Shown here: positions 1-64,000 of the stretch, in pieces
Layout of the letters: every line of letters begins with the position of its first letter
Numbering within the stretch: position 1 is the first letter of the stretch
Virus record (IMG/VR): IMGVR_UViG_3300008459_000033
Coordinates: 5,169-69,168 of that record
DNA from: a virus
Length of the DNA: 64,000 nucleotides
Reading direction: 5' to 3' (one strand)
Program-made: the position numbers and the translations under genes
The notes under the pieces: model-generated
Told to the model about the DNA's origin: nothing
Database searches by the model: none
What the model saw: only the letters and a program-made list of their open reading frames with translations

Positions 1-1
1 A

Positions 2-313
2 AAACAGTTTAAACTTCGCGGTAAAGAGTCGTCAACAACTGACACGGGCATTGCTGAGAGAGACTATTATCTTGACCCCGATGAAATGTTTGCATTCTCA
101 GTAAACATAGCACATAATCTACATCGAAAGTTTGGAAAAACTGCTGTTAAAAAACTCAGCAATGTAAAGCGAGTAATTAAAGTTGACAGCTACCTAGCAG
201 ACTATTATTTTTGGTTTTATAACGATCAGCCGTTTAGACGTATGCTCAAGCTAATTTTCCAAAATCTACAGGCCATTGAGAAAGGACGAGTCTGTCACCG
301 TTCTTTAATTTGA
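2..313 (+). CDS. 3' end of a hypothetical phage protein (5'-truncated by the window)
   Basis: Frame open from base 2 (KQFKLRG...DYYLDPDEMFAFSVNIA...) to TGA at 311-313. Confidence 0.6.
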   Translation, partial: KQFKLRGKESSTTDTGIAERDYYLDPDEMFAFSVNIAHNLHRKFGKTAVKKLSNVKRVIKVDSYLADYYFWFYNDQPFRRMLKLIFQNLQAIEKGRVCHRSLI

Positions 314-352
314 TCTTCGATAAATACACTATCAAATAATGGATTTTAAACT

Positions 353-1240
353 ATGAGCCAAATTCAAATCGCTATGTCCGGAGTTACCGCTGGAAAATAC
401 GGAAACAGCAAGCAAATTCCTACCTTTACTGTAGATGCTAGAGGACGAATGACTTGGGCAGCTGATTTAGATATCGAAACTACGGTGACTGTAAAAGCTG
501 GAAATTACAACAAATCAATAAATCTAAATGTAGATACACTAAATTTCAACGACAGCGACACTGTATCTTTTGCACACACCGATGACGGTATTGTTGCAAA
601 TGTGAATCCAACAATCTATAGTAAATCAAAATTAGAATCTGCAGGGGCGTTGTTAAAGAACGACTACGGCGTTATACCCGGTGATCTTAGAGTAGAGAAT
701 AAATTACTCGCCTTTGGTGTTGATGCCGGATCTGCATCAATTACTGAATTAAAAGTAGACACTGTTAAATCAGCGTCTAATGAAATAGATTTTAAAATTA
801 AACAAATAAATCTACTTGCCGGCGAATCTACAGCCACTGGACCATTTGGAAATTCATTTGCTGGAATTTCATTGCTTCGATCACGAGGTAGTAACGATGC
901 TCCAATAAATGTTGAAGATCAAGATTGTCTTCATACTGTAGATTTTCGAGGATTTCAAGGCGAAGGTTATAAATCATTTGGTGGAATATCTTGCAAAATA
1001 TTTTCATACAACAATCAACTTACAGGTAATACATATCTTTATTCAATGGATGCCCAATTGAAATTAACCACCGCGGGGCTACTTGGACCAGTATTCATAG
1101 CTCCTTTGTTTTCATCATCGGGGTTAACAGAAGAAGAAAAATTAGCCGTACCACAAATGCCAGGACATATTGTCTATAATAAAACACTAGACAAATTCCA
1201 AGGATATACAAAGAATTCTGGTTGGGTAGATTTGAGTTAA
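353..1240 (+). CDS. Virion structural/tail-fibre-like protein
   Basis: GVTAGKYG..QIPTFTVDARGR motif and C-terminal GHIVYN...KFQGY...WVDL, both typical of phage fibre proteins; TAAATA at 321-326 upstream. Confidence 0.6.
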   Translation: MSQIQIAMSGVTAGKYGNSKQIPTFTVDARGRMTWAADLDIETTVTVKAGNYNKSINLNVDTLNFNDSDTVSFAHTDDGIVANVNPTIYSKSKLESAGALLKNDYGVIPGDLRVENKLLAFGVDAGSASITELKVDTVKSASNEIDFKIKQINLLAGESTATGPFGNSFAGISLLRSRGSNDAPINVEDQDCLHTVDFRGFQGEGYKSFGGISCKIFSYNNQLTGNTYLYSMDAQLKLTTAGLLGPVFIAPLFSSSGLTEEEKLAVPQMPGHIVYNKTLDKFQGYTKNSGWVDLS

Positions 1241-1503
1241 TGAATACTATCAAAGATTATAATGCCAAATACACTGTTTTACAAAACGGTGAGGTAATTA
1301 GAAAATTTGAAGCTAATCTATATGCATGGCAAGAAACGTTTAGACAGGTGTTTGGTCCCGGATCACATGCTGATAGTATGATACAAGAGTGGAATGGAAA
1401 AAATCAAATTTTTGTAGATCCCGTACATTGGGATAATCCAACTTGTTGTGCTTCTTGTAAAGAAGAAGCTAAAAAAATTATCGAAAAGGCAAATCAATCT
1501 TAA
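1240..1503 (+). CDS. Small hypothetical protein with CCASC motif
   Basis: ATG overlaps the upstream TAA (TAATG); 87 aa. Confidence 0.6.
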   Translation: MNTIKDYNAKYTVLQNGEVIRKFEANLYAWQETFRQVFGPGSHADSMIQEWNGKNQIFVDPVHWDNPTCCASCKEEAKKIIEKANQS

Positions 1504-1508
1504 ACTAA

Positions 1509-2240
1509 TCACAGGGGTGGATTATTTTTATGTCCCCACCAGTGGAGTTTAGTTTTTTCTTTTATAACATCCCAATCGATGTACAACGGTTTTTCTTCTC
1601 CAGTGTCTACAGTCATTACTTGTTTATGATGAACTATTCTACGCATTTGTTCTTTTAGAAATTCATTTTTATCTGTTTGACTAAACTTCCAATTATTAGG
1701 TCCAAAGATAGGACAACAATACACATTATCAGAATCTGGATCTTTTAAAAATTTCATTATATTAATTGCATCATCGGGATATGGAAGATTTAAAGAATCT
1801 AATGTGTTGATAATAAATTCAATGGATTTAATATAATATAGCATATACTCAGTATCGACACTTTCAAATGCCCAGAATGGAATAGCGGGCTTGTTACTAG
1901 GATATGAAAAACGCAAATACATATAATCCTTTCCGGCAACCTGTATAATGTTGTGTTCCATTAATTGATAAAATTTATAAGGAGATGAAATAGAAATTTC
2001 ATACAACTCATTATAAATTATTGGATCATTATCTGTAAAATGATCAGACAGTGATACTACAGATCCGTCATTTCCATAAAATTTTGCATATTTGTTGCTA
2101 TAGATATAGATTCCATCATCTGCATATTCTTGGATAAAACTACTCTTATCTTCAAATACCGGAATCTCTGCTCCGTGCGTGTACTCAGTTAGCTTATCCT
2201 TAGACCAGCTTTCTATTTTTTGTTTTAACTGTTCTTTCAT
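1509..2240 (-). CDS. Hypothetical protein
   Basis: 243-aa ORF overlapping the sulfotransferase stop (ATGA). Confidence 0.7.
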   Translation of the reverse strand: MKEQLKQKIESWSKDKLTEYTHGAEIPVFEDKSSFIQEYADDGIYIYSNKYAKFYGNDGSVVSLSDHFTDNDPIIYNELYEISISSPYKFYQLMEHNIIQVAGKDYMYLRFSYPSNKPAIPFWAFESVDTEYMLYYIKSIEFIINTLDSLNLPYPDDAINIMKFLKDPDSDNVYCCPIFGPNNWKFSQTDKNEFLKEQMRRIVHHKQVMTVDTGEEKPLYIDWDVIKEKTKLHWWGHKNNPPL

Positions 2241-2848
2241 GTTGGATATGTGTACTTTAAAAAATCTAAATCTCTTTCAAACATTCTTGCTATTGTTTTT
2301 TTACTTTTTGTACTAAAATATTTCCAGTGCTCGTTATGATCAAACTCAGTTAAATCTGGTAACTCAACATTGCAATTCAAATATTCTTGAACTATTTTAA
2401 AATCAGTTTCTAATTGTTCGGCTTTTAAAATAAAATCAACACATTCATTATTATAATTTAAAAAATCTATCTGGCAATGAAATCGATTAAACCACCTAGG
2501 AAAGTCAAATACTATTTCTGGATTAGCATAGTCTTCTATCCAATCATCAAAGGGTTTTAAATCCATTAGTGATTGATCATTCCAATCTAACCAATACCCT
2601 TCAGAAGAAATTTTTCTATAAAAACTCCATACCCTTGCCCATGGATTGCGAACAACACTAACAGTCTTTCCAGTTGGGATATGATCCCTAACCATTTTTA
2701 AATTAGGATGATCGATCATCCAACTGTCGGTGTCATTTACTATGAAGTTGGGTTTAAGCCAAGATGAAATAATTTTTTTCATTCCCATGCCAGTGCGGGG
2801 AATATGAATGTAGCTTAGTTGCGGATCTTGAATGTGGAACGTTCCCAT
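2237..2848 (-). CDS. Sulfotransferase family 2 protein
   Basis: HIPRTG 5'-PSB-like motif and VRNPWARVWSFY 3'-PB motif; start moved to the ATG just after a minus-strand TATAAATA. Confidence 0.8.
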   Translation of the reverse strand: MGTFHIQDPQLSYIHIPRTGMGMKKIISSWLKPNFIVNDTDSWMIDHPNLKMVRDHIPTGKTVSVVRNPWARVWSFYRKISSEGYWLDWNDQSLMDLKPFDDWIEDYANPEIVFDFPRWFNRFHCQIDFLNYNNECVDFILKAEQLETDFKIVQEYLNCNVELPDLTEFDHNEHWKYFSTKSKKTIARMFERDLDFLKYTYPT

Positions 2849-2886
2849 GAAATATTTATACGTCAATTTAACTAGGTAAATATTTC

Positions 2887-3723
2887 ATGAACATTTTTGA
2901 TCTTAGAAAGTTACAGTTATCTGGTCCCACAGATGTTATGTCTGCATTGCGTAGTATTGTTATAAATCCTATCGAAACTTGTAATCGAGTCTGCGTATTT
3001 TGTCCTAGAAGTACTGTATCAGTTGACACTTCTAAACAATATAAAATTAATTTAGATTTAATAACAAAAATAGCCAATGACTTAAGAAATATAAATTATA
3101 ACGGCCGCATTGGTCTAAACGGATTTGGCGAACCATTATTACACGACGACATAGACCAATGTGTAAGAATCTTAAAAGATAATATTCCCAAATTAACGTG
3201 GTTAGAAATACAGACCAACGGCGATAACTTAACTAGAAATAAAGTGCAACAACTTGCTGATGCTGGGTGTAATACTCTTTCCATAAGCATGTATGACGAC
3301 GATCAATCTGAGAAATTTAAATCTATGTGTTGGGATATTAATATCGAATTGGTTCTAAGACATCACTATGATAAAAGTAAAAATTATAATCTCAATCTTA
3401 TCAATAGACTAGATTTAGTTAAATTAGAATCACAAGAACTTAATATTGAAAAACAATGTTATTTGCCATTTTATAAATTTTTTATTGACTGGGATGGTAA
3501 AGTTTTGTTGTGTAATAATGATGTTGGTAAGTTTACTAACATGGGAAATGTTTATAATGAAACTATACAAGACATTTGGTTAGGTGAAAAATTCAATGTT
3601 TACAGAAAACATCTACTAGCTGGAGATAGAAAAAGTTGCAGCCCATGCAATAGATGTAATATTCAAGGTACATTACTAGGGAAAGAGAGTTTCGATATAT
3701 TTGAAAAAACTCTAACATGCTAA
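2887..3723 (+). CDS. Radical SAM/SPASM-domain protein
   Basis: CNRVCVFC, GEPLLH, TNG; C-terminal CYLPF..DG.V.LC..GN...CSPCNRC. Confidence 0.9.
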   Translation: MNIFDLRKLQLSGPTDVMSALRSIVINPIETCNRVCVFCPRSTVSVDTSKQYKINLDLITKIANDLRNINYNGRIGLNGFGEPLLHDDIDQCVRILKDNIPKLTWLEIQTNGDNLTRNKVQQLADAGCNTLSISMYDDDQSEKFKSMCWDINIELVLRHHYDKSKNYNLNLINRLDLVKLESQELNIEKQCYLPFYKFFIDWDGKVLLCNNDVGKFTNMGNVYNETIQDIWLGEKFNVYRKHLLAGDRKSCSPCNRCNIQGTLLGKESFDIFEKTLTC

Positions 3724-4262
3724 ACTCTAGAATAATAATAGACCCGTGGCAACACTGGTTAGTTGATGACTTTTTATCTTCAAACTGTTTGGCAGAAGTC
3801 AAACAGATAGGCAGTGCCCACGAACAGCAAGTTTACGGAAAACGATCGGGCAGTGTGCGAATGTTTATAACCGACAAACATCAAGATACCTATCCTAATC
3901 TTTATAACCTATATCAAAGCTTACATCAGGGAGAGTATCGAGATTTTTTTGAGAAACAGACTAATCAGTCATTTGAGGGATTGTTTCCTAGAGTGGAGGT
4001 TATCAGTGACTACGGTCAATTCTATCTGCATCCACACACTGATCGAACCGAAAAAAAATTAACAGCAATTGTATACACCGACTACAAAAAATTGTATCCG
4101 GGAACTGCACTCAGCGATGATTATAGAATACCAGCAGCTGACAATAGATGTTTTTTCTTTGTGCCAAGTCAAGATACTGTTCACAGTTATCCATTAACTA
4201 ATTTTACTGAAATTAGAAGATGCTTACAAATTAATTATTGGACATATTATGAAGAACATTAA
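3717..4262 (+). CDS. 2OG-Fe(II) oxygenase
   Basis: HTD...H...R facial-triad pattern. Confidence 0.8.
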   Translation: MLNSRIIIDPWQHWLVDDFLSSNCLAEVKQIGSAHEQQVYGKRSGSVRMFITDKHQDTYPNLYNLYQSLHQGEYRDFFEKQTNQSFEGLFPRVEVISDYGQFYLHPHTDRTEKKLTAIVYTDYKKLYPGTALSDDYRIPAADNRCFFFVPSQDTVHSYPLTNFTEIRRCLQINYWTYYEEH

Positions 4263-5082
4263 AAATTTTATAATTAATCAATTTATTCCATTACATTCAA
4301 ATCACATGACCGATAGTAGTGACTTAAATTCTAATTGGGATTTTTGCAAAGACTTCTATGGAAAATTTTCTTTACAATTAATTAATTTTAAAAAAAATGA
4401 TCACCGAGTGCATTTACCATCCAAAACTGCATTTAGAAAAATATTTTTAAATTATCTCAACGATCCCGACAATTCTTCGCACTTTTTTAAAACACAATGG
4501 GTACTAAGTGAGTACTTGACTGTGGGATGGAAATATCCAGTACAGGCAGTATGGAATTCTCGTATGCGTTGGTGGGAAATACATCCCGGATATTTAAGAG
4601 GATTAATTTATAATTTACTCGAAGTGGAAGAATGGACCGCATGGTATCAACCAACTAGCAATAGAGTAGTTTCGTCTTTCAACGAATTTACATCCCCGGA
4701 TGAAATTACTAGTTATTTTTTAGACAGCCATCATGTCTCAACACATGTGGTAAATTATTTTAATAAACCGTTAATGGCGATTTGCATTCATGTATCTGAT
4801 AACGGTGATAGTACTCAAATACATAAAAATATATTTCAACAGAATGTTCAACGTGGGATAAACATCAAGGGCACTGATGACATAATTCAGCAAGTTAAAA
4901 ATGAAGTTGCTAATTGGCCAAATAGTTATATCAAGAATCAAGTAGTATACAATCAAGATTCTTTTCCATCACTAACAATAGAAAAATTTGATAAAAATAA
5001 TTTTTATGCTGGCCTTTATTTGTTTGGTAGTAAAGTTATAAATTTTCAACAGCTAAATTTAAATTATAGGAATGTTAAATGA
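4249..5082 (+). CDS. Hypothetical protein
   Basis: 277-aa ORF overlapping both neighbours. Confidence 0.7.
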   Translation: MKNIKNFIINQFIPLHSNHMTDSSDLNSNWDFCKDFYGKFSLQLINFKKNDHRVHLPSKTAFRKIFLNYLNDPDNSSHFFKTQWVLSEYLTVGWKYPVQAVWNSRMRWWEIHPGYLRGLIYNLLEVEEWTAWYQPTSNRVVSSFNEFTSPDEITSYFLDSHHVSTHVVNYFNKPLMAICIHVSDNGDSTQIHKNIFQQNVQRGINIKGTDDIIQQVKNEVANWPNSYIKNQVVYNQDSFPSLTIEKFDKNNFYAGLYLFGSKVINFQQLNLNYRNVK

Positions 5083-5720
5083 AAATAGGATTCTTTGGAG
5101 ATAGTTTTTGTGCATACCTATACGGTATTGATGGCAAACCAATGCCATACAAGACTTACATAGAAAAATTAAAAGATCATTATGACGCAGAAATAACACA
5201 TCTAGGTCAACCTGGGTCTAGCATATGGGATACAATACTTTTACAATTTCCAGATTTTATCGAATCTCCTCCTGACATCTGTATTTTTGCATGGACAAAC
5301 CCGGATAGATTTTTTGATAGGGTAGTACGGAAGATTAAACCTACATACATCGGTGGCAAATATTCTGATCCAAATGTTTGGAACGCTGTTGATATGTATT
5401 ACAAATATTTGTATGACGAAGAAAAAGTAGTTGCCGAAGCAGCAGCAGCCGTGAGATACTTTGACGAAGCAGTTTTATCAAAGATAAATTCTAAGATATT
5501 TCATGCATGGTGTTTTCCGGTTGACTGGAAATTTAAGAATGCTGATTACACCTACAAATTTAAACACGGGTTTGAACTAGATTACCCGTTGGGATATTTT
5601 TCTCATGTATCGGGTAGCAAAGGAACTAATTCTCCAAACCACATAGGCGGAGATGAATATAATCAAAAACTGTTTGAGATTATTCGGGATGCTGTTGATG
5701 CTCAGCGTTTAATTAGCTGA
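5079..5720 (+). CDS. SGNH/GDSL hydrolase-like protein
   Basis: N-terminal FFGDSF, G.PGSS, C-terminal PNH. Confidence 0.75.
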   Translation: MKIGFFGDSFCAYLYGIDGKPMPYKTYIEKLKDHYDAEITHLGQPGSSIWDTILLQFPDFIESPPDICIFAWTNPDRFFDRVVRKIKPTYIGGKYSDPNVWNAVDMYYKYLYDEEKVVAEAAAAVRYFDEAVLSKINSKIFHAWCFPVDWKFKNADYTYKFKHGFELDYPLGYFSHVSGSKGTNSPNHIGGDEYNQKLFEIIRDAVDAQRLIS

Positions 5721-6469
5721 ATAAGACGACCCATTAAATCCCACTCCCACCATTTTTCTCCACTATGACTGTTACCACTTTTAGCATGATGGTTATTGTG
5801 CCACCCATCGCCTAAACTCACAATATTAGCAATCCAGCTATTGGTACTTTGATCTCTAGTATCATATGTTCGATATCCGTGACGATGACCAAATACATTG
5901 ACGACTCCAATTAAATGAACTGTCATACTAGCTGGAACTACATAGACAAACAACCATAATACTGGATCATACAAAATTATTATTAAAGAAAATGCAAATA
6001 TTATTTTAAAGTAATTTTGAAAAATAAATTTGTGTGTTTTATCTTTTATAAGATCCTTGACGTAACCTATGGGAATATTAGGAATTTGCCAATCATACCC
6101 TAACCACACCTTAACCGCTTGTACAAAATTAAACTTTCCGTTGATATACGGGCTATGCGGATCACCTTCTCTATCGGAGGTTGCGTGATGTTGTCGATGT
6201 AATGCAACCCAACTGATTGTAGGACCTACTGTTGAGATTACACTAATATAACTCAACACTTTTTCTAGCCATTCATAGGTTTTAAAACTTCGATGTGTTA
6301 ACAACCTATGCAAGGTAATAACACTGCTGATAGGACCAATTATTAACCAAGATATAAATGCAATCGCAAATAGATAATGTTGTTGTGTATAGATAGCATA
6401 GACAATAGCAGGAATGGTTGCTAAGTGATTGAACGTTTGTAATAATCTAACTTTGTTATTTAAATTCAT
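5702..6469 (-). CDS. Membrane fatty-acid (delta-9-type) desaturase
   Basis: Three His boxes HRLLTH, HRQHH, HNNHH; DPHSP; transmembrane segments. Confidence 0.92.
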   Translation of the reverse strand: MNLNNKVRLLQTFNHLATIPAIVYAIYTQQHYLFAIAFISWLIIGPISSVITLHRLLTHRSFKTYEWLEKVLSYISVISTVGPTISWVALHRQHHATSDREGDPHSPYINGKFNFVQAVKVWLGYDWQIPNIPIGYVKDLIKDKTHKFIFQNYFKIIFAFSLIIILYDPVLWLFVYVVPASMTVHLIGVVNVFGHRHGYRTYDTRDQSTNSWIANIVSLGDGWHNNHHAKSGNSHSGEKWWEWDLMGRLIQLIKR

Positions 6470-7077
6470 ATACCTTCAGGCATTGCTGCCCAGCCCTCGT
6501 CATTAATTATTGCAGGATTCCATTCTGCAAACTTCCCCGGAACTGCTTCGTAGTAAACATAATTTTGCCAACACTTCTGTACCTGTGCGTTGCAGGTTTG
6601 AATGTATCCGGAACCCAACGACCATTTACTATTACTAGCAATGCTCATATGTTTAACCCAAGCATCCCACCAACGTTTGCCGCCACGCGGCCTATTTTGC
6701 ATAGTAATCAAATATACATCATACGAATTTACTTTTTCTAATGCATCGATTAAACTACAGGTAACCCTAAACCCATCAGTCATATCGGTATGCTTCATAC
6801 GAAATTCGGGAAACGTGTAGAGTCGATTAATCTGCTTGGCTATATTTTTTGGATATCGCCCGTCATTAAACACTCCCCCCATTACCATAGGCTTACCAGT
6901 TGACTTTTGATAGACCACTCCGTAGCCTGTGTGTTGCTCTACCAATAAGTTTTCTTTGGTATAGTTACTACGTAACCAATTATTTTCTTCCAGGCAGATG
7001 TTTCGTACGGATTCAAACTCCGGACTTGATTCGTAGTATATTTTAATTTCGGTATTGGATAGATCGTATCTGTACAT
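6466..7077 (-). CDS. GNAT-like acyltransferase (putative)
   Basis: INRLYTFPEFR resembles GNAT motif A; coupled to the desaturase. Confidence 0.45.
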   Translation of the reverse strand: MYRYDLSNTEIKIYYESSPEFESVRNICLEENNWLRSNYTKENLLVEQHTGYGVVYQKSTGKPMVMGGVFNDGRYPKNIAKQINRLYTFPEFRMKHTDMTDGFRVTCSLIDALEKVNSYDVYLITMQNRPRGGKRWWDAWVKHMSIASNSKWSLGSGYIQTCNAQVQKCWQNYVYYEAVPGKFAEWNPAIINDEGWAAMPEGI

Positions 7078-7109
7078 TTTTTATAGTAGCAGTTTATTTA
7101 CTTAAATAT

Positions 7110-7733
7110 ATGATGATAGAAAATATTCTAACCAAATTAAATTTTAATGTTGACATCAAAGAACTGCATGAATATTATAATACACTCAACACTAGATTTC
7201 AACATTTAGATTGGAGTTGGAGTAAGTGTGGAGATACTGTTGTTAAACAATGGCGAGATGCTGCTCATGCAGATCCTGCCAATCTGCTCACCCATGGTTG
7301 GGCCATACAAAGCAATTTAAAAGATATAACATTACCTTGTCCGCCTTGGAATATCAGTACATTAGAAACTGTGGAATATAGAAACACCGAATTAGTGTTT
7401 GGTATCGTCGAAAGATTACAGGCAGCAATACCATATGCGTATCGTTGGGCAGTGAGTGTTCAGCCGCCGGGTGGCAAAGTAAGTCTGCATTCAGATCAAG
7501 AAGATGAGTGTACAGTATGGATTCCAATTTTTACTAACGGAGTTGCTATTACCTTTGTTACAGATAACAAGGACACTGCTTATTGTTTAGACTGTGACGG
7601 TAGTGTCTACTTACTAGATACTACGATTCCGCATTTTACATACAATGCTTCTGAACAAGATCGTGTTGCTATTATTTTTAGAATAAAACAAACAAGCTTG
7701 CCTGAATTATTAAAGGCAACGGGCACATTATGA
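7110..7733 (+). CDS. Asp/Asn beta-hydroxylase-like 2OG-Fe(II) oxygenase
   Basis: PGGKVSLHSD, WIPI, LDTTIPH...N...R. Confidence 0.8.
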   Translation: MMIENILTKLNFNVDIKELHEYYNTLNTRFQHLDWSWSKCGDTVVKQWRDAAHADPANLLTHGWAIQSNLKDITLPCPPWNISTLETVEYRNTELVFGIVERLQAAIPYAYRWAVSVQPPGGKVSLHSDQEDECTVWIPIFTNGVAITFVTDNKDTAYCLDCDGSVYLLDTTIPHFTYNASEQDRVAIIFRIKQTSLPELLKATGTL

Positions 7734-8377
7734 AATTAGCATACGTACCAATCGACATTCCAGTTAAGATACCCGACGAAACAAAAGTCTTAGAATGGTT
7801 TGAAGCTCATAAATTAACAGATACTGACTATTGGGAATATAAACAAGGGCGGCATGCGTGGGCTATGATATCAACTTGCAAACAACCAAAAGACTGGCGC
7901 AGGTATGATCCAGCTATGTGGGAGAATCGTAGAGTGGAAGGCGAGAACGAAGGAGTACTATTTCATCCCGGCTTTGAAGAAGCATTTCCAGAAATTGCTA
8001 ACTGCATAAAACAACTGCCATTTAAACAATTAACTGTCAGTGGTATGTTGTATCAACTAAACGAAATACCTGCTCACCAAGATACACTCGATCCTAATAA
8101 TCCTACCGAACCTAGGCGCTACACTATATACTTAACTGCTCCAGAACATAATACATTTTATGTTTCTAAAACACCTGACAGTGAAAAAATCATAGTTAAG
8201 GTAAATCCAGAGTATTCGTGTTTTGTTTTCAACAATTTTGATTGTTGGCACGGGGCACTAAAAAATGATCGTCCTAAAATTATTTTAACTGCTGCAGGAA
8301 TTTTAGATAACGAAAAGCACAATGCATTATTAGCAAGAAGTTTAGAAAAATTTAAAGACCAAGCGATATACCTATGA
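7730..8377 (+). CDS. 2OG-Fe(II) oxygenase-like protein
   Basis: PAHQD...FNN..WHG; paralog of 30037..30714. Confidence 0.7.
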   Translation: MKLAYVPIDIPVKIPDETKVLEWFEAHKLTDTDYWEYKQGRHAWAMISTCKQPKDWRRYDPAMWENRRVEGENEGVLFHPGFEEAFPEIANCIKQLPFKQLTVSGMLYQLNEIPAHQDTLDPNNPTEPRRYTIYLTAPEHNTFYVSKTPDSEKIIVKVNPEYSCFVFNNFDCWHGALKNDRPKIILTAAGILDNEKHNALLARSLEKFKDQAIYL

Positions 8378-9063
8378 AGTATGATTATTATTGGAACGAT
8401 ATACCCGGCGTAGGATTGTCAAGAAACAATCTCATTTATACCAGCCTTATATCCGAAGATAAAAAAACATTTGTTCAATGGTATTTCAACGATGTAAATT
8501 ATCACAAAGATCAGAACGAGATTGTCGACTCTAATAAAATGGAATTAAAATGGTTGCGAGAAGTTAACTACCTTACGCAGATGAGAAACAATTACCCTAA
8601 CTTAGTTCCTACAATTAAAAATATTGACCTTGATAACAGAAAATTGTATTTAGAAATTGACGGACTAGATTTTTGGAACCGTGCAGGATGCCTAACGGAA
8701 AACTATGATAGGGTGTTACCTGATTGGCAAGAACAGATGTTAAACATTATTCAAACACATCGCAATTTAGGGTGGTATAAATTCAGTATGCATCCTAGCA
8801 GTTATTTTATAGTAGATGGCAAATTAAAAAGTATTAACTACTTTTTTACATATCGTGAAAACGAAGGACCTATTAGCATAGCAGATCATAGCAGCCACAT
8901 TCACAGTCAACGGCAAGAAATTATGCGTAAGCAAGTGGAGGCAATGGGATTAGACTGGAATGCCCCTCAACCACTAGGTAAACTACAAGAATTATGTTTT
9001 GAAAGTTTTAGAACAAATTATCCTGCAGACTTTATAGAAAAGGCAAAAGCAATTTATGATTAA
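8374..9063 (+). CDS. Protein-kinase-like fold protein with degenerate catalytic motifs
   Basis: WLREV..L, LVP, YKFSMHPSSYFIVDGKLKSINYF aligns by eye with HxDxHPxN...DF. Confidence 0.5.
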   Translation: MKYDYYWNDIPGVGLSRNNLIYTSLISEDKKTFVQWYFNDVNYHKDQNEIVDSNKMELKWLREVNYLTQMRNNYPNLVPTIKNIDLDNRKLYLEIDGLDFWNRAGCLTENYDRVLPDWQEQMLNIIQTHRNLGWYKFSMHPSSYFIVDGKLKSINYFFTYRENEGPISIADHSSHIHSQRQEIMRKQVEAMGLDWNAPQPLGKLQELCFESFRTNYPADFIEKAKAIYD

Positions 9064-9853
9064 AGGTATTAACAATCAGCCATATATCGATATGACCCCA
9101 TTTCTTGATATGAATACGTTCGATCAATTGCAACCCGAAATATTTCGAGGCTTTGCAGATGCTCGCGAATTTGCTAAAGAAGGCACCTGGATGAAGCCCG
9201 CTTTTAAAATAGAAGATATGAGTTACATTCCTAATTGGAAACCTATCTATAAAGCAATAGAAGAATTCTTAGACTTGCCAGACGACAATCCCATTAAGCA
9301 GGGCGGCATTGACTTATACAGAGACTTTCAAGATTTTACAGTACGCAATAAATTTACTCGATATATTAAAATGGCCATGGGAGCATACGATCCTTACATT
9401 TATTACTTCCTATGGGAACAAGGTAGTTGGGATGATCGAAGTGCTACTAGAAAACTCACACCCGAAGCTGCACACTTTCCAGGAACAGTTGCATGGGTAG
9501 AAAATTTAATTACCTCAGGTATATTTGAAAATATAGGACGAGTAATATTCTTCCATTGTGAAGCCGGGGGAATTCCGTTTGAACACAGAGACTTAGACGG
9601 TGAAAGAGGATTGCAAGAGGGATACACTGAAAATATAAACGAGTTTATACACATTCGACCTAATACAAAAAAACCGTTTTATTTGTGGGACCCAGAAACT
9701 AGAAATCATACATACATCAATAGTCGTGCTGCGTGGTGGAATGATCAAGATTGGCACGGTGGTAATGCCACTATGGAACAAAGCTACGGGTTACGTATTG
9801 ATGGTAAGTTTACAGAAGCATTCAAATTACTTATAGCCAGTAAAGGTCAATAG
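9056..9853 (+). CDS. 2OG-Fe(II) oxygenase-like protein
   Basis: EHRD...DWHGG...LRIDG. Confidence 0.7.
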   Translation: MIKGINNQPYIDMTPFLDMNTFDQLQPEIFRGFADAREFAKEGTWMKPAFKIEDMSYIPNWKPIYKAIEEFLDLPDDNPIKQGGIDLYRDFQDFTVRNKFTRYIKMAMGAYDPYIYYFLWEQGSWDDRSATRKLTPEAAHFPGTVAWVENLITSGIFENIGRVIFFHCEAGGIPFEHRDLDGERGLQEGYTENINEFIHIRPNTKKPFYLWDPETRNHTYINSRAAWWNDQDWHGGNATMEQSYGLRIDGKFTEAFKLLIASKGQ

Positions 9854-10372
9854 AAACTTAGGTGCCAGTCCAACATTAGAACCTGCATGCCAGGAATGTA
9901 AATCGGCATATTGATATATGGCACCTTGCTGTTCCATATAATATGCATCGTCGGCTGTGACAAATATATGTCCTGCGGCTGGCTTACTTAAAAAACAAAA
10001 ATATCTTACAAGCGTACCTAGTTGTTCGTGTTCTTTTTCCTGGGGGTTAATGTCCCAATGCCATGGTGTACATTTTCCCGGACGTATTTCACTAACCCAA
10101 CACATTAGCGGTTTGGCATTAACTGCCATGCCAATGACAAGTTCATAATTTTTATGAAAATGTATGCCGGATTGATAGTGACGATATTCTACAGTATGTT
10201 CGTCGTATCCTACAGATTTTAATATCTCAGTCTGATTAAGATAATCTTTATAGTATGGATTATCTTTGGGTAGTTCCATATGCCCGTGACTAGGTTCGAC
10301 TATGTGAGTGCTAAGTTCTTTAATTAGACCTTCACAAACTTCTTTGCCGAGTGTAGCTATATGATGTTTCAT
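9827..10372 (-). CDS. 2OG-Fe(II) oxygenase-like protein
   Basis: PGKCTPWHWD...WHAGSN. Confidence 0.75.
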   Translation of the reverse strand: MKHHIATLGKEVCEGLIKELSTHIVEPSHGHMELPKDNPYYKDYLNQTEILKSVGYDEHTVEYRHYQSGIHFHKNYELVIGMAVNAKPLMCWVSEIRPGKCTPWHWDINPQEKEHEQLGTLVRYFCFLSKPAAGHIFVTADDAYYMEQQGAIYQYADLHSWHAGSNVGLAPKFLLTFTGYK

Positions 10373-11034
10373 ACTAGTTTAAACTCCGTGGGCAACATAT
10401 TTTTTAAAACTTCAAATTCTAATCTCTCACAATCAAACATTATAACTCCATCAACGTAGTTAAATTTATCAATCTTACCTTGTTTAATAGTTCTATTCAT
10501 CCAAGGACTAATTAAATCGTCAAACTGGTATCTTGCTTCATCGAGGTCAGTGATAGTAGATACTATCTTAACCGATACTCTATCGTATAATTTGTTACGT
10601 GGCAATAATTTTCTAACAACTAATTGATATCTATCACGATTTCCAAAATTTGCAGCAGTATGTCTAACCCCAGCATCCATCTCGTACCATGTCCCATCAC
10701 ATATTGTAGGATACAGTGTATGTGAATCTAAGTCAATTAAAAAACTTTTACTACCTGTTAAGTTTAAATGATACCTATCATCGGTGTCGGCATGACTAAA
10801 ATAAGATTCATTGCCTTTTAAACGAATGACTCTTGCCTCACCAATTATCGGTGGCAGTGAATGTAGTATTTGTTCCCACGGTGTTCCTATAAACTCTTGT
10901 TTAATTGCCCAAGGACTGTAGAAAAAATCTCCAACGGGTTCATTTAACGATGTCTTGAAATCAAAAGTGTGTACTGATGCTAGTGCATTATTAATTAAAT
11001 CCAAATTTACTGTATATGGTGTTTTAACAATCAT
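10369..11034 (-). CDS. Asp/Asn beta-hydroxylase-like oxygenase
   Basis: SHADTDDRYH...MDAGVRHTAAN...R. Confidence 0.75.
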   Translation of the reverse strand: MIVKTPYTVNLDLINNALASVHTFDFKTSLNEPVGDFFYSPWAIKQEFIGTPWEQILHSLPPIIGEARVIRLKGNESYFSHADTDDRYHLNLTGSKSFLIDLDSHTLYPTICDGTWYEMDAGVRHTAANFGNRDRYQLVVRKLLPRNKLYDRVSVKIVSTITDLDEARYQFDDLISPWMNRTIKQGKIDKFNYVDGVIMFDCERLEFEVLKNMLPTEFKLV

Positions 11035-11073
11035 AACTCTATTTACATAATAATCTGCGCACTAAATATTTTC

Positions 11074-11739
11074 ATGAATATCATAGAACAGGCAACAGAG
11101 ATTTTACGGAAACCAATTGGCTGGCTTGAACTAGATATTAGTTTTGATTTATCTATATGGCAAGAAGAAGCCAAATTAGTCAAAGACTACTTTGTCGATC
11201 ATAGAGAAGACGGCGGCCACAAAGGTTGGCGGAGTTGTTGTATACACGGAATATCGGTTGATAAAACTGGCCATTGGCAAAAATATGCCAACGCTGAAAA
11301 TGAAATTAACTATCAGTGGACAAGCCTATCCGAGATTACTCCAACAATAACAAAATTTTGGAAAGGATTTCCTTGTGAAAAATTTGCAAGATTGCGTTTT
11401 ATGGAACTTGAACCCGGAGGCTTTGTAATGCCGCATTGCGATGCCCCCAATGGTATTAAAAATACCGAGTTTGATATGATGGACCATATAATCCCTATCA
11501 ATGTTGCTATCAGTCATCCTGAGGGCTGTTATATGGATATCGAAAATCACGGTAAGGTGCCTTGGAGTGAAGGCAAGGCATTTATAGTAAACATAACTAA
11601 CACACATGCTGTATATAATCCTACTCCATTATTTAGAACACACTTAATTGCTCATTGTATAATTGGAAATAAAAAAGAAGAGTTTGCTGAATTAGTTGTA
11701 AAAAGTTATAATAAACAATATGAACATAGTCGAGTATAA
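11074..11739 (+). CDS. Asp/Asn beta-hydroxylase-like oxygenase
   Basis: RLRFMELEPGGFVMPHCD...HAVYN...RTHLI. Confidence 0.85.
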   Translation: MNIIEQATEILRKPIGWLELDISFDLSIWQEEAKLVKDYFVDHREDGGHKGWRSCCIHGISVDKTGHWQKYANAENEINYQWTSLSEITPTITKFWKGFPCEKFARLRFMELEPGGFVMPHCDAPNGIKNTEFDMMDHIIPINVAISHPEGCYMDIENHGKVPWSEGKAFIVNITNTHAVYNPTPLFRTHLIAHCIIGNKKEEFAELVVKSYNKQYEHSRV

Positions 11740-12928
11740 GATTTCCAAAAGCCCAATAGCATTTTGTATGGTTGATGACTCTCACACATATCAAAGTTCT
11801 TGGACTACGGAACTTGTTAAAAATATAGCAGACTTAACTATCACTAACATTCATTCAAAGGGATACGATATACTTCAAGGTCAAGACGAAGATATTTTGT
11901 TGAACTATGCTGCCAATACCGGATATAGTTTTGCTGTTGTATTCTCTATTGGAACAGAATTTATCAACGGAAAAAAGTTCTTTGAAGAAATAGAAAAACT
12001 TAGTCATCATGACTTATTTTTAGCAGGGCATATATTAGATCGTAGCGATGCATACTATGAGTTGCATCATCAATGCTATTTTATTAATTTAAACAAATTT
12101 AAAGAATTAAGTTATCCAGAGATTGGTCAGCAGAAACTCGGTGCAATACATACTCAAGATGTTCCTTGGCGAAGTCGTGAAAACTGGCACGACGACTATA
12201 CTCCTAAGACAATCAGCGGTGGAGATCAGGTTAAGCAATATAATCATAAGTGCCACGGGTGGAACATTTTAAAAGTGGCGTTTGAAAACGATTTGCCTGT
12301 ATTAGTATTTGATAACGATATAAGAAATAATAAAAAACATTACTATCCAGAAAATCAAACAGAATTTTTAAAACATTCTCAATGGGCCTATATGCGGCAT
12401 AGCTATTGTGCTGATGAGTTTGTACATACAAGTAATACTGAGTATGGGATATTTGAAAACACAGATTTTGAACAAGTATTTGTTCCAGCTAGCGGATTGT
12501 GGTGGACTGAAATAATAAACAAAATAAAACCAGTTAAGGTAGTAATGTATGATTATAATCAAAAAGCATTAGACTATTGGAAAAATAATGTCCCAACAAT
12601 TAATAACGTATCCTACGAATTTGTTAAAATAGACCTGTTAACACAATCTTACAGTTTTGATCATTTTAATAAATCTTTATCGATTATGATTATTTTGTCA
12701 AACATATTTGCCTACGAAGGAACTGGATTTTTATATAGTTTAGAATATCGCCTTGAAAAAGAAAATGAAATATTAAAAACAATTAAAAATACATTTACAG
12801 ACTATTACGTCTCAACTTCTGCAAGAGCATCTACGGGTTTTGCTGATTTACAATTAGCAGGAAAGTTAGAACCAATCGATATAAAATATCTGCAAAAACC
12901 TACATGGCATTCGAGGGACTGGTTATGA
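11720..12928 (+). CDS. Hypothetical protein (possible transferase domains)
   Basis: 402-aa ORF; C-terminal half has a Rossmann-like VVMYDYN..AL pattern. Confidence 0.65.
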   Translation: MNIVEYKISKSPIAFCMVDDSHTYQSSWTTELVKNIADLTITNIHSKGYDILQGQDEDILLNYAANTGYSFAVVFSIGTEFINGKKFFEEIEKLSHHDLFLAGHILDRSDAYYELHHQCYFINLNKFKELSYPEIGQQKLGAIHTQDVPWRSRENWHDDYTPKTISGGDQVKQYNHKCHGWNILKVAFENDLPVLVFDNDIRNNKKHYYPENQTEFLKHSQWAYMRHSYCADEFVHTSNTEYGIFENTDFEQVFVPASGLWWTEIINKIKPVKVVMYDYNQKALDYWKNNVPTINNVSYEFVKIDLLTQSYSFDHFNKSLSIMIILSNIFAYEGTGFLYSLEYRLEKENEILKTIKNTFTDYYVSTSARASTGFADLQLAGKLEPIDIKYLQKPTWHSRDWL

Positions 12929-13644
12929 TCGAGGCAGTTAATATTCCCTTTGACTCAAGTTGGAAAAATGTTGCTATCAGTCTAAGCGGCGGTGCGGACT
13001 CGGCGCTGTTAGCATATCTTATTTGCGAGCTTGCTAAAGACCAAGATGTCACTGTGCATATAATTACTCATGTGCGTATGTGGAAAACTCGCCCCTGGCA
13101 ACAACATGATGCCGGCAGTGTATATAAATGGTTATTCCAAAGATTTTATCATACTAAATTTAAAAGACATATTAATTTTATTGCACCGGATATCGAATAC
13201 GGTAACATCGGTCCTAGCTTAACTGACGAGTACGGCAAACAAGTAAGCGGAGACAATATACAGCAACGTGCTTATGCAGAGTTTGTATGTTATAACAATA
13301 ATGTAGATGCATACTATAACGCAGTTACACATAATCCTAGACTAGCATCGTTTAGCGGTATGCAAGAACGCAACATCGAACGCAACGAAGAAACAAAACA
13401 CTTGGAATACATGATACACATGGATAAAGTTGTTAGTCATCCGTTTAGATTTGTCGATAAGGCATGGGTAGTTAACAAATATAAAGAGTTAGGTATTATG
13501 GATTTGTTTAATATTACAAGAAGTTGCGAAGGCGAGTTTGAAAACATCAACTATAAAACATATACTCCAGGACAAGATGTTCCAATTTGTGGACATTGTT
13601 TCTGGTGCAAAGAAAGAGAGTGGGCAATTGAACAATCAAAGTAA
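12925..13644 (+). CDS. QueC-like PP-loop ATPase
   Basis: SLSGGADS PP-loop; TRSC and CGHCFWC..R zinc motif; start set at the ATGA overlap. Confidence 0.75.
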   Translation: MIEAVNIPFDSSWKNVAISLSGGADSALLAYLICELAKDQDVTVHIITHVRMWKTRPWQQHDAGSVYKWLFQRFYHTKFKRHINFIAPDIEYGNIGPSLTDEYGKQVSGDNIQQRAYAEFVCYNNNVDAYYNAVTHNPRLASFSGMQERNIERNEETKHLEYMIHMDKVVSHPFRFVDKAWVVNKYKELGIMDLFNITRSCEGEFENINYKTYTPGQDVPICGHCFWCKEREWAIEQSK

Positions 13645-14890
13645 AACATTTTGTATGCATCCTTTTACAGGATTAGCAACACGCGAAGACGGAGCAGTTA
13701 AAGTCTGCTGTCGTAGTGCAGCCGTTGGCAACATACAATGCCAAAGTTTAGAAGAAATTTGGAACAATAATACAATGCGCAGAATTCGCAAGCAGGTACT
13801 TGCGGGCGAGCGTCCTCTTGAATGTGCTCCATGCTTTAATCTAGAGGATCAGGGTGTAGAAAGTCTAAGACAACGGCACATCACTGGAAACATTCCAGAG
13901 GCACGTATTAACTTATATCCTAATGCACTAGATAATCTAGCAGAAGATTATACCATGCCGTTTGAGATTCCTACTATGGAAATTAAACTTAATAATCTTT
14001 GCAATTTAAAATGCCGCATGTGTAATCCAACTGACAGCACTAGCTGGAACGATTGGGAAGAAGTAGAGGAATTCTATACAAAAGAAAATAACTTTGTTGT
14101 GCAGTCAATTAAAGATCTTAATTTACTAAAAAAGCCGTATCTAGACAAATTTGACGATACAGATAACTGGTGGACAAGTTTCGAAAAACTGTTACCATAC
14201 TTTAGACGTGTGGAGTTTGCAGGTGGAGAGCCATTAATGGATCCACAGCATTATCGTATATTAGATATGCTTGTACCCTATGGTAATAACATAGAAATTA
14301 AATACGCAACTAATTTAACTACCTTGGGAAAAAGCAATCGCACTATCTGGGAGTATTGGCCTAAGTTTAAATCTGTAGCTGTTAACGTAAGCATTGATGG
14401 TATCGGTGATAGCTATGAATACGTCCGTGGTAATGCCTCTTGGGCCGAGCTCGTAAATAATATTAGACAAATACAAACCATTCCAAATGTTAGTCGAATT
14501 GTAGGAGCAGTTGCTATTCAAGTTAGTAATGCACTTGTATTAGATAAAATGATCAAATATTTTTTAGATGATATAGGAATAGTGTTTTATACAAACATGG
14601 TACAATATCCCAATGCATTATCTATACAGGTTTTACCTAACGACTTAAAAATACTCACCATTAACAAACTAAGAGCTGTTAGAGAATTAGTTCCCAGTTT
14701 TAAATTAGTGAAAAAACATCCAATGTTAGAGGATCTAACGTATAAGCAAATTGACGGCATAATTAATTTTATACTAGCCAAAGATAACAGCTATCTCTGG
14801 AATGACTGTATAGAATTTAATCGTAGATTAGATATAACACGTGGTCAGAGTTTCTTTGATGTGACTCCGGAATTTAAAAATTATGCATAA
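13628..14890 (+). CDS. Radical SAM protein with N-terminal SPASM/twitch domain
   Basis: FCMHPF..DG.VKVCC...C..C; CNLKCRMC; GGEP; likely TTG start. Confidence 0.9.
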   Translation: MNNQSKTFCMHPFTGLATREDGAVKVCCRSAAVGNIQCQSLEEIWNNNTMRRIRKQVLAGERPLECAPCFNLEDQGVESLRQRHITGNIPEARINLYPNALDNLAEDYTMPFEIPTMEIKLNNLCNLKCRMCNPTDSTSWNDWEEVEEFYTKENNFVVQSIKDLNLLKKPYLDKFDDTDNWWTSFEKLLPYFRRVEFAGGEPLMDPQHYRILDMLVPYGNNIEIKYATNLTTLGKSNRTIWEYWPKFKSVAVNVSIDGIGDSYEYVRGNASWAELVNNIRQIQTIPNVSRIVGAVAIQVSNALVLDKMIKYFLDDIGIVFYTNMVQYPNALSIQVLPNDLKILTINKLRAVRELVPSFKLVKKHPMLEDLTYKQIDGIINFILAKDNSYLWNDCIEFNRRLDITRGQSFFDVTPEFKNYA

Positions 14891-15776
14891 AATTACCAGT
14901 GCATGGCCTCATCAGGATCAAATCAAAGTAGAGTGGAATCTTGGTAAGCGATGCAACTACGATTGTACATATTGTCCTAGTAGCATACATGATAACTTTA
15001 GTCCGCATACCGATATAAATGTAATAGAAAAAGCAGTAGATCAACTAGTGGCATTAGATAAGCCCATACGCATAAGTCTTACCGGCGGCGAGCCTGCTGT
15101 ACATCCGGATATTGAAGACATACTAGAATACTTTAAACGCAAGGGCATATTTTGGGTCAACTTAACCACAAATGGCACAAGACCGAGTAGATGGTACTTA
15201 CAGCACGAGATGTTTTTTAATCACCTAGTTTTTAGTCTACACTTCGAACACGACTGGCGTAGAGTACTTACTACAATATTAGAATATTATGACGGAACTC
15301 AAACTGACTTTTTTGTCAATGTAATGGCCCATCACGAATACATGGAAGATGTTAAATTTGTTGTTAAGAAATTTAAAGAAATAGGTATTAAGTTTGCAGT
15401 AAGACGTATACGTTGGACAGAAGGCGATCATAATGTATTTGATGACATGAGATATGACGGCAAAGATCTGGAGTGGTTATTACAACAAGACGCAACAGTA
15501 AAACCAAACTGTAGTATTGATGATAATCGAACATTGCATGCCAACGATATTATTAAAACACATATGAATCAATTTAAGGGCTGGCAATGTAATGCAGGAT
15601 TAGAAAGCCTTATGATCAACTGGGATGGGGAAGTTCATCGTGCCACTTGCCGTGTGGGCGGCAGTCTAGGTAACATATATCAGGATACGTTTATTGTACC
15701 TAAGGATCCAGTTATTTGTACACGAGATTGGTGTACGTGTGCTGCAGATATTCCGTTAACTAAAATTAGCTCGTGA
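14883..15776 (+). CDS. Radical SAM protein with C-terminal twitch-like cysteines
   Basis: CNYDCTYC, GGEP, TNG, CNAG...C...CTRDWCTC. Confidence 0.9.
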   Translation: MHKITSAWPHQDQIKVEWNLGKRCNYDCTYCPSSIHDNFSPHTDINVIEKAVDQLVALDKPIRISLTGGEPAVHPDIEDILEYFKRKGIFWVNLTTNGTRPSRWYLQHEMFFNHLVFSLHFEHDWRRVLTTILEYYDGTQTDFFVNVMAHHEYMEDVKFVVKKFKEIGIKFAVRRIRWTEGDHNVFDDMRYDGKDLEWLLQQDATVKPNCSIDDNRTLHANDIIKTHMNQFKGWQCNAGLESLMINWDGEVHRATCRVGGSLGNIYQDTFIVPKDPVICTRDWCTCAADIPLTKISS

Positions 15777-16358
15777 TATAATATAATCAGCACACATCTT
15801 AGTAGCTATAGGTCCAGGGTGCATTCCGTCGTTGGCATAATCGGTATCAGTTGCATGTCCTAACAATTGATCGCAGTTTAAGATAGTCTGCGTTGGCCTA
15901 AAAAATGTTGCTTCATAATACGGAATTTCTTTCCACAACGCTTTACTCGACTGCTGTATCATTAGAGCATGGACCTCCGCATTGCTATTATCTCTTGTCC
16001 ATAAATCACCAAAGTTATTCTTTTCTATATCCCATGGGCCATAATTTACTACCTGATCAGATTTAAAATAAGGAATCCTAGAATATTCTGTCCAAATATT
16101 AATCACTGCTTTAGGCTGAGATATATTTTTCAACACCATTTGATTGTATAGAGAAAAATACATAGAAGATCCAATAACTCCCATGTTGACCACCGGAACA
16201 TTTAGTTGTTTGTTTATATGATAAGGAATCGTATCTTCTAATTCCAACCCTGCCCCGTATACCATAGAACATCCAAAAATAACAATAGATTCTTTCCAAT
16301 CTGTATTTTCAAGATCAGTTCTATAATTATAAGGTAAAAAGTTTTTTAAATTATACAT
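15756..16358 (-). CDS. SGNH hydrolase-like protein
   Basis: FGCSMVYG, NMG..GSS, DGMHPG. Confidence 0.75.
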   Translation of the reverse strand: MYNLKNFLPYNYRTDLENTDWKESIVIFGCSMVYGAGLELEDTIPYHINKQLNVPVVNMGVIGSSMYFSLYNQMVLKNISQPKAVINIWTEYSRIPYFKSDQVVNYGPWDIEKNNFGDLWTRDNSNAEVHALMIQQSSKALWKEIPYYEATFFRPTQTILNCDQLLGHATDTDYANDGMHPGPIATKMCADYIISRANFS

Positions 16359-17281
16359 TTAGTTATATGTGTATCGGGTTGGCAGGTACAATCGGCATTG
16401 GAGCAAACAACAGGTTTGACACTATTTAGTTTAACTCCACAAGAACTTTTAATTATTCCGTCGTGTGTTATTACTATTGATTCGGCTCCAACCATACACT
16501 GCCATCCTAGAAATTTATTCCAGTCATTTAAAATAATAGTATGTGGCCTTGCTGCTTCGGCAGTGTTGTTGTCAAATAATACAACACTTTGATGTAATTT
16601 AATATCATCAATTTGCTTTAATAATTTATCGCTTGACGGAATTCTTTTAATACTGTCGTCTATATATTTTTTTTGTTCTTCGGAGTATACATCCATTCCG
16701 TGACCCGGCGCATCAACAATTTCCTTGGTTTGTATATACCAAGGATGTTTACTAGAAAGCATTGTGTTGACAGAGGTCACACACCTGTCCCAATTTTTAA
16801 AATCCATTAGTACAAGAGTTGTTACCTTAAGTTCTTTCTCGTAAAGAAAATCAGCAATATCACAATGATGCTGTATATTAGCATATTCATGATGAAAACT
16901 TAAAGTAACGTCATCAAAATAATGATAATTATTTGTCCACCATTCTAGAGTTCTGGATCCATTAGAAACAAGGGTAATAAAAACATCATGACTTTCTTTT
17001 AATCCTTTGCAAAAATCTTCTAATCGCGGCCATAGTGTGGGCTCGCCACCTCCGGAAATAATTAGATGAAATTTTGTTTTTCCTAGTTGCTTATACTGAT
17101 CAAAGATATTTCTAAAATTAGCCAACGTTGATACAAGGTCTTTGGGATATCTAAAATTTCCATCATGAGAACCTGGAAAGCAATAAGAGCAATTAAAATT
17201 ACAAATATCAGTGGGCCAGAATCTTACCTGTAACAAATCTTGTTCTTGAGTAGAGACAATTCTAATAGGAAACTTTTTCAT
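16346..17281 (-). CDS. Radical SAM protein
   Basis: CNFNCSYC, GGEPT, C-terminal Cys cluster; paralog of 14883. Confidence 0.9.
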   Translation of the reverse strand: MKKFPIRIVSTQEQDLLQVRFWPTDICNFNCSYCFPGSHDGNFRYPKDLVSTLANFRNIFDQYKQLGKTKFHLIISGGGEPTLWPRLEDFCKGLKESHDVFITLVSNGSRTLEWWTNNYHYFDDVTLSFHHEYANIQHHCDIADFLYEKELKVTTLVLMDFKNWDRCVTSVNTMLSSKHPWYIQTKEIVDAPGHGMDVYSEEQKKYIDDSIKRIPSSDKLLKQIDDIKLHQSVVLFDNNTAEAARPHTIILNDWNKFLGWQCMVGAESIVITHDGIIKSSCGVKLNSVKPVVCSNADCTCQPDTHITKCII

Positions 17282-18576
17282 AATGTTAACTCTGGAAAAG
17301 TTTCTTTAAAATTTGAACCTCTTGTATCATCGCAGACATTGAGATAATCTAATAGTGTAGGAATTTTATTAGACCAATCTTCTGCCATCATATAATGGAC
17401 AAGTCCTTGCCAGCGTTTTAACCCATAGGGGTTAGACATAAATTCGTTGTTGTTAATTTTTTGAGAACAAAAATAATCAACTTGTTTTACTACCTTATCC
17501 TTTAAATGTTTTGGAAGTACTCTTACATTTAAATAACTTGGCAAATATACTAAGTGCGTTCCTATTAATCCAGCACCGTACGGTGGGAGGTTAATCTTTT
17601 TAAAATTTCTACTTTCCTTCCAGTGTACTAAGTCGGGTATAGTTAACACATTTAAAATTTGTACAGCACAGGCAATGTTCACAGTGATGTTATTAGGAGT
17701 ATCATCTAGCCTTTCTAAATTAGCAACTACATTACTCCATTTACTTGGATACCTAATATAATCATTGCGTTCCCCAACAGCGTCTACACTAAAATTAAAT
17801 TTAACTTCTTTAAAATGATTCCACAGTTCGAAGAGCTTTTCTGGAAGCTCAAGACCGTTAGAATTATAACGCAAGACGCATAACTTAGCAGCACCGGTTT
17901 CGATCATGAACTCTAATATCTTGTAATGTTCAGGTATTAACAATGGTTCGCCACCAGCAAAATAAAGTTCACGAATGTTATATGCGTTTGAACGCATATC
18001 TTCTAAGAATGTGCTTTTCTGATACCATGTATAATCAAAGTTACTATCCCATCTTTGATCTGTTTTTAATTCAACAGTTTTATATTTCGGATACTGCAAT
18101 TTCCATTCTTTAATCCAACTACTGCTATCGTGTGGGCTACACATGACACATTTAAGTTGACACATATTTCCCAATCGTAAATCAAAGTATGGAATATTAA
18201 CAGGTAAACTACCATCAACAGTAGTACTATCGACAATAGATTTGATATCCAGTCGTTCTTTCCACACAACTGTTTCCCATTGACGTTTACTTACTATACC
18301 GCTTGATTCTTCTTCAAAGCATTTAGTACAACTATTAGGAGTTTCGTTGTTCAACATCTGCAGTCTAGTAGACTTCATGTAGTCACTATTCCATACTTCT
18401 GTCAATGTGCTGGTCTGTAGATTCATAGTAACACCATTATTAGTCACTAGTCCTACTTCTTTGCTATCGTTTTCACCAGCACCACTAGCATTGGCCGTAC
18501 AACACACTCTAACATCACCGTTGGGGCGTGTGGCTAAGTGTATCCAGGGCAGTGGACAAAATGTTTTACTAATCAT
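17278..18576 (-). CDS. Radical SAM protein with N-terminal SPASM/twitch domain
   Basis: FCPLPW..NGDVRVCC; CQLKCVMC; GGEP; paralog of 13628. Confidence 0.9.
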   Translation of the reverse strand: MISKTFCPLPWIHLATRPNGDVRVCCTANASGAGENDSKEVGLVTNNGVTMNLQTSTLTEVWNSDYMKSTRLQMLNNETPNSCTKCFEEESSGIVSKRQWETVVWKERLDIKSIVDSTTVDGSLPVNIPYFDLRLGNMCQLKCVMCSPHDSSSWIKEWKLQYPKYKTVELKTDQRWDSNFDYTWYQKSTFLEDMRSNAYNIRELYFAGGEPLLIPEHYKILEFMIETGAAKLCVLRYNSNGLELPEKLFELWNHFKEVKFNFSVDAVGERNDYIRYPSKWSNVVANLERLDDTPNNITVNIACAVQILNVLTIPDLVHWKESRNFKKINLPPYGAGLIGTHLVYLPSYLNVRVLPKHLKDKVVKQVDYFCSQKINNNEFMSNPYGLKRWQGLVHYMMAEDWSNKIPTLLDYLNVCDDTRGSNFKETFPELTL

Positions 18577-19664
18577 TCAGCTAATTTTATAACGTTAATA
18601 AATTGATCTCTAGGCTTACTGATCTCAGTTTCTTTAAACTTACCGCAGAATCTAGCACAGGTCATTAGCTTATGTTCTTCCCAAGAATTGTACCACACTG
18701 ATTGATATTCTTTACTTTCTACGATTTCTTTTATAGTTTTATTAACAGTGTTAAGATTAACTGCACCGCCAAGGTCTTCTACCAATTGATGATATTCCTC
18801 TAACATTTTATGTCTAACAGGAGCAGCATAATCATCTGGCTCTATATGATTGTACGGAATTGTTGCCAACCAACAGCATGGCATTAGATTTTTATATGAG
18901 TCAATAAACACTTCTTTTACGCTGTCTGCGTAACAATGTATTTCGGATTCTTTTGTTAATTTTTCTGCATTATCAATGACTGCTTTACTGATAAATTTCA
19001 TCTCAGTGTCAGTGGATGGTTCTAGGTAATGTGTTGTTAACCCCTTAGTGTCAACAACTTTATACTTAGGAACATCTATAAATCTTGAACTATTCTTAAT
19101 TGTAAATTCTTGAAAGCCCAAGGCATTTGCCATACGCTGTGCTTCTTCAACTTGATGCTCGTTGTGTTTAAATTTAATAAAAGTCCAATTTGCTCTTCCA
19201 CCTGCTGCAATAAATGCCTTGGCATTTTCAATTATCTTTTCAAAACTTGTACCTATTCTATATAGACTATGAGTATCTGTCAGCCCATCCAATGCAAACA
19301 CAACAATGTGGTTATCAGGTAATGCTGTTGCAAGAGAAGACCACCAATCTGTGTTTCGTGCACCGCCGTTGGTATGAACAGAAACTTTGAGATGTGGTGC
19401 GTTTTGAGTTGTGTACCTGCACATCTCTATGAAATCATTGTTTAATATGGGATCTCCAAAATTACCACAATAATAATACTCACTAATTTGATCAAGAATT
19501 TCCTGATTCATTATTGTTTTAAATTCTTTAAGACTCCAATTTTGAATTTTAATTAAAGGATTTACTAAACCGCCGTGAACATTTCGAACACACATAGGGC
19601 AACTTGCCTGACAGTTATTTGATATTTCTAGATGTACAGATCTGAGTTCTGAAAATTTAAACAC
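18573..19664 (-). CDS. Radical SAM/SPASM protein
   Basis: CQASCPMC, TNGG, PCCW, C..FC. Confidence 0.9.
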   Translation of the reverse strand: MFKFSELRSVHLEISNNCQASCPMCVRNVHGGLVNPLIKIQNWSLKEFKTIMNQEILDQISEYYYCGNFGDPILNNDFIEMCRYTTQNAPHLKVSVHTNGGARNTDWWSSLATALPDNHIVVFALDGLTDTHSLYRIGTSFEKIIENAKAFIAAGGRANWTFIKFKHNEHQVEEAQRMANALGFQEFTIKNSSRFIDVPKYKVVDTKGLTTHYLEPSTDTEMKFISKAVIDNAEKLTKESEIHCYADSVKEVFIDSYKNLMPCCWLATIPYNHIEPDDYAAPVRHKMLEEYHQLVEDLGGAVNLNTVNKTIKEIVESKEYQSVWYNSWEEHKLMTCARFCGKFKETEISKPRDQFINVIKLAE

Positions 19665-19726
19665 TATTATTTGCTCGAGTTGAATTTGCTATTATTTTAA
19701 ATACTTATAGTGAAATTTTTAGACAA

Positions 19727-20800
19727 TCATCGAAGCTGAGTATATGATTCCACAAACTCTTCCATCTGTTTAGGCATTGGTGTATTCTTTCCGCAGGCAT
19801 CTACACATTTAATTAACCCACTTTCTTTCCAAGCATCATCGAAAGAATTTTTCCAAGCTTGAGAATTGAGAATTTCTTCTAGGCTCGATGTCAACGCATT
19901 AATGTCGCCTATCTTATCTACAATCACATTCAATTGATCTAACATTCTACTATGGATACCCGAAGTGTATTCTGGATCATACACTATTGGTAAGTAGCCC
20001 AACCAACAGCAGGGATAAACATTTTTATGAGCATCGATGTAAATTTCTTTGTGGTTATCTGCAAAGCATTGAATTCCAGTAGATTCAGTTACAATTTTGT
20101 CAATGGTATCTACCATTTGTTTAGTATAGAATTTTACCGGTGTAACTGTTGGTGGAGAGATCGAATAAAGAATATTTCCAGATGCATCCATTACCGGTTT
20201 ATCTTTACTATCAAAAAATCTTGAACTATGTTTTACTTCAAAATTACAAAATCCCAATTCTTTAGAAAGAGCCCTAGCTGTTTCTAACTGATGCTCGTTA
20301 TGTTTAAAAACTAAAAAACTCCACTGGGCCTTGCCACCTGCATTAATAAAGGCCTTGGCATTTTCTATGGCTTTTTCAAATCTTACGCCTACTCGATGAA
20401 TATGATTAGTATCTTCTAACCCGTCAATTCCAAAAATAAGAATGTGCTTTTCGGGGAGGCATTCAACTAAGTCTTCCCACCAGCTAGCATTCCGCATTCC
20501 GCCGTTGGTATGAATTTTTATTTTTGTCGACGGATTGACTTTTTTAACATACTTGCACATTTCCGGAAGATCGTTGTTCATTGGCGCATCACCGGAGTTT
20601 CCTAGAAAATTTAAAACTGTGAGTTGAGACAACACTTCTGGATTTATAATTTTTTGAAATTCTTCTAAAGACCAATTTTCTATTTTAATCAACGGATTTG
20701 TTATTCCGCTGTTATAGTTACGCAAACACCAAGGGCAACTTGCCTGACAGTTATTTGATATTTCGAGGTGTATCTGTCGTAATTGAGAAAAATTAAACAT
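19727..20800 (-). CDS. Radical SAM/SPASM protein (tandem paralog of 18573)
   Basis: CQASCPWC, TNGG, PCCW; N-terminus near-identical to the neighbour. Confidence 0.9.
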   Translation of the reverse strand: MFNFSQLRQIHLEISNNCQASCPWCLRNYNSGITNPLIKIENWSLEEFQKIINPEVLSQLTVLNFLGNSGDAPMNNDLPEMCKYVKKVNPSTKIKIHTNGGMRNASWWEDLVECLPEKHILIFGIDGLEDTNHIHRVGVRFEKAIENAKAFINAGGKAQWSFLVFKHNEHQLETARALSKELGFCNFEVKHSSRFFDSKDKPVMDASGNILYSISPPTVTPVKFYTKQMVDTIDKIVTESTGIQCFADNHKEIYIDAHKNVYPCCWLGYLPIVYDPEYTSGIHSRMLDQLNVIVDKIGDINALTSSLEEILNSQAWKNSFDDAWKESGLIKCVDACGKNTPMPKQMEEFVESYTQLR

Positions 20801-20815
20801 GTGGTTGTTAAATAT

Positions 20816-21349
20816 ATGGCTTTAATTGATGAGGTATTTATAGTGAATTTTTTAGGCAATTTTAAAAACTGGTTAGACCCATTGTGGTTAAAACAAGTCC
20901 TAAATTCTAGAGGGGCAGGAAGGCCTAAAGAAGGTCAAACACCAAATTCAAAAAGAATGGAAGAAGAGTACGCCAGAGCTAGAGAGGCTGGATACAGTGA
21001 AGATGCTATATATTTTTGGATGTTTGACAAAGACAACGTTAACTTCGATATTCCGCAACCGCCTTTTATCGATGGAAAATTCCATTGGTGGATTACCAAA
21101 ATGATGCCGGGCAACTTCATGCCCATGCATGTTGATCCACATACAACTTATCAAAAAAATAGTCAACGTTATTGGATTCCGTTGCAGGATTGGGAACCTG
21201 GCCATATTTTTATATATGAAAATAGTATGATGGCAGATTATAAAGCAGGCGATATTTGGATGTATACTGATTCAGCAGCATTGCATGGTGCTGCAAATAT
21301 TGGGTTTACTCCTAGGGTAGTATTGCAGATAAGTACTTATGATGAATAA
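20816..21349 (+). CDS. 2OG-Fe(II) oxygenase-like protein
   Basis: PGNFMPMHVD...LHGAAN...R; start uncertain (20816 ATG or 20843 GTG). Confidence 0.75.
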   Translation: MALIDEVFIVNFLGNFKNWLDPLWLKQVLNSRGAGRPKEGQTPNSKRMEEEYARAREAGYSEDAIYFWMFDKDNVNFDIPQPPFIDGKFHWWITKMMPGNFMPMHVDPHTTYQKNSQRYWIPLQDWEPGHIFIYENSMMADYKAGDIWMYTDSAALHGAANIGFTPRVVLQISTYDE

Positions 21350-22955
21350 AAAATTAAAAATTGTTATAGTTGGTGGTGGCACAGCGGGATGGTTCTCAGC
21401 CGGATATCTTATTAAAAAAATTAAAGATTGCGAAATCACATTAATTGAATCTCCAGGAATTCCTAAGATAGGTGTAGGGGAAAGCATTACCCCGCATATT
21501 GCTAGCTTTTTTGCTGAAATGGGAATAAAGACTAAAGACTGGATGTATAATACTGGAGCAATATATAAATTTGCAAATAAGTTTGTTGGGTGGCGAGAAG
21601 GCCTCGATGCCGAAGAAGAACATTTTAGTTTTAGCTTTACTGCTGATAACAGCAGCCTATACAAAGAACCACCAGAAGTCACTGACCAAAAACTTTGGCC
21701 GGAATCGGATGTATCTAGGACCACTGACATTTTAATTAAGATGTATAATGATGGAGAGATCGATAAATTCGATCAGTATTTTAATTCACAATATCATTAT
21801 ATGAAGAAAAATGTAGCTCCGTTCAACGGAACTGAGTACATGCTAAATCCACTATGGAGTTGGAGTCAACACATAAACGCCGAAAAAGCTGGTGACTATA
21901 TTAGAGACACAGTTGCAATACCTAGCGGTGTAAAGCACATACAACAAAAAGTAACTCGAGTAGTTTATAAAGACAATACGCAAGTTGATGAATTGATATT
22001 AGAAAATAATGAAAAAATTACAGGCGACTTGTTTATAGATGCCTCTGGATTTCATCGACTAATTGTTAAACAGTTGGGCTGGAAAGAAAAGATCTACGAC
22101 TGTGCTCCTGTTCGTTCTGCCTGGGTATGTCAGTTAGACTACGAGGATCACGAAAAAGAAATGGTCAACTATACACAAAGCATCGCTAAACCGCATGGTT
22201 GGATGTTTAAAATTGGTCTATGGCATAGAATGGGCACTGGATATTGTTATGCTCCGGATTATATTAGCGACCAAGATGCATTAGATGAATATATGCAAAT
22301 GATTGACAATAGAAGAATGGAGCCTAGAAATATAAAATGGACTCCTAGTAGACTAGAAAAAATGGGGCAGGGCAACGTAGTAGCAATCGGACTAAGTGCA
22401 GGCTTTGTTGAACCAATGGAGGCCAATGCTTTATACATCATAATGAATACTATTCGTAGACTGTGTGAAGTTATATGGGATAGAAAATCAAACAATGAAT
22501 TTAATTTTGATACTTTTAACGAAAAAATTTCTTATTCTATAGATGATATAGCTGATTTTATCAAGGTTCATTATACATTAAGCTCGAGGACTGATACAAA
22601 ATTTTGGCGAGACATGCGAGAAATAGGTATTAAAGAAAAGCACGAAGAGATGTTGTTACAAAAATATAACGATCCTAGAAATTCAATGGCGTCCACTACC
22701 AAGGGTTGGTCATTGTTTCCAGATTACATGTGGGCACAACTAGCAATAGCCTGGGGAATTGACACAAAGCACTGGGTAAAAAACTTAGATAATACAACAT
22801 ACGAACTCGGAAAACTGCATTTTAAAACTTTAGAAAAAAGACATTCGATTATTAGTGATACAAAAACAAATAATTATTCTTGGTTGAAACAACACATTTA
22901 CGATTTAGATTCCGCGTCTTGGGAACATGAATTTACATCAGGGATTCATAAATGA
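21339..22955 (+). CDS. Tryptophan halogenase-family flavin-dependent enzyme
   Basis: GGGTAGW, IGVGES, FIDASGF, GWMFKI (variant of WxWxIP), GLSAGFVEPMEA. Confidence 0.88.
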   Translation: MMNKKLKIVIVGGGTAGWFSAGYLIKKIKDCEITLIESPGIPKIGVGESITPHIASFFAEMGIKTKDWMYNTGAIYKFANKFVGWREGLDAEEEHFSFSFTADNSSLYKEPPEVTDQKLWPESDVSRTTDILIKMYNDGEIDKFDQYFNSQYHYMKKNVAPFNGTEYMLNPLWSWSQHINAEKAGDYIRDTVAIPSGVKHIQQKVTRVVYKDNTQVDELILENNEKITGDLFIDASGFHRLIVKQLGWKEKIYDCAPVRSAWVCQLDYEDHEKEMVNYTQSIAKPHGWMFKIGLWHRMGTGYCYAPDYISDQDALDEYMQMIDNRRMEPRNIKWTPSRLEKMGQGNVVAIGLSAGFVEPMEANALYIIMNTIRRLCEVIWDRKSNNEFNFDTFNEKISYSIDDIADFIKVHYTLSSRTDTKFWRDMREIGIKEKHEEMLLQKYNDPRNSMASTTKGWSLFPDYMWAQLAIAWGIDTKHWVKNLDNTTYELGKLHFKTLEKRHSIISDTKTNNYSWLKQHIYDLDSASWEHEFTSGIHK

Positions 22956-23497
22956 TTGTAGATCAAAGTCAATTTAAATTTACAGATTATGTTTTGTCAT
23001 TTCAGCAAACACTGATTAGCGAGTGGCTGAATGATCAGGATGTTAGGAATTGGTCTTCAATGAATGCTATGTCAGACGATCTTGGAAAATCTAATGTTGA
23101 ACAAGGGTATACTTGGAAAACATCACCTCATAAAAACATGGGCTATAGAATATATCCCGATGCTATAAAAAGATATCCAAAGGCTTGGGAAATGGTTTCT
23201 CATTTTGGTCACATCTCTTGGTGCGCTGGATACAGTTTCTTAGATGCTAACAGCAAGATAGATACCCATCAAGATCACGATAACACAGGAAAAAATGTAA
23301 GAATTCATATTCCGTTAGTATTGCCCGATGCCGACACAGCACATCTAGGATTACGTGTTAACGGAGTTGATACAACTTGGGAAAAAGACAAATTATTAAT
23401 TTTTGACAATAGTCTTCCCCATAGTGCCTGGAATTTTACCGATAATATTCGAGTGATTTACCTCTTTGATTTGCCAAAGGATTATTGTCTATTATGA
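22952..23497 (+). CDS. Asp/Asn beta-hydroxylase
   Basis: HQD...RIHIPL...FDNSLPHSAWN...R. Confidence 0.85.
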   Translation: MIVDQSQFKFTDYVLSFQQTLISEWLNDQDVRNWSSMNAMSDDLGKSNVEQGYTWKTSPHKNMGYRIYPDAIKRYPKAWEMVSHFGHISWCAGYSFLDANSKIDTHQDHDNTGKNVRIHIPLVLPDADTAHLGLRVNGVDTTWEKDKLLIFDNSLPHSAWNFTDNIRVIYLFDLPKDYCLL

Positions 23498-23994
23498 TTA
23501 GTTATAATATAGCCATTACTGGTACAAATAATGCTCTGGGTAATATTATTAAAATGGCGTTACCGGCAAAAACCATAAAAGAATTTAACAACGTTTCTGA
23601 TATATCGAATATTATAGAAGAAACCAAAGACATAGAAATATTTGTTAACTACGAATACAATAATAATTTACAATTAGAAATTACTAAAAAGTGGTTTGAA
23701 GTACATCAAAATAAAAAACATCTTATCATAAACATACTGTGGGCTCAATCACACGCAATGGCCGATAGTGAATGGTCTAAATATTTTCAAGCAAAAAAAG
23801 ATCTAAATGAATTCAGTTGGGAAGTTAATTTAGCTGAAAAGGATTGTCTTTGTATTTTAATATCTCCCGGATTAGAAGATAACTTGATGGACAATGATGA
23901 TAGAGCAAAAAGATTTAAAGAAAGTAACTTAGATATATCAAAAGAAATTGTTGATATTATTAACTGGACAATTAAAAAATTCTATGAAGTTTAA
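23494..23994 (+). CDS. Degenerate SDR-family protein
   Basis: IAITG..ALG, IFVN, YFQAK; divergent paralog of the next gene. Confidence 0.55.
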   Translation: MISYNIAITGTNNALGNIIKMALPAKTIKEFNNVSDISNIIEETKDIEIFVNYEYNNNLQLEITKKWFEVHQNKKHLIINILWAQSHAMADSEWSKYFQAKKDLNEFSWEVNLAEKDCLCILISPGLEDNLMDNDDRAKRFKESNLDISKEIVDIINWTIKKFYEV

Positions 23995-24577
23995 AAAAAT
24001 AGCAATAACAGGTCATACCAAAGGCATTGGTAATGGATTACACACGTATTTTTCGGATCATTCCGTTGAAGTTGTCGGATTTAGCAGAACTAACAACTAC
24101 GATATCTCTAATATAGACGTTATAGATAAAATTATAGACGAAACTATGGACTGTGAAATTTTTATCAATAATGCATATTATGAAAATCACCAATCAATCA
24201 TTGCATCAAAATGGTTTGAAAAACATAAAAATCACAATCACTTGTTAGTTAATATCAGTAGTATTGCGCCGATTGCTAATCAATATATTGATAAAAAATT
24301 CGTTCATATTAAATACGGCAAGTTTAAATCTGCTCTAGATAAAGTAAGTTGGGATATAAATTTCTCTAATTGTGCAGCAAGGTGCATTAGCATCAATCCG
24401 GCACTAGTGGAAACTGATATGGCACACCCTGGATACATAGAAAAATTTAAGAAAAATGAAACTGTTATCAGTGTTAAAGAAATTAGCAATCTTACTGTTG
24501 ATTTAATAAATTTGTACTTCAACAATCGATGGTATATTCCCCAGGTGTATCTAATTAATAACGATAATTTTACTTGA
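23984..24577 (+). CDS. Short-chain dehydrogenase/reductase
   Basis: ITGHTKGIG, INNA, NISS, YGKFK, PALVET. Confidence 0.85.
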   Translation: MKFKKIAITGHTKGIGNGLHTYFSDHSVEVVGFSRTNNYDISNIDVIDKIIDETMDCEIFINNAYYENHQSIIASKWFEKHKNHNHLLVNISSIAPIANQYIDKKFVHIKYGKFKSALDKVSWDINFSNCAARCISINPALVETDMAHPGYIEKFKKNETVISVKEISNLTVDLINLYFNNRWYIPQVYLINNDNFT

Positions 24578-25199
24578 AATTAAACATGCTCAAAGTAAGA
24601 GAAAATCTTCTTTCAGCTGGATTTAAATTTTCAACACTGTGTATCTCATCAACTTTCAATTGATGCCATTTATTTTTAGGAAATACAATTGAATCCGTTT
24701 CTTGAATTCGTTCATACGGGATAAAAGTTCTTGGTGCAATTGTATAACTCTTAAATTCATCTTTTGGTTTATAGAATACCGTTCTAACTTCCTCGCCACC
24801 GGTATCTATTAGATAATTGTATGCCACATTCCTCATAAGATCGATGTGCGGAATAAAAAAATCACCCTCGACAAATTCCTGTAAACTAGCATGCCAACCA
24901 GTGACTGGAATGTTTTTTTCTAACCAAGTGTTTACAAATGCAGGCGACGGTATTATTCTAAACAAACATACGTTTGGAAACTGATTAGCAGCAACACTCG
25001 TAGGATATCCTAAAGAATTTTCAACATTGCCAGTAAGTGGATGTGTTTTTTCTATCTCTGCCCTGGCCTGAGGCATTACCATAAAGTGTTTAAAATTTTC
25101 TATTGGCACTAATAGTGGTCTACATTTTTCAAAATGTGCAGTCATGTCGTCGATCAATGACTGGGGAATCTGGGGGAAGGCTGGGTATGAGTAATACAT
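24570..25199 (-). CDS. 2OG-Fe(II) oxygenase-like protein
   Basis: PHID..R...WH...IHSV...R. Confidence 0.7.
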   Translation of the reverse strand: MYYSYPAFPQIPQSLIDDMTAHFEKCRPLLVPIENFKHFMVMPQARAEIEKTHPLTGNVENSLGYPTSVAANQFPNVCLFRIIPSPAFVNTWLEKNIPVTGWHASLQEFVEGDFFIPHIDLMRNVAYNYLIDTGGEEVRTVFYKPKDEFKSYTIAPRTFIPYERIQETDSIVFPKNKWHQLKVDEIHSVENLNPAERRFSLTLSMFNFK

Positions 25200-25265
25200 G
25201 AGTAATATTTATGACTTTTTTGTACCCGCTAAATATATGACTACTTAATTAACTATACTTATATT

Positions 25266-26756
25266 ATGCCACATGCATTAATTTTCGGAGGAGCAGTCCG
25301 TATTAACGGAGTCGGAAACACTCAATTAATACGATTGGGCGGTTCTCACAAAATCGCTACCTGGCTACGGTCACAGGACTGGGATGTTGAGGTAGTGGAT
25401 TATTTTTTCGGATGGACTTTAGAAGAATTACAAGAATTTTGTAAATTAAAAATTAATGAAGGCACTATTTTTATTGGATACAGTGCTACATTTGCAGCAG
25501 ATGACATTCGCTTAACTAATTTTATTTCTTGGTTTAGGTCTGCATATCCAGCAATAAAAATTATTGCAGGCGGTCAAGATGTTATTCTTACAAAAATCGA
25601 TGCTGACTATTATTTAGATGGTTATAGTGAGTACGCCATTGATGCTGTGATTAATCATATAAGAAAAAAAGAAAAATTAAATTACACACTTTGGAATAAT
25701 GGAAAATTAATTAAAGCTAATATAAGTTATCCTGCGTATCCAATGGCAACTTTACCGATACGATATGAAGATCGAGATTATATCAGTCCATATGAAACAC
25801 TACCAGTCGAACTAAGTCGAGGTTGTAAATTTAAATGTGCTTTCTGCAATTATCCTATTTTAGGAGTAAAAGGTGACTATTCAAGAGATGCATTAGATTT
25901 TAAAGAAGAATTAACATTTCTTTATGAAAAATTTGGAGTTACTAAATTTAATATTGCCGACGAAACCATTAATGATCGAACAGAAAAATTAGAAAAATTT
26001 GCAAATGTAGTTCAACAATTAGATTATACTCCGTGGCTCAACGGATTTATTAGATTTGATTTGTTAGTATCTAGAAGACAAGATTGGGATTTAGTTGCAG
26101 GAATGAATTTATTTGGCCATCATTATGGGATAGAAACATTAAACTGGGAATCGGGCAAGGCGGTTGGCAAAGGGATGAATCCCGATAAGATCAAAGAAGG
26201 ACTACTTGCCGTAAGAAAACACTTTAAAGAACAGGGTAACTATAGAGGACTTATTACGCTAATTGCCGGATTGCCTCATGAAACTAAAGATACCCTATCG
26301 CAGACACTGGATTGGATGGCCACGAATTGGGCGGGGGAAGGAATACGAGCATTTCCATTAGGTATACCAAAGATGGACGGAATTGTTACAACCTCTACAA
26401 TTTCTAACACATATAAAGAATTAGGATACAGTGAAATGAGTTCGGAAGAATTAGAAGTTGCTGGAATTACGCAATCGAAGTTAGGGCAATTAAATTTTGC
26501 TATAAAGGATAATATATTGTTTTGGAAAAACGAACACATGAATTTTTTTGAAGCTGAACAAATAACAAACAAGTGGCATAAAACAAACTCCGACAAGTTT
26601 CTTATCGGTGGATGGAATGTTGGAGAATTAGCGCAGATAAAAAAAGAGCCACTTGAAGAACTTTTAAAATTTGGCGGCGACGATGTTATGTCTGATGAAG
26701 AGCGTAATCCAATAATTAGAAAATATATCGATTCTAAATTAGGATATTCGAAATGA
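25266..26756 (+). CDS. B12-binding-domain radical SAM protein
   Basis: ELSRGCKFKCAFC, DET, GIET, GLPHET; N-terminal cobalamin-binding-like domain. Confidence 0.85.
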   Translation: MPHALIFGGAVRINGVGNTQLIRLGGSHKIATWLRSQDWDVEVVDYFFGWTLEELQEFCKLKINEGTIFIGYSATFAADDIRLTNFISWFRSAYPAIKIIAGGQDVILTKIDADYYLDGYSEYAIDAVINHIRKKEKLNYTLWNNGKLIKANISYPAYPMATLPIRYEDRDYISPYETLPVELSRGCKFKCAFCNYPILGVKGDYSRDALDFKEELTFLYEKFGVTKFNIADETINDRTEKLEKFANVVQQLDYTPWLNGFIRFDLLVSRRQDWDLVAGMNLFGHHYGIETLNWESGKAVGKGMNPDKIKEGLLAVRKHFKEQGNYRGLITLIAGLPHETKDTLSQTLDWMATNWAGEGIRAFPLGIPKMDGIVTTSTISNTYKELGYSEMSSEELEVAGITQSKLGQLNFAIKDNILFWKNEHMNFFEAEQITNKWHKTNSDKFLIGGWNVGELAQIKKEPLEELLKFGGDDVMSDEERNPIIRKYIDSKLGYSK

Positions 26757-28237
26757 AACATGCGTTAATTTTTAACATACACACAATCAATATTAGACGC
26801 CCCGGTGGCGCATATCGTATTGCTTCTTTTTTAAGAGAACACGGTTGGGATATCGAAGTAATAGAATGGACCATGCACTGGACCCAGGAAGAACTACAAG
26901 AATTATGCAGATCTAGGATTACAGATAACACGGTGTTTGTAGGATATAGTTGTTTCTTTAGTGAATGGAATACTCATGTCGAGGACCTAGCACAGTTTAT
27001 AAGAAAAGACTATCCGGAAGTCAAACAAATAACCGGAAGTCAAAGCAAACCTAGAATGGAATCAACTGCTGTGGATTATTATCTCACTGGCTTTGGTGAG
27101 TATGCTATATTAGAATTGTTAAAATATATTACTGGCAACGGCCCTGCTCCTAGTTTTGATCCTAAATATTTTGGATCTAAAAAAGTAATTACAGCTAATC
27201 ATTTTTATCCAGCATTTCCTATGAAGAGTTTAATGGTAAAGTATGAAGACCGAGATTTTTTAGAACCAACAGATTGGTTAACTATGGAATTTAGTCGAGG
27301 TTGTAAATTTAAATGTTTGTATTGCAATTTCCCGGTGCTAGGTGTTAAGGGCGATTACACCAGAGATGCAGATGATTATTATGTTCAAATGATGGATGCA
27401 TATGATCGCTTTGGCATTACTAACTACTATGCCAGTGATGAAACATTCAATGACCGATCAGAAAAAATAACAAAGTTTGCAGATGTTACTAGAAAGATGC
27501 CATTCAAACCCTGGTTCAGTGGATTTATACGAGGCGATTTGTTAGTATCAAGAAAACAGGATTGGGAGCCATTAGCAGAACTAGGATTCCTAGGGCAGTT
27601 CTATGGTATAGAAAGTATGAATCATGAGACTGCAAAAGCCATCGGAAAGGGAATGCATCCAGATAAACTGTTGCCGGGTTTGTTAGAAGCAAGAAATTAT
27701 TTTAAAACACACCATAGAAAATTATATAGAGGTGTGATTGCACTGATGGTTGGGCTACCTTATGAATCTAAAGACTCCGTTAATAAGTCTCTGGACTGGT
27801 TAGTTAATAATTGGCAAGGTGAAGCCTTCGAACTATGGCCTTTAGAAATTCCCATAGACTATAAAACCGATGTGCTGTCGACGCTGTCAGTTAATTGGGA
27901 AAAATACGGGTATCGAGAAATAAAGTTTGACAATTTGCCTAAATTAAAAAATAGATTTGCTGAAGTAAAACACGGAATTTCTAATCTACATTGGGAAAAT
28001 GATTATATGAACTTTGACGAGGCTCGACATATTTCTGACAATTTTAGATCCAAGGCTAACAAAGAATATAAATTTACAATTAATTCATATGGATTAGATA
28101 ATTTTATTCAATTAGGTATGACTATAGATGAAGCATTGGAGTATAGAGAAGAACCATCAACTCCCCATTATGCTAATTTACAAAAAATAATGGATGAACG
28201 AATTAATGATTACAAACATAAGAAGTTAAGTATATGA
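26753..28237 (+). CDS. B12-binding-domain radical SAM protein (tandem paralog)
   Basis: EFSRGCKFKCLYC, DETF, GIES, GLPYES. Confidence 0.85.
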   Translation: MKHALIFNIHTINIRRPGGAYRIASFLREHGWDIEVIEWTMHWTQEELQELCRSRITDNTVFVGYSCFFSEWNTHVEDLAQFIRKDYPEVKQITGSQSKPRMESTAVDYYLTGFGEYAILELLKYITGNGPAPSFDPKYFGSKKVITANHFYPAFPMKSLMVKYEDRDFLEPTDWLTMEFSRGCKFKCLYCNFPVLGVKGDYTRDADDYYVQMMDAYDRFGITNYYASDETFNDRSEKITKFADVTRKMPFKPWFSGFIRGDLLVSRKQDWEPLAELGFLGQFYGIESMNHETAKAIGKGMHPDKLLPGLLEARNYFKTHHRKLYRGVIALMVGLPYESKDSVNKSLDWLVNNWQGEAFELWPLEIPIDYKTDVLSTLSVNWEKYGYREIKFDNLPKLKNRFAEVKHGISNLHWENDYMNFDEARHISDNFRSKANKEYKFTINSYGLDNFIQLGMTIDEALEYREEPSTPHYANLQKIMDERINDYKHKKLSI

Positions 28238-28860
28238 AATATGCAGTGCTTACTGATTTTCAAATGCTAACTCCGGAAATTAGTAACGGAATAATTGAGC
28301 TAGCATCCGACGTTGAACATTTAAAAAAGAATGTGTTCATATCCAACGGATACGCTATTAGACAATCCGCAAGCAAAGAAGAAAAATTATTGGGCGAGTA
28401 TAGAACATATCAAGATGAGAGACTAAATGGCGGAGATGGATATTTTGCTGTGGCAAATCTTACAAAAGATCTAGAACAATTAATCATAAAACAGATTCCT
28501 AAATGCTTGCAACACCTCGGGATACCTAGAATTAGATTTCAAGTTTTAAAAGATTTTATATTATTTCCGCATATCGACCAAGGAAGAAAAACTTCGCTAT
28601 TTACTATGGTAACTGATAATCGAGGAATTGACTGTGTATTTTGGGAAAAAACAAAAGAGCATGAGCTCTTTGAAAATCATCTACCGGATCCCAGTCTTAT
28701 AAAACAAAAATTAAATTTTAGTGTTAATCAAGGAGAGACATGTTTGTTCGATCACGATTGCATTCATGGTACATTAACAAAATCTAGTCAACCTCGCATA
28801 ACTCTCAACTTGAGTTATCAACTTACTATCCCCGAAATGCTTAAAGAGATTTACAAATGA
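28234..28860 (+). CDS. 2OG-Fe(II) oxygenase-like protein
   Basis: PHIDQGR...FDH..IHG...RITL. Confidence 0.7.
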   Translation: MKYAVLTDFQMLTPEISNGIIELASDVEHLKKNVFISNGYAIRQSASKEEKLLGEYRTYQDERLNGGDGYFAVANLTKDLEQLIIKQIPKCLQHLGIPRIRFQVLKDFILFPHIDQGRKTSLFTMVTDNRGIDCVFWEKTKEHELFENHLPDPSLIKQKLNFSVNQGETCLFDHDCIHGTLTKSSQPRITLNLSYQLTIPEMLKEIYK

Positions 28861-30062
28861 ACATTACTATCAAGAATATCAATCAATTTAAAGATCAGCA
28901 TATAGAACAATTGTTAGATTCAATTAGAATGATTGGAGGAACGCTGTTGTCGCCAACGGTGAGCCTGTGTCATTGTTGCTATCGACACATACCGGGATGG
29001 AGATATCATCAAGATAATAAAGTATATCTAGCAAAAAATTGTTCGTTGCACGGAATTACGCATCATATGATAGAAAGTGATTACGAATTTTATTCAAATC
29101 TTTTCTATACTCAAGAAACTAAGAAGTATAATTTTAATTCATCACTGCTAATGGAAGGCAGTGATCGTTGTAATCTAGAATGTCCGCATTGTTATCATTT
29201 GCCCGATAATCAAATAACAGATATTCCTAAAGATCAGTTTTTAGCTAGGATCAAAGAACATCCAATTGGAGAAGATGAAATACAACGGATAGTTTTGTCT
29301 GGTGCGGAATCAACATTGCGACCAGATTTTTGCGAATTAGTAGCTGATATTAGATCAATGAATCTGTATCCTATAGTTATGACCAACGGTATACGATTTG
29401 GCGATGTGCAGTTTTCTAGAGAAGCAGCAGCGGCTGGCCTAATTGGAGCAAACATTGGATTAAACCATCCCGAATACAATAACTACGAAGTAGTTCGTAA
29501 AAAACAAATTAGAGCAATAGAAACAATGCATCAAGAAAATGTTGCTGTGGGATATATTTCTTATACTATGATCGATCTCAATGAATTAGATTATATTTTA
29601 AAAGAAATAACATCGAGTACATGGACTCCTAATACATTTAGAGTAAGAGCTGGCAGCGAAATTGGTCGTAATTCAACGGAAGGTAGAGTATATTTGAGTG
29701 ATATATTTAAGACTGCTAGAAAATGGGCTGAGGATAATAATAAATCATTTAAAGTAATAGGTGAAGCAGACGACAACATCTATCATATTATGGTAGATAT
29801 AGAAGGAAAAGAAATAAGATTAATTCAGTGGTGTGATATTACAGATATCGACATGGAAGAATTAAGAGCAGGGCCGTGGTGCGATTTTGTTCCGGACGGT
29901 ATAACAAATTTCCTACATCAAATTATTCGTCGAGATATTTTAAAGAATCAAAATAAAATATTACCCGATGTTCCGCCTTCGCGATATATGTATAACAGAA
30001 ATATAACTAAAGAGCCATTGGATTTTTCAAAATTATATGCCGACGTACACACAAGAAAATAA
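28857..30062 (+). CDS. Radical SAM protein with N-terminal Tes/MJ0619-like metal-binding domain
   Basis: TVSLCHCCYRHIP...VYLAKNCSLHG, then RCNLECPHC, GAESTLR, TNG. Confidence 0.8.
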   Translation: MNITIKNINQFKDQHIEQLLDSIRMIGGTLLSPTVSLCHCCYRHIPGWRYHQDNKVYLAKNCSLHGITHHMIESDYEFYSNLFYTQETKKYNFNSSLLMEGSDRCNLECPHCYHLPDNQITDIPKDQFLARIKEHPIGEDEIQRIVLSGAESTLRPDFCELVADIRSMNLYPIVMTNGIRFGDVQFSREAAAAGLIGANIGLNHPEYNNYEVVRKKQIRAIETMHQENVAVGYISYTMIDLNELDYILKEITSSTWTPNTFRVRAGSEIGRNSTEGRVYLSDIFKTARKWAEDNNKSFKVIGEADDNIYHIMVDIEGKEIRLIQWCDITDIDMEELRAGPWCDFVPDGITNFLHQIIRRDILKNQNKILPDVPPSRYMYNRNITKEPLDFSKLYADVHTRK

Positions 30063-30714
30063 AAAATTAATTTACACACCGATTGATATTCCTATAATCT
30101 TACCAGACGTGGAAGACATGAAGGATTTTCATTTTACCCACGGCGTTATAAACAAAGACTACGAAGATATTATACAAAATAGACACGACTATACTGTAGC
30201 GTGTAGTCGATATTCAGTAGAAGATTGGAGAATTTTACCTACTGCAAAGTATATGGACAAGGGAGATTGGAAGAAAACTGGTAATGAATATGAGTTAAAC
30301 TGGAATCCAGAGTTTGTAAAAAGATTTCCAACGCTAGTAGATGCTATTTTGGCAGCTCCATTTAAAGAAATCGCATTCGCAGGGTGGATGAGACAGATCA
30401 GTTCGTACCCTGCACACACTGATAGTCATGATCCAATGCAACCAATAGAGCCTAGACGATACAATATTCTATTAACAGAACCGGAACATAACACTTTTTG
30501 GTTAGAAGATGATGCTGGCCAAACACTTATTCCTGTTAGTCATAGAGACTATCCAATGTTTGCATTTAATAACGCTGATGTAAAACACGGAACTAACCCA
30601 ATTACTAAATTTAAACTAATGATGGGCATTGTTGGAATCATTGATCCTGACAAACATCTAGAATTAATCAATAGAAGCGTTAATAAATTTCCTAATAGTA
30701 CTATTTGGATTTAG
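30037..30714 (+). CDS. 2OG-Fe(II) oxygenase-like protein
   Basis: PAHTD..EPRRY..FNN..KHG; paralog of 7730. Confidence 0.7.
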   Translation: MPTYTQENKKLIYTPIDIPIILPDVEDMKDFHFTHGVINKDYEDIIQNRHDYTVACSRYSVEDWRILPTAKYMDKGDWKKTGNEYELNWNPEFVKRFPTLVDAILAAPFKEIAFAGWMRQISSYPAHTDSHDPMQPIEPRRYNILLTEPEHNTFWLEDDAGQTLIPVSHRDYPMFAFNNADVKHGTNPITKFKLMMGIVGIIDPDKHLELINRSVNKFPNSTIWI

Positions 30715-31678
30715 GAATCTTACTATCAGCTGAACTCACGCAGCTAGGCGTAATGCACTGCTGTGGTGTCTTAAACAAGTCAAAGCTTTCTAGAGTACCT
30801 AGTGCAGTATCGTGGCAACTGTAGCTACGTTTTACTTCATTACCCCTAATAATAACGCTTTGATAGCCTGCATTACAGATCCAATCTTTGAATTTGTTAA
30901 ATCCAAAGGCATTAAATCGTTCTGCTTGATCAAACAAGTATTCGATACCTGCTGCATCGTACAAGGCGATCTGATATAACTCTTCTCCGTTGGCACGTTG
31001 AGGAAATCCAGTCTGCATTTTGTTGATCATATCCTCGGTGTATCCGTCAACGATGCCGCTGGCAGTTGGATCGCTCATGGGTTTGAGTGTTACGTTGATT
31101 CCACGTTTGTGAAATCGCTCCATGCGAGCATATAGTTCGTCAAACTTTTCGGGCACCATTACTTGATTGATGGTAACGTGTACTAGTTCGTACATCAACT
31201 GTAAACACTTATCGCCAAACTCTTGTTCTTTAGCGAACTCATCATGGAAGCTGGCTGTTATACTTCTACGCTGTAACAACTCTGTGTTCTTACACCAAGT
31301 GTTCCACCACTTGCTTCCTGGACTTAGGTTAGTGGTCATGTGTATACTTTGGTATGAACTTTCTAAATCATCTTGTAGATGCTTGACAAGTTCATTCAAT
31401 TGCTTGTATGCTGTGGGCTCACCTCCGCTGAACGACCAATGGAACTGGTTAAACCCATTGACTCGTGCTTGACGTTTAATCTCGTCTACAGTAGATTTAT
31501 ATACTTCAAGCGGTTGGTGATCCGGAGTACTACTATTTGCGTAAGGCCAACAGTAGCTACACTTGTAATTACAAAACCTACCCAAGATCCAGCTAGTGGA
31601 GAACAACGTGTTAGCGAGCATTGTTCGTTGACCGAACTTTACTATTTGCTCAAAAGGTATTGTTTGAAATTGTGTCAT
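30701..31678 (-). CDS. Radical SAM protein
   Basis: CNYKCSYC, SGGEPT, TTN, CNAG...C...C.SSAD. Confidence 0.9.
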   Translation of the reverse strand: MTQFQTIPFEQIVKFGQRTMLANTLFSTSWILGRFCNYKCSYCWPYANSSTPDHQPLEVYKSTVDEIKRQARVNGFNQFHWSFSGGEPTAYKQLNELVKHLQDDLESSYQSIHMTTNLSPGSKWWNTWCKNTELLQRRSITASFHDEFAKEQEFGDKCLQLMYELVHVTINQVMVPEKFDELYARMERFHKRGINVTLKPMSDPTASGIVDGYTEDMINKMQTGFPQRANGEELYQIALYDAAGIEYLFDQAERFNAFGFNKFKDWICNAGYQSVIIRGNEVKRSYSCHDTALGTLESFDLFKTPQQCITPSCVSSADSKIPKSK

Positions 31679-31772
31679 GTATAAATAGTTGTGTGATATT
31701 TAGTGGCCAGCGGTAAGGCAACAAATATTTTCAAATGATTCAAAATTGCCACATATGAAGGTGGTATTTTTG

Positions 31773-31801
31773 TTGACAACTAAATAAACATACACTATAA
31801 T
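31773..31801 (+). promoter_or_regulatory. Sigma70 promoter (perfect consensus)
   Basis: TTGACA-17-TATAAT. Confidence 0.8.
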
Positions 31802-31843
31802 AATTGCATGTGTTAAATATTTTGCCAAAAGACTTAATAGTGG

Positions 31844-31872
31844 TTGACAAGATAGATAACAGGTGTTATAGT
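31844..31872 (+). promoter_or_regulatory. Sigma70 promoter
   Basis: TTGACA-17-TATAGT with extended TGn. Confidence 0.8.
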
Positions 31873-31918
31873 TAAGACATGCTGCAACAGTTGCAGCGTT
31901 TAAGGAAACGAAAACAAA

Positions 31919-32074
31919 ATGAACGCAATTTGTAATTTTAGACAATTTAAAACGATAGCCAAACAGGCTGTGCCGATGCACGGGTCTTGGTTAGCGATTA
32001 ATAGTCTATCATCAGATCGCACACCAGAGGGCTATAATAGCTCGGGGTTCTTAGAAGGGGCAGGTTACGCTTAA
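31919..32074 (+). CDS. Putative leader peptide (51 aa) of the RNA-array attenuator
   Basis: TAAGGA RBS; MNAICNFRQFKTIAKQAVPMHGSWLAINSLSSDRTPEGYNSSGFLEGAGYA; stop about 30 nt before the terminator. Confidence 0.6.
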   Translation: MNAICNFRQFKTIAKQAVPMHGSWLAINSLSSDRTPEGYNSSGFLEGAGYA

Positions 32075-32103
32075 ACAGCACCAAGTAACTTACAAACTTT
32101 AGG

Positions 32104-32140
32104 AACCCTAGGATTAAAAACCCTGGGGTTTTTTGTTTTT
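32104..32140 (+). terminator. Intrinsic terminator with a competing antiterminator
   Basis: AACCCTAGG/CCTGGGGTT stem plus T tract; 5' arm can instead pair with GGGGTTCTT (32044-32052). Confidence 0.75.
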
Positions 32141-32152
32141 ACAAAGGAAGAA

Positions 32153-32317
32153 ATGGAAAAGAAAGATTACGAAAAGTTAAATGAACGTATTGTCGAACAA
32201 GCTTATGAAGCAGTTCTTACAAAAGAGCAACTTCAAAAACTTATTCAAGATAAGTTTGATCGTGCTACAGTATATCACCGATCGCTGGCTAAACAGCCAA
32301 CGTTTAGTGTAAACTAA
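32153..32317 (+). CDS. Small hypothetical protein (54 aa)
   Basis: AAAGGA RBS; MEKKDYEKLNERIVEQAYEAVL... Confidence 0.6.
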   Translation: MEKKDYEKLNERIVEQAYEAVLTKEQLQKLIQDKFDRATVYHRSLAKQPTFSVN

Positions 32318-32324
32318 TAGTGCA

Positions 32325-32429
32325 AAGTGTGAATAACAGGAAACGAGGTCCTGGCAGCGCACTTAAAACATGCTGTAAACGGGCGGCCTGTAGGATGGAA
32401 CACTTCTTCTAGTGTGAAAAATTACAGCG
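32325..32429 (+). ncRNA. Structured RNA element(s), unknown
   Basis: AAGTGTG/CGCACTT and TGCTGTAA/TTACAGCG closing stems; no ORF. Confidence 0.4.
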
Positions 32430-32504
32430 TATTAAAGCATACTGAACAGACATATCCGCCGTAAGACGTGGAAGCATGGTGGTGATGACAGTATGCTTTA
32501 ATAC
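32429..32504 (+). repeat. Long-stem cassette E1
   Basis: Perfect 16-bp inverted repeat GTATTAAAGCATACTG/CAGTATGCTTTAATAC around 44 nt. Confidence 0.8.
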
Positions 32505-32567
32505 ACACTTTCCCATAGCGCCTTGAAAGCGCCGGAACCGACATAGTCTGGAGAGTGTTTAATTTTT

Positions 32568-32642
32568 GGGCTGATAGTGATAATGGGAGCACACTGGTTT
32601 TGCATATCGGTAGTTGGGGTTCGATCCCCCATCGGTCCACCA
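32568..32642 (+). tRNA. tRNA-Ala(TGC)
   Basis: Cloverleaf, encoded CCA. Confidence 0.85.
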
Positions 32643-32648
32643 AAATAT

Positions 32649-32723
32649 ATCCTGCTAGATTACTGGCTAGATCAATACCCTTTCAAGGTATAGGAACGGG
32701 ATCGATACCCGTGCAGGATGCCA
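32649..32723 (+). tRNA. tRNA-Glu(TTC)
   Basis: Cloverleaf, CCA. Confidence 0.85.
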
Positions 32724-32731
32724 AAGTTTAT

Positions 32732-32806
32732 ATACCGCTAGTGTTAACGGCAGCACGACAGTCTCCAAAACTGCTAGTGGGGGTTCAAATCCCTCGCGGT
32801 ATGCCA
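32732..32806 (+). tRNA. tRNA-Trp(CCA)
   Basis: Cloverleaf, CCA. Confidence 0.88.
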
Positions 32807-32813
32807 TTTTTAT

Positions 32814-32889
32814 CTCTCATTGGGCTAGCGGCTATGCCTCCTTGTTTGGAACGAGGAAATCGAAGGTTCGAGTCCTTCATGGGAGACCA
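32814..32889 (+). tRNA. tRNA-Pro(TGG)
   Basis: Cloverleaf, CCA. Confidence 0.85.
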
Positions 32890-32892
32890 AGT

Positions 32893-33116
32893 TTTGTAAG
32901 TGTCAGCAAGTGAAGTCACGCTAATAAGGTTTCTTCGAAGGACCGAGTTAGTAAAAGGTTAATGGGTTCAACTCCCACCCGCGGGGAACTGCGGAGGTCC
33001 GTAACGGGGACTATACTGGACGGATCCCAAGTGATATCCATCGCGTGTCGAGGTCAGGCTAGGCGGCCGGTAAGTCCTGAATAAATCTACGATAAATGTT
33101 GACGTAGGCTTACAAA
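32893..33116 (+). ncRNA. Unknown ~220-nt structured RNA (A)
   Basis: Ends pair (TTTGTAAGT-GTCAGCA with TGTTGAC..GCTTACAAA); internal T-loop GGGTTCAACTCCC; TTCG and GTAA hairpins. Confidence 0.6.
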
Positions 33117-33144
33117 TTCATTTTATGTTGTTTACCAAAATATG

Positions 33145-33209
33145 TTGACAGCAGCAAAAACGATGTTATAGTATACGCATGTTAAGCAATTAACATATGT
33201 TCATTAAAA
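33145..33209 (+). promoter_or_regulatory. Sigma70 promoter followed by a hairpin and boxA-like element
   Basis: TTGACA-16-TATAGT; GCAA-loop hairpin; TGTTCATTAAAA at 33198-33209. Confidence 0.6.
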
Positions 33210-33225
33210 ATTTAAGTATAAGAAG

Positions 33226-33338
33226 TTCTTATACACATACACACAACAGCGTAGGCCACGCTTATGTAGTGGATAACAGCCTTGTTTTGATGCATGGTTG
33301 GCAGGTTCGATTCCTGTAAGTGTGTAGTTGTATAAGAA
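33226..33338 (+). repeat. Long-stem cassette E2 enclosing a degenerate tRNA-like domain
   Basis: TTCTTATACA..TACACAC / GTGTGTA..TGTATAAGAA; internal T-arm GCAGGTTCGATTCCTGT. Confidence 0.65.
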
Positions 33339-33342
33339 TTAA

Positions 33343-34225
33343 GGGGAGTTTAATCTCCAGGACAGTATGGTTCGCCCAGCTGGACAAAAGATAAGCTAGG
33401 TGACTAGCCCAAAGCAGACGAGTCCTACACTCCTGCGCCAGCAATGGTCTGTTTAAGCAAGCCTGCTCACTACCGCGAGGTAGCGTTCACTGATAAGACC
33501 GGTGGATGTAACAGCAAAGCTGATGTATGGGGAAGAACATTGTTCGACGTGCCGCAAGGAACACGGGGCAATGAAAAGTAACAGGTGGTGCTGACTTCCA
33601 TACGAAACCAATCAGTTAGTTGGTATGAGAAAGGGTAGTGTATTGGTTCGAAGGGTCGCACCTAAGAGCTCGTATGCAATGTCAATGGTTAGTGGGCTGT
33701 AGTAATACAGTACACCGATCGTGAAACATCACTGAGTAGCTCGCGAGGCAAAAGGTATGTGGTGAGTTGTATTGGGTAGTTCAAAAGATTATTCAGCAAC
33801 TGAGTCAGCTCATCGCGGTAGGTTGTTATAGGCTAATGGTAGGCCATTTCTCTGTTAAAGAAACGACTGTGGGTTCGATCCCCACTAACATTTAAAATGC
33901 AAAGACTGACTCGGTCGTGTGTGAAAAGCATCTAATACTTGGGGCGCAAGCTAACCAAGTCAGACGTAACTCGCAAGGTGAAATCTGTTTATGCAGGAAG
34001 TTTCGTAACTGTTTAGCGACAGTGAATGGCTCTAAAGGTCAACGGAGTAGAAAGCGTAGAATAGCACACGATGTCAAGACTAATGCCTGTCTTTAAACGG
34101 CGATGCTGCAAGTAGACGTGGATACCTAGCAATAGGGCTGCGTGGAAGTCGGAAGAAAGAGTGCTCGCAAGGTGCTCAATAATGTCCGAGGTACTTGTAG
34201 GTTAGGATGTATTCTCAGTCCGCCA
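33343..34225 (+). ncRNA. Large (~880 nt) ornate ncRNA, probably GOLLD
   Basis: No sense ORF; GC-richer than flanks; many GNRA-capped hairpins; lies in a phage tRNA array; internal tRNA-like domain; boundaries approximate. Confidence 0.7.
33822..33893 (+). tRNA. tRNA-Asn(GTT)-like domain inside the large ncRNA, no CCA
   Basis: D arm, TTTCT-CTGTTAA-AGAAA anticodon arm, GTGGG-TTCGATC-CCCAC T arm; weak acceptor stem. Confidence 0.6.
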
Positions 34226-34226
34226 C

Positions 34227-34316
34227 TTATATAAAAGCACATTGACGTGTGACTGCGTCATTGGTAACAGTGAGAGGCCTACTAAAGCTGTAGGACATTA
34301 GTGTGTTTCTATATAA
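34227..34316 (+). repeat. Long-stem cassette E3
   Basis: TTATATAAAAGCACATTGA / TTAGTGTGTTTCTATATAA. Confidence 0.75.
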
Positions 34317-34318
34317 AT

Positions 34319-34404
34319 GGAGTTGTAGGAAAATTGGTAACCCCAGTGGACTGTAAATCCGCCGCCCTTGTGCATTGTTGGTTCAAGTCCAACCGGCTCC
34401 ACCA
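34319..34404 (+). tRNA. tRNA-Tyr(GTA)
   Basis: Cloverleaf with variable arm, CCA. Confidence 0.9.
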
Positions 34405-34418
34405 TAGTTTTTTAACTT

Positions 34419-34493
34419 GCTCGGTTCGTCTATCGGTCAGGACACCCGCCTTTCACGCAGGTAAGAGGGGTTCGATTCCCCTACCGAGTACCA
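34419..34493 (+). tRNA. tRNA-Glu(TTC)
   Basis: Cloverleaf, CCA. Confidence 0.9.
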
Positions 34494-34500
34494 ACGTAAC

Positions 34501-34577
34501 GCACAGGTACCAGAGCGACTAATGGCGCGGATTGCAAATCCGTTGATTCGTGGGTTTGAGTCCCACCCTGTGCTCCA
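34501..34577 (+). tRNA. tRNA-Cys(GCA)
   Basis: Cloverleaf, CCA. Confidence 0.85.
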
Positions 34578-34585
34578 GGAATATT

Positions 34586-35047
34586 ATGAGACAACAATTT
34601 TATCAGTCGTTAAAGATCGGTGAAGCTTGGGAAACTACCATGGAACAGTGGATGGCAAAATATTTTGCCAAGACTAAGTGGGTAGTTGAAGATGCACGAC
34701 ATGTTCATAGAGACGAGGACGGAGATCAATTCCCGGACTATGTTTTAGTGAACACTGAAACCGATAAGTTTTGTTTTATCGATGCAAAGAAACGCAATGC
34801 CTATGCCTGGAATGAACAAAGGTATTTCGGCTTTGATGAAAGATTTTTTAATAGCTATACCAACATAGCTAAGAAACACAACACAAAAGTATATGTAGGG
34901 TTTAATGATCCTGCGTTTGATCCCAATCACGTTTATATTCTAGACGTAAGTCAACCGCACGATTGGAAACCTTATTTTAGCAACGTGCATGGCTCTAGTC
35001 ATGCTTATCGTTGGAAAGTCGAACACCTAGTTCGTCTTGAAATGTAA
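34586..35047 (+). CDS. PD-(D/E)XK nuclease-like protein inside the tRNA array
   Basis: GEAWE...PDYVL...FIDAKKR; AGGA RBS. Confidence 0.65.
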   Translation: MRQQFYQSLKIGEAWETTMEQWMAKYFAKTKWVVEDARHVHRDEDGDQFPDYVLVNTETDKFCFIDAKKRNAYAWNEQRYFGFDERFFNSYTNIAKKHNTKVYVGFNDPAFDPNHVYILDVSQPHDWKPYFSNVHGSSHAYRWKVEHLVRLEM

Positions 35048-35050
35048 TAT

Positions 35051-35138
35051 GGAAGTTTGGTCGAGTGGTCTATGGCTCTAGTCTTGAAAACTAGCGAATC
35101 GAAAGGTTCCGTGAGTTCGAATCTCACAGCTTCCGCCA
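35051..35138 (+). tRNA. tRNA-Ser(TGA)
   Basis: Type II cloverleaf, CCA. Confidence 0.92.
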
Positions 35139-35142
35139 TATT

Positions 35143-35218
35143 GCTTCGTTAGCTCAATTGGGAGAGCGCGACACTGTCACTGTCGAGGTAAGGGGATCGA
35201 AACCCCTACGAGGCGCCA
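35143..35218 (+). tRNA. tRNA-Asp(GTC)
   Basis: Cloverleaf, CCA. Confidence 0.9.
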
Positions 35219-35221
35219 AGA

Positions 35222-35421
35222 ACGTTCTAGCTAATCACTAGATATTGTGACCCGCAAGATGAGAAGTGCTGTGATAAGCACGGGTGGTAGTCTTTAAACC
35301 GAAAGGCCGCTGGCAATGCGAGAACGGAACCTGTCGTGGAGAGGGTGGAGGCCGTATGTGATGGTATTGGGGGTTCCCGGTGCCTGATGCGGTATAATTA
35401 CCTCCGGGGTTCGCAGAGCAT
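35222..35421 (+). ncRNA. Unknown ~200-nt structured RNA (B)
   Basis: TTGTGACCC/GGGTTCGCAG closing stem, GGAGG/CCTCC, GAAA hairpin; no ORF; between tRNAs. Confidence 0.6.
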
Positions 35422-35476
35422 TTTTTAATTTTAAAAGGAGATCTGTCATGAATAGTGACAAGAGTGATAAGATGTC

Positions 35477-35551
35477 GGGGGTATAACTTAACGGCTAAAG
35501 TAGCGGGCTTTTAACCCGCAAATCAGAGTTCGATTCTCTGTGCCCCTACCA
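35477..35551 (+). tRNA. tRNA-Lys(TTT)
   Basis: Cloverleaf, CCA. Confidence 0.9.
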
Positions 35552-35640
35552 TATGTAAACACATTCAAAAATCTAAACATAGTTTAGCTAACGGTTAGCT
35601 CGCCGGACATCGAAGAGCACGAGTGTGTTTTCATATGGTA
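35547..35640 (+). repeat. Long-stem cassette E4
   Basis: TACCATATGTAAACACATTC / GAGTGTGTTTTCATATGGTA. Confidence 0.75.
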
Positions 35641-35711
35641 ACGTAGCATAATGGTCGTGCACCTCCTTCATACGGAGCAAGGTATTGGTTCGAATCCAAT
35701 CGTTACCACCA
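35637..35711 (+). tRNA. tRNA-Met or Ile2 (CAT)
   Basis: Cloverleaf, CAT anticodon, CCA. Confidence 0.8.
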
Positions 35712-35721
35712 ATCATTTAAT

Positions 35722-35796
35722 ACCTGTGTAGCTCAGTGGTAGAGCACCGTCTTGATAAGGCGGGTGTCGGTGGATCGTTCCCACCCACAGGTACCA
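35722..35796 (+). tRNA. tRNA-Ile(GAT)
   Basis: Cloverleaf, CCA. Confidence 0.88.
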
Positions 35797-35807
35797 GGTT
35801 ATTCTGT

Positions 35808-35881
35808 TGGACTATGGTGTAATGGTAACACAACTGACTTTGACTCAGTCGTTCCAGGTTCGAGCCCTGGTAGTCCTGCCA
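35808..35881 (+). tRNA. tRNA-Gln(TTG)
   Basis: Cloverleaf, CCA. Confidence 0.9.
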
Positions 35882-35887
35882 AGTTTT

Positions 35888-35962
35888 GCCCCGTTCGTAT
35901 AATGGATCATATACAAAGCTACGAACTTTGAGATGGTGGTTCGATTCCATCACGGGGCTCCA
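35888..35962 (+). tRNA. tRNA-Arg(ACG)
   Basis: Cloverleaf, CCA. Confidence 0.85.
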
Positions 35963-35964
35963 GT

Positions 35965-36038
35965 GTTGTTCCTAGTGTAGTGGCTGCACACCTGTCTGTG
36001 AAACAGGTAGAGAGGGTTCGATTCCCCGGTTCAACCCA
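35965..36038 (+). tRNA. tRNA-His(GTG), mismatched acceptor stem
   Basis: CCTGT-CTGTGAA-ACAGG arm, T arm, CCA; two T:T mismatches in the acceptor stem. Confidence 0.7.
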
Positions 36039-36042
36039 AGAT

Positions 36043-36133
36043 TATATTCAAGCACACTTCGGTCTAGGCATAGCCTAGGCATAAGGCAAGAAGACCTCTG
36101 TGATTAGAAACATTCCAAGTGTGCTTGAATATA
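36043..36133 (+). repeat. Long-stem cassette E5
   Basis: Perfect 17-bp inverted repeat TATATTCAAGCACACTT/AAGTGTGCTTGAATATA. Confidence 0.8.
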
Positions 36134-36135
36134 TT

Positions 36136-36211
36136 GCCGATGTAGCTCAGGTGGTAGAGCAGCGGATTGAAAATCCGTGTGTCACTGGTTCAACCCCAGT
36201 CTTCGGCACCA
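36136..36211 (+). tRNA. tRNA-Phe(GAA)
   Basis: Cloverleaf, CCA. Confidence 0.9.
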
Positions 36212-36229
36212 AATTTAAAGGAGCTCAAT

Positions 36230-36415
36230 ATGAAAGCCATTACGTTCAAGAACAAATTAAATAGCGAACAGGTAATATGTGAAAACATACGTGCCGTTGA
36301 AGTGATAGATGGCATTGAGTATCTAGTTGTCCATCGAAAAGAAAACAACAGAATGTTTTTAATGCGAAAAGATGTCTTAGAAAAAATCAACACAACCGTT
36401 GACAAAGCTAAGTAA
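36230..36415 (+). CDS. Small hypothetical protein
   Basis: AAGGAG RBS, MKAITFKNK... Confidence 0.7.
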   Translation: MKAITFKNKLNSEQVICENIRAVEVIDGIEYLVVHRKENNRMFLMRKDVLEKINTTVDKAK

Positions 36416-36427
36416 ACACACTATAAT
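36399..36427 (+). promoter_or_regulatory. Sigma70 promoter (perfect consensus)
   Basis: TTGACA-17-TATAAT just before tRNA-Leu. Confidence 0.8.
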
Positions 36428-36440
36428 AGATTTAAGAAAT

Positions 36441-36524
36441 GCGCAAGTGGTGGAATGGTATACACGGTGGTCTTAGAAGCCACTGCCGAGAGGATTGAGA
36501 GTTCGAGTCTCTCCTTGCGCACCA
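36441..36524 (+). tRNA. tRNA-Leu(TAG)
   Basis: Type II cloverleaf, CCA. Confidence 0.92.
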
Positions 36525-36535
36525 AAGGATATAGA

Positions 36536-36748
36536 ATGGAAGATATTAATATTTACGAGTTCGGCGAGTCGATGAAATACTTTGAAGAAAAGTTAGAAGG
36601 TATCGACTTTGTCATTGAACAGGTAGAAGGTCCAACTGAAGAAGAAGATTTGTGGTGTTTGGAAATTTTTGATCAAAAGATCCATTTTCAAACATTGGAT
36701 GAAGTAAAGAAACATTTGCACAGTATTATCGATAGTCGAATACCGTGA
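36536..36748 (+). CDS. Small acidic hypothetical protein
   Basis: AAGGA RBS, MEDINIYEF... Confidence 0.65.
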   Translation: MEDINIYEFGESMKYFEEKLEGIDFVIEQVEGPTEEEDLWCLEIFDQKIHFQTLDEVKKHLHSIIDSRIP

Positions 36749-36757
36749 TATAAAGTT

Positions 36758-36832
36758 GCCTGGTTAGCTCAGGGGTAGAGCGTCTCCTTTACACGGAGAG
36801 GGTCCGCGGTTCGAAACCGTGACCAGGTACCA
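36758..36832 (+). tRNA. tRNA-Val(TAC)
   Basis: Cloverleaf, CCA. Confidence 0.92.
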
Positions 36833-36840
36833 AAGTTTTT

Positions 36841-36932
36841 ACCTCCATAGTTTAATGGTAAAACGGCGGATTTATATCCCGTAAGCAACAGATAATTGGT
36901 TCATGTGGGTTCGACTCCCGCTGGAGGTACCA
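36841..36932 (+). tRNA. tRNA-Ile(TAT) with long variable arm
   Basis: Anticodon loop TTTATAT, ~22-nt variable region, CCA. Confidence 0.7.
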
Positions 36933-36942
36933 ATAAGTTTTT

Positions 36943-37032
36943 GGAGCGTGGGCCGGATGGTAAGGCAGCGGTTTGCTAAACCGTAGAACAGGTAAAATGG
37001 TTCACAGGGTTCGACTCCCTGACGCTCCGCCA
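36943..37032 (+). tRNA. tRNA-Ser(GCT)
   Basis: Type II cloverleaf, CCA. Confidence 0.9.
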
Positions 37033-37053
37033 AGTTAATTGAAAAGGAAATAT

Positions 37054-37257
37054 ATGTTAAAACCAGGTAAGACATTTAATTTAAGCAAGCAAACAAAGCG
37101 TTTCATGGCAACATTTGTCAACGCTGAAGATCGAAATCATTTTAAGCGTATGATGATTCAAGCAGAATTAGCAGCAGCTATTGTACCGAAGCGTGAAAAA
37201 CGTCCACAGGGCAATGCAGGTTATACACAGACTGCTACTTCGGCAACTGCGGATTAA
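37054..37257 (+). CDS. Small basic hypothetical protein
   Basis: AAAGGA RBS, MLKPGKTFNLSK... Confidence 0.7.
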   Translation: MLKPGKTFNLSKQTKRFMATFVNAEDRNHFKRMMIQAELAAAIVPKREKRPQGNAGYTQTATSATAD

Positions 37258-37259
37258 TA

Positions 37260-37538
37260 ATGAGTGGAAAGTGGCATGGGGGCAAAGGCAGTGCGCAACG
37301 CAAGGCATTAGTTCCACAGTCTCAAGTTGATAGTAATTGGGATACAATTTTTAAAAAGAAGGACCAAGGCATGCAAATAAGAGTCAAAGAAGATCCGGAA
37401 GAATTTGGTAAGTGTGGTTGTGGTCGTAGTCCAACTGGTAAGTGTATTGGTTGGCACGTTCTAAGTGAAGAAATGTATCAGCATCAAAAAATGCTTTGGT
37501 TAGAAGATGAACTTCGTAAAGACAACGAAGTTAAGTAA
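37260..37538 (+). CDS. Small protein with CDGSH-like metal-binding motif
   Basis: CGCGRSPTGKCIGWH. Confidence 0.6.
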   Translation: MSGKWHGGKGSAQRKALVPQSQVDSNWDTIFKKKDQGMQIRVKEDPEEFGKCGCGRSPTGKCIGWHVLSEEMYQHQKMLWLEDELRKDNEVK

Positions 37539-37544
37539 TAACGT

Positions 37545-37620
37545 GGGGGTGTAGCTCATTTGGGAGAGCGCCTGCTTTGCAAGCAGGATGTAGCAAGTTC
37601 GATCCTTGTCACCTCCACCA
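37545..37620 (+). tRNA. tRNA-Ala(TGC)
   Basis: Cloverleaf, G3:U70, CCA. Confidence 0.92.
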
Positions 37621-37638
37621 AGTTTTTAAGTAAGTATT

Positions 37639-37712
37639 GCCCTATTAGTTTAATGGTAAAACAACGGTTTTGTAATCCGTGGCTGGGAGTTCGATTCTCT
37701 CATGGGGCACCA
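37639..37712 (+). tRNA. tRNA-Thr(TGT)
   Basis: Cloverleaf, CCA. Confidence 0.88.
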
Positions 37713-37718
37713 AAATAT

Positions 37719-37794
37719 TCCGCAGTAGCTCAGTCGGTAGAGTAGATGACTGTTAATCATTTGGTCGGTGGTTCGAGCCCACCCTGTGGAGCCA
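37719..37794 (+). tRNA. tRNA-Asn(GTT)
   Basis: Cloverleaf, CCA. Confidence 0.92.
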
Positions 37795-37810
37795 ATAATA
37801 TTAAAAAGAC

Positions 37811-37838
37811 TTGACATTAAGTTTTTTTCGTATATAAT
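37811..37838 (+). promoter_or_regulatory. Sigma70 promoter
   Basis: TTGACA-16-TATAAT. Confidence 0.7.
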
Positions 37839-37845
37839 AAGTTTT

Positions 37846-38089
37846 GTTGTGTAGCAATACACAACCGGCGATGTAAAAGGTAGATGAGAGTAGACGATTG
37901 TTATCGCTACATGCGATGACAAAACTTAATGGCTGGACTAATCCTCCAACCTCGTAAGTTAGTGCTCCGGGTATAAACATAGAAAATCTGTTCTTTGCTA
38001 TCCGGTAATATTAACTTCTCTGCTCGTTGAATTTTGTACATTGTGCTTTGCACTTTGTTCGGTCTATTACTTGACCTTTTACAGGACCG
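37846..38089 (+). ncRNA. Unknown ~240-nt structured RNA or leader (C) upstream of rpoZ
   Basis: 5' GCAA hairpin; TGTAAAAGGT/ACCTTTTACA long-range stem; internal TTGTTATCGC/GCGATGACAA hairpin. Confidence 0.55.
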
Positions 38090-38112
38090 TTTTTAACTAA
38101 CTAAGGTACTCA

Positions 38113-38361
38113 ATGGCTCGATACACATCAGAAAAAGCAGCACAAATGTTTGGCAATAATCGTTTTAACCTAGTGTTAGGCGCAAGTCAACGTGCAAGAG
38201 AACTTAAGAATGGTTCTATGCAACGTGTAGAGGGCAAAGATGCAACTACCGTAGTCACCGCACTTCGTGAAATTGAAGAAGGCAAGTATACAGTAAAAGA
38301 ATGGCTAGATAAAATCCCAAAGAAAAGGAAAGGCAATCGTGATGAATATAACCCTACGTAA
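38113..38361 (+). CDS. rpoZ: RNA polymerase omega subunit
   Basis: MAR.T......GNNRFNLVL.ASQRAREL...TVVTALREIEEG matches RpoZ motifs. Confidence 0.88.
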   Translation: MARYTSEKAAQMFGNNRFNLVLGASQRARELKNGSMQRVEGKDATTVVTALREIEEGKYTVKEWLDKIPKKRKGNRDEYNPT

Positions 38362-38914
38362 GGCAAATGTAGTTCAGAACTCTGTTAACGATGCAATCAA
38401 AGCGATTGACATCAGTGTTAATGTTGAGATCAGCGAATTCCAAGATATTGATGCAGTGATTGCATCAGCACAAAAGAAATTAGCAGACAACGATCACCGT
38501 CGTGATCGCTTGCTGGTTACCTTGTATAACATTCGTGGCCTAGTTGGTCAAGCGAATGCTGAAAGTGGCATCGACCTAGCATTGGCTCGTGCAGCATACA
38601 TTGACAAGCGACTTGGTCAATTGGCTGAACTTGCAAGTGCAGCCGTTATCACTGACATGTCTGTGATCAAAGGCAAGATTGACAAGATCAAGAACAGCAA
38701 AGACGAAGGTCGTCGTAGCCTGTATGGTTATAGCGATGGAGTGACAACTTCGGTGTTGACACAAGAAAAGATTGACCAGATTAAGAACGAAGTAAAAGTT
38801 CTTAAGAAACAGAAGCAAAAGCTCAACGATGAAATCCTTGAGTTGAATATCAAAACAGATATTCCACTTAGCGATGATGCAGTGGCAATTTTGCAGGCTG
38901 AAGGTCTAATCTAA
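38342..38914 (+). CDS. Coiled-coil hypothetical protein
   Basis: 190-aa ORF overlapping the rpoZ end. Confidence 0.75.
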   Translation: MNITLRKANVVQNSVNDAIKAIDISVNVEISEFQDIDAVIASAQKKLADNDHRRDRLLVTLYNIRGLVGQANAESGIDLALARAAYIDKRLGQLAELASAAVITDMSVIKGKIDKIKNSKDEGRRSLYGYSDGVTTSVLTQEKIDQIKNEVKVLKKQKQKLNDEILELNIKTDIPLSDDAVAILQAEGLI

Positions 38915-38919
38915 CAGAC

Positions 38920-39116
38920 CCCGGTTTACGCTTTTACGTTAGAAAAGTGCGTGATTGCTGATACGAGAGAGGCACGGTGCATTGGATCTACCGCAAGGTT
39001 CTCTTTAGGAACGACTTGAGAAATCACAAAGGTAGGGACGCTATCCTGTCTAAATAGAAAAGAACGTGGACAGAGTAACCGCTCAGTCCGGGGCTCATGT
39101 GGTGTGAGTAGCCGGA
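38920..39116 (+). ncRNA. Unknown ~200-nt structured RNA (D)
   Basis: CCGGTTTAC/GTAGCCGG closing stem; GCAA hairpin; no ORF. Confidence 0.55.
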
Positions 39117-39117
39117 C

Positions 39118-39202
39118 ACTTTATTAAAATATTTTAGTCACAGCTGAGAATTATAGACTTCAGATTGCATAGCAATGTGTCATTAAAGTATTTTAATAAA
39201 GT
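39118..39202 (+). repeat. Long-stem cassette E6
   Basis: ACTTTATTAAAATATTTTAGT / ATTAAAGTATTTTAATAAAGT. Confidence 0.7.
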
Positions 39203-39205
39203 TAT

Positions 39206-39279
39206 CGCGGGATAGAGAAAGGGCATCTCAGAAGTCTCATAAGCTTCAGTTCTTGGTTCGAATCCAGGTCCCGCAACCA
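39206..39279 (+). tRNA. tRNA-Met(CAT), initiator-like
   Basis: CGCGGG 5' end with C1:A72 mismatch, CAT, CCA; lacks the three G-C anticodon-stem pairs. Confidence 0.8.
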
Positions 39280-39286
39280 AATTCAA

Positions 39287-39535
39287 ATGATAGATTACCT
39301 AACAACATTTTTTGCTATATTTTTACTTGATATTGTTTATACATATTATCTAAGATGTGTGGCAAATGACAATGTATTAGGAGCAAGCTTTTGGTCTGTG
39401 GCTTGTTATGTTTTAGGAAGTGTAGCAGTTATAAATTACACGTCTAATCATTGGTTAATGATTCCAGCAATGGCAGGTGCGTTTTGTGGCACCTATGTTG
39501 GCATGAAGATTAGAAAAAAACAATTCGGAGTGTAG
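39287..39535 (+). CDS. Small membrane protein
   Basis: 82 aa, three hydrophobic segments. Confidence 0.7.
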   Translation: MIDYLTTFFAIFLLDIVYTYYLRCVANDNVLGASFWSVACYVLGSVAVINYTSNHWLMIPAMAGAFCGTYVGMKIRKKQFGV

Positions 39536-39546
39536 CGCCGAGTCTG

Positions 39547-40077
39547 TTAAAATTTTTCCGGGTGTAGCTTAGTCTGGCTTAAAGCGCCTGCTTTGGGAGC
39601 AGGAGATCGTGAGTTCGAATCCCACTTCCCGGACCAATCTAACTTATTACCTTTTTGTCTATTTTGACTCATAGGTAAGTATTGAAGATTATCTTGATGA
39701 TGTAGTCCACCTTTACTAACGGGTATGATGTGATCTACTTCAAACCCTATAGGACATTCTTCATAGATTTTTTGTATTAGTTTTAAATCTGCATCAGGTG
39801 GTGTTTGAGCTTTTTGTTTAGCGTGGTATCTTTGCCAGGCTTCATTAGCAATAGCTCGTTTATGTTTATAGTGAGCTTCATCCTTTTCGACTCGGCTCGC
39901 TAATTGAGCACATTTATGTGAACAATATTGATTAGTGGATGTGTGCCTAAATATTTTTTCGGCACCACAATGCTTACAGTTAAAAATTCGCTTAGGTTTA
40001 CCGCAATACTTTGTATGCATCGTTAAACCTTGCGTGTTTTTAAACTCTGATTTACAGTTGGGACATTCGTGTTTCAT
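39547..40077 (-). CDS. HNH endonuclease with N-terminal zinc fingers
   Basis: CPNC..H..C, CKHC...CSHKC, EVDHIIPVSKGGLH..NLQ.L...N..KGNK; C-terminus runs antisense through tRNA-Pro. Confidence 0.88.
   Translation of the reverse strand: MKHECPNCKSEFKNTQGLTMHTKYCGKPKRIFNCKHCGAEKIFRHTSTNQYCSHKCAQLASRVEKDEAHYKHKRAIANEAWQRYHAKQKAQTPPDADLKLIQKIYEECPIGFEVDHIIPVSKGGLHHQDNLQYLPMSQNRQKGNKLDWSGKWDSNSRSPAPKAGALSQTKLHPEKF
39558..39636 (+). tRNA. tRNA-Pro(TGG)
   Basis: Cloverleaf, CCA. Confidence 0.88.
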
Positions 40078-40208
40078 ATAAGTATTTATCAGTCTGGTAG
40101 CGCAGAATAGAAACATAGGCGTACAAGGTTCGAATCCTTGTACTCCGACCAAAAACTCTCCCTGACATGCGGAGTATAATGTGATAAGTAGTATGTCAAA
40201 AATTTAAT

Positions 40209-40284
40209 GCGGGCGTAGCTCAGTTGGTAGAGCATTACCTTGCCAAGGTAAATGTCGTCGGTTCGAACCCGATCGCCCGCTCCA
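40209..40284 (+). tRNA. tRNA-Gly(GCC)
   Basis: Cloverleaf, CCA. Confidence 0.93.
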
Positions 40285-40294
40285 AAGGACAATT

Positions 40295-40690
40295 ATGTTA
40301 GAATGTTTGATTCTAGGTGACAGTATTGCAGTTGGTACAGCTAATATTCGTACTGAGTGTGTTTCATATTCACATGGTGGATGGAACTCGTGGCAGTGGA
40401 ATAAGAAGTATAAAGACACTCCCGTTGCAGCAAAGACAGTAATTATCAGTTTAGGCAGCAATGATCATAAAGGTGTTAGAACTCTTTGGGAGTTACAACA
40501 ACTGCGTGATAGAACAAAAGCAGATAGAGTCTATTGGATCCTTCCTGCAATTAAACCAGACATCCAAGAGATGGTCAAATTAGTTGCCAAGGATCATAAC
40601 GATGTCGTGTTACCTATTACACGATTACAAAAAGATGGAGTTCATCCTTCCTGGGCAGGTTATAAAGAGCTTGCAGATAAATCAAGGTGA
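40295..40690 (+). CDS. Small SGNH/GDSL hydrolase
   Basis: LGDSIAVG, SLGSND, DGVHP. Confidence 0.8.
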   Translation: MLECLILGDSIAVGTANIRTECVSYSHGGWNSWQWNKKYKDTPVAAKTVIISLGSNDHKGVRTLWELQQLRDRTKADRVYWILPAIKPDIQEMVKLVAKDHNDVVLPITRLQKDGVHPSWAGYKELADKSR

Positions 40691-40716
40691 TGCTATAATA
40701 AGTTTATAGTTAGTAT

Positions 40717-40790
40717 GCGGGGTTAGTTTAATGGCAAAACAGCAGATTTCCAATCTTCGGTCGAGAGTTCGATTCTCTCACTCCGCTCCA
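40717..40790 (+). tRNA. tRNA-Gly(TCC)
   Basis: Cloverleaf, CCA. Confidence 0.88.
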
Positions 40791-40797
40791 AATATAT

Positions 40798-40872
40798 CTG
40801 GCGTTCGTTCAATGGATAGGACATGATTCTTCTAAAGTCATTATGGAGGTTCGATTCCTCCACGCCGGGCCA
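40798..40872 (+). tRNA. tRNA-Arg(TCT)
   Basis: Cloverleaf, CCA. Confidence 0.88.
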
Positions 40873-40890
40873 ATAACAATAAGGTAGATA

Positions 40891-41076
40891 ATGGGTAAGA
40901 AAGAAGAACAAGAAGCAACCGATGCCGCTGTTGCAGAATTTTTAGCAGGCGGTGGAATCATTCAACAAATTCCAATGGGTAAGAGTGGTCGCGTCGAGGG
41001 AGAAAGTTATAACCCTTGGGGCAAGAAGAAAACCACAGCACCTAGCCCACTAGCAGAACTTCCAGAAGAAGATTAA
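40891..41076 (+). CDS. Small hypothetical protein
   Basis: TAAGG RBS; AVAEFLAGGG.I..IP.G motif. Confidence 0.7.
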   Translation: MGKKEEQEATDAAVAEFLAGGGIIQQIPMGKSGRVEGESYNPWGKKKTTAPSPLAELPEED

Positions 41077-41151
41077 GCTCTTATAGTATAATGGCTATTA
41101 TGCTGTCTTGGTATGACAGAGATCGTAGTTCAATTCTACGTTAGAGCACCA
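41077..41151 (+). tRNA. tRNA-Thr(GGT)
   Basis: Cloverleaf, CCA. Confidence 0.85.
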
Positions 41152-41156
41152 AGTAT

Positions 41157-41240
41157 GCGAGTGTGGTGGAATGGTATACACAGCAGACTTAAAATCTGCC
41201 GCTTAATTGATTGAGGGTTCAAGTCCCTCCACTCGTACCA
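41157..41240 (+). tRNA. tRNA-Leu(TAA)
   Basis: Type II cloverleaf, CCA. Confidence 0.92.
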
Positions 41241-41248
41241 CGAACAAA

Positions 41249-41329
41249 GCCCCGGTAGACAAATTGGCAAAGTCGTCTCTCTCAAAAAGAGAAATTTAAA
41301 TGCGGGTTCAACTCCCGCCCGGGGTACCA
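41249..41329 (+). tRNA. tRNA-Leu(CAA), short variable arm
   Basis: Cloverleaf, CCA. Confidence 0.8.
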
Positions 41330-41358
41330 TTGACAAACACAGTGTTTGATCGTATCAT
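41330..41358 (+). promoter_or_regulatory. Sigma70 promoter
   Basis: TTGACA-17-TATCAT. Confidence 0.6.
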
Positions 41359-41364
41359 AATAGA

Positions 41365-41598
41365 ATGTATAAAGTAATAAGCAAATCGGGACTCCCACTT
41401 AACTCATGTCCTACACTAAACGAAGCTATGGCATTTGCCAAAACTGTAGGTATGTTTGTAACTATCAGCGGCCCGGATTTTGAAGTGTGCGGTATATTTG
41501 GAGTTGATAGTGTTGAAGATGGTCTATGTCCAGATGGTGTAGCTTACACATGGAACAAAGCTAGCCGTATAGGACGAATTAAAAAAGAGAGAGTATAA
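41365..41598 (+). CDS. Hypothetical protein
   Basis: 77-aa ORF coupled to the next gene. Confidence 0.7.
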   Translation: MYKVISKSGLPLNSCPTLNEAMAFAKTVGMFVTISGPDFEVCGIFGVDSVEDGLCPDGVAYTWNKASRIGRIKKERV

Positions 41599-42092
41599 TG
41601 CCCTGGATTGAAAATGTATCATTAGGAGATATTCCCAAAGGTCGACATCACAACGCCGGAGAGAACTCTATGCTGATTCAAATTGTTGATCCGGACATGG
41701 AGTTTCCTGTGCCAATGCACAAGTTTAAATCTACTCATCAGTTTAAGTTTCTTGATTTAGAAAAAACCGATGACACAATAAATGACCAATGGAAAATTCA
41801 AGACGAACAAGCTGAAGAATTAGTTCGCTTGTTGCAACACGCTCTAGAACATCGCATGAACGTTGTTGTGCATTGTGTAGCAGGTGTATGCCGTAGTGGG
41901 GCTGTATGTGAAGTAGGAACCATATTAGGCTTTGACGATACTGAAGTATTTCGTAGCCCCAATCTTCTTGTCAAACACAAGATGATGAAAGTGCTAGGAA
42001 TGACCTACGATGAAAGCGAACCACACACAATTAATGGTGTAACTACTGATTGGGGATTTGTTATTCCAAAGAATCGCGAAGGCGATATCTAA
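41598..42092 (+). CDS. Cys-based (PTP/dual-specificity-like) phosphatase
   Basis: VHCVAGVCRS (HCX5R). Confidence 0.82.
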   Translation: MPWIENVSLGDIPKGRHHNAGENSMLIQIVDPDMEFPVPMHKFKSTHQFKFLDLEKTDDTINDQWKIQDEQAEELVRLLQHALEHRMNVVVHCVAGVCRSGAVCEVGTILGFDDTEVFRSPNLLVKHKMMKVLGMTYDESEPHTINGVTTDWGFVIPKNREGDI

Positions 42093-42115
42093 CCGTAGTA
42101 ATTCTACAACAAAAG

Positions 42116-42141
42116 AAAGCCCTGTTACTATGCAGGGCTTT
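42116..42141. terminator. Hairpin, possible terminator
   Basis: AAAGCCCTG/CAGGGCTTT. Confidence 0.5.
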
Positions 42142-42175
42142 CGCACGATGTTATAATGTATATAGAGGAAATAAA

Positions 42176-42721
42176 ATGAAAACATGGATCACTAGCGATT
42201 TACATTTCGGTCACAAGAACATAATGAAGTTTTGCCCGATCACGCGAGCAAGATTCCGCGACGATGTTAGCTACATGAACGAAGCCATGATTAAGGAATG
42301 GAACGATTTAATCGAGCCAGAAGACACTGTTTACATCTTAGGTGATGTAGCATTTATGTCAGGCAGCGATGCTGGAAGAACTGTGAATCGTTTAAACGGC
42401 TCAAAGATCTTAGTTGAAGGAAATCACGATCGTAAAACGTTACAGGATGCCACATTCCGTAATGCGTTTAAAGAAGTACACAAGTATTTGGATGTTACCT
42501 ATGACGGTCATAAGATTGTTATGTTTCACTATCCAATCAGCGAGTGGGATCAAATGCACAGAGGTTCCTTACATTTCTTTGGTCACGTACATGGTGGCGA
42601 CAGCGGTATGGAAAAATATCGTTGTAGAGATGTAGGTATGGATGCCACAGGCATGATAGCTGTGTCAATGGAATGGGCAATTGCCAATGTTAAGAACAAT
42701 GAAATAAAAGGACATCACTAA
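42176..42721 (+). CDS. Calcineurin-like metallophosphoesterase
   Basis: SDLHFGH, LGD, GNHD, HYP, GHVH. Confidence 0.9.
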   Translation: MKTWITSDLHFGHKNIMKFCPITRARFRDDVSYMNEAMIKEWNDLIEPEDTVYILGDVAFMSGSDAGRTVNRLNGSKILVEGNHDRKTLQDATFRNAFKEVHKYLDVTYDGHKIVMFHYPISEWDQMHRGSLHFFGHVHGGDSGMEKYRCRDVGMDATGMIAVSMEWAIANVKNNEIKGHH

Positions 42722-43233
42722 TGGATATCGTAGAAAAAGCTCGCATCTTTGCAACTGCTGCTCATGCTGCTGTCGATCAGCGCCGTAAGTATACCAACGA
42801 ACCCTATATTGTTCATCCTAAACAAGTTGCCGACTTTGTAGCCAACGTCCCCGGTGCCACACCCGAGATGATTGCTGCTGCTTGGTTGCATGATGTTGTT
42901 GAAGATACTAAAGTAACCAACGAAGACATTGCTCGAGAGTTTGGTGACAAAGTTGGTGAGTATGTAGGCTGGGTAACTGACATTAGTCGTCCTGAGTATG
43001 GCAATCGTGCATTCCGTAAAGAAATGGATCGTAATCATATTGCAGGAGCACCTGGAGAAGCGCAGACAATTAAGTTGGCTGACATCATCAGTAACTGCTC
43101 TAGTATCATGATTCACGATGAAGACTTTGCTAAAGTTTACTTTGAAGAAAAACGATTGTTGTTAGAAGTCTTAACAAAAGGCGATTCTGGATTGTATAAC
43201 TATGCATCTAATTTAGTATTGGACGAAGAATGA
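42721..43233 (+). CDS. HD-domain (p)ppGpp hydrolase-like protein (small alarmone hydrolase/Mesh1 type)
   Basis: AH..Q.RK..EPYIVHP..VA, AAWLHDVVEDT, IKLAD. Confidence 0.85.
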   Translation: MDIVEKARIFATAAHAAVDQRRKYTNEPYIVHPKQVADFVANVPGATPEMIAAAWLHDVVEDTKVTNEDIAREFGDKVGEYVGWVTDISRPEYGNRAFRKEMDRNHIAGAPGEAQTIKLADIISNCSSIMIHDEDFAKVYFEEKRLLLEVLTKGDSGLYNYASNLVLDEE

Positions 43234-43625
43234 AACTGTTATTAGTACGTGGCTTGCCAGGATCTGGCAAGTCCACTATTGCAAAAAACTTAATTGGTTA
43301 CTACTATCATGTAGAAACTGATATGTTCTGGATGCAGGACGGTGAGTATAAGTGGGATGCTAGTCGACTAGGCGAAGCTCACGCATGGTGTTTGAATCGC
43401 ACTCGCGAACTTATGACCACAGGATTCTCACCTGTTGTTAGCAACACGTTTACTACTATCAAAGAAATGCGCCCGTATTTTGATCTTGCCAAAGAATTTG
43501 ATATTGTTCCAACTGTAATAGTTGTACAAAATGAATGGGGCAATGTGCATAATGTTCCGGAAGAAACTTTGGCTAAAATGAAGGCACGATTCCAATTTGA
43601 TATCTCGGAGTTATTCAATGTTTAA
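43230..43625 (+). CDS. P-loop kinase (AAA_33/polynucleotide kinase-like)
   Basis: RGLPGSGKST, D.F, NTF, HNVP...KM..RF. Confidence 0.8.
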   Translation: MKLLLVRGLPGSGKSTIAKNLIGYYYHVETDMFWMQDGEYKWDASRLGEAHAWCLNRTRELMTTGFSPVVSNTFTTIKEMRPYFDLAKEFDIVPTVIVVQNEWGNVHNVPEETLAKMKARFQFDISELFNV

Positions 43626-44505
43626 AGATGAGTTAAAAGAATATGTAGAAACTAGCGGCTTAGTCAACATGCGAGAGTGTGGCGATGGTATCTACGTACT
43701 GAAGTACAAGAAGAGAGTGTTCTACGATAACTTGTGGAACGAGTACATTGCTGAATGCCGCGGTAGTATTGTAGACAAGGATTTCAACTTGGTTGCTTAT
43801 CCATTCACAAAGATCTACAACTACGGCATTGAAAAGGAAGCACCAGTGCTTACCCCAGATACCAAGGTAACTGCTTTCCGCAAAGTCAACGGCTTCATGG
43901 TTGCTTGTACATTGCATAACGGTAAACTGTTAGTGTCTACTACTGGTAGCACAGACAGCGACTATGTTAACATGGCACGTGAGCTAATTGACGAAGCAAA
44001 GTATCTAGACCTGTGCTCACGCTGGAAAGGGTATACTTTTATGTTTGAGTGCGTTCACAAAAACGACCCACATATCGTTCCTGAAAAGGAAGGTATGTAT
44101 ATTCTAGGATATCGCGAAAACAAATGGAACACACATGTTGAACATGATCCATTCATGTTAATGGAAATGGGTCGTGTGCTCGATTGCTTTGTGCCAGAAA
44201 GTGTAACAACTAACATGGCACGAGTAGAACAAATGGCCAAAGAATGTAGTCACGAAGGTTATGTATTCTATACCAACGAAGGTGTAAGTGCTAAGATCAA
44301 GTCACCATACTACTTGACTTCAAAGTGGGTCGCTCGCAATCCGCGGACAGATAAGTTAGTAGACTTGAATAAAGACATCAAGCACAACATTGACGAAGAG
44401 TACTATCCACTAATTGATGCAATTCGTGCTAACATTGTTGAGTATACTGCCATGAATGAACAGGCTCGCTTGTCATGGGTTCGAAACTATTTGGAGGATG
44501 TATGA
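43618..44505 (+). CDS. RNA ligase (T4 Rnl1-like)
   Basis: ECRG, PFTKIYN, KVNG motif I, FE, EGYV, KIKSPYY. Confidence 0.82.
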   Translation: MFKDELKEYVETSGLVNMRECGDGIYVLKYKKRVFYDNLWNEYIAECRGSIVDKDFNLVAYPFTKIYNYGIEKEAPVLTPDTKVTAFRKVNGFMVACTLHNGKLLVSTTGSTDSDYVNMARELIDEAKYLDLCSRWKGYTFMFECVHKNDPHIVPEKEGMYILGYRENKWNTHVEHDPFMLMEMGRVLDCFVPESVTTNMARVEQMAKECSHEGYVFYTNEGVSAKIKSPYYLTSKWVARNPRTDKLVDLNKDIKHNIDEEYYPLIDAIRANIVEYTAMNEQARLSWVRNYLEDV

Positions 44506-44687
44506 TTGATGAAAGTCATTTACCTGTAGCAGAACAAAGTCTAGTCTTTCGTTTGCGTAAGCGAGCAGAGATTCGTAGACAAAACAAAGATCGCAAAAGT
44601 GTTCAAGAGGGTGCCAACGATCGCATCTCAGACCTTCTAGAAGAAGCGGCCAACGAAATTGATAAATTAAACAGTAGATTGGAATAA
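44502..44687 (+). CDS. Small hypothetical phage protein
   Basis: GGAGG RBS; LVFRLRKRAEIRRQ..DRI.DLLEEAA.EI. Confidence 0.7.
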   Translation: MIDESHLPVAEQSLVFRLRKRAEIRRQNKDRKSVQEGANDRISDLLEEAANEIDKLNSRLE

Positions 44688-44716
44688 TAATAGGGCCTTA
44701 TGGGCCCTATTTTTTT
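44686..44716 (+). terminator. Intrinsic terminator
   Basis: ATAGGGCC/GGCCCTAT stem plus T tract. Confidence 0.8.
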
Positions 44717-44743
44717 GACTTTAATTTATTACACATATATAAT
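44715..44743 (+). promoter_or_regulatory. Sigma70 promoter
   Basis: TTGACT-17-TATAAT; predicted start near the 5' end of the tRNA-like RNA. Confidence 0.7.
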
Positions 44744-44749
44744 AACAAT

Positions 44750-44860
44750 GTGGCCGTGAGTGGAATTGGTAGACCTCCCGCTAGTCCCATAGACTAGAGT
44801 GGGGCTGGGGCAAAGTCGTAGACAGCGCCTTTGTAGGTTCGAAACCTACCGGCCATACCA
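44750..44860 (+). ncRNA. Oversized tRNA-like RNA (111 nt, CAT loop)
   Basis: GTGGCCG/CGGCCAT acceptor, ACCA end, canonical T arm, extended anticodon arm and large variable region. Confidence 0.7.
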
Positions 44861-44921
44861 CATTTTCTATTTGTAGACTAGGTTGTCTATAAGTAAAAAA
44901 CATAACTAAGGAACATATAAT

Positions 44922-45116
44922 ATGTCAAATACAGTAGAACAACTAAAAGCAGCAATGGAAGCATTCCTTGCAGAAGATAATAAATTCGTAGCAGGTAACG
45001 CAGCCGCTGGTACTCGCGCTCGTAAAGCTCTCCAAGAAGTTGCTAAATTAGTTAAAACTCGTCGCACAGAAATTACAGACGAAAAGAACGCTCGTAAAGA
45101 AGCCAAGGCGGCCTAA
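44922..45116 (+). CDS. Histone H1-like (Hc1 family) protein
   Basis: KF..GNAAAGTRARKAL.E..KL.K..R. Confidence 0.8.
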   Translation: MSNTVEQLKAAMEAFLAEDNKFVAGNAAAGTRARKALQEVAKLVKTRRTEITDEKNARKEAKAA

Positions 45117-45117
45117 C

Positions 45118-45588
45118 ATGAGCCAAGACAAGATCGATTACTCCATCGATCTTGGTGATTACGATACCACCAGCTATGCACTTAGTAGCAGTGGTATCGA
45201 TACAATCACCTTAGATCCTAATACATTTTCATCTATAACAAGTTCAACTATTTCGGTCAGTCCAAATTATAATTGGTCAGGAACTAATGGCACGGGCATT
45301 TATACAACTACCGGTACTAGCCCTTACATAATTAGTAATGGTGGTGGCTACTCAATCAATACTACAACTCCTAGTATACAGGTTAAGGGTGATGCTGAGT
45401 TTGATGGTGACATTAAAATGCAAGGTAAGAGTTTAAATGCCTGGATGGAAATCATGGAACAACGTCTTGCAATACTTGTACCAGATCCAAAGAAACTAGA
45501 AAAATTTGAAGCCTTGAAAAAAGCCTATGAACACTACAAAACAATGGAAAGTCTTTGTTTTGAAGAAGAAGTGAAAGAATCTAAATAA
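45118..45588 (+). CDS. Hypothetical phage protein
   Basis: S/T/G-rich N-terminus, helical C-terminus. Confidence 0.7.
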   Translation: MSQDKIDYSIDLGDYDTTSYALSSSGIDTITLDPNTFSSITSSTISVSPNYNWSGTNGTGIYTTTGTSPYIISNGGGYSINTTTPSIQVKGDAEFDGDIKMQGKSLNAWMEIMEQRLAILVPDPKKLEKFEALKKAYEHYKTMESLCFEEEVKESK

Positions 45589-46274
45589 TGAATGTACAAT
45601 TACTCAGCTACAGCCAACCAACAAAACAATTTGCAGACATGGGCATCGACGATGCACAAGAACTCATCGCGTATTGCGCCCGTGTCTCCAACCCAAGCAA
45701 CCAACTCAATACAGAGACATCAGAGAAGCTTATACGATATCTTGTTAAACACGCACACTGGAGTCCCTTGGAAATGGTTTCAGCCTGTGTTGAAATCACC
45801 ACAACCAGAGACATTGCCCGACAAATCCTTAGACACAGAAGTTTTGCCTTCCAAGAGTTTAGTCAACGATACGCTGACCCTACACAGGATCTTAACTTCG
45901 TCACTAGAGAAGCACGATTGCAGGACACCAAAAACAGACAAAATTCTGTTGAACTGGATCTCACAGACGCTAGCCAAAGAGAGCTTGCACGTTTATGGGA
46001 AGAAAAACAACAAGGTGTTATTAGAGCCGCTCGAGAAGCCTACACTTGGGCTGTCAGTAACGGTCTAGCCAAAGAGCAAGCTCGTGTTGTACTTCCAGAA
46101 GGTAATACAGAAAGTCGTGTTTACATGAACGGAACACTGCGTTCGTGGGTTCACTTTATTGAATTACGTTCGGCAAACGGTACACAAAAAGAACATCAGC
46201 TGGTTGCTCTAGCATGTGCCAAAGCCATTGCTGAAATTTTTCCAATGGCAGAATCACTAACCAATCATGGATGA
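45588..46274 (+). CDS. thyX: Flavin-dependent thymidylate synthase
   Basis: HWSPLE, RHRSFAFQEFSQRY (RHRX7SXR), AKEQAR.VLP. Confidence 0.95.
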   Translation: MNVQLLSYSQPTKQFADMGIDDAQELIAYCARVSNPSNQLNTETSEKLIRYLVKHAHWSPLEMVSACVEITTTRDIARQILRHRSFAFQEFSQRYADPTQDLNFVTREARLQDTKNRQNSVELDLTDASQRELARLWEEKQQGVIRAAREAYTWAVSNGLAKEQARVVLPEGNTESRVYMNGTLRSWVHFIELRSANGTQKEHQLVALACAKAIAEIFPMAESLTNHG

Positions 46275-46647
46275 TAATCTCAAAGACTTCTGTAACAATT
46301 ACGAAGTCAAAGTTGTAAATGATACCCAGCGTTATGCTAGATATCGCCGTCCTACTTTTTTTTCTTACGAACACGATGCTAGTTTAATTCGTAATGATTT
46401 GATGGATCTTCAAACTGAAAAATTGTATACAGTTCAAATTCCAGAAAGTAGACTAAAAACATTAGTCGAAATGGAAAAACGTTTTATGAATCACCGAGAC
46501 GATCCCGGCATTAGAGACATGTTTGAAACTCTAATGGATAAAGAACGTGAAGAAGCCCATTACAGGCATACCAACGAAGCTGTTAAAAAAGCCTATGAGC
46601 AGTATAGTATCATGTTAAATCTAGCAGGCTATCAAAGGAAATTTTAA
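46267..46647 (+). CDS. Hypothetical protein
   Basis: 126-aa ORF overlapping the thyX end. Confidence 0.7.
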   Translation: MDDNLKDFCNNYEVKVVNDTQRYARYRRPTFFSYEHDASLIRNDLMDLQTEKLYTVQIPESRLKTLVEMEKRFMNHRDDPGIRDMFETLMDKEREEAHYRHTNEAVKKAYEQYSIMLNLAGYQRKF

Positions 46648-46997
46648 TGAATAGCGTACAGATATTATCTGCTTGTCTAGCATGGCTAGTTTTAATAGGG
46701 TTAGTATATCGTCATATTACCTTTACTAAAATTAAAGAATGCTATAGCATGTGGTTTACAAAGGAATACTGGACCGACTACAATATTGTAGAGTTTGCTA
46801 GTTGGGCGGCTAAGGCCATAATCATTGTTCCTGGCTTGATATTTGGTATACAAATTTGGTGGCTGTACTTCTTTACACTGGCAACTAGTCTTACACTTAT
46901 TTGGGCCAGTGAAAAGAAACTATTACCGACGTTAGTGGGATTCAACACCATTTGGGTTTGGATTAGTTGCATGGTACTAGCCCAGCATCTTGTTTAA
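46647..46997 (+). CDS. Membrane protein
   Basis: Several hydrophobic helices. Confidence 0.7.
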   Translation: MNSVQILSACLAWLVLIGLVYRHITFTKIKECYSMWFTKEYWTDYNIVEFASWAAKAIIIVPGLIFGIQIWWLYFFTLATSLTLIWASEKKLLPTLVGFNTIWVWISCMVLAQHLV

Positions 46998-47017
46998 TCA
47001 TTCAAAAACCAACTGTA

Positions 47018-47046
47018 TTGACACATTTATAAACAGATAGTATAAT
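47018..47046 (+). promoter_or_regulatory. Sigma70 promoter (perfect consensus)
   Basis: TTGACA-17-TATAAT. Confidence 0.8.
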
Positions 47047-47067
47047 TACATTTACAAAGGATTAGAA

Positions 47068-47919
47068 ATGAGTCGATCGCATTATTGGACATGCAGTAAG
47101 TTTGCAGACTGGCTTCGTGGTACTACTAAACTTAAATGTGGCACTAGCGAGGAATGGAACGAATGGGAAAAACGAGCAAAAGCAGATTATCCGGTTCGTT
47201 GGTGGCTGGCTGAAGAAGGGCTTGACTATCTACAAAAGATAGTGTATTATCCCACAGATAAACTTTATGACGTTAAGTATTACATTAATAATCGCTGGAT
47301 TACTCGTACTCATGCTCTTACGGCCCATCCTCGAGACATACAGCCTGGTCACTGGTGTGATGTTGGCAATCGCTTCCTTCCTTGTCTTTTCAATGAGCTT
47401 GTGGATTTTGTTGAAGTAGAACAAGCATGGAGTCACATTGCCTGGGGCAGTGAAGAAGATAAAGCAAAGTATAAGGCACCGTTCTGGGCAACTGGTTGGT
47501 TCCGTTGGAGAACATGGCGTTGTCCACAAGCTGGTCTAGACCATCTTAATTGGGCTATGACTTTGACTAATACTGATTGGTGTGAACCGGGCCACAAAGA
47601 CTACGGCAAGCCAACTGGTCAAGCACTTAGAGCCAAGGAAATTAAAGAGCTGTATGTATGGTGGACTACCGTATATCCTAACCGCAAAGATCCACATGAG
47701 TTAAGCGGTTGGAACGAGTTTTGCGATCGACGTAGGCAAGCAGCCAAAGCAGATGGCAATGATAGTTTTTGGGCAAGTATGAACGACAAAACCCCAGCTG
47801 AGCGTAAAGAAAGTACTCGCATACTTAAACTGTGTCAGAAGATTGAAAAAGAACAAAGTGACGAAGATGAAGCTATGATGATCCGATTAATTAAAGCACG
47901 AGATTCGCTATGGACCTAA
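47068..47919 (+). CDS. Trp-rich hypothetical phage protein
   Basis: 283-aa ORF with RBS, ends RLIKARDSLWT. Confidence 0.8.
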   Translation: MSRSHYWTCSKFADWLRGTTKLKCGTSEEWNEWEKRAKADYPVRWWLAEEGLDYLQKIVYYPTDKLYDVKYYINNRWITRTHALTAHPRDIQPGHWCDVGNRFLPCLFNELVDFVEVEQAWSHIAWGSEEDKAKYKAPFWATGWFRWRTWRCPQAGLDHLNWAMTLTNTDWCEPGHKDYGKPTGQALRAKEIKELYVWWTTVYPNRKDPHELSGWNEFCDRRRQAAKADGNDSFWASMNDKTPAERKESTRILKLCQKIEKEQSDEDEAMMIRLIKARDSLWT

Positions 47920-48113
47920 ACGTAGTAAAGGTTAAATGGAATCACGAACAAAGTAGCATTTGGTGGAATGAAACCTGCGCTATGATTTTAGAAAAATTTG
48001 GATTACCGGGTAATAGATACATAACTAAATCGACTGAAAACGACATGGATTTTGTTTTTAATGATGTTAATGATGCTACAATGTGTAGATTATATATAAG
48101 CGAAAGACTATGA
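47910..48113 (+). CDS. Hypothetical protein
   Basis: Overlapping operon ORF. Confidence 0.65.
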   Translation: MDLNVVKVKWNHEQSSIWWNETCAMILEKFGLPGNRYITKSTENDMDFVFNDVNDATMCRLYISERL

Positions 48114-48397
48114 AATCAATTAAAGAAAAAACATTTGAAGAACTAACATCTGATGATTGCAAAGAACTAAAGGTCGAGTTTGCACCTGGTTGTTTTGACA
48201 CATTTGACGGCACCCAAGAAGAGCTAGATGGTCTTATTGCCGAAATACAAGCAGCAATTAAAGATGGATCTATTTTAGAAAATTCTCGTCCGCTTGATGT
48301 TGATAAACTAATGGACGAAGATCCGGAACTTGCATATCATATTGCTGCCACATTAGGTGCAATTGATGATAATACTCCTAAACGTACACTACAATGA
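48110..48397 (+). CDS. Hypothetical protein
   Basis: ATGA overlaps on both sides. Confidence 0.7.
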   Translation: MKSIKEKTFEELTSDDCKELKVEFAPGCFDTFDGTQEELDGLIAEIQAAIKDGSILENSRPLDVDKLMDEDPELAYHIAATLGAIDDNTPKRTLQ

Positions 48398-48867
48398 AAT
48401 CTGAAACTCCAGCAGAAGGTATTTTGAAACGCAGCGACTTCGGTGATAGTAAATTCTATCAAGTTGTCTGTGGCTGTGGTCAAGAGCATCACGACCATAC
48501 AGTTGAAGTCGAAGCTGCTGATACAGGTATCAACGTAAACATCTATGCTACAGCTAAAACAAATTATTGGTCAGAGACTTTTAAAAAGCGATTTGATATC
48601 GACAATAGTTGGCAACAAGAGTTTGATTGGTTCTGGAAAGATCTAGTCAACGGACTAGTTACTAGACTTAAAGTAACTTGGCAACTTTGGACAACAGGTG
48701 CTGTTAAAGTTGAAACAACTATTGCAATGTCAGAGCAGCAGGCTCTTAATTATGCAGAAATATTGAAATCTGCAATTAAAGATGTTAAACAATTTCAAAA
48801 AGAACGCACCTCCAGCGTTGAAAACAAACAGGCACTCAAAGCAGCAGCCAACCAAGACTGTGTCTAA
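48394..48867 (+). CDS. Hypothetical protein (CxC..H motif)
   Basis: 157-aa ORF. Confidence 0.7.
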   Translation: MKSETPAEGILKRSDFGDSKFYQVVCGCGQEHHDHTVEVEAADTGINVNIYATAKTNYWSETFKKRFDIDNSWQQEFDWFWKDLVNGLVTRLKVTWQLWTTGAVKVETTIAMSEQQALNYAEILKSAIKDVKQFQKERTSSVENKQALKAAANQDCV

Positions 48868-49402
48868 TATTTCCAAGAGTCCGGACCGATATACCTTTCA
48901 AGCCGAAGGGTATCGCAAACGCATGGCAGAAGAAACTGATCCGGAAAAGATTAAGTCAGCACAACTCATGCTTGATTATTATGCAAAATGGAAAGAAGAA
49001 GCTGACGCAAGAACACTCGATCCATGTTGGCAAGAAGACAACATGGAGTATGATCTACGAACATGTGCGTGGATGCTGGACAAAGTTCGCGGCAGTGATA
49101 GATATGCTCAAAATCTCTATGCTGCAATATGTAACAATGACTTTCAAAAACATGCAGTAATTCCTATTCTTTCTAATAAGACCTGGAGTGCTAGCTGGCG
49201 TCATGCCGGAGGCATTGTAGCCGACATGCAAGGCAAAGGCGACTACATCGATTGGTATTGCAGTGGTATAGGTGAAGGGCTAGGCAACGGTGATCCTGAA
49301 CGTGTCAAAGGATATGTCCCCGAAAGCGTTGTTACTGAGGAAGTAAAATTAGATTTAAAAGAGCTAGGCTGGTCAGTCATAGACTCTGATAGAGAAGATT
49401 AA
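48860..49402 (+). CDS. Hypothetical phage protein
   Basis: YAQNLYAA.CNN, SWR.AGGIVA, YIDWYCSG; likely GTG start. Confidence 0.75.
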   Translation: MSNISKSPDRYTFQAEGYRKRMAEETDPEKIKSAQLMLDYYAKWKEEADARTLDPCWQEDNMEYDLRTCAWMLDKVRGSDRYAQNLYAAICNNDFQKHAVIPILSNKTWSASWRHAGGIVADMQGKGDYIDWYCSGIGEGLGNGDPERVKGYVPESVVTEEVKLDLKELGWSVIDSDRED

Positions 49403-49421
49403 GGAGATAAGGTAAACCAAA

Positions 49422-49616
49422 ATGACTTGGGAATTCTACGAAGTATGGGCCGAGGACGAAGACGGCCACGAAGAACTAATTGAAACGACACAAAGTCGTA
49501 CTGAAGCCGTGGCATTGGCAAAAAGCAGTCTCACTGAAGATTTCATTTCGACTGTTGTATATCAAGAAAACGAAGATGGCGATTTAAAAGAAATAGAACG
49601 GATATATCGAGATTGA
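49422..49616 (+). CDS. Small acidic protein
   Basis: 64-aa ORF with RBS. Confidence 0.7.
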   Translation: MTWEFYEVWAEDEDGHEELIETTQSRTEAVALAKSSLTEDFISTVVYQENEDGDLKEIERIYRD

Positions 49617-49675
49617 CAAATCTAAATCAACCATGTTAAAGTCTATTCAGTTACATACACTGACAGGAGAGCATT

Positions 49676-50851
49676 ATGGCAACAACAAAATCTAAAATAG
49701 CAATTCGTGAAAATTCAAAGCGTGATCCGAGCCCTGATTGGTCAGGACACGAAACATGGGATACAAATAAGTTTTTAAAACAATTCTATGTGTCCATGGA
49801 ATGGTATCGTTTGGAAACTTCTGTAAAAGATCTAAAGCCTAAAGTTATTAATTGGATGGCAGCAAACGAATATACAAAAACAGAGATTGCTGAATTTAAG
49901 AAAACCAAAGATAATCGTTGTCCTCTTACTGTTGGTGCAATTGCAGCAAATCTTTTGCGAGGCATGCCTGTAGTTCGTGCAGATTGGAATCAGGGTCGAA
50001 GCACTGAAACATGGCTACGCAATGCAATTTCTAAAATTGTCGACGAAGGCAAGTATGATGCAGATGAGGCAGACGAAGCAGCAGTTGTTGATGCTAACAA
50101 GCCTGCAGTCTATGTTCCGTCAATTCAAGAACGTGTTAAAGAAGCTAGTTTTAAAATGACCGAAGAGATCGAAACTGCACTAGAAGCATTTTCTGCAGAT
50201 CCAGAGGCATTTGATCCCAAGGCGTTTAAGGTACTTAATTTGCTTAAAGGTAAAGAAGCCAAAGCGGCTCATGCTCGCATTATCAAAGGCTGTTACGAAA
50301 GACAATACAACGAGTTAGTTGAAGTAGCTACTACCAAAGACGAGCAATTAAAAGAAGGCTACAGTCACATAAGCAAAGTTAATCTAAAAAAGATTACAGC
50401 GTTTTATAATGAGATTTTAACAGCTTGTGACATGCTGATGCAGGAAGCTAAGATTAATCGTGTTCCAAGAAAAACAAAAACAGTAAGTCGCGATAAGTTA
50501 GTTGCAAAACTCAAATATGCCAAAGCAAATGAACCACTGAAGTTGGTCAGTATTAATCCGGTAGACATTATTGGTAGCAAAGAGCTTTGGGTGTTTAATA
50601 CTAAATCTAGAAAATTAGGCAAATATATTGCCGGAGAGTTTCATGATTTGGGTGTTAAAGGAACTACAATTACTGGCTTTGACGAATTCAAAAGTGTACA
50701 AAAAACACTGCGTAAGCCAGAAGATCAGCTTAAAGAATTCAAAGCAGCAGGTAAGGTACAGTTGCGTAAGTTCTTAGAAGATATCAAAGCAGTGGATATC
50801 AAGCTAAATGGGCGTATTAGCGAAGAAGTGATCCTGCTTAAAGCAGCATAA
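49676..50851 (+). CDS. Hypothetical phage protein
   Basis: 391-aa ORF, AGGAG RBS. Confidence 0.8.
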   Translation: MATTKSKIAIRENSKRDPSPDWSGHETWDTNKFLKQFYVSMEWYRLETSVKDLKPKVINWMAANEYTKTEIAEFKKTKDNRCPLTVGAIAANLLRGMPVVRADWNQGRSTETWLRNAISKIVDEGKYDADEADEAAVVDANKPAVYVPSIQERVKEASFKMTEEIETALEAFSADPEAFDPKAFKVLNLLKGKEAKAAHARIIKGCYERQYNELVEVATTKDEQLKEGYSHISKVNLKKITAFYNEILTACDMLMQEAKINRVPRKTKTVSRDKLVAKLKYAKANEPLKLVSINPVDIIGSKELWVFNTKSRKLGKYIAGEFHDLGVKGTTITGFDEFKSVQKTLRKPEDQLKEFKAAGKVQLRKFLEDIKAVDIKLNGRISEEVILLKAA

Positions 50852-50899
50852 TCAATTCAAAAACGGGCGGATAAATACTCTAAATAGGAGTGTTTATCC

Positions 50900-53800
50900 A
50901 TGCCTGATCTAGGGCGAGTAGCCGTTGCTGATTCTTTTAGAAGAATCCTTCTCCAACCAAATAACGTAACAATTTCTGCAGACGATGTCGATGATGCATT
51001 GACATTAGTCGCCGGAAATTTTATGCAGTTCGTTCCCAATGAAGCAGGGGATCAAATTACCATCAATGCAGCTTCTACAATTTCTGCATCGTTTGATGGC
51101 GGAGATGTTGCCTTAGTTACCAATTTTCTAAGTACACAGGCTGCAACAAATACCGCAACCGGTGCTGTTAGAATATCCGGCGGTCTTGGTGTAGGTGGTG
51201 CAATCTATGCTAACAGTATTCAAAATACCCCAATCGGTTCTAGTACCAAAGCAACTGGAGGATTTACATCTCTAACAGCCGTTGGTACAACAACTCTTGA
51301 GGGAATCGTGAACATCAACGGATTAGATGTTTCAACTTCTATCACTCCGTTAGGCACTGGCACAGTAACAATTAATCCAAATACTGCCGGTACCATTAAT
51401 AAAATGAGCATTGGTGCTACTACTAGAAGCACAGGTGCATTTACTACTCTTGCTGCAAATAGCACAACAACACTAATTGGTGCTGTTGATATAAACGGCA
51501 GCAATGTTAATACTGTAATATCTCCAACTGGAACTGGTACTGTTACCATTCAGCCAGCTGGTGGATTAACTGTGAACCCAACTACCCTAGGAACAATTAA
51601 TAATGTCAGCATTGGTGCTTCGACAAGAAGCACAGGTGCATTTACAACACTGGCAGCAAATTCTGCAACTACGTTAACTGCTAACACAGCAAGTACAACA
51701 ACCGGAACAGGCACATTAGTTGTCACTGGTGGTGTGGGTGTCAGCGGACAAGCAACAATTAACAACATTTCGATAACTGCTAATACTGCAAGTTCATCAA
51801 CTGTAACAGGTGCATTAATTGTCACAGGTGGTGCAGGCATAGGCGGCGACATATATGCCGGAAGTATTCAGTCAACACCAATCGGCGCAACTACTAGAAG
51901 CACAGGTGCTTTTACTACCCTTGCTGCAAATAACGATGTTACCTTTACCAAGAACGTTGAAAGCACAACAACAACATCTGGTACATTAGTTGTCACCGGC
52001 GGTGTTGGTGTAAGTGGAAATATTAATGCAGGTGGTGTTACATCAACAGGTACAGTATCGCTGAGTCCGGCTAACGCAAACGTAACTATAAGCCCTACAG
52101 GCACTGGAACAGTTACAATTAACCCTGTATCAGGTCTAACAATAAATCCCACTGCTCTAGGTACAATTAACAATACCAGCATTGGTGCTTCAACTAGAAG
52201 TACAGGTGCGTTTACAACATTGGGTGCAAACAGTACAGTATCGTTTGATACAACTACTAATAATCAAAGTTACACCAATACGGGTGCAGGTACAATCACA
52301 ATAGATTCTGGAGCAACTGGTTCTATTAATAATATGACCATTGGTGCTGTCGAAGAAGCTACAGGTCGATTCACTACGGTAACTTCAACAATTGCTCAAG
52401 GTACTGCTCCATTAACAGTGACTTCAACCACTGTGGTAGCAAATCTGCAGGCAGCAACCGCAGCAAAGTGGCATACTGCAAGAACATTAACCATAAGTGG
52501 TTATGTGTCTGGAAGTGGTAGCATTGACGGCAGCGGTGATGTGACTATTTCCACAACAGCCGCTACAGATGCAGTGACTTTAGGTGAGAGCACAATTGGT
52601 CAGTATGCATCTACTGTTGCAGTTAGTGGTAACGGTTTAACAGCCACTACACCAAATGCAGACAATGGTACAGCGTATACTATTACATCAAATGCTACCA
52701 GTGCAAATACACCGGGCACTGTTGTTTATAGAGAAGCAGTAACTGGTAATTTTAGTGCTGGAACAATTAGTGGTGCTATCAGCGCATCGACTATTGCGGC
52801 AACAGGTGCTGTTACATTTAATCAAGTTAGTGCAAATATTTCAATCCAGCCAACTGGAACAGGTACAGTTACAATTAAACCGGCAACTGTTGGTGCATTA
52901 GATAATGTAATTATCGGTGCAACTGGAGCGGTCGCTGGAACATTTACTACACTAACATCTACAAATAATACGTCATTTAACGGAGCGAATATCACCGTTG
53001 AGATTAAACCAAGCGGTACTGGCACCGTTGCTATTCGACCAAATACTGTAGGTGCAATTGACAACGTTAATATCGGAGCCAATGTTCCATGGATAGGATC
53101 GTTTACACAATTAACTACTTCTAGTACAGTGAACATGGCCGGCAATGGCGCCATTATTACATTAAATCCAACTGGTAGTGGAACTGTTACTATTAATCCA
53201 GCTACTGAAGGTTCAATTAATAGAATGAGTATTGGTGCTACTGCCAGAGCAGCAGGTAATTTTACAACTCTTGAATCTAACGGACAGACCAGATTCACCG
53301 CAGGTATTGCAAGTACTAACACAACAACCGGAACATTAGTGGTAACTGGTGGAGTAGGAATCAGCGGAGCATTAAGAGTGGGCGGAGCAATTAATGGCGG
53401 TACCTCAATTAGTACATCTTCACTTAGTAGTGATACATATACTTTTTCCAGCGGTGTTACCAGTGGATTAAGACAGGGCATTGCTGGATTCTCGGTTTTT
53501 GTCGATGCCTTCAATCAATTTAATACCGATACTCAAACAGATTTTGATATCACTTCAGAATTATGGCCATTTAGTAACGGGTACAGCTTTGTAAGGATTA
53601 GTTGCATTGCCATATACGAAAATGATTTTGGTGCTCCTACAGCTAGATCAAGATTACATAAATCTTGGATCCAAGGACTTTGGTATAACGATGCAACCTC
53701 AACCTGGACTATTGAAGGCGCTGCATTAGAACACGGGGTATTTAATACAGACTCTACGAACTTTCCAGCAGGGTCAGTTAATGCTGGAAAAGCATTAATT

Positions 53801-53908
53801 GTAGTATCAGGAACTAGCGTAATATTAAGATTTATAAACAGAACCAGTCCATCAACTAATTCATTAACTCGGTGGTCATGGAGAGCGGAGGTATTCTATG
53901 CTTGGTAA
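50900..53908 (+). CDS. Tail fibre/virion protein with T/G/S-rich repeats
   Basis: Repeats SIGA(T/S)TRSTGAFTTL, P.GTGTVTINP, GTLVVTGGVG; TAAATA upstream. Confidence 0.8.
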   Translation: MPDLGRVAVADSFRRILLQPNNVTISADDVDDALTLVAGNFMQFVPNEAGDQITINAASTISASFDGGDVALVTNFLSTQAATNTATGAVRISGGLGVGGAIYANSIQNTPIGSSTKATGGFTSLTAVGTTTLEGIVNINGLDVSTSITPLGTGTVTINPNTAGTINKMSIGATTRSTGAFTTLAANSTTTLIGAVDINGSNVNTVISPTGTGTVTIQPAGGLTVNPTTLGTINNVSIGASTRSTGAFTTLAANSATTLTANTASTTTGTGTLVVTGGVGVSGQATINNISITANTASSSTVTGALIVTGGAGIGGDIYAGSIQSTPIGATTRSTGAFTTLAANNDVTFTKNVESTTTTSGTLVVTGGVGVSGNINAGGVTSTGTVSLSPANANVTISPTGTGTVTINPVSGLTINPTALGTINNTSIGASTRSTGAFTTLGANSTVSFDTTTNNQSYTNTGAGTITIDSGATGSINNMTIGAVEEATGRFTTVTSTIAQGTAPLTVTSTTVVANLQAATAAKWHTARTLTISGYVSGSGSIDGSGDVTISTTAATDAVTLGESTIGQYASTVAVSGNGLTATTPNADNGTAYTITSNATSANTPGTVVYREAVTGNFSAGTISGAISASTIAATGAVTFNQVSANISIQPTGTGTVTIKPATVGALDNVIIGATGAVAGTFTTLTSTNNTSFNGANITVEIKPSGTGTVAIRPNTVGAIDNVNIGANVPWIGSFTQLTTSSTVNMAGNGAIITLNPTGSGTVTINPATEGSINRMSIGATARAAGNFTTLESNGQTRFTAGIASTNTTTGTLVVTGGVGISGALRVGGAINGGTSISTSSLSSDTYTFSSGVTSGLRQGIAGFSVFVDAFNQFNTDTQTDFDITSELWPFSNGYSFVRISCIAIYENDFGAPTARSRLHKSWIQGLWYNDATSTWTIEGAALEHGVFNTDSTNFPAGSVNAGKALIVVSGTSVILRFINRTSPSTNSLTRWSWRAEVFYAW

Positions 53909-54158
53909 TAAAAAAGATTTATTGTTTAGAACTAATCAAAATATAAACGGAAAATCTATTGAAATAAGAAAATACAGTGAACGCACTGAAATTTATGTAA
54001 TAAATCCTCTAGATCCAGGACACAAAATTTTAAAATCATTTGATCATTTTGAAAATCTTACAGAAGAAAATTGTGTTCAACTTTTATCTGCCGATCAGCA
54101 GGTTTTAGAATTTATAAACAAAGAACACCCTTCTTTTAACACGGTTAATCCTGAATAA
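53898..54158 (+). CDS. Small hypothetical protein (possible fibre accessory)
   Basis: Overlaps the fibre gene end. Confidence 0.6.
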   Translation: MLGNKKDLLFRTNQNINGKSIEIRKYSERTEIYVINPLDPGHKILKSFDHFENLTEENCVQLLSADQQVLEFINKEHPSFNTVNPE

Positions 54159-54182
54159 AATATAGGTGGATAAATATAAAAT

Positions 54183-55325
54183 ATGAGCAAACCTACCATA
54201 GATCAAGCGTTAGAACAGCTGGGTGCCGCAATAAAAGTGCAGGCAGCAGCTACCATTGACGTAACACATTTCCTACAAAATTTACCAAAACGTTCGTTAT
54301 CAGGAGATCATGTCTCCGGTGGCAAGATTGTAAACTTTTCAAGCGCAGGCATCGACGATAAAGCCAGTAAAACTCAAATTACATTAACTGACGATGCAGC
54401 ATCTATAACAAATTTAAAGGTAGAAACTGTCAAAGACAACTTAAAAGTCGAGGGCAAAGTCATTGCAGACAGCATGGAAGTTGCAGGTCTACTTAAAGCC
54501 AATGTTTTAGAAGTCAGCGAAATTAGAGCTGATGTAAAGTTAGAAAAATACAGTCCTTTGGAATTTAAGTCTACCGGCGAAGAATCAATCTACGGCAAAG
54601 GATTGTTATGGACAGGTACTGGCATTACCAAACAACTTGTTATAGCAGCAAATCCAGACAGATTGTTTTCAACTGAGCATCTAGACATTGCCAAAGATAA
54701 AGTATTTTCAATAGGTAATGTTTCGGTGTTATCTGAAAAAGAACTAGGCCCGAGTGTTATAAAAAGTAATATCAGAGAGCTAGGTAGATTACGCGGTCTT
54801 ACAGTGGACGGTGACGTACAAATTAATCAGTACATGTTTTATAGTGCAGAATCGGATAGACTAGGCCTAGGCACAGATCAACCACATGCTGCTCTAAGCG
54901 TTGCCGAAGATGCTATAGAAGTAGTGTTAGGTACTAGAGAAAGCACAAGAGGCATGGTTGGCACATATGCAAGTATACCTTTTGACATAGTCACAGATAG
55001 TCGTCCTAGAATTTCCGTAGAGTCAAACGGAAATATTAAACTAGGTAACATTGCCCAAGCACCTATTCAAGTTTCAATTCACGGAAAGCTAGCAATTAGA
55101 GTTAACAATCCAGATCCAGAAGTTGATCTACACGTTAACGGTCCTATTCGTTATCACGGTCATATACATCAATATGCCGACACTCATCCAAGTACGGGCG
55201 AATTTATCAAGGGCGATGTAGTATGGAATACAAATCCGCAGGTCGGTTCTTATGCAGGCTGGATATGTACAATTAGCGGAAACCCAGGTCGTTGGGCTGC
55301 ATTTGGAGCATTAGTTAATATATGA
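54183..55325 (+). CDS. Virion structural/fibre-associated protein
   Basis: RLGLGTDQP, GD.VWN..P..G.Y.GW.C..G.PG.W; TAAATA upstream. Confidence 0.7.
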   Translation: MSKPTIDQALEQLGAAIKVQAAATIDVTHFLQNLPKRSLSGDHVSGGKIVNFSSAGIDDKASKTQITLTDDAASITNLKVETVKDNLKVEGKVIADSMEVAGLLKANVLEVSEIRADVKLEKYSPLEFKSTGEESIYGKGLLWTGTGITKQLVIAANPDRLFSTEHLDIAKDKVFSIGNVSVLSEKELGPSVIKSNIRELGRLRGLTVDGDVQINQYMFYSAESDRLGLGTDQPHAALSVAEDAIEVVLGTRESTRGMVGTYASIPFDIVTDSRPRISVESNGNIKLGNIAQAPIQVSIHGKLAIRVNNPDPEVDLHVNGPIRYHGHIHQYADTHPSTGEFIKGDVVWNTNPQVGSYAGWICTISGNPGRWAAFGALVNI

Positions 55326-56188
55326 GCAACGTAGAACAAAAAATCACAGCGGTAACTGATGCGTTAAAAATTTTACTAGACGAACAGTTTCAAGAAGTAA
55401 GCATTGCCAACATTCCACACATTGAATTTAAAGTAAGTGGCAATGGTAATCTAGTAGGTAAAGGGTTAATCTGGACAGGTGCAGGTGCAACCAAACAGTT
55501 TATCACAACTACAAATCCAGACAGAATTTATAGTTCAGAAACTATTGATCTTGCCAAAGATAAAAATATCTCAATTAATAATGTTCCTGTTATCAGCGAA
55601 CGAGAATTAGGTCCAAGTGTTACTAAGAGTAATCTAAAAGAACTAGGTCGACTACGTGGTTTAATTGTAGACGGTGATCTACAAATTAATCAGTACATGT
55701 TCTATGATTCTGCAACAGACAGACTAGGACTAGGAACCGATACACCAAATGCAATGTTTAGCATTTTAGAAAACGGTGTTGAGGTTATGTTAGGAACAAC
55801 AGAGCATAGTCGAGGTGCAGTTGGAACATATGCATCAAACGATTTTGATATTGTCACCGATAATACTGCACGTATATCTGTTAGCGGTGGCGGTGATATC
55901 GAACTAGGGAATAGAAATTCTGGTCCTAGTAAAGTAACAGTTAATGGCAAATTAGGTATTAATGTATCACAACCAGACACAAGAGTTGACTTACATGTTG
56001 CAGGGGCTGTAAAATTTAACGATAAGTTACACCTAAGTGGAACAGAACCCCCGAGTGGTGGATCACACACTGTAGGCGATATTGTTTGGAACTCTGCACC
56101 ATCAACTAATAGCTTTATTGGTTGGGTATGTGTTCAAGCAGGCGCTCCTGGTCAGTGGTTACCATTCGGTCAAATACAGCCAAGATAA
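55322..56188 (+). CDS. Tandem paralog of 54183..55325
   Basis: Shared GKGL.WTG, ELGPSV.KSN..ELGRLRGL.VDGD..INQYMFY blocks. Confidence 0.75.
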   Translation: MSNVEQKITAVTDALKILLDEQFQEVSIANIPHIEFKVSGNGNLVGKGLIWTGAGATKQFITTTNPDRIYSSETIDLAKDKNISINNVPVISERELGPSVTKSNLKELGRLRGLIVDGDLQINQYMFYDSATDRLGLGTDTPNAMFSILENGVEVMLGTTEHSRGAVGTYASNDFDIVTDNTARISVSGGGDIELGNRNSGPSKVTVNGKLGINVSQPDTRVDLHVAGAVKFNDKLHLSGTEPPSGGSHTVGDIVWNSAPSTNSFIGWVCVQAGAPGQWLPFGQIQPR

Positions 56189-56800
56189 ATGCAATCATTA
56201 GTTTTGGGCAACGGCGAAAGCCGTGGCTCTGTCAACATTTCAAAAGCATCATGCATCAAGTATGGATGTAATGCTATTCACCGTGACTACTTTGTAGAAC
56301 ATCTTGTATGCGTTGACACACGTATGGTAGACGAAGCTCTTAAGAATCCAACAACACTCAATTCAAAAATATACACACGTACTAACTGGATACAGGAATA
56401 CAATAAATGTTCAAATGTTTGCATTGTTCCCAGTCTTCCGTATACAGGCGAAGGACGGTCAGACGATCCGTGGCATTGGGGTAGTGGGCCGTATGCTGTA
56501 TTAATAGCGGCACTGGAAAATACTGATGTGCATATGATAGGATTTGATTTACATGGCAATGACCATCTAGTCAATAATGTCTACAAAGGCACTGCTAATT
56601 ATTTGACTCCAGACAAACCAAAAGTAGATCCTAGCTATTGGGTCTATCAAATAGGCAAGGTTTTTGAATGCTTTCCTAATACTCAATTTACAATTTATAA
56701 TGTTCACGGATGGCAGATGCCGAGAGAATGGACATTGTCAAATGTTAATCTATTGAGCATAGCAGACTTCACAATGGCTGTGGCAGATTTGCAAACTTAA
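56189..56800 (+). CDS. Glycosyltransferase-like (MAF/sialyltransferase-like) protein
   Basis: VLGNGESR, YGCNA..RD, WGSG.YA, MIGFD. Confidence 0.55.
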   Translation: MQSLVLGNGESRGSVNISKASCIKYGCNAIHRDYFVEHLVCVDTRMVDEALKNPTTLNSKIYTRTNWIQEYNKCSNVCIVPSLPYTGEGRSDDPWHWGSGPYAVLIAALENTDVHMIGFDLHGNDHLVNNVYKGTANYLTPDKPKVDPSYWVYQIGKVFECFPNTQFTIYNVHGWQMPREWTLSNVNLLSIADFTMAVADLQT

Positions 56801-56906
56801 TAAATATTCTTTATAATACACACACAGCGGACTTTTAACGTCATTCATCCCGCTATATAAACTCTGCATGTCGTCAAACTTGCTCATTCATTAAAGGAGA
56901 CTAGAG

Positions 56907-57473
56907 ATGGCAAAATATCTTTCAACAAAAACGTACGGCAACGACAGGGGTTTATCTTGTTGTTTTAGACAATGGCGTAGTCGCCACAGCCATTGTTCAA
57001 CACTACACGGCTATTCAATCGGAATTAAATTAATATTTGAATCTGAAACATTAGACGATCGTAACTGGGTCATGGACTTTGGCGGACTCAAAGCATTTAA
57101 AGAGTGGAGCGAATACATGTTCGATCATACTTTGGTAATTGCTGAAGATGACCCACATTTGAATTTCTTTAAACAGATGGCCAATTTAGGAGATCCTCCT
57201 ACTAGCGGCACTGGAACAGGACCTGAAGGTGCCCCTCATGAACGTGGAGCAATATGTGATCTACGTATTGTAGAAGCGGTTGGTTGCGAAAAGTTTAGTG
57301 AAACTGCTTTTATGAAAATGAAAGATATTCTAGAAACATTCCAACGCGGAGAATCTTACACTTTAGAAAATGGTAAAATGTTTGAGTGCCGTTATCCTGT
57401 AGGCAAGGGTGTTAAACTTCGTTCAGTGGAAGTATTTGAACACCAAGCTAACTCCGCAAGTTATGAGGCATAA
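56907..57473 (+). CDS. queD: 6-carboxy-5,6,7,8-tetrahydropterin synthase/PTPS family
   Basis: HCSTLHGY, WVMDFG.LK, FDH, V.V.E...NSA.Y. Confidence 0.85.
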   Translation: MAKYLSTKTYGNDRGLSCCFRQWRSRHSHCSTLHGYSIGIKLIFESETLDDRNWVMDFGGLKAFKEWSEYMFDHTLVIAEDDPHLNFFKQMANLGDPPTSGTGTGPEGAPHERGAICDLRIVEAVGCEKFSETAFMKMKDILETFQRGESYTLENGKMFECRYPVGKGVKLRSVEVFEHQANSASYEA

Positions 57474-57632
57474 TTGCGTAGACTGTGGCACATTTGGGCA
57501 AAGGCCCTAGGAGAAAAAGCAGGTGCTACCGATCAGGAAGCTGATATGGTAGCACTTGTTCGAACTCTTATAGTATTGTGCTATATAATTACTAACCTGT
57601 TTATTATAGCAGGCGTTATAAGGCACTGGTAA
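57474..57632 (+). CDS. Small phage membrane protein (52 aa, absent from the ORF track)
   Basis: LWHIWAKALGEKAG..D.EAD.VA.VRT...ITN.FI.AGVIRHW; TTG start; stop overlaps the next ATG. Confidence 0.65.
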   Translation: MRRLWHIWAKALGEKAGATDQEADMVALVRTLIVLCYIITNLFIIAGVIRHW

Positions 57633-58327
57633 TGTTAAATGTAATATGCTTAAAACACGGTCAAAAGTATGGACCGGAATATGTAAACAATCTGTATAAC
57701 ATGATTCAGCGGCACTTAACTGTGCCACATAATTTTATCTGTTTTACTGATGACTCAGCAGGATTAAATGAAAACGTTAATGTAAGAATGCTGCCACCTA
57801 TGAACATTCAAGGATGGTGGTGGAAGCCTTTTATTTTTAAACGTGGTCATTTTAGTCCAACAGATGTTAATCTGTTCTTTGACCTAGACATGGTCATTGT
57901 TCGTAACATCAATCACTTTGTTGATTATTTGCCCGGACAATTTGTAGGACTGGAAGATGTAGGCCGAGTATGGGGTCATCGTCCTCCTAAGTTAGGCAGT
58001 GCTGTTCTTCGCTGGCAAGGTGACGACTACGACAAACTTTGGGCAACCATTGAAGCAGATCCAACAATAACTAGAAGATTCCAGGGCGATCAAGACTATA
58101 TTTGGAATGTGTGTCGACAAGACATACAGTTCTTTCCTGCAGATTGGATTAGAAGTTATAAGTGGGAAATTCGTAAACAAGACGAGCTAGTTAGACAGCA
58201 TAGCGGATATGTGTTTAGAGACGTTGCAGATCCAAAGGTTCCAAAATCAACAGCGGTACTAGCGTTCCACGGCACACCAAACCCACACGAAGTAAAAGAT
58301 CCCATCATTGTTGACAACTGGAAATAA
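57632..58327 (+). CDS. Glycosyltransferase (GT-A, GT8-like)
   Basis: KY..EYV..L, FICFTD, WWK, FFDLD, GDQDY, FHG.PNP. Confidence 0.8.
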   Translation: MLNVICLKHGQKYGPEYVNNLYNMIQRHLTVPHNFICFTDDSAGLNENVNVRMLPPMNIQGWWWKPFIFKRGHFSPTDVNLFFDLDMVIVRNINHFVDYLPGQFVGLEDVGRVWGHRPPKLGSAVLRWQGDDYDKLWATIEADPTITRRFQGDQDYIWNVCRQDIQFFPADWIRSYKWEIRKQDELVRQHSGYVFRDVADPKVPKSTAVLAFHGTPNPHEVKDPIIVDNWK

Positions 58328-58339
58328 CAATGCTATACT
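58311..58339 (+). promoter_or_regulatory. Sigma70 promoter
   Basis: TTGACA-17-TATACT with extended TGn. Confidence 0.7.
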
Positions 58340-58375
58340 AGCTTTTAATATTAATCCACCCGTTAAGGCTAGCTA

Positions 58376-58543
58376 ATGAAAATCCAGTTTAATAAAGATA
58401 CAATGCCCGACGAGTTGTATAATGCACTGTTAAAGCATTTTGTAAACGAAGCAGTTGGACTAGGTATAGAAGTCAACAAATTCACTGAGTTTAATAATTG
58501 GATAGTTGAATGTACTGTAAATGAGAAAGCGGCGGTGCATTAA
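58376..58543 (+). CDS. Small hypothetical protein (55 aa)
   Basis: TAAGG RBS; stop overlaps the uvsE ATG. Confidence 0.55.
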   Translation: MKIQFNKDTMPDELYNALLKHFVNEAVGLGIEVNKFTEFNNWIVECTVNEKAAVH

Positions 58544-59556
58544 TGATTAAGCGTATAGGCTTTGCCTGCAAACTCATCGACGGTCCTAGCCAAATTGATG
58601 GCATTAAACAAACCGATAACTGCAAACAATATAATACCAGTACCACTACTGTTGCTTGGTTAAATAGACAATCGCGGGCCGTTGCTGAAGAAAAATTGTG
58701 GGAGTTGATGAAACACAATATCGAAGCATGTCGCCTGCTTGTTGAAAAGGTAGGCACGTTTGATGAAAATCTTAGAATGGTACGACTCAGTAGCGATATA
58801 CTTCCTGTATATACTCAGCAGGATTGGAGCTGGTTTTGGCGGCTTCTCGATGTACGAGCCTATTGCGAAAGAGAATTTAGAAGGGTGGGAGATTTGGCTC
58901 GCCAGAATAACGTTCGCCTTAGTTTTCATCCCGGGCAGTTTACTGTGCTTGCATCTGAGTCTGACAATATTGTAGAACGATCAATTGAGGAGTTTGAATA
59001 TCATGCAGACATGGTTCGCTGGATGGGATTTGGTCAAACGTTTCAAGACTTTAAAATCAACGTTCATATCTCGGGTCGACGAGGCCCCGATGGAATACGT
59101 GCTGTTTTATCTCGTTTGAGCACCGAAGCACGTAACTGTATAACAATCGAAAATGAAGAAATCACACACAATCTTAATACCTGTTTGGAACTTGCTGACG
59201 TTGTTCCGATCGTACTTGACATACATCACCACTGGATTAACTCGGGCGAATATATTGATCCTAGCGATCAACGTGTTCAACGTGTTATTGATAGTTGGCG
59301 CGGTGTGCGCCCTACTTGTCATTACAGTGTTTCTCGCGAAGATGTACTCGTTGGTCATTCCAGTATCATCCGTCCCGATCTTCAGACCCTCTTAGACGCC
59401 GGCTACAAAAAAGGCAAACTTAGAGCACATTCGAACTTCTATTGGAATAAAGAAGTCAACGACTGGGCGATTCAGTTTAACGAACACTTTGACATCATGT
59501 GTGAAAGCAAGGCCAAAAATCTAGCTAGTTTTGCCTTCGCTGATTGCCTAAAATAA
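58543..59556 (+). CDS. uvsE: UV-damage endonuclease
   Basis: RIGFAC, RLSS.I.P, RLSFHPGQF.VL, IEN, DIHHH, RAHS, IMCE.K.K. Confidence 0.92.
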   Translation: MIKRIGFACKLIDGPSQIDGIKQTDNCKQYNTSTTTVAWLNRQSRAVAEEKLWELMKHNIEACRLLVEKVGTFDENLRMVRLSSDILPVYTQQDWSWFWRLLDVRAYCEREFRRVGDLARQNNVRLSFHPGQFTVLASESDNIVERSIEEFEYHADMVRWMGFGQTFQDFKINVHISGRRGPDGIRAVLSRLSTEARNCITIENEEITHNLNTCLELADVVPIVLDIHHHWINSGEYIDPSDQRVQRVIDSWRGVRPTCHYSVSREDVLVGHSSIIRPDLQTLLDAGYKKGKLRAHSNFYWNKEVNDWAIQFNEHFDIMCESKAKNLASFAFADCLK

Positions 59557-59561
59557 TCAAA

Positions 59562-59590
59562 AGAAAAGCGGGTTTAATCCCGCTTTCTTA
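59562..59590. terminator. Bidirectional terminator between convergent genes
   Basis: AAAGCGGG/CCCGCTTT stem with A/T flanks. Confidence 0.75.
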
Positions 59591-59602
59591 TATGCAAAAA
59601 AA

Positions 59603-59851
59603 TTAAACTGCCTTTTTAGGTGCAGGCTTTTTACCAGCTGGCTTTTTGGCCGGTGCTGGTTTTTTTGCAAATTGCTGCTTTTTAGGGGCAGCTTTCTTAG
59701 GTGCAGGAGTTGGTGCAGGAGTTGCTGCCACTACTGGCTTGACCTCTTCTACTACAACTGGTGCTGCATTTACTGCTTCTACTTTGTATGGTACTTCAGC
59801 TGCGGGTGCTACTGGCTTTCCAAACATAAACTCTTTAATTGCTTTGAACAT
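59603..59851 (-). CDS. Ala/Pro/Lys-rich small protein
   Basis: AAGGAGG RBS; PAKK repeats. Confidence 0.75.
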   Translation of the reverse strand: MFKAIKEFMFGKPVAPAAEVPYKVEAVNAAPVVVEEVKPVVAATPAPTPAPKKAAPKKQQFAKKPAPAKKPAGKKPAPKKAV

Positions 59852-59878
59852 TTAAGTTCCTCCTTAGATTTTTATTTA

Positions 59879-60166
59879 TTAGTACTTGCCCACCGGCAAC
59901 TCGGTACTGGCTGGCATATCCCAAATACTCTTTCGCTCAACACTCTTTCGTTGAGCAAATTGTTTACTATCACAGTTACTACAGCAATGAAAATAATGAT
60001 TGCTTAATCTCTTACTGCTGATCTTTTTAAGCTCTCGTTGAAACTCTGTACCACAATTGTCACAAATAAACAATGCTAGGGTTTTAGTCCTAGTATATTC
60101 GTGAATAGTGCCCAATTTACTAGGTCTTTCGTAGACAACCATTTTAGTTTCGCACTTAATATACAT
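59879..60166 (-). CDS. Small zinc-binding protein
   Basis: CDNC...HCCSNC. Confidence 0.7.
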   Translation of the reverse strand: MYIKCETKMVVYERPSKLGTIHEYTRTKTLALFICDNCGTEFQRELKKISSKRLSNHYFHCCSNCDSKQFAQRKSVERKSIWDMPASTELPVGKY

Positions 60167-60236
60167 TATGTATTTACATTAGGCTTATAAAAAATTTGAA
60201 TAAATATTAGAGTAACCACATTTATTGGAACGAAAC

Positions 60237-63200
60237 ATGACTAGAAAAGTAATTGACGTTGGCCTATCCAACAACGACGGCACAGGCGATAGTATTCGCG
60301 ATTCGTTTAAGAAAGTAAACGACAACTTTCAAGAACTGTACGGCTCTTTAGGACTCGGCGAAAGATTAAGGTTTATTAATCTTGACGACTCACCGGGTTC
60401 TTATCTTGGGCAACAGGGAAAACTCCTAGTAGTAAATCAAGCACAAAACGGTCTATCGTTTAAAACCCTAACATCAGGTGCGTCAATGGCCATTGACGTT
60501 GACGAAAATGCTGGTACAATTACTCTAAGACCGTTAAATCAAGACGTGGCCAGCGATACAACACCTCAATTAGGTGGTGACCTAGATGCTAGATTCAACG
60601 GTATTAATCACAAGATTTTTAATTTGCCTAGTCCAGCAGGTCCAACTGAAGCTGTTAATAAAACTTATGCAGATACAAAAATATCTTTGGCGGGCGTTGA
60701 TGCCATTGATCCAGAGACTGGACTTAATAATACCGCATTTGGTACAATGTCTGGTGCGTTGGTACTTTCAAGAAATCCACGAACTTCAGACGATGCTGAC
60801 TACGAAGGGCTAATTGCAGCCACTAAAAATTATGTTGATCTATCAACCTTTAAGAGTACTGCCTCAATTTATGTAAATCTTGGAGGTGCCGATAACAGAG
60901 ACGATATACCAGAAGATAAAAAAGGTAGATCTCCAGCTTATGCGTTTAGAACACTAGAACGTGCATTAAAAGAAGCCGAGAAAATAATTGCAGATAGTTT
61001 ATATGAGTTAAGTGTATATCAAAAGAGATTAGTATACAATGACGGCATTCCGTGTACATTGACCAAAATTGAACCAGCACTAGATTCTGGTTCCGGCGGT
61101 GTTATTATTCCAAGAATGTCGGTTGACACATTTTCATTGAGAAATCCTGGCACTGGCTATAAAGCAGGTGATGTATTGCAAATGGGATTACCATCTAGCC
61201 CAGGTACAGGTAGTAGCCGAGCTAGCATACAAATTTTAAGAGTTAGTAACGTTAATGGATCAATACTTTCATACGAAGTTATTGGTCGCGGAAACTATAC
61301 AGCATTACCGGGTGTTGTTGATGTTGGTACAACTTTATCAGTGGCTGTTACTGGCTCTGTTGGTGCTGGTGCAACATTTAATCTAACATATAAAGTATCA
61401 GAACTTAGTATTACACAAGCAGGTAGTGGATATGGTCCAATTAGTATTATCATCACAGGCGGTGGTGGTAGTGGTGCAGCGGCCAATGCAATTGTATCAA
61501 GTGGTACAATTACCGGCACTACATTGATATCTACCGGTAACGGATATACATCATTACCGACCATTTCTGTTTATCTACCTAGACTATTTGTATTCACAAA
61601 TGGTGCTAGAACAGATTTTTCGTCATCGCTGGATACACTGGCTAGAGATATTCGCGAGGGGCTAGGTATCAAAGGATTGACATCTGGCGCCATTGCCGAA
61701 ATACTAGCACATGATGCAAAATTAGATGATTCGTCAAGCGGGTATCCATTAGGCACAGGTAAGAACGAATTATTCGATATTGGTGTTATCAGCGGACAAT
61801 TTATTGAAGGGGAAGAATTAGCCTACGGTGAATTAATTAAAAATAAAAACATAACAGTTCAAATTGAAACTGGCACGTTTGAAGAAAACTTACCGTTAAG
61901 AGTTCCGGCAAATATTTCGATCGTTGGTGAAGAATTTCGTAGAACAAGTATTCGTCCAAAGCCAGGTGTAAGTACAAGTCCATATACACAAATTTATTTT
62001 AGACGTGATCCAGTAATTGACAATCTAAGAGTCACTGGGTTGTTTGGTATTAATCAAGCGTTAAACACCACTGCGACTCCGAGTGCAAGAAGTGGTATAA
62101 TTATTGTTACCCTTGGCAGCGGTAATACAAGTACCAATTGGCTTGGAAAAGTCTGGAAGACCAGTGCTCTACGTGGCGAAGGTATTATTACACAGATTAT
62201 TAACAGTACGCAGCTTAGAGTTAAAATTCACGACCAATTGTCTAGTATATCCACTATTGGTAGTGGTGCAACATTTACAGCAACTATCTCCGGAACTACA
62301 TTAACTGTGTCTGGAGTTAGTAACGGCACCATTGTAGACGGCATGGAAATTAATGCTGTGGGAGCAACTACTGTTGCAATTGGTACCTACATTATATCTC
62401 AACTTACTGGAACTACCGGTGGACAAGGTACATATCGTTTAAATCGCGGTAGCAATATCTTATCATCAACATCGATGTTCGGATCACAATGGCAAATCTA
62501 TACTGTCAATGAGTATGGTTATCATTATCTTACAGATCCAAGTAGACCAATTTATCCATTAATTGAGAACAGCGGTAACAATATTAATGCTGCAACTCTT
62601 CTCGGATTAAACAAATTATTCATCCAAGAAGAAGTAATCACAAACGTTAATCTTACCTTTACCGGCTACAACGAAGCTCTCTGCAAACGTGACGTTGGTC
62701 TAATGATAGATGCTATCATCTACGACCTAATCTACGGTGGGTATTCTAGATCAGTTGAAGCTGCATTAAAGTATTATCAAAGTGCCAGTGGACTAATTGC
62801 ACTAGGGTTAACTGGTAGCCAAGAAGCTGGATTTACTAATATTATTACTGGCAGTCAAAAGGCCAGTACGCTGGCTGCTATTGCTTATATCAATACTCTA
62901 GCAGAAAAAGTTGTTAAAAACGAACCAATTACTAGAACTAATACTAATGTCGAAGCTGTTCAAATTATCAACTTCTCGTTGACTAGAGAATCAACAGCGG
63001 TTGGTACAATCAGCGCATTGATTAATACAATCTATAACATGTTAGATAATCCAACCAATGTTAACTTTCCAAAAGATAACAGAGAAATGGATGTGTTCTT
63101 GATGAACGATGCTAACATCCTTAGACAAATTTCAGTACAAGGCCACGGAGGCTTTGCGCAGGTACTTGATCCAGAAGGACAGATCCTTAATAAGTCTCCT

Positions 63201-64000
63201 TACTCGCAGCAGGGTTCTATTTTCTCTGCAAGTAATAACAAACAAAGATTTGCCGGTGGCATGTTCATTGACGGTTATACCGGTAACCAACTGTATAGAG
63301 TTAGAAGTAAAACAACCGTTGGCAGCGAAGCAAACTATGTCTTTGAAGTTGACAAATTAGTTCGTAGACCGCAACTGCCCTGCACTTTTGTAGTTGAAGG
63401 CATTACCTATAAAGTTAATTATCTAAGAAATTATGTATTCAGTACAGGAGCAAATGGGTCTAGTGCTACATTAGTTTTAGATAGTTCAACACCATATACT
63501 AACACAATTGCCGGCATTATTACCGGATGCACCGGTAGTGGATCTGGATCAACTGCAAGAATTACATTTCCAACGCCTAGAGCTAGTGCTCCTTTTGTTG
63601 TTGGAAATAGAATTGACGTTAGTGGATTTGGTGGAGATGCCAGTGGTTACAACGGTATTCAAACCGTTACTGCATGTACAACTACGTATGTAGAATTTGC
63701 CAGTGGGGAAACAGATGCTGGCACAGGCGGTACAGTTGCGGAATCTTTTGAACTAATCACTGCTGGTTATCGCAGTATGTTGAGCAACGACTGGACACAG
63801 ATCAACGACATGGGCTACGGACTATTTGTTACAAATAGTGGTATCTCAGAAGCTGTTGGTATGTTTACTTACTATTGTTACAATGCGTACTATGCGTCCA
63901 ACGGTGGCGAGATACGTGCAGTTGGTGGTTCATCAGCACACGGAGTCTATGCGCTAAGAGCAGAAGGTGCAGATCCTAAAGAAGTACCAAATGCTGTTAC
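60237..64000 (+). CDS. Very large virion structural protein with baseplate-type N-terminus, 3'-truncated
   Basis: MTRKVIDVG..NDGTGDSIRDSFKKVNDNFQELY (T4 gp9/gp10-like N-terminal motif); same frame reads sensibly at the window end; TAAATA upstream. Confidence 0.8.
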   Translation, partial: MTRKVIDVGLSNNDGTGDSIRDSFKKVNDNFQELYGSLGLGERLRFINLDDSPGSYLGQQGKLLVVNQAQNGLSFKTLTSGASMAIDVDENAGTITLRPLNQDVASDTTPQLGGDLDARFNGINHKIFNLPSPAGPTEAVNKTYADTKISLAGVDAIDPETGLNNTAFGTMSGALVLSRNPRTSDDADYEGLIAATKNYVDLSTFKSTASIYVNLGGADNRDDIPEDKKGRSPAYAFRTLERALKEAEKIIADSLYELSVYQKRLVYNDGIPCTLTKIEPALDSGSGGVIIPRMSVDTFSLRNPGTGYKAGDVLQMGLPSSPGTGSSRASIQILRVSNVNGSILSYEVIGRGNYTALPGVVDVGTTLSVAVTGSVGAGATFNLTYKVSELSITQAGSGYGPISIIITGGGGSGAAANAIVSSGTITGTTLISTGNGYTSLPTISVYLPRLFVFTNGARTDFSSSLDTLARDIREGLGIKGLTSGAIAEILAHDAKLDDSSSGYPLGTGKNELFDIGVISGQFIEGEELAYGELIKNKNITVQIETGTFEENLPLRVPANISIVGEEFRRTSIRPKPGVSTSPYTQIYFRRDPVIDNLRVTGLFGINQALNTTATPSARSGIIIVTLGSGNTSTNWLGKVWKTSALRGEGIITQIINSTQLRVKIHDQLSSISTIGSGATFTATISGTTLTVSGVSNGTIVDGMEINAVGATTVAIGTYIISQLTGTTGGQGTYRLNRGSNILSSTSMFGSQWQIYTVNEYGYHYLTDPSRPIYPLIENSGNNINAATLLGLNKLFIQEEVITNVNLTFTGYNEALCKRDVGLMIDAIIYDLIYGGYSRSVEAALKYYQSASGLIALGLTGSQEAGFTNIITGSQKASTLAAIAYINTLAEKVVKNEPITRTNTNVEAVQIINFSLTRESTAVGTISALINTIYNMLDNPTNVNFPKDNREMDVFLMNDANILRQISVQGHGGFAQVLDPEGQILNKSPYSQQGSIFSASNNKQRFAGGMFIDGYTGNQLYRVRSKTTVGSEANYVFEVDKLVRRPQLPCTFVVEGITYKVNYLRNYVFSTGANGSSATLVLDSSTPYTNTIAGIITGCTGSGSGSTARITFPTPRASAPFVVGNRIDVSGFGGDASGYNGIQTVTACTTTYVEFASGETDAGTGGTVAESFELITAGYRSMLSNDWTQINDMGYGLFVTNSGISEAVGMFTYYCYNAYYASNGGEIRAVGGSSAHGVYALRAEGADPKEVPNAV

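Follow-up and report, generated by a model that had tools for sequence, protein, structure and literature searches.

Upstream of the tRNA genes of uncultured freshwater phages of ~350 kb lies a conserved, single-copy leader element, which we consider, with a probability of roughly 70%, to be a ribosome-mediated transcription attenuator whose leader peptide calls the roll of the 20 amino acids. Phage tRNA genes are generally regarded as aids to codon usage or as substitutes for tRNAs that the host or the phage has destroyed, and to our knowledge, the control of their expression is largely unknown. We infer that the leader ORF is translated, in which direction the switch turns, and that it answers to tRNA supply; on this evidence, the phages would probably transcribe more tRNA when a shortage of any charged tRNA slows ribosomes. 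The original prediction, of a leader that samples nearly every amino acid and whose translation selects either a terminator or an antiterminator before the tRNA genes begin, draws support from conservation of the ORF, composition of the peptide, covariation of the paired arms, and linkage to the array.

Layout of the leader element

The window, by which we mean the whole 64,000-nucleotide stretch of viral DNA that was analyzed, contains the following parts of the element and its surroundings.

31773..31801, + strand: promoter P1, TTGACA-17-TATAAT, sigma70 consensus, 12/12 matches
31844..31872, + strand: promoter P2, TTGACA-17-TATAGT with an extended -10 TG, 11/12 matches
31881..31897, + strand: 5'-proximal hairpin of the P2 transcript, from the MFE fold
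31902..31918, + strand: translation initiation region, purine-rich and A-rich; AAGGA, then 12 nt to the ATG
31919..32074, + strand: leader ORF, 51 codons plus TAA, with 20 amino-acid types and 39 distinct codons
31987..32027, + strand: conserved hairpin inside the ORF (R2:R3; codons W-L-A-I and D-R-T-P), from RNAalifold
32044..32055, + strand: antiterminator 5' arm (R4), codons 42-46
32060..32093, + strand: small hairpin enclosed by the antiterminator (GGTTAC/GTAAC), from the fold; its loop contains the stop codon (32072-32074)
32098..32109, + strand: antiterminator 3' arm (R5), of which 32103-32109 is also the terminator 5' arm
32103..32140, + strand: intrinsic terminator, stem 32103/05-32112 with 32122-32129/31, 9-nt loop, U-tract to 32140
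32153..32317, + strand: 54-aa ORF, after the terminator and before the first RNA gene; found only in some relatives; no Pfam family
32324..32560, + strand: structured RNA "X," conserved, the first product downstream of the terminator
32568..41329, + strand: array of 33 tRNA genes for all 20 amino acids, with other RNAs interspersed, including GOLLD

Both sigma70 promoters of the original prediction were recovered, as were its RBS and 51-codon ORF, its intrinsic terminator before the first RNA genes, and the alternative pairing of the terminator 5' arm with the last codons of the ORF around the GGTTAC/GTAAC hairpin, the latter in the computed folds. The terminator is the 3' hairpin of both the MFE fold and the forced fold; a simple terminator scan with a loop limit of 8 nt missed it, as its loop is 9 nt long. 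Strong sigma70-type promoters always precede the leader element, and at least two promoter sites (at least 10/12 matches) fall within 220 nt upstream of the ATG in 125/140 family loci. At the place of the 31881-31897 hairpin, relatives carry hairpins of other sequence (read by eye), and the block AGAGAAAACAAAATG is conserved at the translation initiation region in alignment A1.

A family of leaders in freshwater metagenomes

The family comprises at least 146 distinct leader sequences across freshwater metagenomes, and its terminator motif occurs in one copy per genome in 4/4 jumbo-phage records. Leader peptides were compared in two sets, a first of 69 and a second of 73 chosen by terminator sequence alone, which combine to 142 distinct peptides. 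The leader ORF has 41 database relatives; the named ones are called "hypothetical protein," one is called FlgF, and many are nameless. The leader peptide belongs to no Pfam family. A blastn search of GenBank phages with 31500-33000 found no cultured relative and matched only the tRNA genes of T5-like phages, while no tblastn match to the 51-aa or the 54-aa ORF improved on an E value of 2. The Rfam covariance-model search of 31000-42500 (E ≤ 1) returned only tRNAs, GOLLD, and weak chance matches on tRNAs. A known riboswitch or T-box at the leader was ruled out by the lack of an Rfam match there, and a tmRNA was ruled out, since ARAGORN found none.

The leader sequence occurs in RNA libraries, as exact-match pieces of metatranscriptomes cover 31811-32030 (X4) and 31858-32043 (X1). 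All four RNA runs are assembled contigs, which show presence and not 3' ends, levels, or read-through, and their uncovered parts carry no meaning. In RNA contigs of relatives, 32141 is joined to 32377, spanning the site of the extra ORF of the window.

A conserved reading frame that presents all 20 amino acids

An ATG-to-stop frame of 41 to 55 codons is kept in 146/146 distinct sequences and closes with TAA in 142 of them; its ATG stands 66, 69, or 72 nt upstream of a conserved TGG. The other frames are closed, with means of 3.3 (+1) and 5.0 (+2) stops across the 146 distinct relatives. Conservation of this kind indicates that the leader ORF is under selection.

All 20 amino acids are present in 116 of the 142 distinct peptides (41 to 55 aa), and the other 26 hold 19. 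Complete peptides made up 51/69 of the first set, where the missing amino acid was mostly Cys or Val, and 65/73 of the terminator-selected set. In the background, all 20 occur in 6.5% of 51-aa windows and in 1.5 to 7.7% of windows of 41 to 53 aa. Since a single 51-aa peptide with all 20 is not rare, the significance of the composition comes from the comparison across the family. Under tree-preserving relabelling, complete peptides averaged 25.6 and never exceeded 87, against the 116 observed, a count that 0/1500 relabellings reached; for the first set, the observed count was reached in 1/2000 relabellings with family frequencies and in 0/2000 with proteome frequencies. When the peptides were reduced to representatives of 21 clusters (<50% identity), 15 had 20 amino-acid types and 6 had 19.

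The scarce residues are held near one copy per peptide at changing positions: His has a mean of 1.08 and a variance of 0.12 over 19 different alignment columns, and Cys has a mean of 1.06 and a variance of 0.24 over 25. Just six alignment columns are conserved across the 142 peptides, and the conserved core reads W-L-A-I-N-S-L ... D-R-T-P-E. These patterns support the notion that the all-20 composition is kept by selection while individual residues wander between positions. The peptide contains no single-residue or tandem codon runs, and there is no alanine enrichment, the mean of 3.39 Ala per peptide (first set, 69 peptides) being lower than those of Ser (6.25) and Gly (4.35). A TnaC-like arrest by the nascent peptide was considered and dropped as a defining feature, as the W-to-P spacing is 12 in the window and 11 to 14 in relatives (by eye).

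The N-terminal part of the peptide (mean, 37.7 aa) has all 20 amino acids by itself in 72/138 cases, compared with 0.8% of 38-aa background windows. In 96% of 149 sequences, the last new amino-acid type appears upstream of R4 (median, 11 nt before it), and the same is true of 18/21 cluster representatives versus 6.2 expected from within-peptide shuffles. These data support a model in which the amino acids are sampled where a stalled ribosome would leave R4 free. One distinct relative (L249, the same as L270) has a leader of 30 aa that holds 13 amino-acid types; this short leader occurs in the one genome with new promoters after the terminator.

The original prediction also held that the leader samples codons. 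On recount, the window leader has the 20 amino acids and 39 distinct codons that had been reported for it, including all 4 Ala codons and 5/6 Ser codons. The number of distinct codons exceeds that of all 13,450 background 51-codon windows (mean, 29.8; SD, 2.8; maximum, 38), the comparison by which codon diversity was to be judged. Across the family, the mean is 36.3 against 32.9 expected (mean z, 1.68). Sampling at the level of codons is only modestly supported: constraints from RNA structure or a weak codon bias could account for the excess, which is real but modest, and we do not claim sampling of isoacceptors. By standard wobble rules, applied by hand, every codon of the window leader is readable by a phage-encoded tRNA.

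Mutually exclusive terminator and antiterminator structures

The 271-nt leader folds better than 200/200 shuffles (z, -3.73). In the alternative pairing, 32044-32055 joins with 32098-32109 and encloses the GGTTAC/GTAAC hairpin; the antiterminator and terminator are mutually exclusive, as they have positions 32103-32109, with a CCC core, in common. The 7-bp core of the antiterminator is 96 to 97% paired, with both-side changes at 5/7 pairs, while slid controls reached at most 48%. Over 154 sequences, the first antiterminator pair is GC in 62, AU in 62, and GU in 22, and the terminator is 98.6% paired. For the window, the computed free energies of the two conformers were -32.3 kcal/mol (antiterminator) and -29.5 kcal/mol (terminator).

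In silico, the terminator was part of the MFE structure in 21/146 sequences folded as free RNA, in 128/146 with a ribosome-footprint mask at the stop codon, and in 146/146 with the mask seven codons earlier; at the stop codon, the mask left the terminator unfolded in 18/146 sequences. These folds predict that read-through would be the default and that termination would occur when a ribosome occupies the distal part of the ORF. R4 in the window lies 22 to 28 nt upstream of the stop codon, outside the footprint of a ribosome positioned there, and with the ribosome at the stop codon, termination would have to rest on sterics or timing.

The hairpin formed by R2 and R3 is 92.9% paired over the 154 sequences, versus 42% or less in slid controls. 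This hairpin has a competitor in the upstream pairing of 31956-31962 with 31987-31993, and helix B is 83% paired in the 154 sequences. It is possible that R2:R3 acts as a pause or timing hairpin for RNA polymerase. The R2 and R3 blocks combine conservation at the nucleotide level with mutual pairing, and their conservation marks an RNA-level function beyond what the attenuator model requires. Helix D (31939-43 with 32004-08), only 63% paired, is not claimed; for hairpin C, around an internal ATG, the register changes between clades (by eye), and column counts therefore do not fit.

The tRNA array and neighboring genes

Leader elements are invariably linked to tRNA arrays, at whose head they sit: at least three same-strand tRNAs follow in 81/81 loci with at least 1,500 nt of downstream sequence, with a median of 14 tRNAs in 4 kb. 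The array of the window covers all 20 amino acids with its 33 tRNA genes, as originally described, and has the internal promoters listed at the time (33145, 36399, and 37811) as well as one at 41330. Between the terminator and the first tRNA, a promoter-like site is present in 24/87 loci and absent from 63/87. Together with the internal promoters, these sites mean that the attenuator may mainly gate RNA X and supplement transcription of the tRNAs instead of controlling it. The data agree with the idea that control is needed for the first block alone, but the promoter-like site before the first tRNA in 24/87 relatives qualifies it. RNA X itself has two motifs, found in order in 91/111 loci, and both-side changes in 12/16 predicted pairs; it has no Rfam match.

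The array is followed by a gene for an Rnl1-family RNA ligase (PF09511; E value, 2.3e-13) and an HD-domain gene, which hint that the phage expects damage to tRNA. On the opposite strand, a radical SAM gene (PF04055; E value, 1.3e-12) at 30701-31678 adjoins the leader. A relative of this gene lies within 4 kb upstream in 3/105 leader loci. A search for relatives of the enzyme found 592, from which 80 loci were kept; 0 of the 80 matched the leader region, and the enzyme gene alone aligns.

A proposed mechanism and its alternatives

In the proposed mechanism, host RNA polymerase would start at the two near-consensus promoters and transcribe the 51-codon ORF, whose first 37 to 40 codons, upstream of R4, would show each amino acid to the ribosome at least once. 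With the ribosome absent or stalled at any hungry codon, the distal ORF would be empty, and R4 would pair with R5. As this pairing would take up the CCC core needed by the terminator, transcription would continue into RNA X and the tRNA genes. If decoding is smooth, a ribosome would sit on R4 or on the stop-codon loop while polymerase makes the 3' arm of the terminator; with either site occupied, the terminator would form and transcription would stop. The net effect would be a negative feedback on the supply of aminoacyl-tRNA during infection. We lean toward viewing the element as a closed-loop governor of decoding capacity, in which the array would open whenever any one charged tRNA runs short and would close once decoding is restored; host shut-off, starvation, or an anticodon-nuclease defense could be the source of the shortage.

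A related but unlikely alternative is a general translation-competence sensor, or feedback governor, that responds to any slowing of ribosomes, be it through host shut-off, starvation, ribosome-targeting toxins, or too little phage tRNA, and for which anticodon nucleases are not special. The modeled design would report that a ribosome has arrived and not what delayed it, and the whiB7 uORF reacts to many translation stresses (PMC10274678). The ability of the phage tRNAs to read every codon of the window leader would fit feedback on the phage's own tRNA output. The expectation of tRNA damage hinted at by the RNA ligase and HD-domain genes after the array speaks against this generality. We give a small chance to the view that the element is a structured small RNA, or one of dual function, whose terminator marks its own 3' end; the conserved helices would then be the function and the ORF tolerated or secondary. 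Its strong fold (z, -3.73), the several hairpins within the ORF, and the R2 and R3 blocks, which are conserved as nucleotides and pair together, are what such an RNA would show; however, each of the 146 distinct sequences retains start, frame, and stop with the other frames closed, RNA structure cannot explain an all-20 composition with wandering residues, and Rfam contains no match.

That the ORF is simply a small phage gene for an ordinary protein, equipped with a promoter and a terminator of its own and with no link to control of the array, strikes us as very improbable. Gene callers do list it as a hypothetical protein, and its W-L-A-I-N-S-L ... D-R-T-P-E core is conserved, but it has no Pfam family and only 6 conserved columns across 142 peptides, yet a complete composition. 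Nor would such a gene account for an antiterminator that overlaps the terminator and covaries, for the position of the element, always directly upstream of tRNA arrays, or for the genome in which new promoters after the terminator go with an ORF shortened to 30 aa and 13 types. The adjoining radical SAM gene on the opposite strand could suggest that the peptide is the RiPP precursor of the enzyme encoded at 30701-31678. Adjacency is confined to 3/105 leader loci, and none of the 80 loci kept for relatives of the enzyme matched the leader; we reject this reading, which we find scarcely credible, because leader and enzyme show no synteny.

If the attenuator reading is correct, this would be the first attenuator whose conserved trait is the completeness of its amino-acid set and the first case in which tRNA genes are described as under leader-peptide control; the literature searched contained no published description of such an attenuator upstream of the tRNA genes of a phage. 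A virus would then use a single test message of 50 codons to gauge global decoding capacity, and match its tRNA output to the result. Classical attenuation would be widened from one to three amino acids to all 20, and the target of control would shift from biosynthetic enzymes to tRNAs. As a small natural device that senses the supply of any aminoacyl-tRNA, the element would also be of use in reporting translation stress, and the family offers a rich natural mutagenesis data set.

Comparison with known systems

The leaders of enterobacterial amino-acid operons (trpL, hisL, leuL, and pheL and the multivalent thrL and ilvGMEDA) regulate biosynthetic enzymes through tandem codons for one, two, or three amino acids. 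The phage element resembles them in its promoter-proximal short ORF, its mutually exclusive terminator and antiterminator, and the predicted decision by ribosome position, and its internal hairpin could likewise serve as a pause signal. Unlike these leaders, the phage leader has no tandem runs, carries about one codon per rare amino acid, and is followed by RNA genes. Where the enterobacterial leaders have their stop codon shortly before the 5' arm of the antiterminator, that of the phage leader sits within the loop that the antiterminator closes. Leader-peptide attenuators of this enterobacterial class are treated in PMC1183508.

The trn operon of Anabaena sp. PCC 7120 is reported to be a long tRNA array induced by stress (PMC8421152 and PMC10272220). 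It is similar to the phage system in that an accessory tRNA array is turned on when translation is impaired, as we infer for the phage. Control of the Anabaena operon is ascribed to a protein repressor, TrcR, unlike the control proposed for the phage element; a word search of PMC8421152 returned no instance of "attenuat," "leader," or "terminator."

The closest published case in the literature searched is the mycobacterial whiB7 uORF (PMC10274678). In that account, the whiB7/wblC uORF attenuator of mycobacteria and other actinobacteria favors an antiterminator over a terminator upon stalling, and loss of the whiB7 start codon raises basal read-through. The amino acids present in the uORF are those sensed, and one Trp codon suffices. 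The uORF of Mycobacterium smegmatis encodes 19/20 amino acids and that of Mycobacterium tuberculosis lacks several, while whiB7 uORFs are alanine-enriched and vary between species (PMC10274678). The phage element, as predicted here, would have the same default-on logic. Both systems have a uORF of mixed composition, with the phage leader being more complete, and by analogy, a single codon may suffice for sensing in the phage as well. They differ in what lies downstream, which is RNA X and tRNAs in the phage versus a WhiB-family transcription factor in the bacterium. The likeness is one of design; what sets the phage leaders apart from the whiB7 uORF as described there is that completeness itself is conserved across 142 peptides.

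Architecture of the leader and its virus

The source virus record comprises 69,168 bases and was estimated to be 19% complete (CheckV). Since relatives are carried on records of 326 to 357 kb, we consider the virus a jumbo phage; it is known only from freshwater metagenomes. We put at roughly 0.7 the probability that the leader is a ribosome-mediated attenuator ahead of phage tRNA genes; its function, the direction of the switch, the trigger, and any sampling at the level of codons are proposals. The two sigma70 promoters, ORF, and terminator of the original prediction were found where it had placed them, and its alternative pairing between the terminator 5' arm and late ORF codons was recovered by folding.

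Features of the leader locus (window positions, strand, description, basis)
31773-31801, +, promoter 1, sigma70 type, near consensus (12/12 matches)
31844-31872, +, promoter 2, sigma70 type, near consensus, with TG (11/12 matches)
between promoters and ORF, +, 5' hairpin, then an A-rich stretch with AAGGA (sequence and fold)
31919-32074, +, leader ORF, 51 codons (ORF call)
31987-31998 with 32016-32027, +, conserved hairpin within the ORF (92.9% paired)
32044-32055 with 32098-32109, +, antiterminator helix (fold)
enclosed by the antiterminator helix, +, small hairpin with the ORF stop codon in its loop (fold)
stem 32103/05-32112 with 32122-32129/31, U-tract to 32140, +, intrinsic terminator (fold)
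32153-32317, +, 54-aa ORF (separate AAGGAAG start region), between terminator and RNA X
~32324-32560, +, RNA X, conserved structured RNA (two motifs in relatives, predicted pairs)
32568-41329, +, tRNA array of 33 genes that together cover the 20 amino acids, same strand as the leader
33145, +, next promoter-like site on this strand after the leader promoters (promoter scan)
within 41598-44505, DSP/PTP-like phosphatase (weak, mostly below Pfam cut-offs)
within 41598-44505, HD_4 domain protein (E 1.2e-13)
within 41598-44505, T4 Rnl1-family RNA ligase (PF09511, E 2.3e-13)

Recounting the leader peptide gave the predicted figures, 20 types of amino acid and 39 different codons, including 4/4 Ala and 5/6 Ser codons. 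This codon count exceeds that of all 13,450 background windows of 51 codons (mean, 29.8; standard deviation, 2.8; maximum, 38), for which 61 long ORFs of the window served as the source, so the codon diversity that had been remarked on lies outside the background range. The 271-nt leader also folds more stably than 200/200 shuffles (z = -3.73). All 20 amino acids are present in 6.5% of background 51-aa windows; one peptide alone therefore proves little, and the case rests on relatives.

The leader ORF is conserved in a family of relatives

We found no relatives of the leader among GenBank phages. A back-translated peptide search of IMG/VR returned 8 loci, all with the same layout and 7 to 24 tRNA genes downstream; a pattern built on a pair of conserved blocks of the ORF returned 35 stretches, 19 of them with the element, and a second pattern returned 106 stretches from JGI/ENA metagenomes. 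These three ORF-based searches yielded 116 complete copies, in which 77 different DNA sequences encode 69 different peptides (the first set). Because such searches fix parts of the ORF, an independent sample was drawn by querying only for the loop and 3' arm of the terminator, giving 104 stretches. Upstream sequence of 300 nt or more was available for 94 loci: 90 had a 42- to 55-codon ORF ending 32 to 43 nt upstream of the terminator motif, 2 had shorter homologous ORFs (35 and 36 codons), and 2, identical to each other (L249/L270), had a different, 30-codon ORF. The terminator motif occurs exactly once per record in 4/4 jumbo-phage records, 3 of them 94 to 100% complete.

The leader is represented by 146 distinct sequences, and the ORF is kept in every one, as a frame of 41 to 55 codons that opens with a conserved ATG. 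The stop is TAA in 142 sequences and TAG in 4; the other frames contain on average 3.3 (+1) and 5.0 (+2) stops. Length varies by whole codons, with the ATG lying 66, 69, or 72 nt upstream of a conserved TGG. Where public gene calls name the ORF, it is a hypothetical protein, and it matched no Pfam family.

The peptide completes its amino-acid set ahead of the antiterminator arm

All 20 amino acids were present in 51/69 peptides of the first set and 19 in the other 18; in the terminator-only set, the numbers were 65/73 and 8/73. Combined, 116/142 peptides are complete and the minimum is 19. Read by eye, the 35-aa relative has all 20 types and the 36-aa relative has 19. Among the 142 peptides, conservation is limited to six alignment columns; composition is kept, and sequence is not. 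His averages 1.08 per peptide (variance, 0.12) across 19 alignment columns, and Cys 1.06 (variance, 0.24) across 25; peptides without them make up 1.4% and 8.5%, respectively, whereas a Poisson distribution with the same means would leave about one-third without each.

We compared these counts with a null in which each column's pattern on the tree was kept and the identities of its amino acids were reassigned. For the 142 peptides, relabelling gave a mean of 25.6 complete peptides (standard deviation, 14.7; maximum, 87) versus the 116 observed, which were matched by 0/1500 relabellings even with the family's own variable-column frequencies. In the first set, the observed count was reached in 1/2000 relabellings with family frequencies and 0/2000 with proteome frequencies. 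The peptides form 21 clusters with less than 50% identity; their representatives have 20 types in 15 cases and 19 in 6.

Between Met1 and the D-R-T-P-E block (mean, 37.7 aa), 20 types are already present in 72/138 peptides, 19 in 56, and 18 in 10; only 0.8% of background 38-aa windows have 20. In 96% of 149 sequences, the last type to appear is encoded upstream of the antiterminator 5' arm, at a median distance of 11 nt, and the tail of about eight codons beyond the arm contributes almost no new types. The same order holds in 18/21 cluster representatives, in which the arm of divergent members was placed by a MAFFT column, against 6.2 expected from within-peptide shuffles. A set completed before the arm would be exactly the layout that an attenuator needs, since the arm stays free wherever among the sampling codons a ribosome stalls.

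A covarying antiterminator excludes the terminator

Pairing was counted in 154 distinct sequences, in an alignment that made no use of structure. Summing the per-pair counts for the 7-bp core of the antiterminator (32044-50 with 32103-09) gives 96% pairing; GC (62 sequences), AU (62), and GU (22) occur at the first pair, and CG (62) and UA (31) at the sixth. In alignment A1, the core is 97.1% paired and a slid partner at most 48%; changes on both sides at 5/7 core pairs support the proposed antiterminator, and the covariation score of the whole structure was reached by 0/500 shuffles. The terminator is 98.6% paired in the 154 sequences and uses the same nucleotides, 32103-32109; the two helices are therefore mutually exclusive.

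For the free window RNA, the antiterminator conformer is predicted at -32.3 kcal/mol versus -29.5 for the terminator conformer, and the antiterminator is predicted to form in nascent RNA before the terminator 3' arm is made. The terminator was within the minimum-energy fold of the free RNA in 21/146 sequences, in 128/146 when a ribosome footprint was masked at the stop codon, and in 146/146 with the footprint seven codons earlier. From these thermodynamic folds, read-through is predicted as the default state, and a ribosome in the distal ORF would bring about termination. The conserved in-ORF hairpin competes with an upstream pairing (83% paired) and may time the polymerase, like the 1:2 hairpin in trp.

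Could the locus be something simpler? Neither an ordinary gene for a small protein nor a non-coding RNA that happens to contain an ORF can account for it: each leaves unexplained both a complete composition with wandering residues and the covariation of an antiterminator overlapping the terminator. The idea of a RiPP precursor for the adjoining radical SAM enzyme was excluded, synteny being present in only 3/105 leader loci. Under an attenuator, candidate natural triggers are host tRNA cleavage, starvation, host shut-off, and simply too little phage tRNA.

Surroundings and expression

Wherever 1500 nt or more of downstream sequence was available, the leader is followed on its own strand by at least three tRNA genes (81/81 loci; median, 14 in 4 kb), and the opposite strand has no tRNA genes. 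Within 220 nt upstream, at least one strong promoter-like site was found in 139/140 loci and at least two in 125/140. RNA X directly follows the terminator in 91/111 loci (two motifs in order), with or without a small ORF between; both sides change in 12/16 of its predicted pairs, it has no match in Rfam, and it would be the first product under the switch's control. The intervening 54-aa ORF occurs only in some relatives and has no Pfam family. Between terminator and first tRNA, 63/87 loci have no promoter-like site and 24/87 have one. L249/L270 are an instructive exception, though a single distinct sequence: their leader has 30 codons and 13 amino-acid types, a GGGGTT/AACCCC antiterminator and the same terminator are retained, and two new consensus-like promoters lie past the terminator, ahead of the tRNAs.

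T4 Rnl1 mends tRNA cleaved by anticodon nuclease. Directly past the array, the three genes at 41598-44505 (phosphatase, HD_4 protein, and RNA ligase) together look like an RNA repair set. For the radical SAM gene on the other side (30701-31678, - strand), viral contigs contain 592 or more relatives; the 80 kept of 592 share 79 to 87% protein identity and have unrelated neighbourhoods, and the gene is a widely shuffled auxiliary one.

Twenty metatranscriptome runs, spread over 19 studies, contain part of the stretch. In the four runs that were examined, all of them assembled contigs, 31811-32030 and 31858-32043 are covered by exact-match pieces, and relatives' contigs span the terminator into the downstream RNA. 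These contigs indicate the presence of the leader in RNA libraries, nothing further.

Several other features were noted within the array. Past tRNA-Pro, at 32893-33116, summed metatranscriptome contig depth rises to about 25,000 (32932-33000), with single or double digits nearby; this region has no match in Rfam, and its RNA is either highly abundant or shared very widely. A GOLLD RNA of full model length lies at 33759-34221 (Rfam RF02032; 201.7 bits versus a gathering score of 150), with tRNA-Asn (33821-33894) nested within it. ARAGORN also reported a tRNA-like gene whose anticodon has 4 bases (ttga) at 33257-33325 and a 92-nt tRNA-Ile(tat) at 36841-36932, which may contain an insert because its length exceeds that of class I tRNAs.

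Comparison with known attenuators

The comparative evidence supports the earlier reading of both anatomy and amino-acid sampling. The classical trp, his, and ilv leaders have codon runs; we checked the phage leader for these defining runs, and it has none. Our literature search found no account of a leader-peptide attenuator ahead of phage tRNA genes. For the tRNA array that stress induces in Anabaena, control has been attributed to a protein repressor (PMC8421152, PMC10272220). The closest published system is the whiB7 uORF attenuator, in which a stall in a uORF of mixed composition leads to antitermination, one Trp codon is enough for tryptophan sensing, and start-codon loss increases read-through; the Mycobacterium smegmatis uORF encodes 19/20 amino acids (PMC10274678). 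The whiB7 system differs from the phage leader in its target, its host, and a uORF content that is species variable and alanine rich (PMC10274678).

Follow-up and report, generated by a model that had tools for sequence, protein, structure and literature searches.

A previously undescribed family of RNAs with a common stem of about 20 bp and exchangeable inner RNAs in the tRNA islands of freshwater phages

The window analysed here, a stretch of 64,000 nucleotides of viral DNA, carries an array of tRNAs among which a preliminary description, made from the letters alone, had placed six long inverted repeats (E1 to E6). All six were present at the positions it gave, five of them in our inverted-repeat listing and E3 by its fold, and all features below are given on the plus strand. 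Element scores are those of R1, a covariance model of the arms whose training set held E1, E3, E4 and E5, not E6, and which was run across the entire window with filters off. E1 (32424 to 32509; 48.2 bits) is a clamp element closed by a perfect 16-bp inverted repeat (16 nt, 100%; helix 32429-32444 / 32489-32504) around a 44-nt cargo. It is enclosed by a conserved, multi-helix RNA that we call the island leader (32338 to 32558), aligned from 7 loci; 44 pairs are predicted in this alignment, of which 19 changed on both sides, and the 3' end of the leader lies 9 nt short of the first tRNA (tRNA-Ala, 32568). No Rfam match to the leader was found at E<=5. E1 forms the variable central hairpin of this RNA of about 220 nt, and its orthologues at the 6 other loci hold different cargo. 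What had been seen as a separate cassette is indeed a clamp element, but not a free-standing one.

A candidate sigma-70-type promoter (33145 to 33172; TTGACA-16-TATAGT with an upstream TG), predicted from its match to 11 of 12 consensus positions only, precedes E2, GOLLD and E3. E2 (33224 to 33340; arms 33226-33244 / 33320-33338; inverted repeat of 19 nt, 89%; fold z of -5.4) is a long-stem element that borders GOLLD on its 5' side. Its 75-nt cargo is tRNA-like and bears a tRNA-type T-arm, and within E2 ARAGORN labelled positions 33257-33325 as 'tRNA-???' with a 4-base anticodon. As no other element was flagged, and as the Rfam tRNA model reported neither E2 nor any other element at E<=5, we rejected the possibility that the elements are tRNAs. 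The giant RNA that E2 and E3 had been said to bracket proved to be a GOLLD RNA (33341 to 34221), which matched RF02032 with 201.7 bits over 33759-34221 and whose 5' limit we take from the end of E2; it is made up of a variable 5' domain, a linker with a tRNA-Asn (33821-33894) and the 3' domain modelled by Rfam. E3 (34224 to 34319; 55.9 bits), a clamp element, begins 3 nt past the end of the GOLLD model and reaches tRNA-Tyr. It was absent from the inverted-repeat list on account of three G.U pairs, and RNA folding still gave the structure described.

The three remaining clamp elements lie further downstream. E4 (35546 to 35641; 61.9 bits; inverted repeat of 20 nt, 90%) occupies the spacer between tRNA-Lys(UUU) and tRNA-Met(CAU), a slot kept in relatives, and overlaps the final 5 nt of the former and the initial 4 nt of the latter; it carries a cargo of the CAUAG-hairpin family, homologous to those at L048:5568 and L009:3007. 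The tRNA-His/tRNA-Phe spacer is filled by E5 (36039 to 36137; 46.4 bits; 17 nt, 100%), whose cargo starts with a CUAGG-CAUAG-CCUAG hairpin. E6 (39116 to 39204; 33.3 bits, E=1.4e-4; 25 nt, 88%) has a UUGC-AUA-GCAA hairpin within its cargo and is located upstream of a tRNA-Met(CAU) and downstream of a structured spacer of about 200 nt, itself 3' of a 191-aa gene; its same-slot orthologues include those at L001-L004, L009/L010, L025, L048, L053 and L055-L060. The gap to the downstream tRNA is 2 nt for E3 and for E5 and 2-3 nt for E6, in keeping with the positions first reported. All six RNA folds had z-scores between -3.6 and -6.0, with 0 of 200 shuffles equally good for each. None of the elements had a gathering-score match in Rfam 15 nor, over 31900-41500, a match at E<=5.

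We then considered the arms. R1 recovered E1, E3, E4, E5 and E6 at 33-62 bits, whereas E2 was marginal (15.6 bits, E=0.75); besides E1-E6, nothing in the window fell below E=1. Judging by their arms, the five clamp elements belong to one family. In 39 distinct copies 91.8% of the cells were paired, compared with 76.4% in shuffles and 28-53% in slid controls, and 15 of the 20 pairs varied on both sides, values that 0 of 500 shuffles equalled. The compensatory arm changes noticed among the six copies are thus confirmed, and the alignment indicates selection for pairing. Measured on 63 elements, the helix extends over a median of 21 positions (quartiles 20-24), or about two helical turns. It contains a conserved inner box, AARCAYAYU pairing with ARURUGYUU, as well as a U.G wobble and a mismatch that recurs at the centre. 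Columns 12-20 are almost invariant in type, far beyond pairing needs. In a table of 64 distinct copies, position 19 of the helix was U.G in 39, C-G in 20 and U-A in 5, the reverse C.A being absent; 25 copies had A.C at position 11, and the remaining core helix (columns 6-21) had 20 G.U versus 4 A.C. Since such conservation of sequence is needed neither by a generic clamp nor by RNase III, it points to a specific partner of the inner box, for which we found no candidate protein.

When relatives were searched with the covariance model, at least 45 of the 72 related viral contigs showed the arm consensus, plus many further contigs. A lack of this consensus in related phages, which the preliminary description had named as a sign of chance palindromes, was not what we observed. 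The family was seen only inside tRNA islands, of freshwater phages: both R1 matches of a 98%-complete, 353-kb relative fell within the tRNA island, and two further related records held 6 and 3 elements, each set in one region. Elements were absent from one related record and from Caulobacter phage CcrPW. The genome is 62% A+T and the outer halves of the arms are AT-rich, as would suit functionless palindromes arising by chance; this explanation is refuted by the lack of comparable matches in the window, by the covariation, by the number of loci and by the fixed slots beside GOLLD and the tRNAs, and we give it practically no weight. Orientation was determined on 80 loci from a pattern scan, a set independent of the 64-copy table. 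The U.G lay on the tRNA strand in 48 of 48 asymmetric elements with nearby tRNAs; the same scan gave 16 symmetric elements and 19 without a tRNA within 1.5 kb. From this bias we take the tRNA strand to be the one on which the element acts, co-oriented with the tRNAs; hairpins of single-stranded DNA could in principle also yield an orientation bias and G.T tolerance.

The cargo behaves differently from the arms. The 65 distinct elements fall into 53 cargo clusters, with lengths ranging from 14 to 91 nt, and identical cargo types reappear in different slots. For pairs from the Lys-Met slot whose flanking tRNAs were 93-100% identical, cargo identity was 46-53%, compared with a shuffled baseline of 45%; the median arm identity was 86%, versus 76% for the flanking tRNAs (66 pairs, 12 slots). 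Exchange boundaries fall within the arms, so that arms and flanking tRNAs stay and the inner cargo alone changes, and tandem pairs of elements occur in one slot at L012, L048, L055 and L026. Whole-cargo replacement between near-identical flanks, cargo shared across slots, the better conservation of the arms and the tandem pairs are what one could also expect of recombination or transposition sites that work at the DNA level (MITE-like, attC-like or boundaries for shuffling), the RNA hairpin being incidental. We nevertheless consider such sites very improbable: copies are found only in tRNA islands and always point in the direction of transcription, they have no common internal sequence, as MITEs do, exchange takes place inside the arms and not at the outer ends as in integron cassettes, a Pfam scan of the 76 window ORFs gave no integrase or transposase, and the cargo bears motifs of RNA type (T-loop, covarying hairpins). 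Any recombination at these conserved arms may well result from the design without being its function.

Recurrent cargo families include CAUAG-loop hairpin RNAs, E4 among them, and tRNA-like T-arm RNAs. Of 64 cargos, 19 contained CATAG, where 3.1 would be expected (about 6-fold; maximum 8 in 300 shuffles), and 6 contained the T-loop motif GGTTC[GA]A, where 0.34 would be expected (about 18-fold). One family has a cloverleaf-like consensus, cargo hairpins stay paired through double changes (in small alignments of 4 and 8 sequences), and the cargo of the Val-Phe slot is conserved across 4 loci. From these patterns the cargo looks modular and functional. The scheme of a constant scaffold with variable cargo put forward in the preliminary description is strongly supported by the relatives, in which the arms covary and the cargo differs. 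Its view of the inserts as unrelated is too strong in that cargo falls into recurring families, E4, E5 and E6 each containing a C-AUA-G loop hairpin; the suggestion that inserts act as guides was not upheld, as none was complementary to the 69-kb contig above shuffled controls. A simpler explanation is pure punctuation, in which the helices would be processing or insulating stems (RNase III sites, exonuclease roadblocks) and the enclosed sequence disposable filler. Unrelated same-slot cargo between near-identical flanks, the many clusters and wide range of lengths, the chance-level complementarity and the placement flush with neighbouring stable RNAs all speak for it. Filler, however, would be expected to drift by point changes and not to be replaced as a whole, and it accounts poorly for cargo that returns in different slots and distant phages with its hairpins kept by compensatory changes, for the conserved Val-Phe cargo and for the excess of CAUAG-loop hairpins and T-loop motifs. 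We thus hold pure punctuation to be unlikely.

Looking at the neighbours of the 65 distinct elements, a tRNA adjoined both sides of 17, the downstream side only of 23, the upstream side only of 7 and neither side of 18; at least one side was therefore occupied in 47 of 65. At L115, tRNAs and elements alternate five times. An R1 element was located 1-3 nt 3' of GOLLD in 14 of 14 copies examined, and a long-stem element ended 419-431 nt upstream of the GOLLD 3' domain in 10 of 10 related loci; E2 is the positional counterpart of the latter at the GOLLD 5' edge. Wherever both flanks could be checked, GOLLD was flanked on both sides by elements. That E2 and E3 are terminal domains of GOLLD was rejected since RF02032 ends 1-3 nt before the element in all 14 copies, a result that bears on the E3 side and not on E2, as the model leaves the variable 5' domain uncovered. 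In four freshwater RNA libraries, contigs covered the array, these being assembled sequences that give no ends, strand or level and may include DNA; one such contig bridged 34016-34370 (3' part of GOLLD, E3 and the start of tRNA-Tyr) with 0 differences. Placement flush with tRNA and GOLLD ends is compatible with a role in processing.

We regard it as somewhat probable that the elements are co-transcribed punctuation or clamp modules that delimit adjacent stable RNAs and release stem-protected small RNAs. They would be transcribed within phage tRNA/GOLLD polycistrons, and the arms would close during transcription into a helix of about 20-21 bp, with a slot-specific outer half separated by a recurrent A.C or U.U mismatch from an inner half of 9-10 bp, the conserved box with its U.G wobble. 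In a first role, the clamp would punctuate the transcript by sequestering the spacer between stable RNAs (tRNA-tRNA, GOLLD-tRNA, leader-tRNA), insulating the folding of its neighbours and setting where they are separated. RNase P would make the 3' end of the element wherever a tRNA lies downstream, and the 5' side might be cut by the tRNA 3'-end endonuclease or by an RNase III-type double-strand nuclease near the central mismatch. A search of five related phage records gave no RNase III gene, so any cut of the latter kind would depend on the host. In a second role, the cargo would remain as a small RNA about 60-110 nt long with both ends locked in the inner box, the cargos being exchangeable structured RNAs such as CAUAG-loop hairpin RNAs, cloverleaf-like T-arm RNAs and others. 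Not every element can be released as a separate small RNA, since 18 of 65 have no adjoining tRNA and E1 is internal to a larger RNA.

Two related readings start from the inner box. In one, the box and mismatch would form a handle, as in Y RNAs, for a dedicated host or phage protein, and the cargo would be an effector or decoy, a tRNA-mimic cargo for example engaging tRNA-binding or tRNA-cleaving host factors. This fits the conservation of the box beyond pairing needs, the asymmetric and position-specific mismatch and wobble, the cloverleaf-like cargos with a T-arm and no free CCA end, and the tRNA-repair gene set directly downstream of the array (41598-44505; phosphatases, a P-loop kinase and a T4 Rnl1-type ligase). 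However, a TROVE/Ro gene (PF05731) was found in none of 5 related records, which include one that is 98% complete, control genomes giving the expected matches, nor was one found among the 76 window ORFs scanned; no element matched RF02553 (YrlA) or a Y RNA at E<=5, and tRNA-like cargos make up only about a tenth. We find this reading rather doubtful. In the other, which we offer as an equally tentative speculation, the clamp would be the universal handle of a phage small-RNA arsenal coupled to GOLLD: a double-strand RNA-binding protein, a nuclease or the GOLLD nanocage itself would read the inner box, and cargos (tRNA mimics, CAUAG-loop RNAs) would be exchanged as cassettes, serving as decoys for host tRNA-targeting defences or titrating them. 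If true, it would be a natural system of a scaffold with interchangeable payload RNAs, genetically coupled to GOLLD biogenesis.

Among known systems, RNase III stems such as those flanking rRNAs or of the T7 R1.1 type are about two turns long, are located between mature RNAs and often have a mid-helix mismatch; phage copies in early transcripts share sequence. The clamp resembles them in helix length, in its position between mature RNAs and in its central mismatch, and differs in that it closes its own cargo instead of pairing the flanks of a neighbouring RNA, in the conservation of its inner box across slots and phages and in its structured, recurrent cargo. YrlA RNAs, of about 100 nt, combine a protein-binding stem segment with a tRNA-like variable module bearing a T-arm. 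The elements may share with Y RNAs and YrlA the combination of a terminal long stem, with a conserved imperfect segment, and a variable module, and like them lie near RNA-repair genes; the long stem is common to all members, the T-arm motif being limited to the 6 cargos above plus E2. They differ in that the five related records gave no Ro/TROVE gene and in that the majority of cargos lack a tRNA-like character, and their stem presumably also differs in sequence from Ro-binding helices. The sole YrlA row in the window (19.2 bits, 35683-35745, in the tRNA-Met/tRNA-Ile region) and a sub-threshold one at L072 (32.9 bits) both fell outside the elements. The T4 tRNA cluster also encodes two small RNAs other than tRNAs, species 1 and 2, which have no known function, are transcribed together with the tRNAs and are freed by tRNA-processing enzymes; they are single genes and are not known to share a clamp or to exchange cargo. 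The intervening sequences of 23S rRNA and the Correia/nemis and ERIC elements have conserved stems with variable tops and are excised or cut from stable or messenger transcripts, the latter by RNase III; they are either scattered or placed within rRNA helices, and copies of Correia have internal sequence in common and are found in either orientation, unlike the clamp family with its confinement to tRNA islands, single orientation and diverse cargo. Short conserved repeats also bound exchangeable modules in the mobile promoter-stem-loop cassettes by which modules are shuffled in T4-type phages and in integrons, whose attC sites form imperfect hairpins that vary at the centre and have irregularities specific to one strand. 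We rejected an identity with attC, given that the 76 window ORFs scanned include no integrase and only the inner cargo changes; attC core sites of the known consensus were absent from the elements by eye. Unlike attC and T4 cassettes, in which a gene between hairpins is exchanged, the part exchanged here is an RNA inside the hairpin.

The inverted repeats reported for the tRNA island in the preliminary description are real: a repeat search listed five of the six elements at their reported positions. E3 contains three G.U pairs and for this reason escaped that listing, and its fold matches the description. All six long-stem folds beat shuffled sequences (z of −3.6 to −6.0, with 0/200 shuffles folding equally well), and the reverse strands fold too, as expected from palindromic arms. 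The distances between elements and tRNAs agreed with those first reported when tRNA genes were called. A covariance model built on the arms of the clamp, that is, on the two strands of the shared closing helix of about 20 bp, was then used, with filters off, to search the entire window. This model, R1, recovered its four training copies at 46–62 bits as well as E6, which lay outside the training set (33.3 bits, E = 1.4e-4); E2 was marginal (15.6 bits, E = 0.75), and no other match below E = 1 was found in the window. None of the Rfam families matched the elements.

Relatives were gathered with the conserved 191-aa protein of the island (38339–38914), giving 72 related viral-contig loci in which a simple arm motif alone already revealed the same elements. 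The arms had been described as constant, with compensatory changes, and this was borne out in 39 distinct copies aligned over a 20-pair helix: 91.8% of cells were paired, compared with 76.4% when the 3' letters were shuffled, and 15 pairs had changed on both sides, values that were reached in 0/500 shuffles. When the partner strand was slid by 1–3 columns, pairing fell to 28–53%. R1 gave 164 matches at E ≤ 0.01 over the 72 loci, and alignment of the best 150 of these (95 on the + strand) yielded, once the window and its six elements were included, 65 distinct elements from 46 sources. A scan of the viral collection with the inner-arm pattern returned at least 120 further stretches; among 80 such loci fetched, nearly all score with R1 and some hold three to five consecutive elements. 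Twelve of the pattern-matched loci (L104, L109, L116, L118, L125, L135, L136, L138, L140, L141, L152 and L155) carry a conserved hairpin, about 91 nt long, whose inner arms resemble those of the clamp, and score 32–41 bits; they are prophage-like contigs from isolate genomes, with no tRNAs nearby and with flanks resembling Mannheimia and Aggregatibacter phages (Pasteurellaceae-type prophage look-alikes). As these were picked by the arm pattern itself, they count only as possible members of the family.

A nucleotide search of GenBank phages with the 7.6-kb region gave tRNA-sized matches only, and no relative of the 153-aa ORF of the island was found in viral contigs. The sole match of the 191-aa marker protein in cultured phages was 26% identical and came from Caulobacter phage CcrPW, whose genome has no R1 match and whose marker-protein locus has no tRNAs. 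The strict arm pattern was also considered as a clue to the host, and no host was deduced from it because it found only four short contigs, which sit in bacterial genome bins assigned to unrelated freshwater taxa.

The helix has a median length of 21 positions (quartiles 20–24, n = 63) and is made of two halves. The outer half has a sequence that depends on the slot, the spacer that the element occupies, with pairing kept, and the inner nine pairs hardly vary in type, the 5' arm reading AARCAYAYU and the 3' arm ARURUGYUU. Column 11, at the junction of the two halves, is A.C in 25/64 copies and U.U in a few more, and column 19 is U.G in 39/64, C-G in 20/64 and U-A in 5/64; neither irregularity occurs in its mirror form, as in an inverted copy, in any of the 64 copies. 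Outside columns 11 and 19 the core helix holds 20 G.U compared with 4 A.C. In the independent pattern-scan set the U.G lay on the tRNA strand in 48/48 asymmetric elements with tRNAs within 1.5 kb; this set also contained 16 symmetric elements and 19 elements without a nearby tRNA. Both R1 elements of a 98%-complete relative of 353 kb are inside its tRNA island, two other records have 6 and 3 elements, in a single region in each case, and one record has none. The elements are confined to tRNA islands. Conservation of the inner-box sequence, beyond its pairing, argues for a specific, so far putative partner. No gene for Ro/TROVE or for RNase III was found in five related records, with the expected matches obtained in control genomes, and a Pfam scan of 76 window ORFs showed neither an integrase nor a transposase.

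The position of the elements relative to mature RNA ends is precise. Among the 65 distinct elements, a tRNA abuts both sides in 17, the downstream side only in 23, the upstream side only in 7 and neither side in 18; those without an abutting tRNA all the same start with an NCCA-like sequence and end in UGG. The most conserved slot, that of E4, runs from tRNA-Lys(UUU) to tRNA-Met(CAU), and here the element fills the spacer exactly, and its arms could go on pairing through the CCA of the upstream tRNA and the opening bases of the downstream one. The giant RNA GOLLD (RF02032; 201.7 bits, 33759–34221, with a tRNA-Asn in its linker) is also bracketed. An R1 element begins 1–3 nt after the end of the Rfam model in 14/14 GOLLD copies (12 loci, L048, which is a related locus, and the window), and on the other side, in 10/10 loci, i.e. 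all those with enough upstream sequence, a long-stem element of 16–24 pairs borders the variable 5' domain, its end lying 419–431 nt upstream of the GOLLD 3' domain. In the window this 5'-edge element is E2, whose arms, like those of several counterparts, have diverged from the R1 consensus. E1 turned out to lie within a conserved multi-helix leader RNA (32338–32558), of which it forms the central, variable hairpin; this leader sits at the 5' edge of the island and ends just before the first tRNA. In an alignment of seven loci, 19 of its 44 predicted pairs show double changes, an invariant CAUAG adjoins a 9-bp ACACUCUCC/GGAGAGUGU helix, and no Rfam family corresponds to it.

The cargo, i.e. 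the insert enclosed by the clamp, had been called unrelated from one element to the next. This was correct as regards diversity, which is very high (65 inserts fell into 53 clusters by local alignment), and was too strong in that cargo families recur and structured motifs are enriched. The inserts are not random filler. CATAG occurs in 19/64 cargos for 3.1 expected (no more than 8 in any of 300 shuffles). It typically forms the loop of a C-AUA-G hairpin, and E4, E5 and E6 have one each. Global enrichment of CATAG was ruled out, the sense strand being no richer than the antisense in the non-tRNA space of the island (268 vs 305), and the enrichment is specific to the cargo. The T-loop motif GGTTC[GA]A is present in 6/64 cargos for 0.34 expected, and E2 has one. 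The E4 cargo is homologous to the cargos of L048, in the same slot, and of another related locus, L009, in the GOLLD-3' slot; together with five more elements, which come from three slot types, these make up a family with a covarying CAUAG hairpin. A cloverleaf-like T-arm cargo with compensatory T-stem changes occupies three different slots in four phages, and a three-hairpin cargo is kept in the Val-Phe slot of four loci.

In Lys-Met slot pairs whose flanking tRNAs are 93–100% identical, cargo identity was 46–53%, compared with 45% for shuffled sequence, and over 66 pairs the arms had a median identity of 86% vs 76% for the tRNAs. Since flanks and arms are conserved and cargos are at shuffled-level identity, each exchange replaces the cargo as a unit and has its limits within the conserved arms. 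The idea that the inserts serve as guides gained no support: their longest exact complements in the 69-kb contig are 9–13 nt, and shuffled inserts average about 11 nt and reach 14–15 at most, and the 13-mer complement of E2 is the T-arm common to tRNAs.

The window makes up 64 kb of a single-contig virus record of 69,168 bp and has 33 tRNA genes, all on the + strand (32568 to 41329). Predicted sigma-70-type promoters of the + strand, identified by consensus match, stand upstream of several parts of the array (33145–33172, 36399–36427, 37811–37838 and 41330–41358). That at 37811–37838 is a perfect consensus and is directly followed by a structured 5' leader (37835–37931) upstream of a small ORF within the tRNA island (38113–38361) matching the RNA polymerase omega/Rpb6 family (PF01192, 43.5 bits), itself just upstream of the 191-aa protein gene. 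An ORF of about 60 aa (40891–41076) sits in a gap of about 200 nt between tRNAs, and peptides resembling it by eye are found in the matching gaps of L048 and of a further related locus, L072. These two loci also have in common a conserved RNA, about 100 nt long, that occupies a tRNA spacer (L048 3889–3994, Cys-Leu; L072 8357–8459, Arg-His) and has an ACAUAGUA-loop hairpin and no long clamp. Among the tRNAs, tRNA-Ile(UAU) (36841–36932, 92 nt) has an unusually long insertion, a tRNA-Ile(UAU) is present in the pattern-matched locus L115 too, and tRNA-Ser(GCU) (36943–37032) is 90 nt long. Directly 3' of the array, a tRNA/RNA-repair gene set (41598–44505) encodes a DSP-type phosphatase, a phosphoesterase (phrog_547), an HD-domain protein, an AAA_33 P-loop kinase and a T4 Rnl1-type RNA ligase, which suggests that the phage expects tRNA cleavage by the host. 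Elsewhere, the 2887–31678 region is unusually rich in radical SAM proteins (about 11–12 ORFs with PF04055, several carrying SPASM domains) and also encodes a tryptophan halogenase (21339–22955), a fatty-acid desaturase and two proteins resembling Asp/Arg beta-hydroxylases; for a phage, the whole has the look of a large gene cluster for modifying peptides or nucleosides.

Near-identical DNA was found in freshwater and lake metagenome runs, with at least half of the sampled words in 14 runs, and six RNA-library runs each contained 29–47% of them. Contigs assembled from four RNA libraries, in which RNA ends are not visible, were found across the array, and a single contig runs from GOLLD through E3 into tRNA-Tyr. 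The RNA-library contigs also span three structured-looking non-coding stretches between tRNAs that have no Rfam match at E ≤ 5 (32900–33100, 35219–35420 and 38915–39115), the last of which separates the 191-aa gene from the E6-type element; this spacer, about 200 nt long, keeps its length (198–209 nt) in several relatives. Summed word depth in the four RNA runs fell from hundreds or thousands within the GOLLD body to 4–87 in the next bin, the high-depth contigs among those listed lying within 33349–34207, between E2 and E3. We set this drop aside as a sign of processing, because there is one depth figure per contig, strain-variable cargo would break assemblies at these very spots, tRNAs are poorly captured, and the libraries may contain DNA. 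No joint among those listed for the RNA-library contigs fell at an element end.

Four features combine here: the two-turn helix covaries and is strand-specific, the elements occur strictly in tRNA/GOLLD operons, they lie flush with mature RNA ends, and their cargo is structured, recurrent and exchanged in blocks. Together these are best explained if the elements are RNA modules with two roles, punctuation of the polycistron and delivery of small RNAs closed by the clamp. From established tRNA biology, RNase P must make the 3' end of the element wherever a tRNA follows. For the other side and for GOLLD, an RNase III-type enzyme is one candidate; the central mismatch in the 20–21-bp helix suggests a cut of this type, which would keep the conserved inner box on the cargo and put the slot-specific outer halves on the neighbours as short trimmable tails.

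The nanocage structure of GOLLD has been solved, and we know of no function or biogenesis pathway for this RNA; the clamps that flank it offer a concrete, testable handle on the formation of its ends and on the RNAs produced with it. The family also shows that tRNAs are not the whole content of phage tRNA islands: small structured RNAs form a modular set there and are swapped between phages faster than the surrounding tRNAs change, a pattern typical of host-conflict loci. R1 could annotate hundreds of now unlabelled spacers in freshwater viral contigs, and the clamp, a product of natural selection that holds the two ends of any small RNA fixed between sites of tRNA processing, might be of interest as an RNA expression scaffold. 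We found no prior description of the clamp family in the main texts of openly accessible full-text literature, and the accessible portions of the 2017 ROOL/GOLLD paper (PMC5737381) and of a cryo-EM preprint (10.1101/2024.12.08.627333) contain none, noting on this point only the nearness of GOLLD to tRNA islands.

As regards known systems, TIGR guide arrays were considered and rejected: they have fixed short spacers, unlike the structured cargos of 14–91 nt found here. The nearest analogies are the RNase III stems of rRNA and phages, the intervening sequences of 23S rRNA, Y RNAs/YrlA and the small RNAs of the T4 tRNA cluster, and by testable marks of membership the clamp family probably falls outside each of them.
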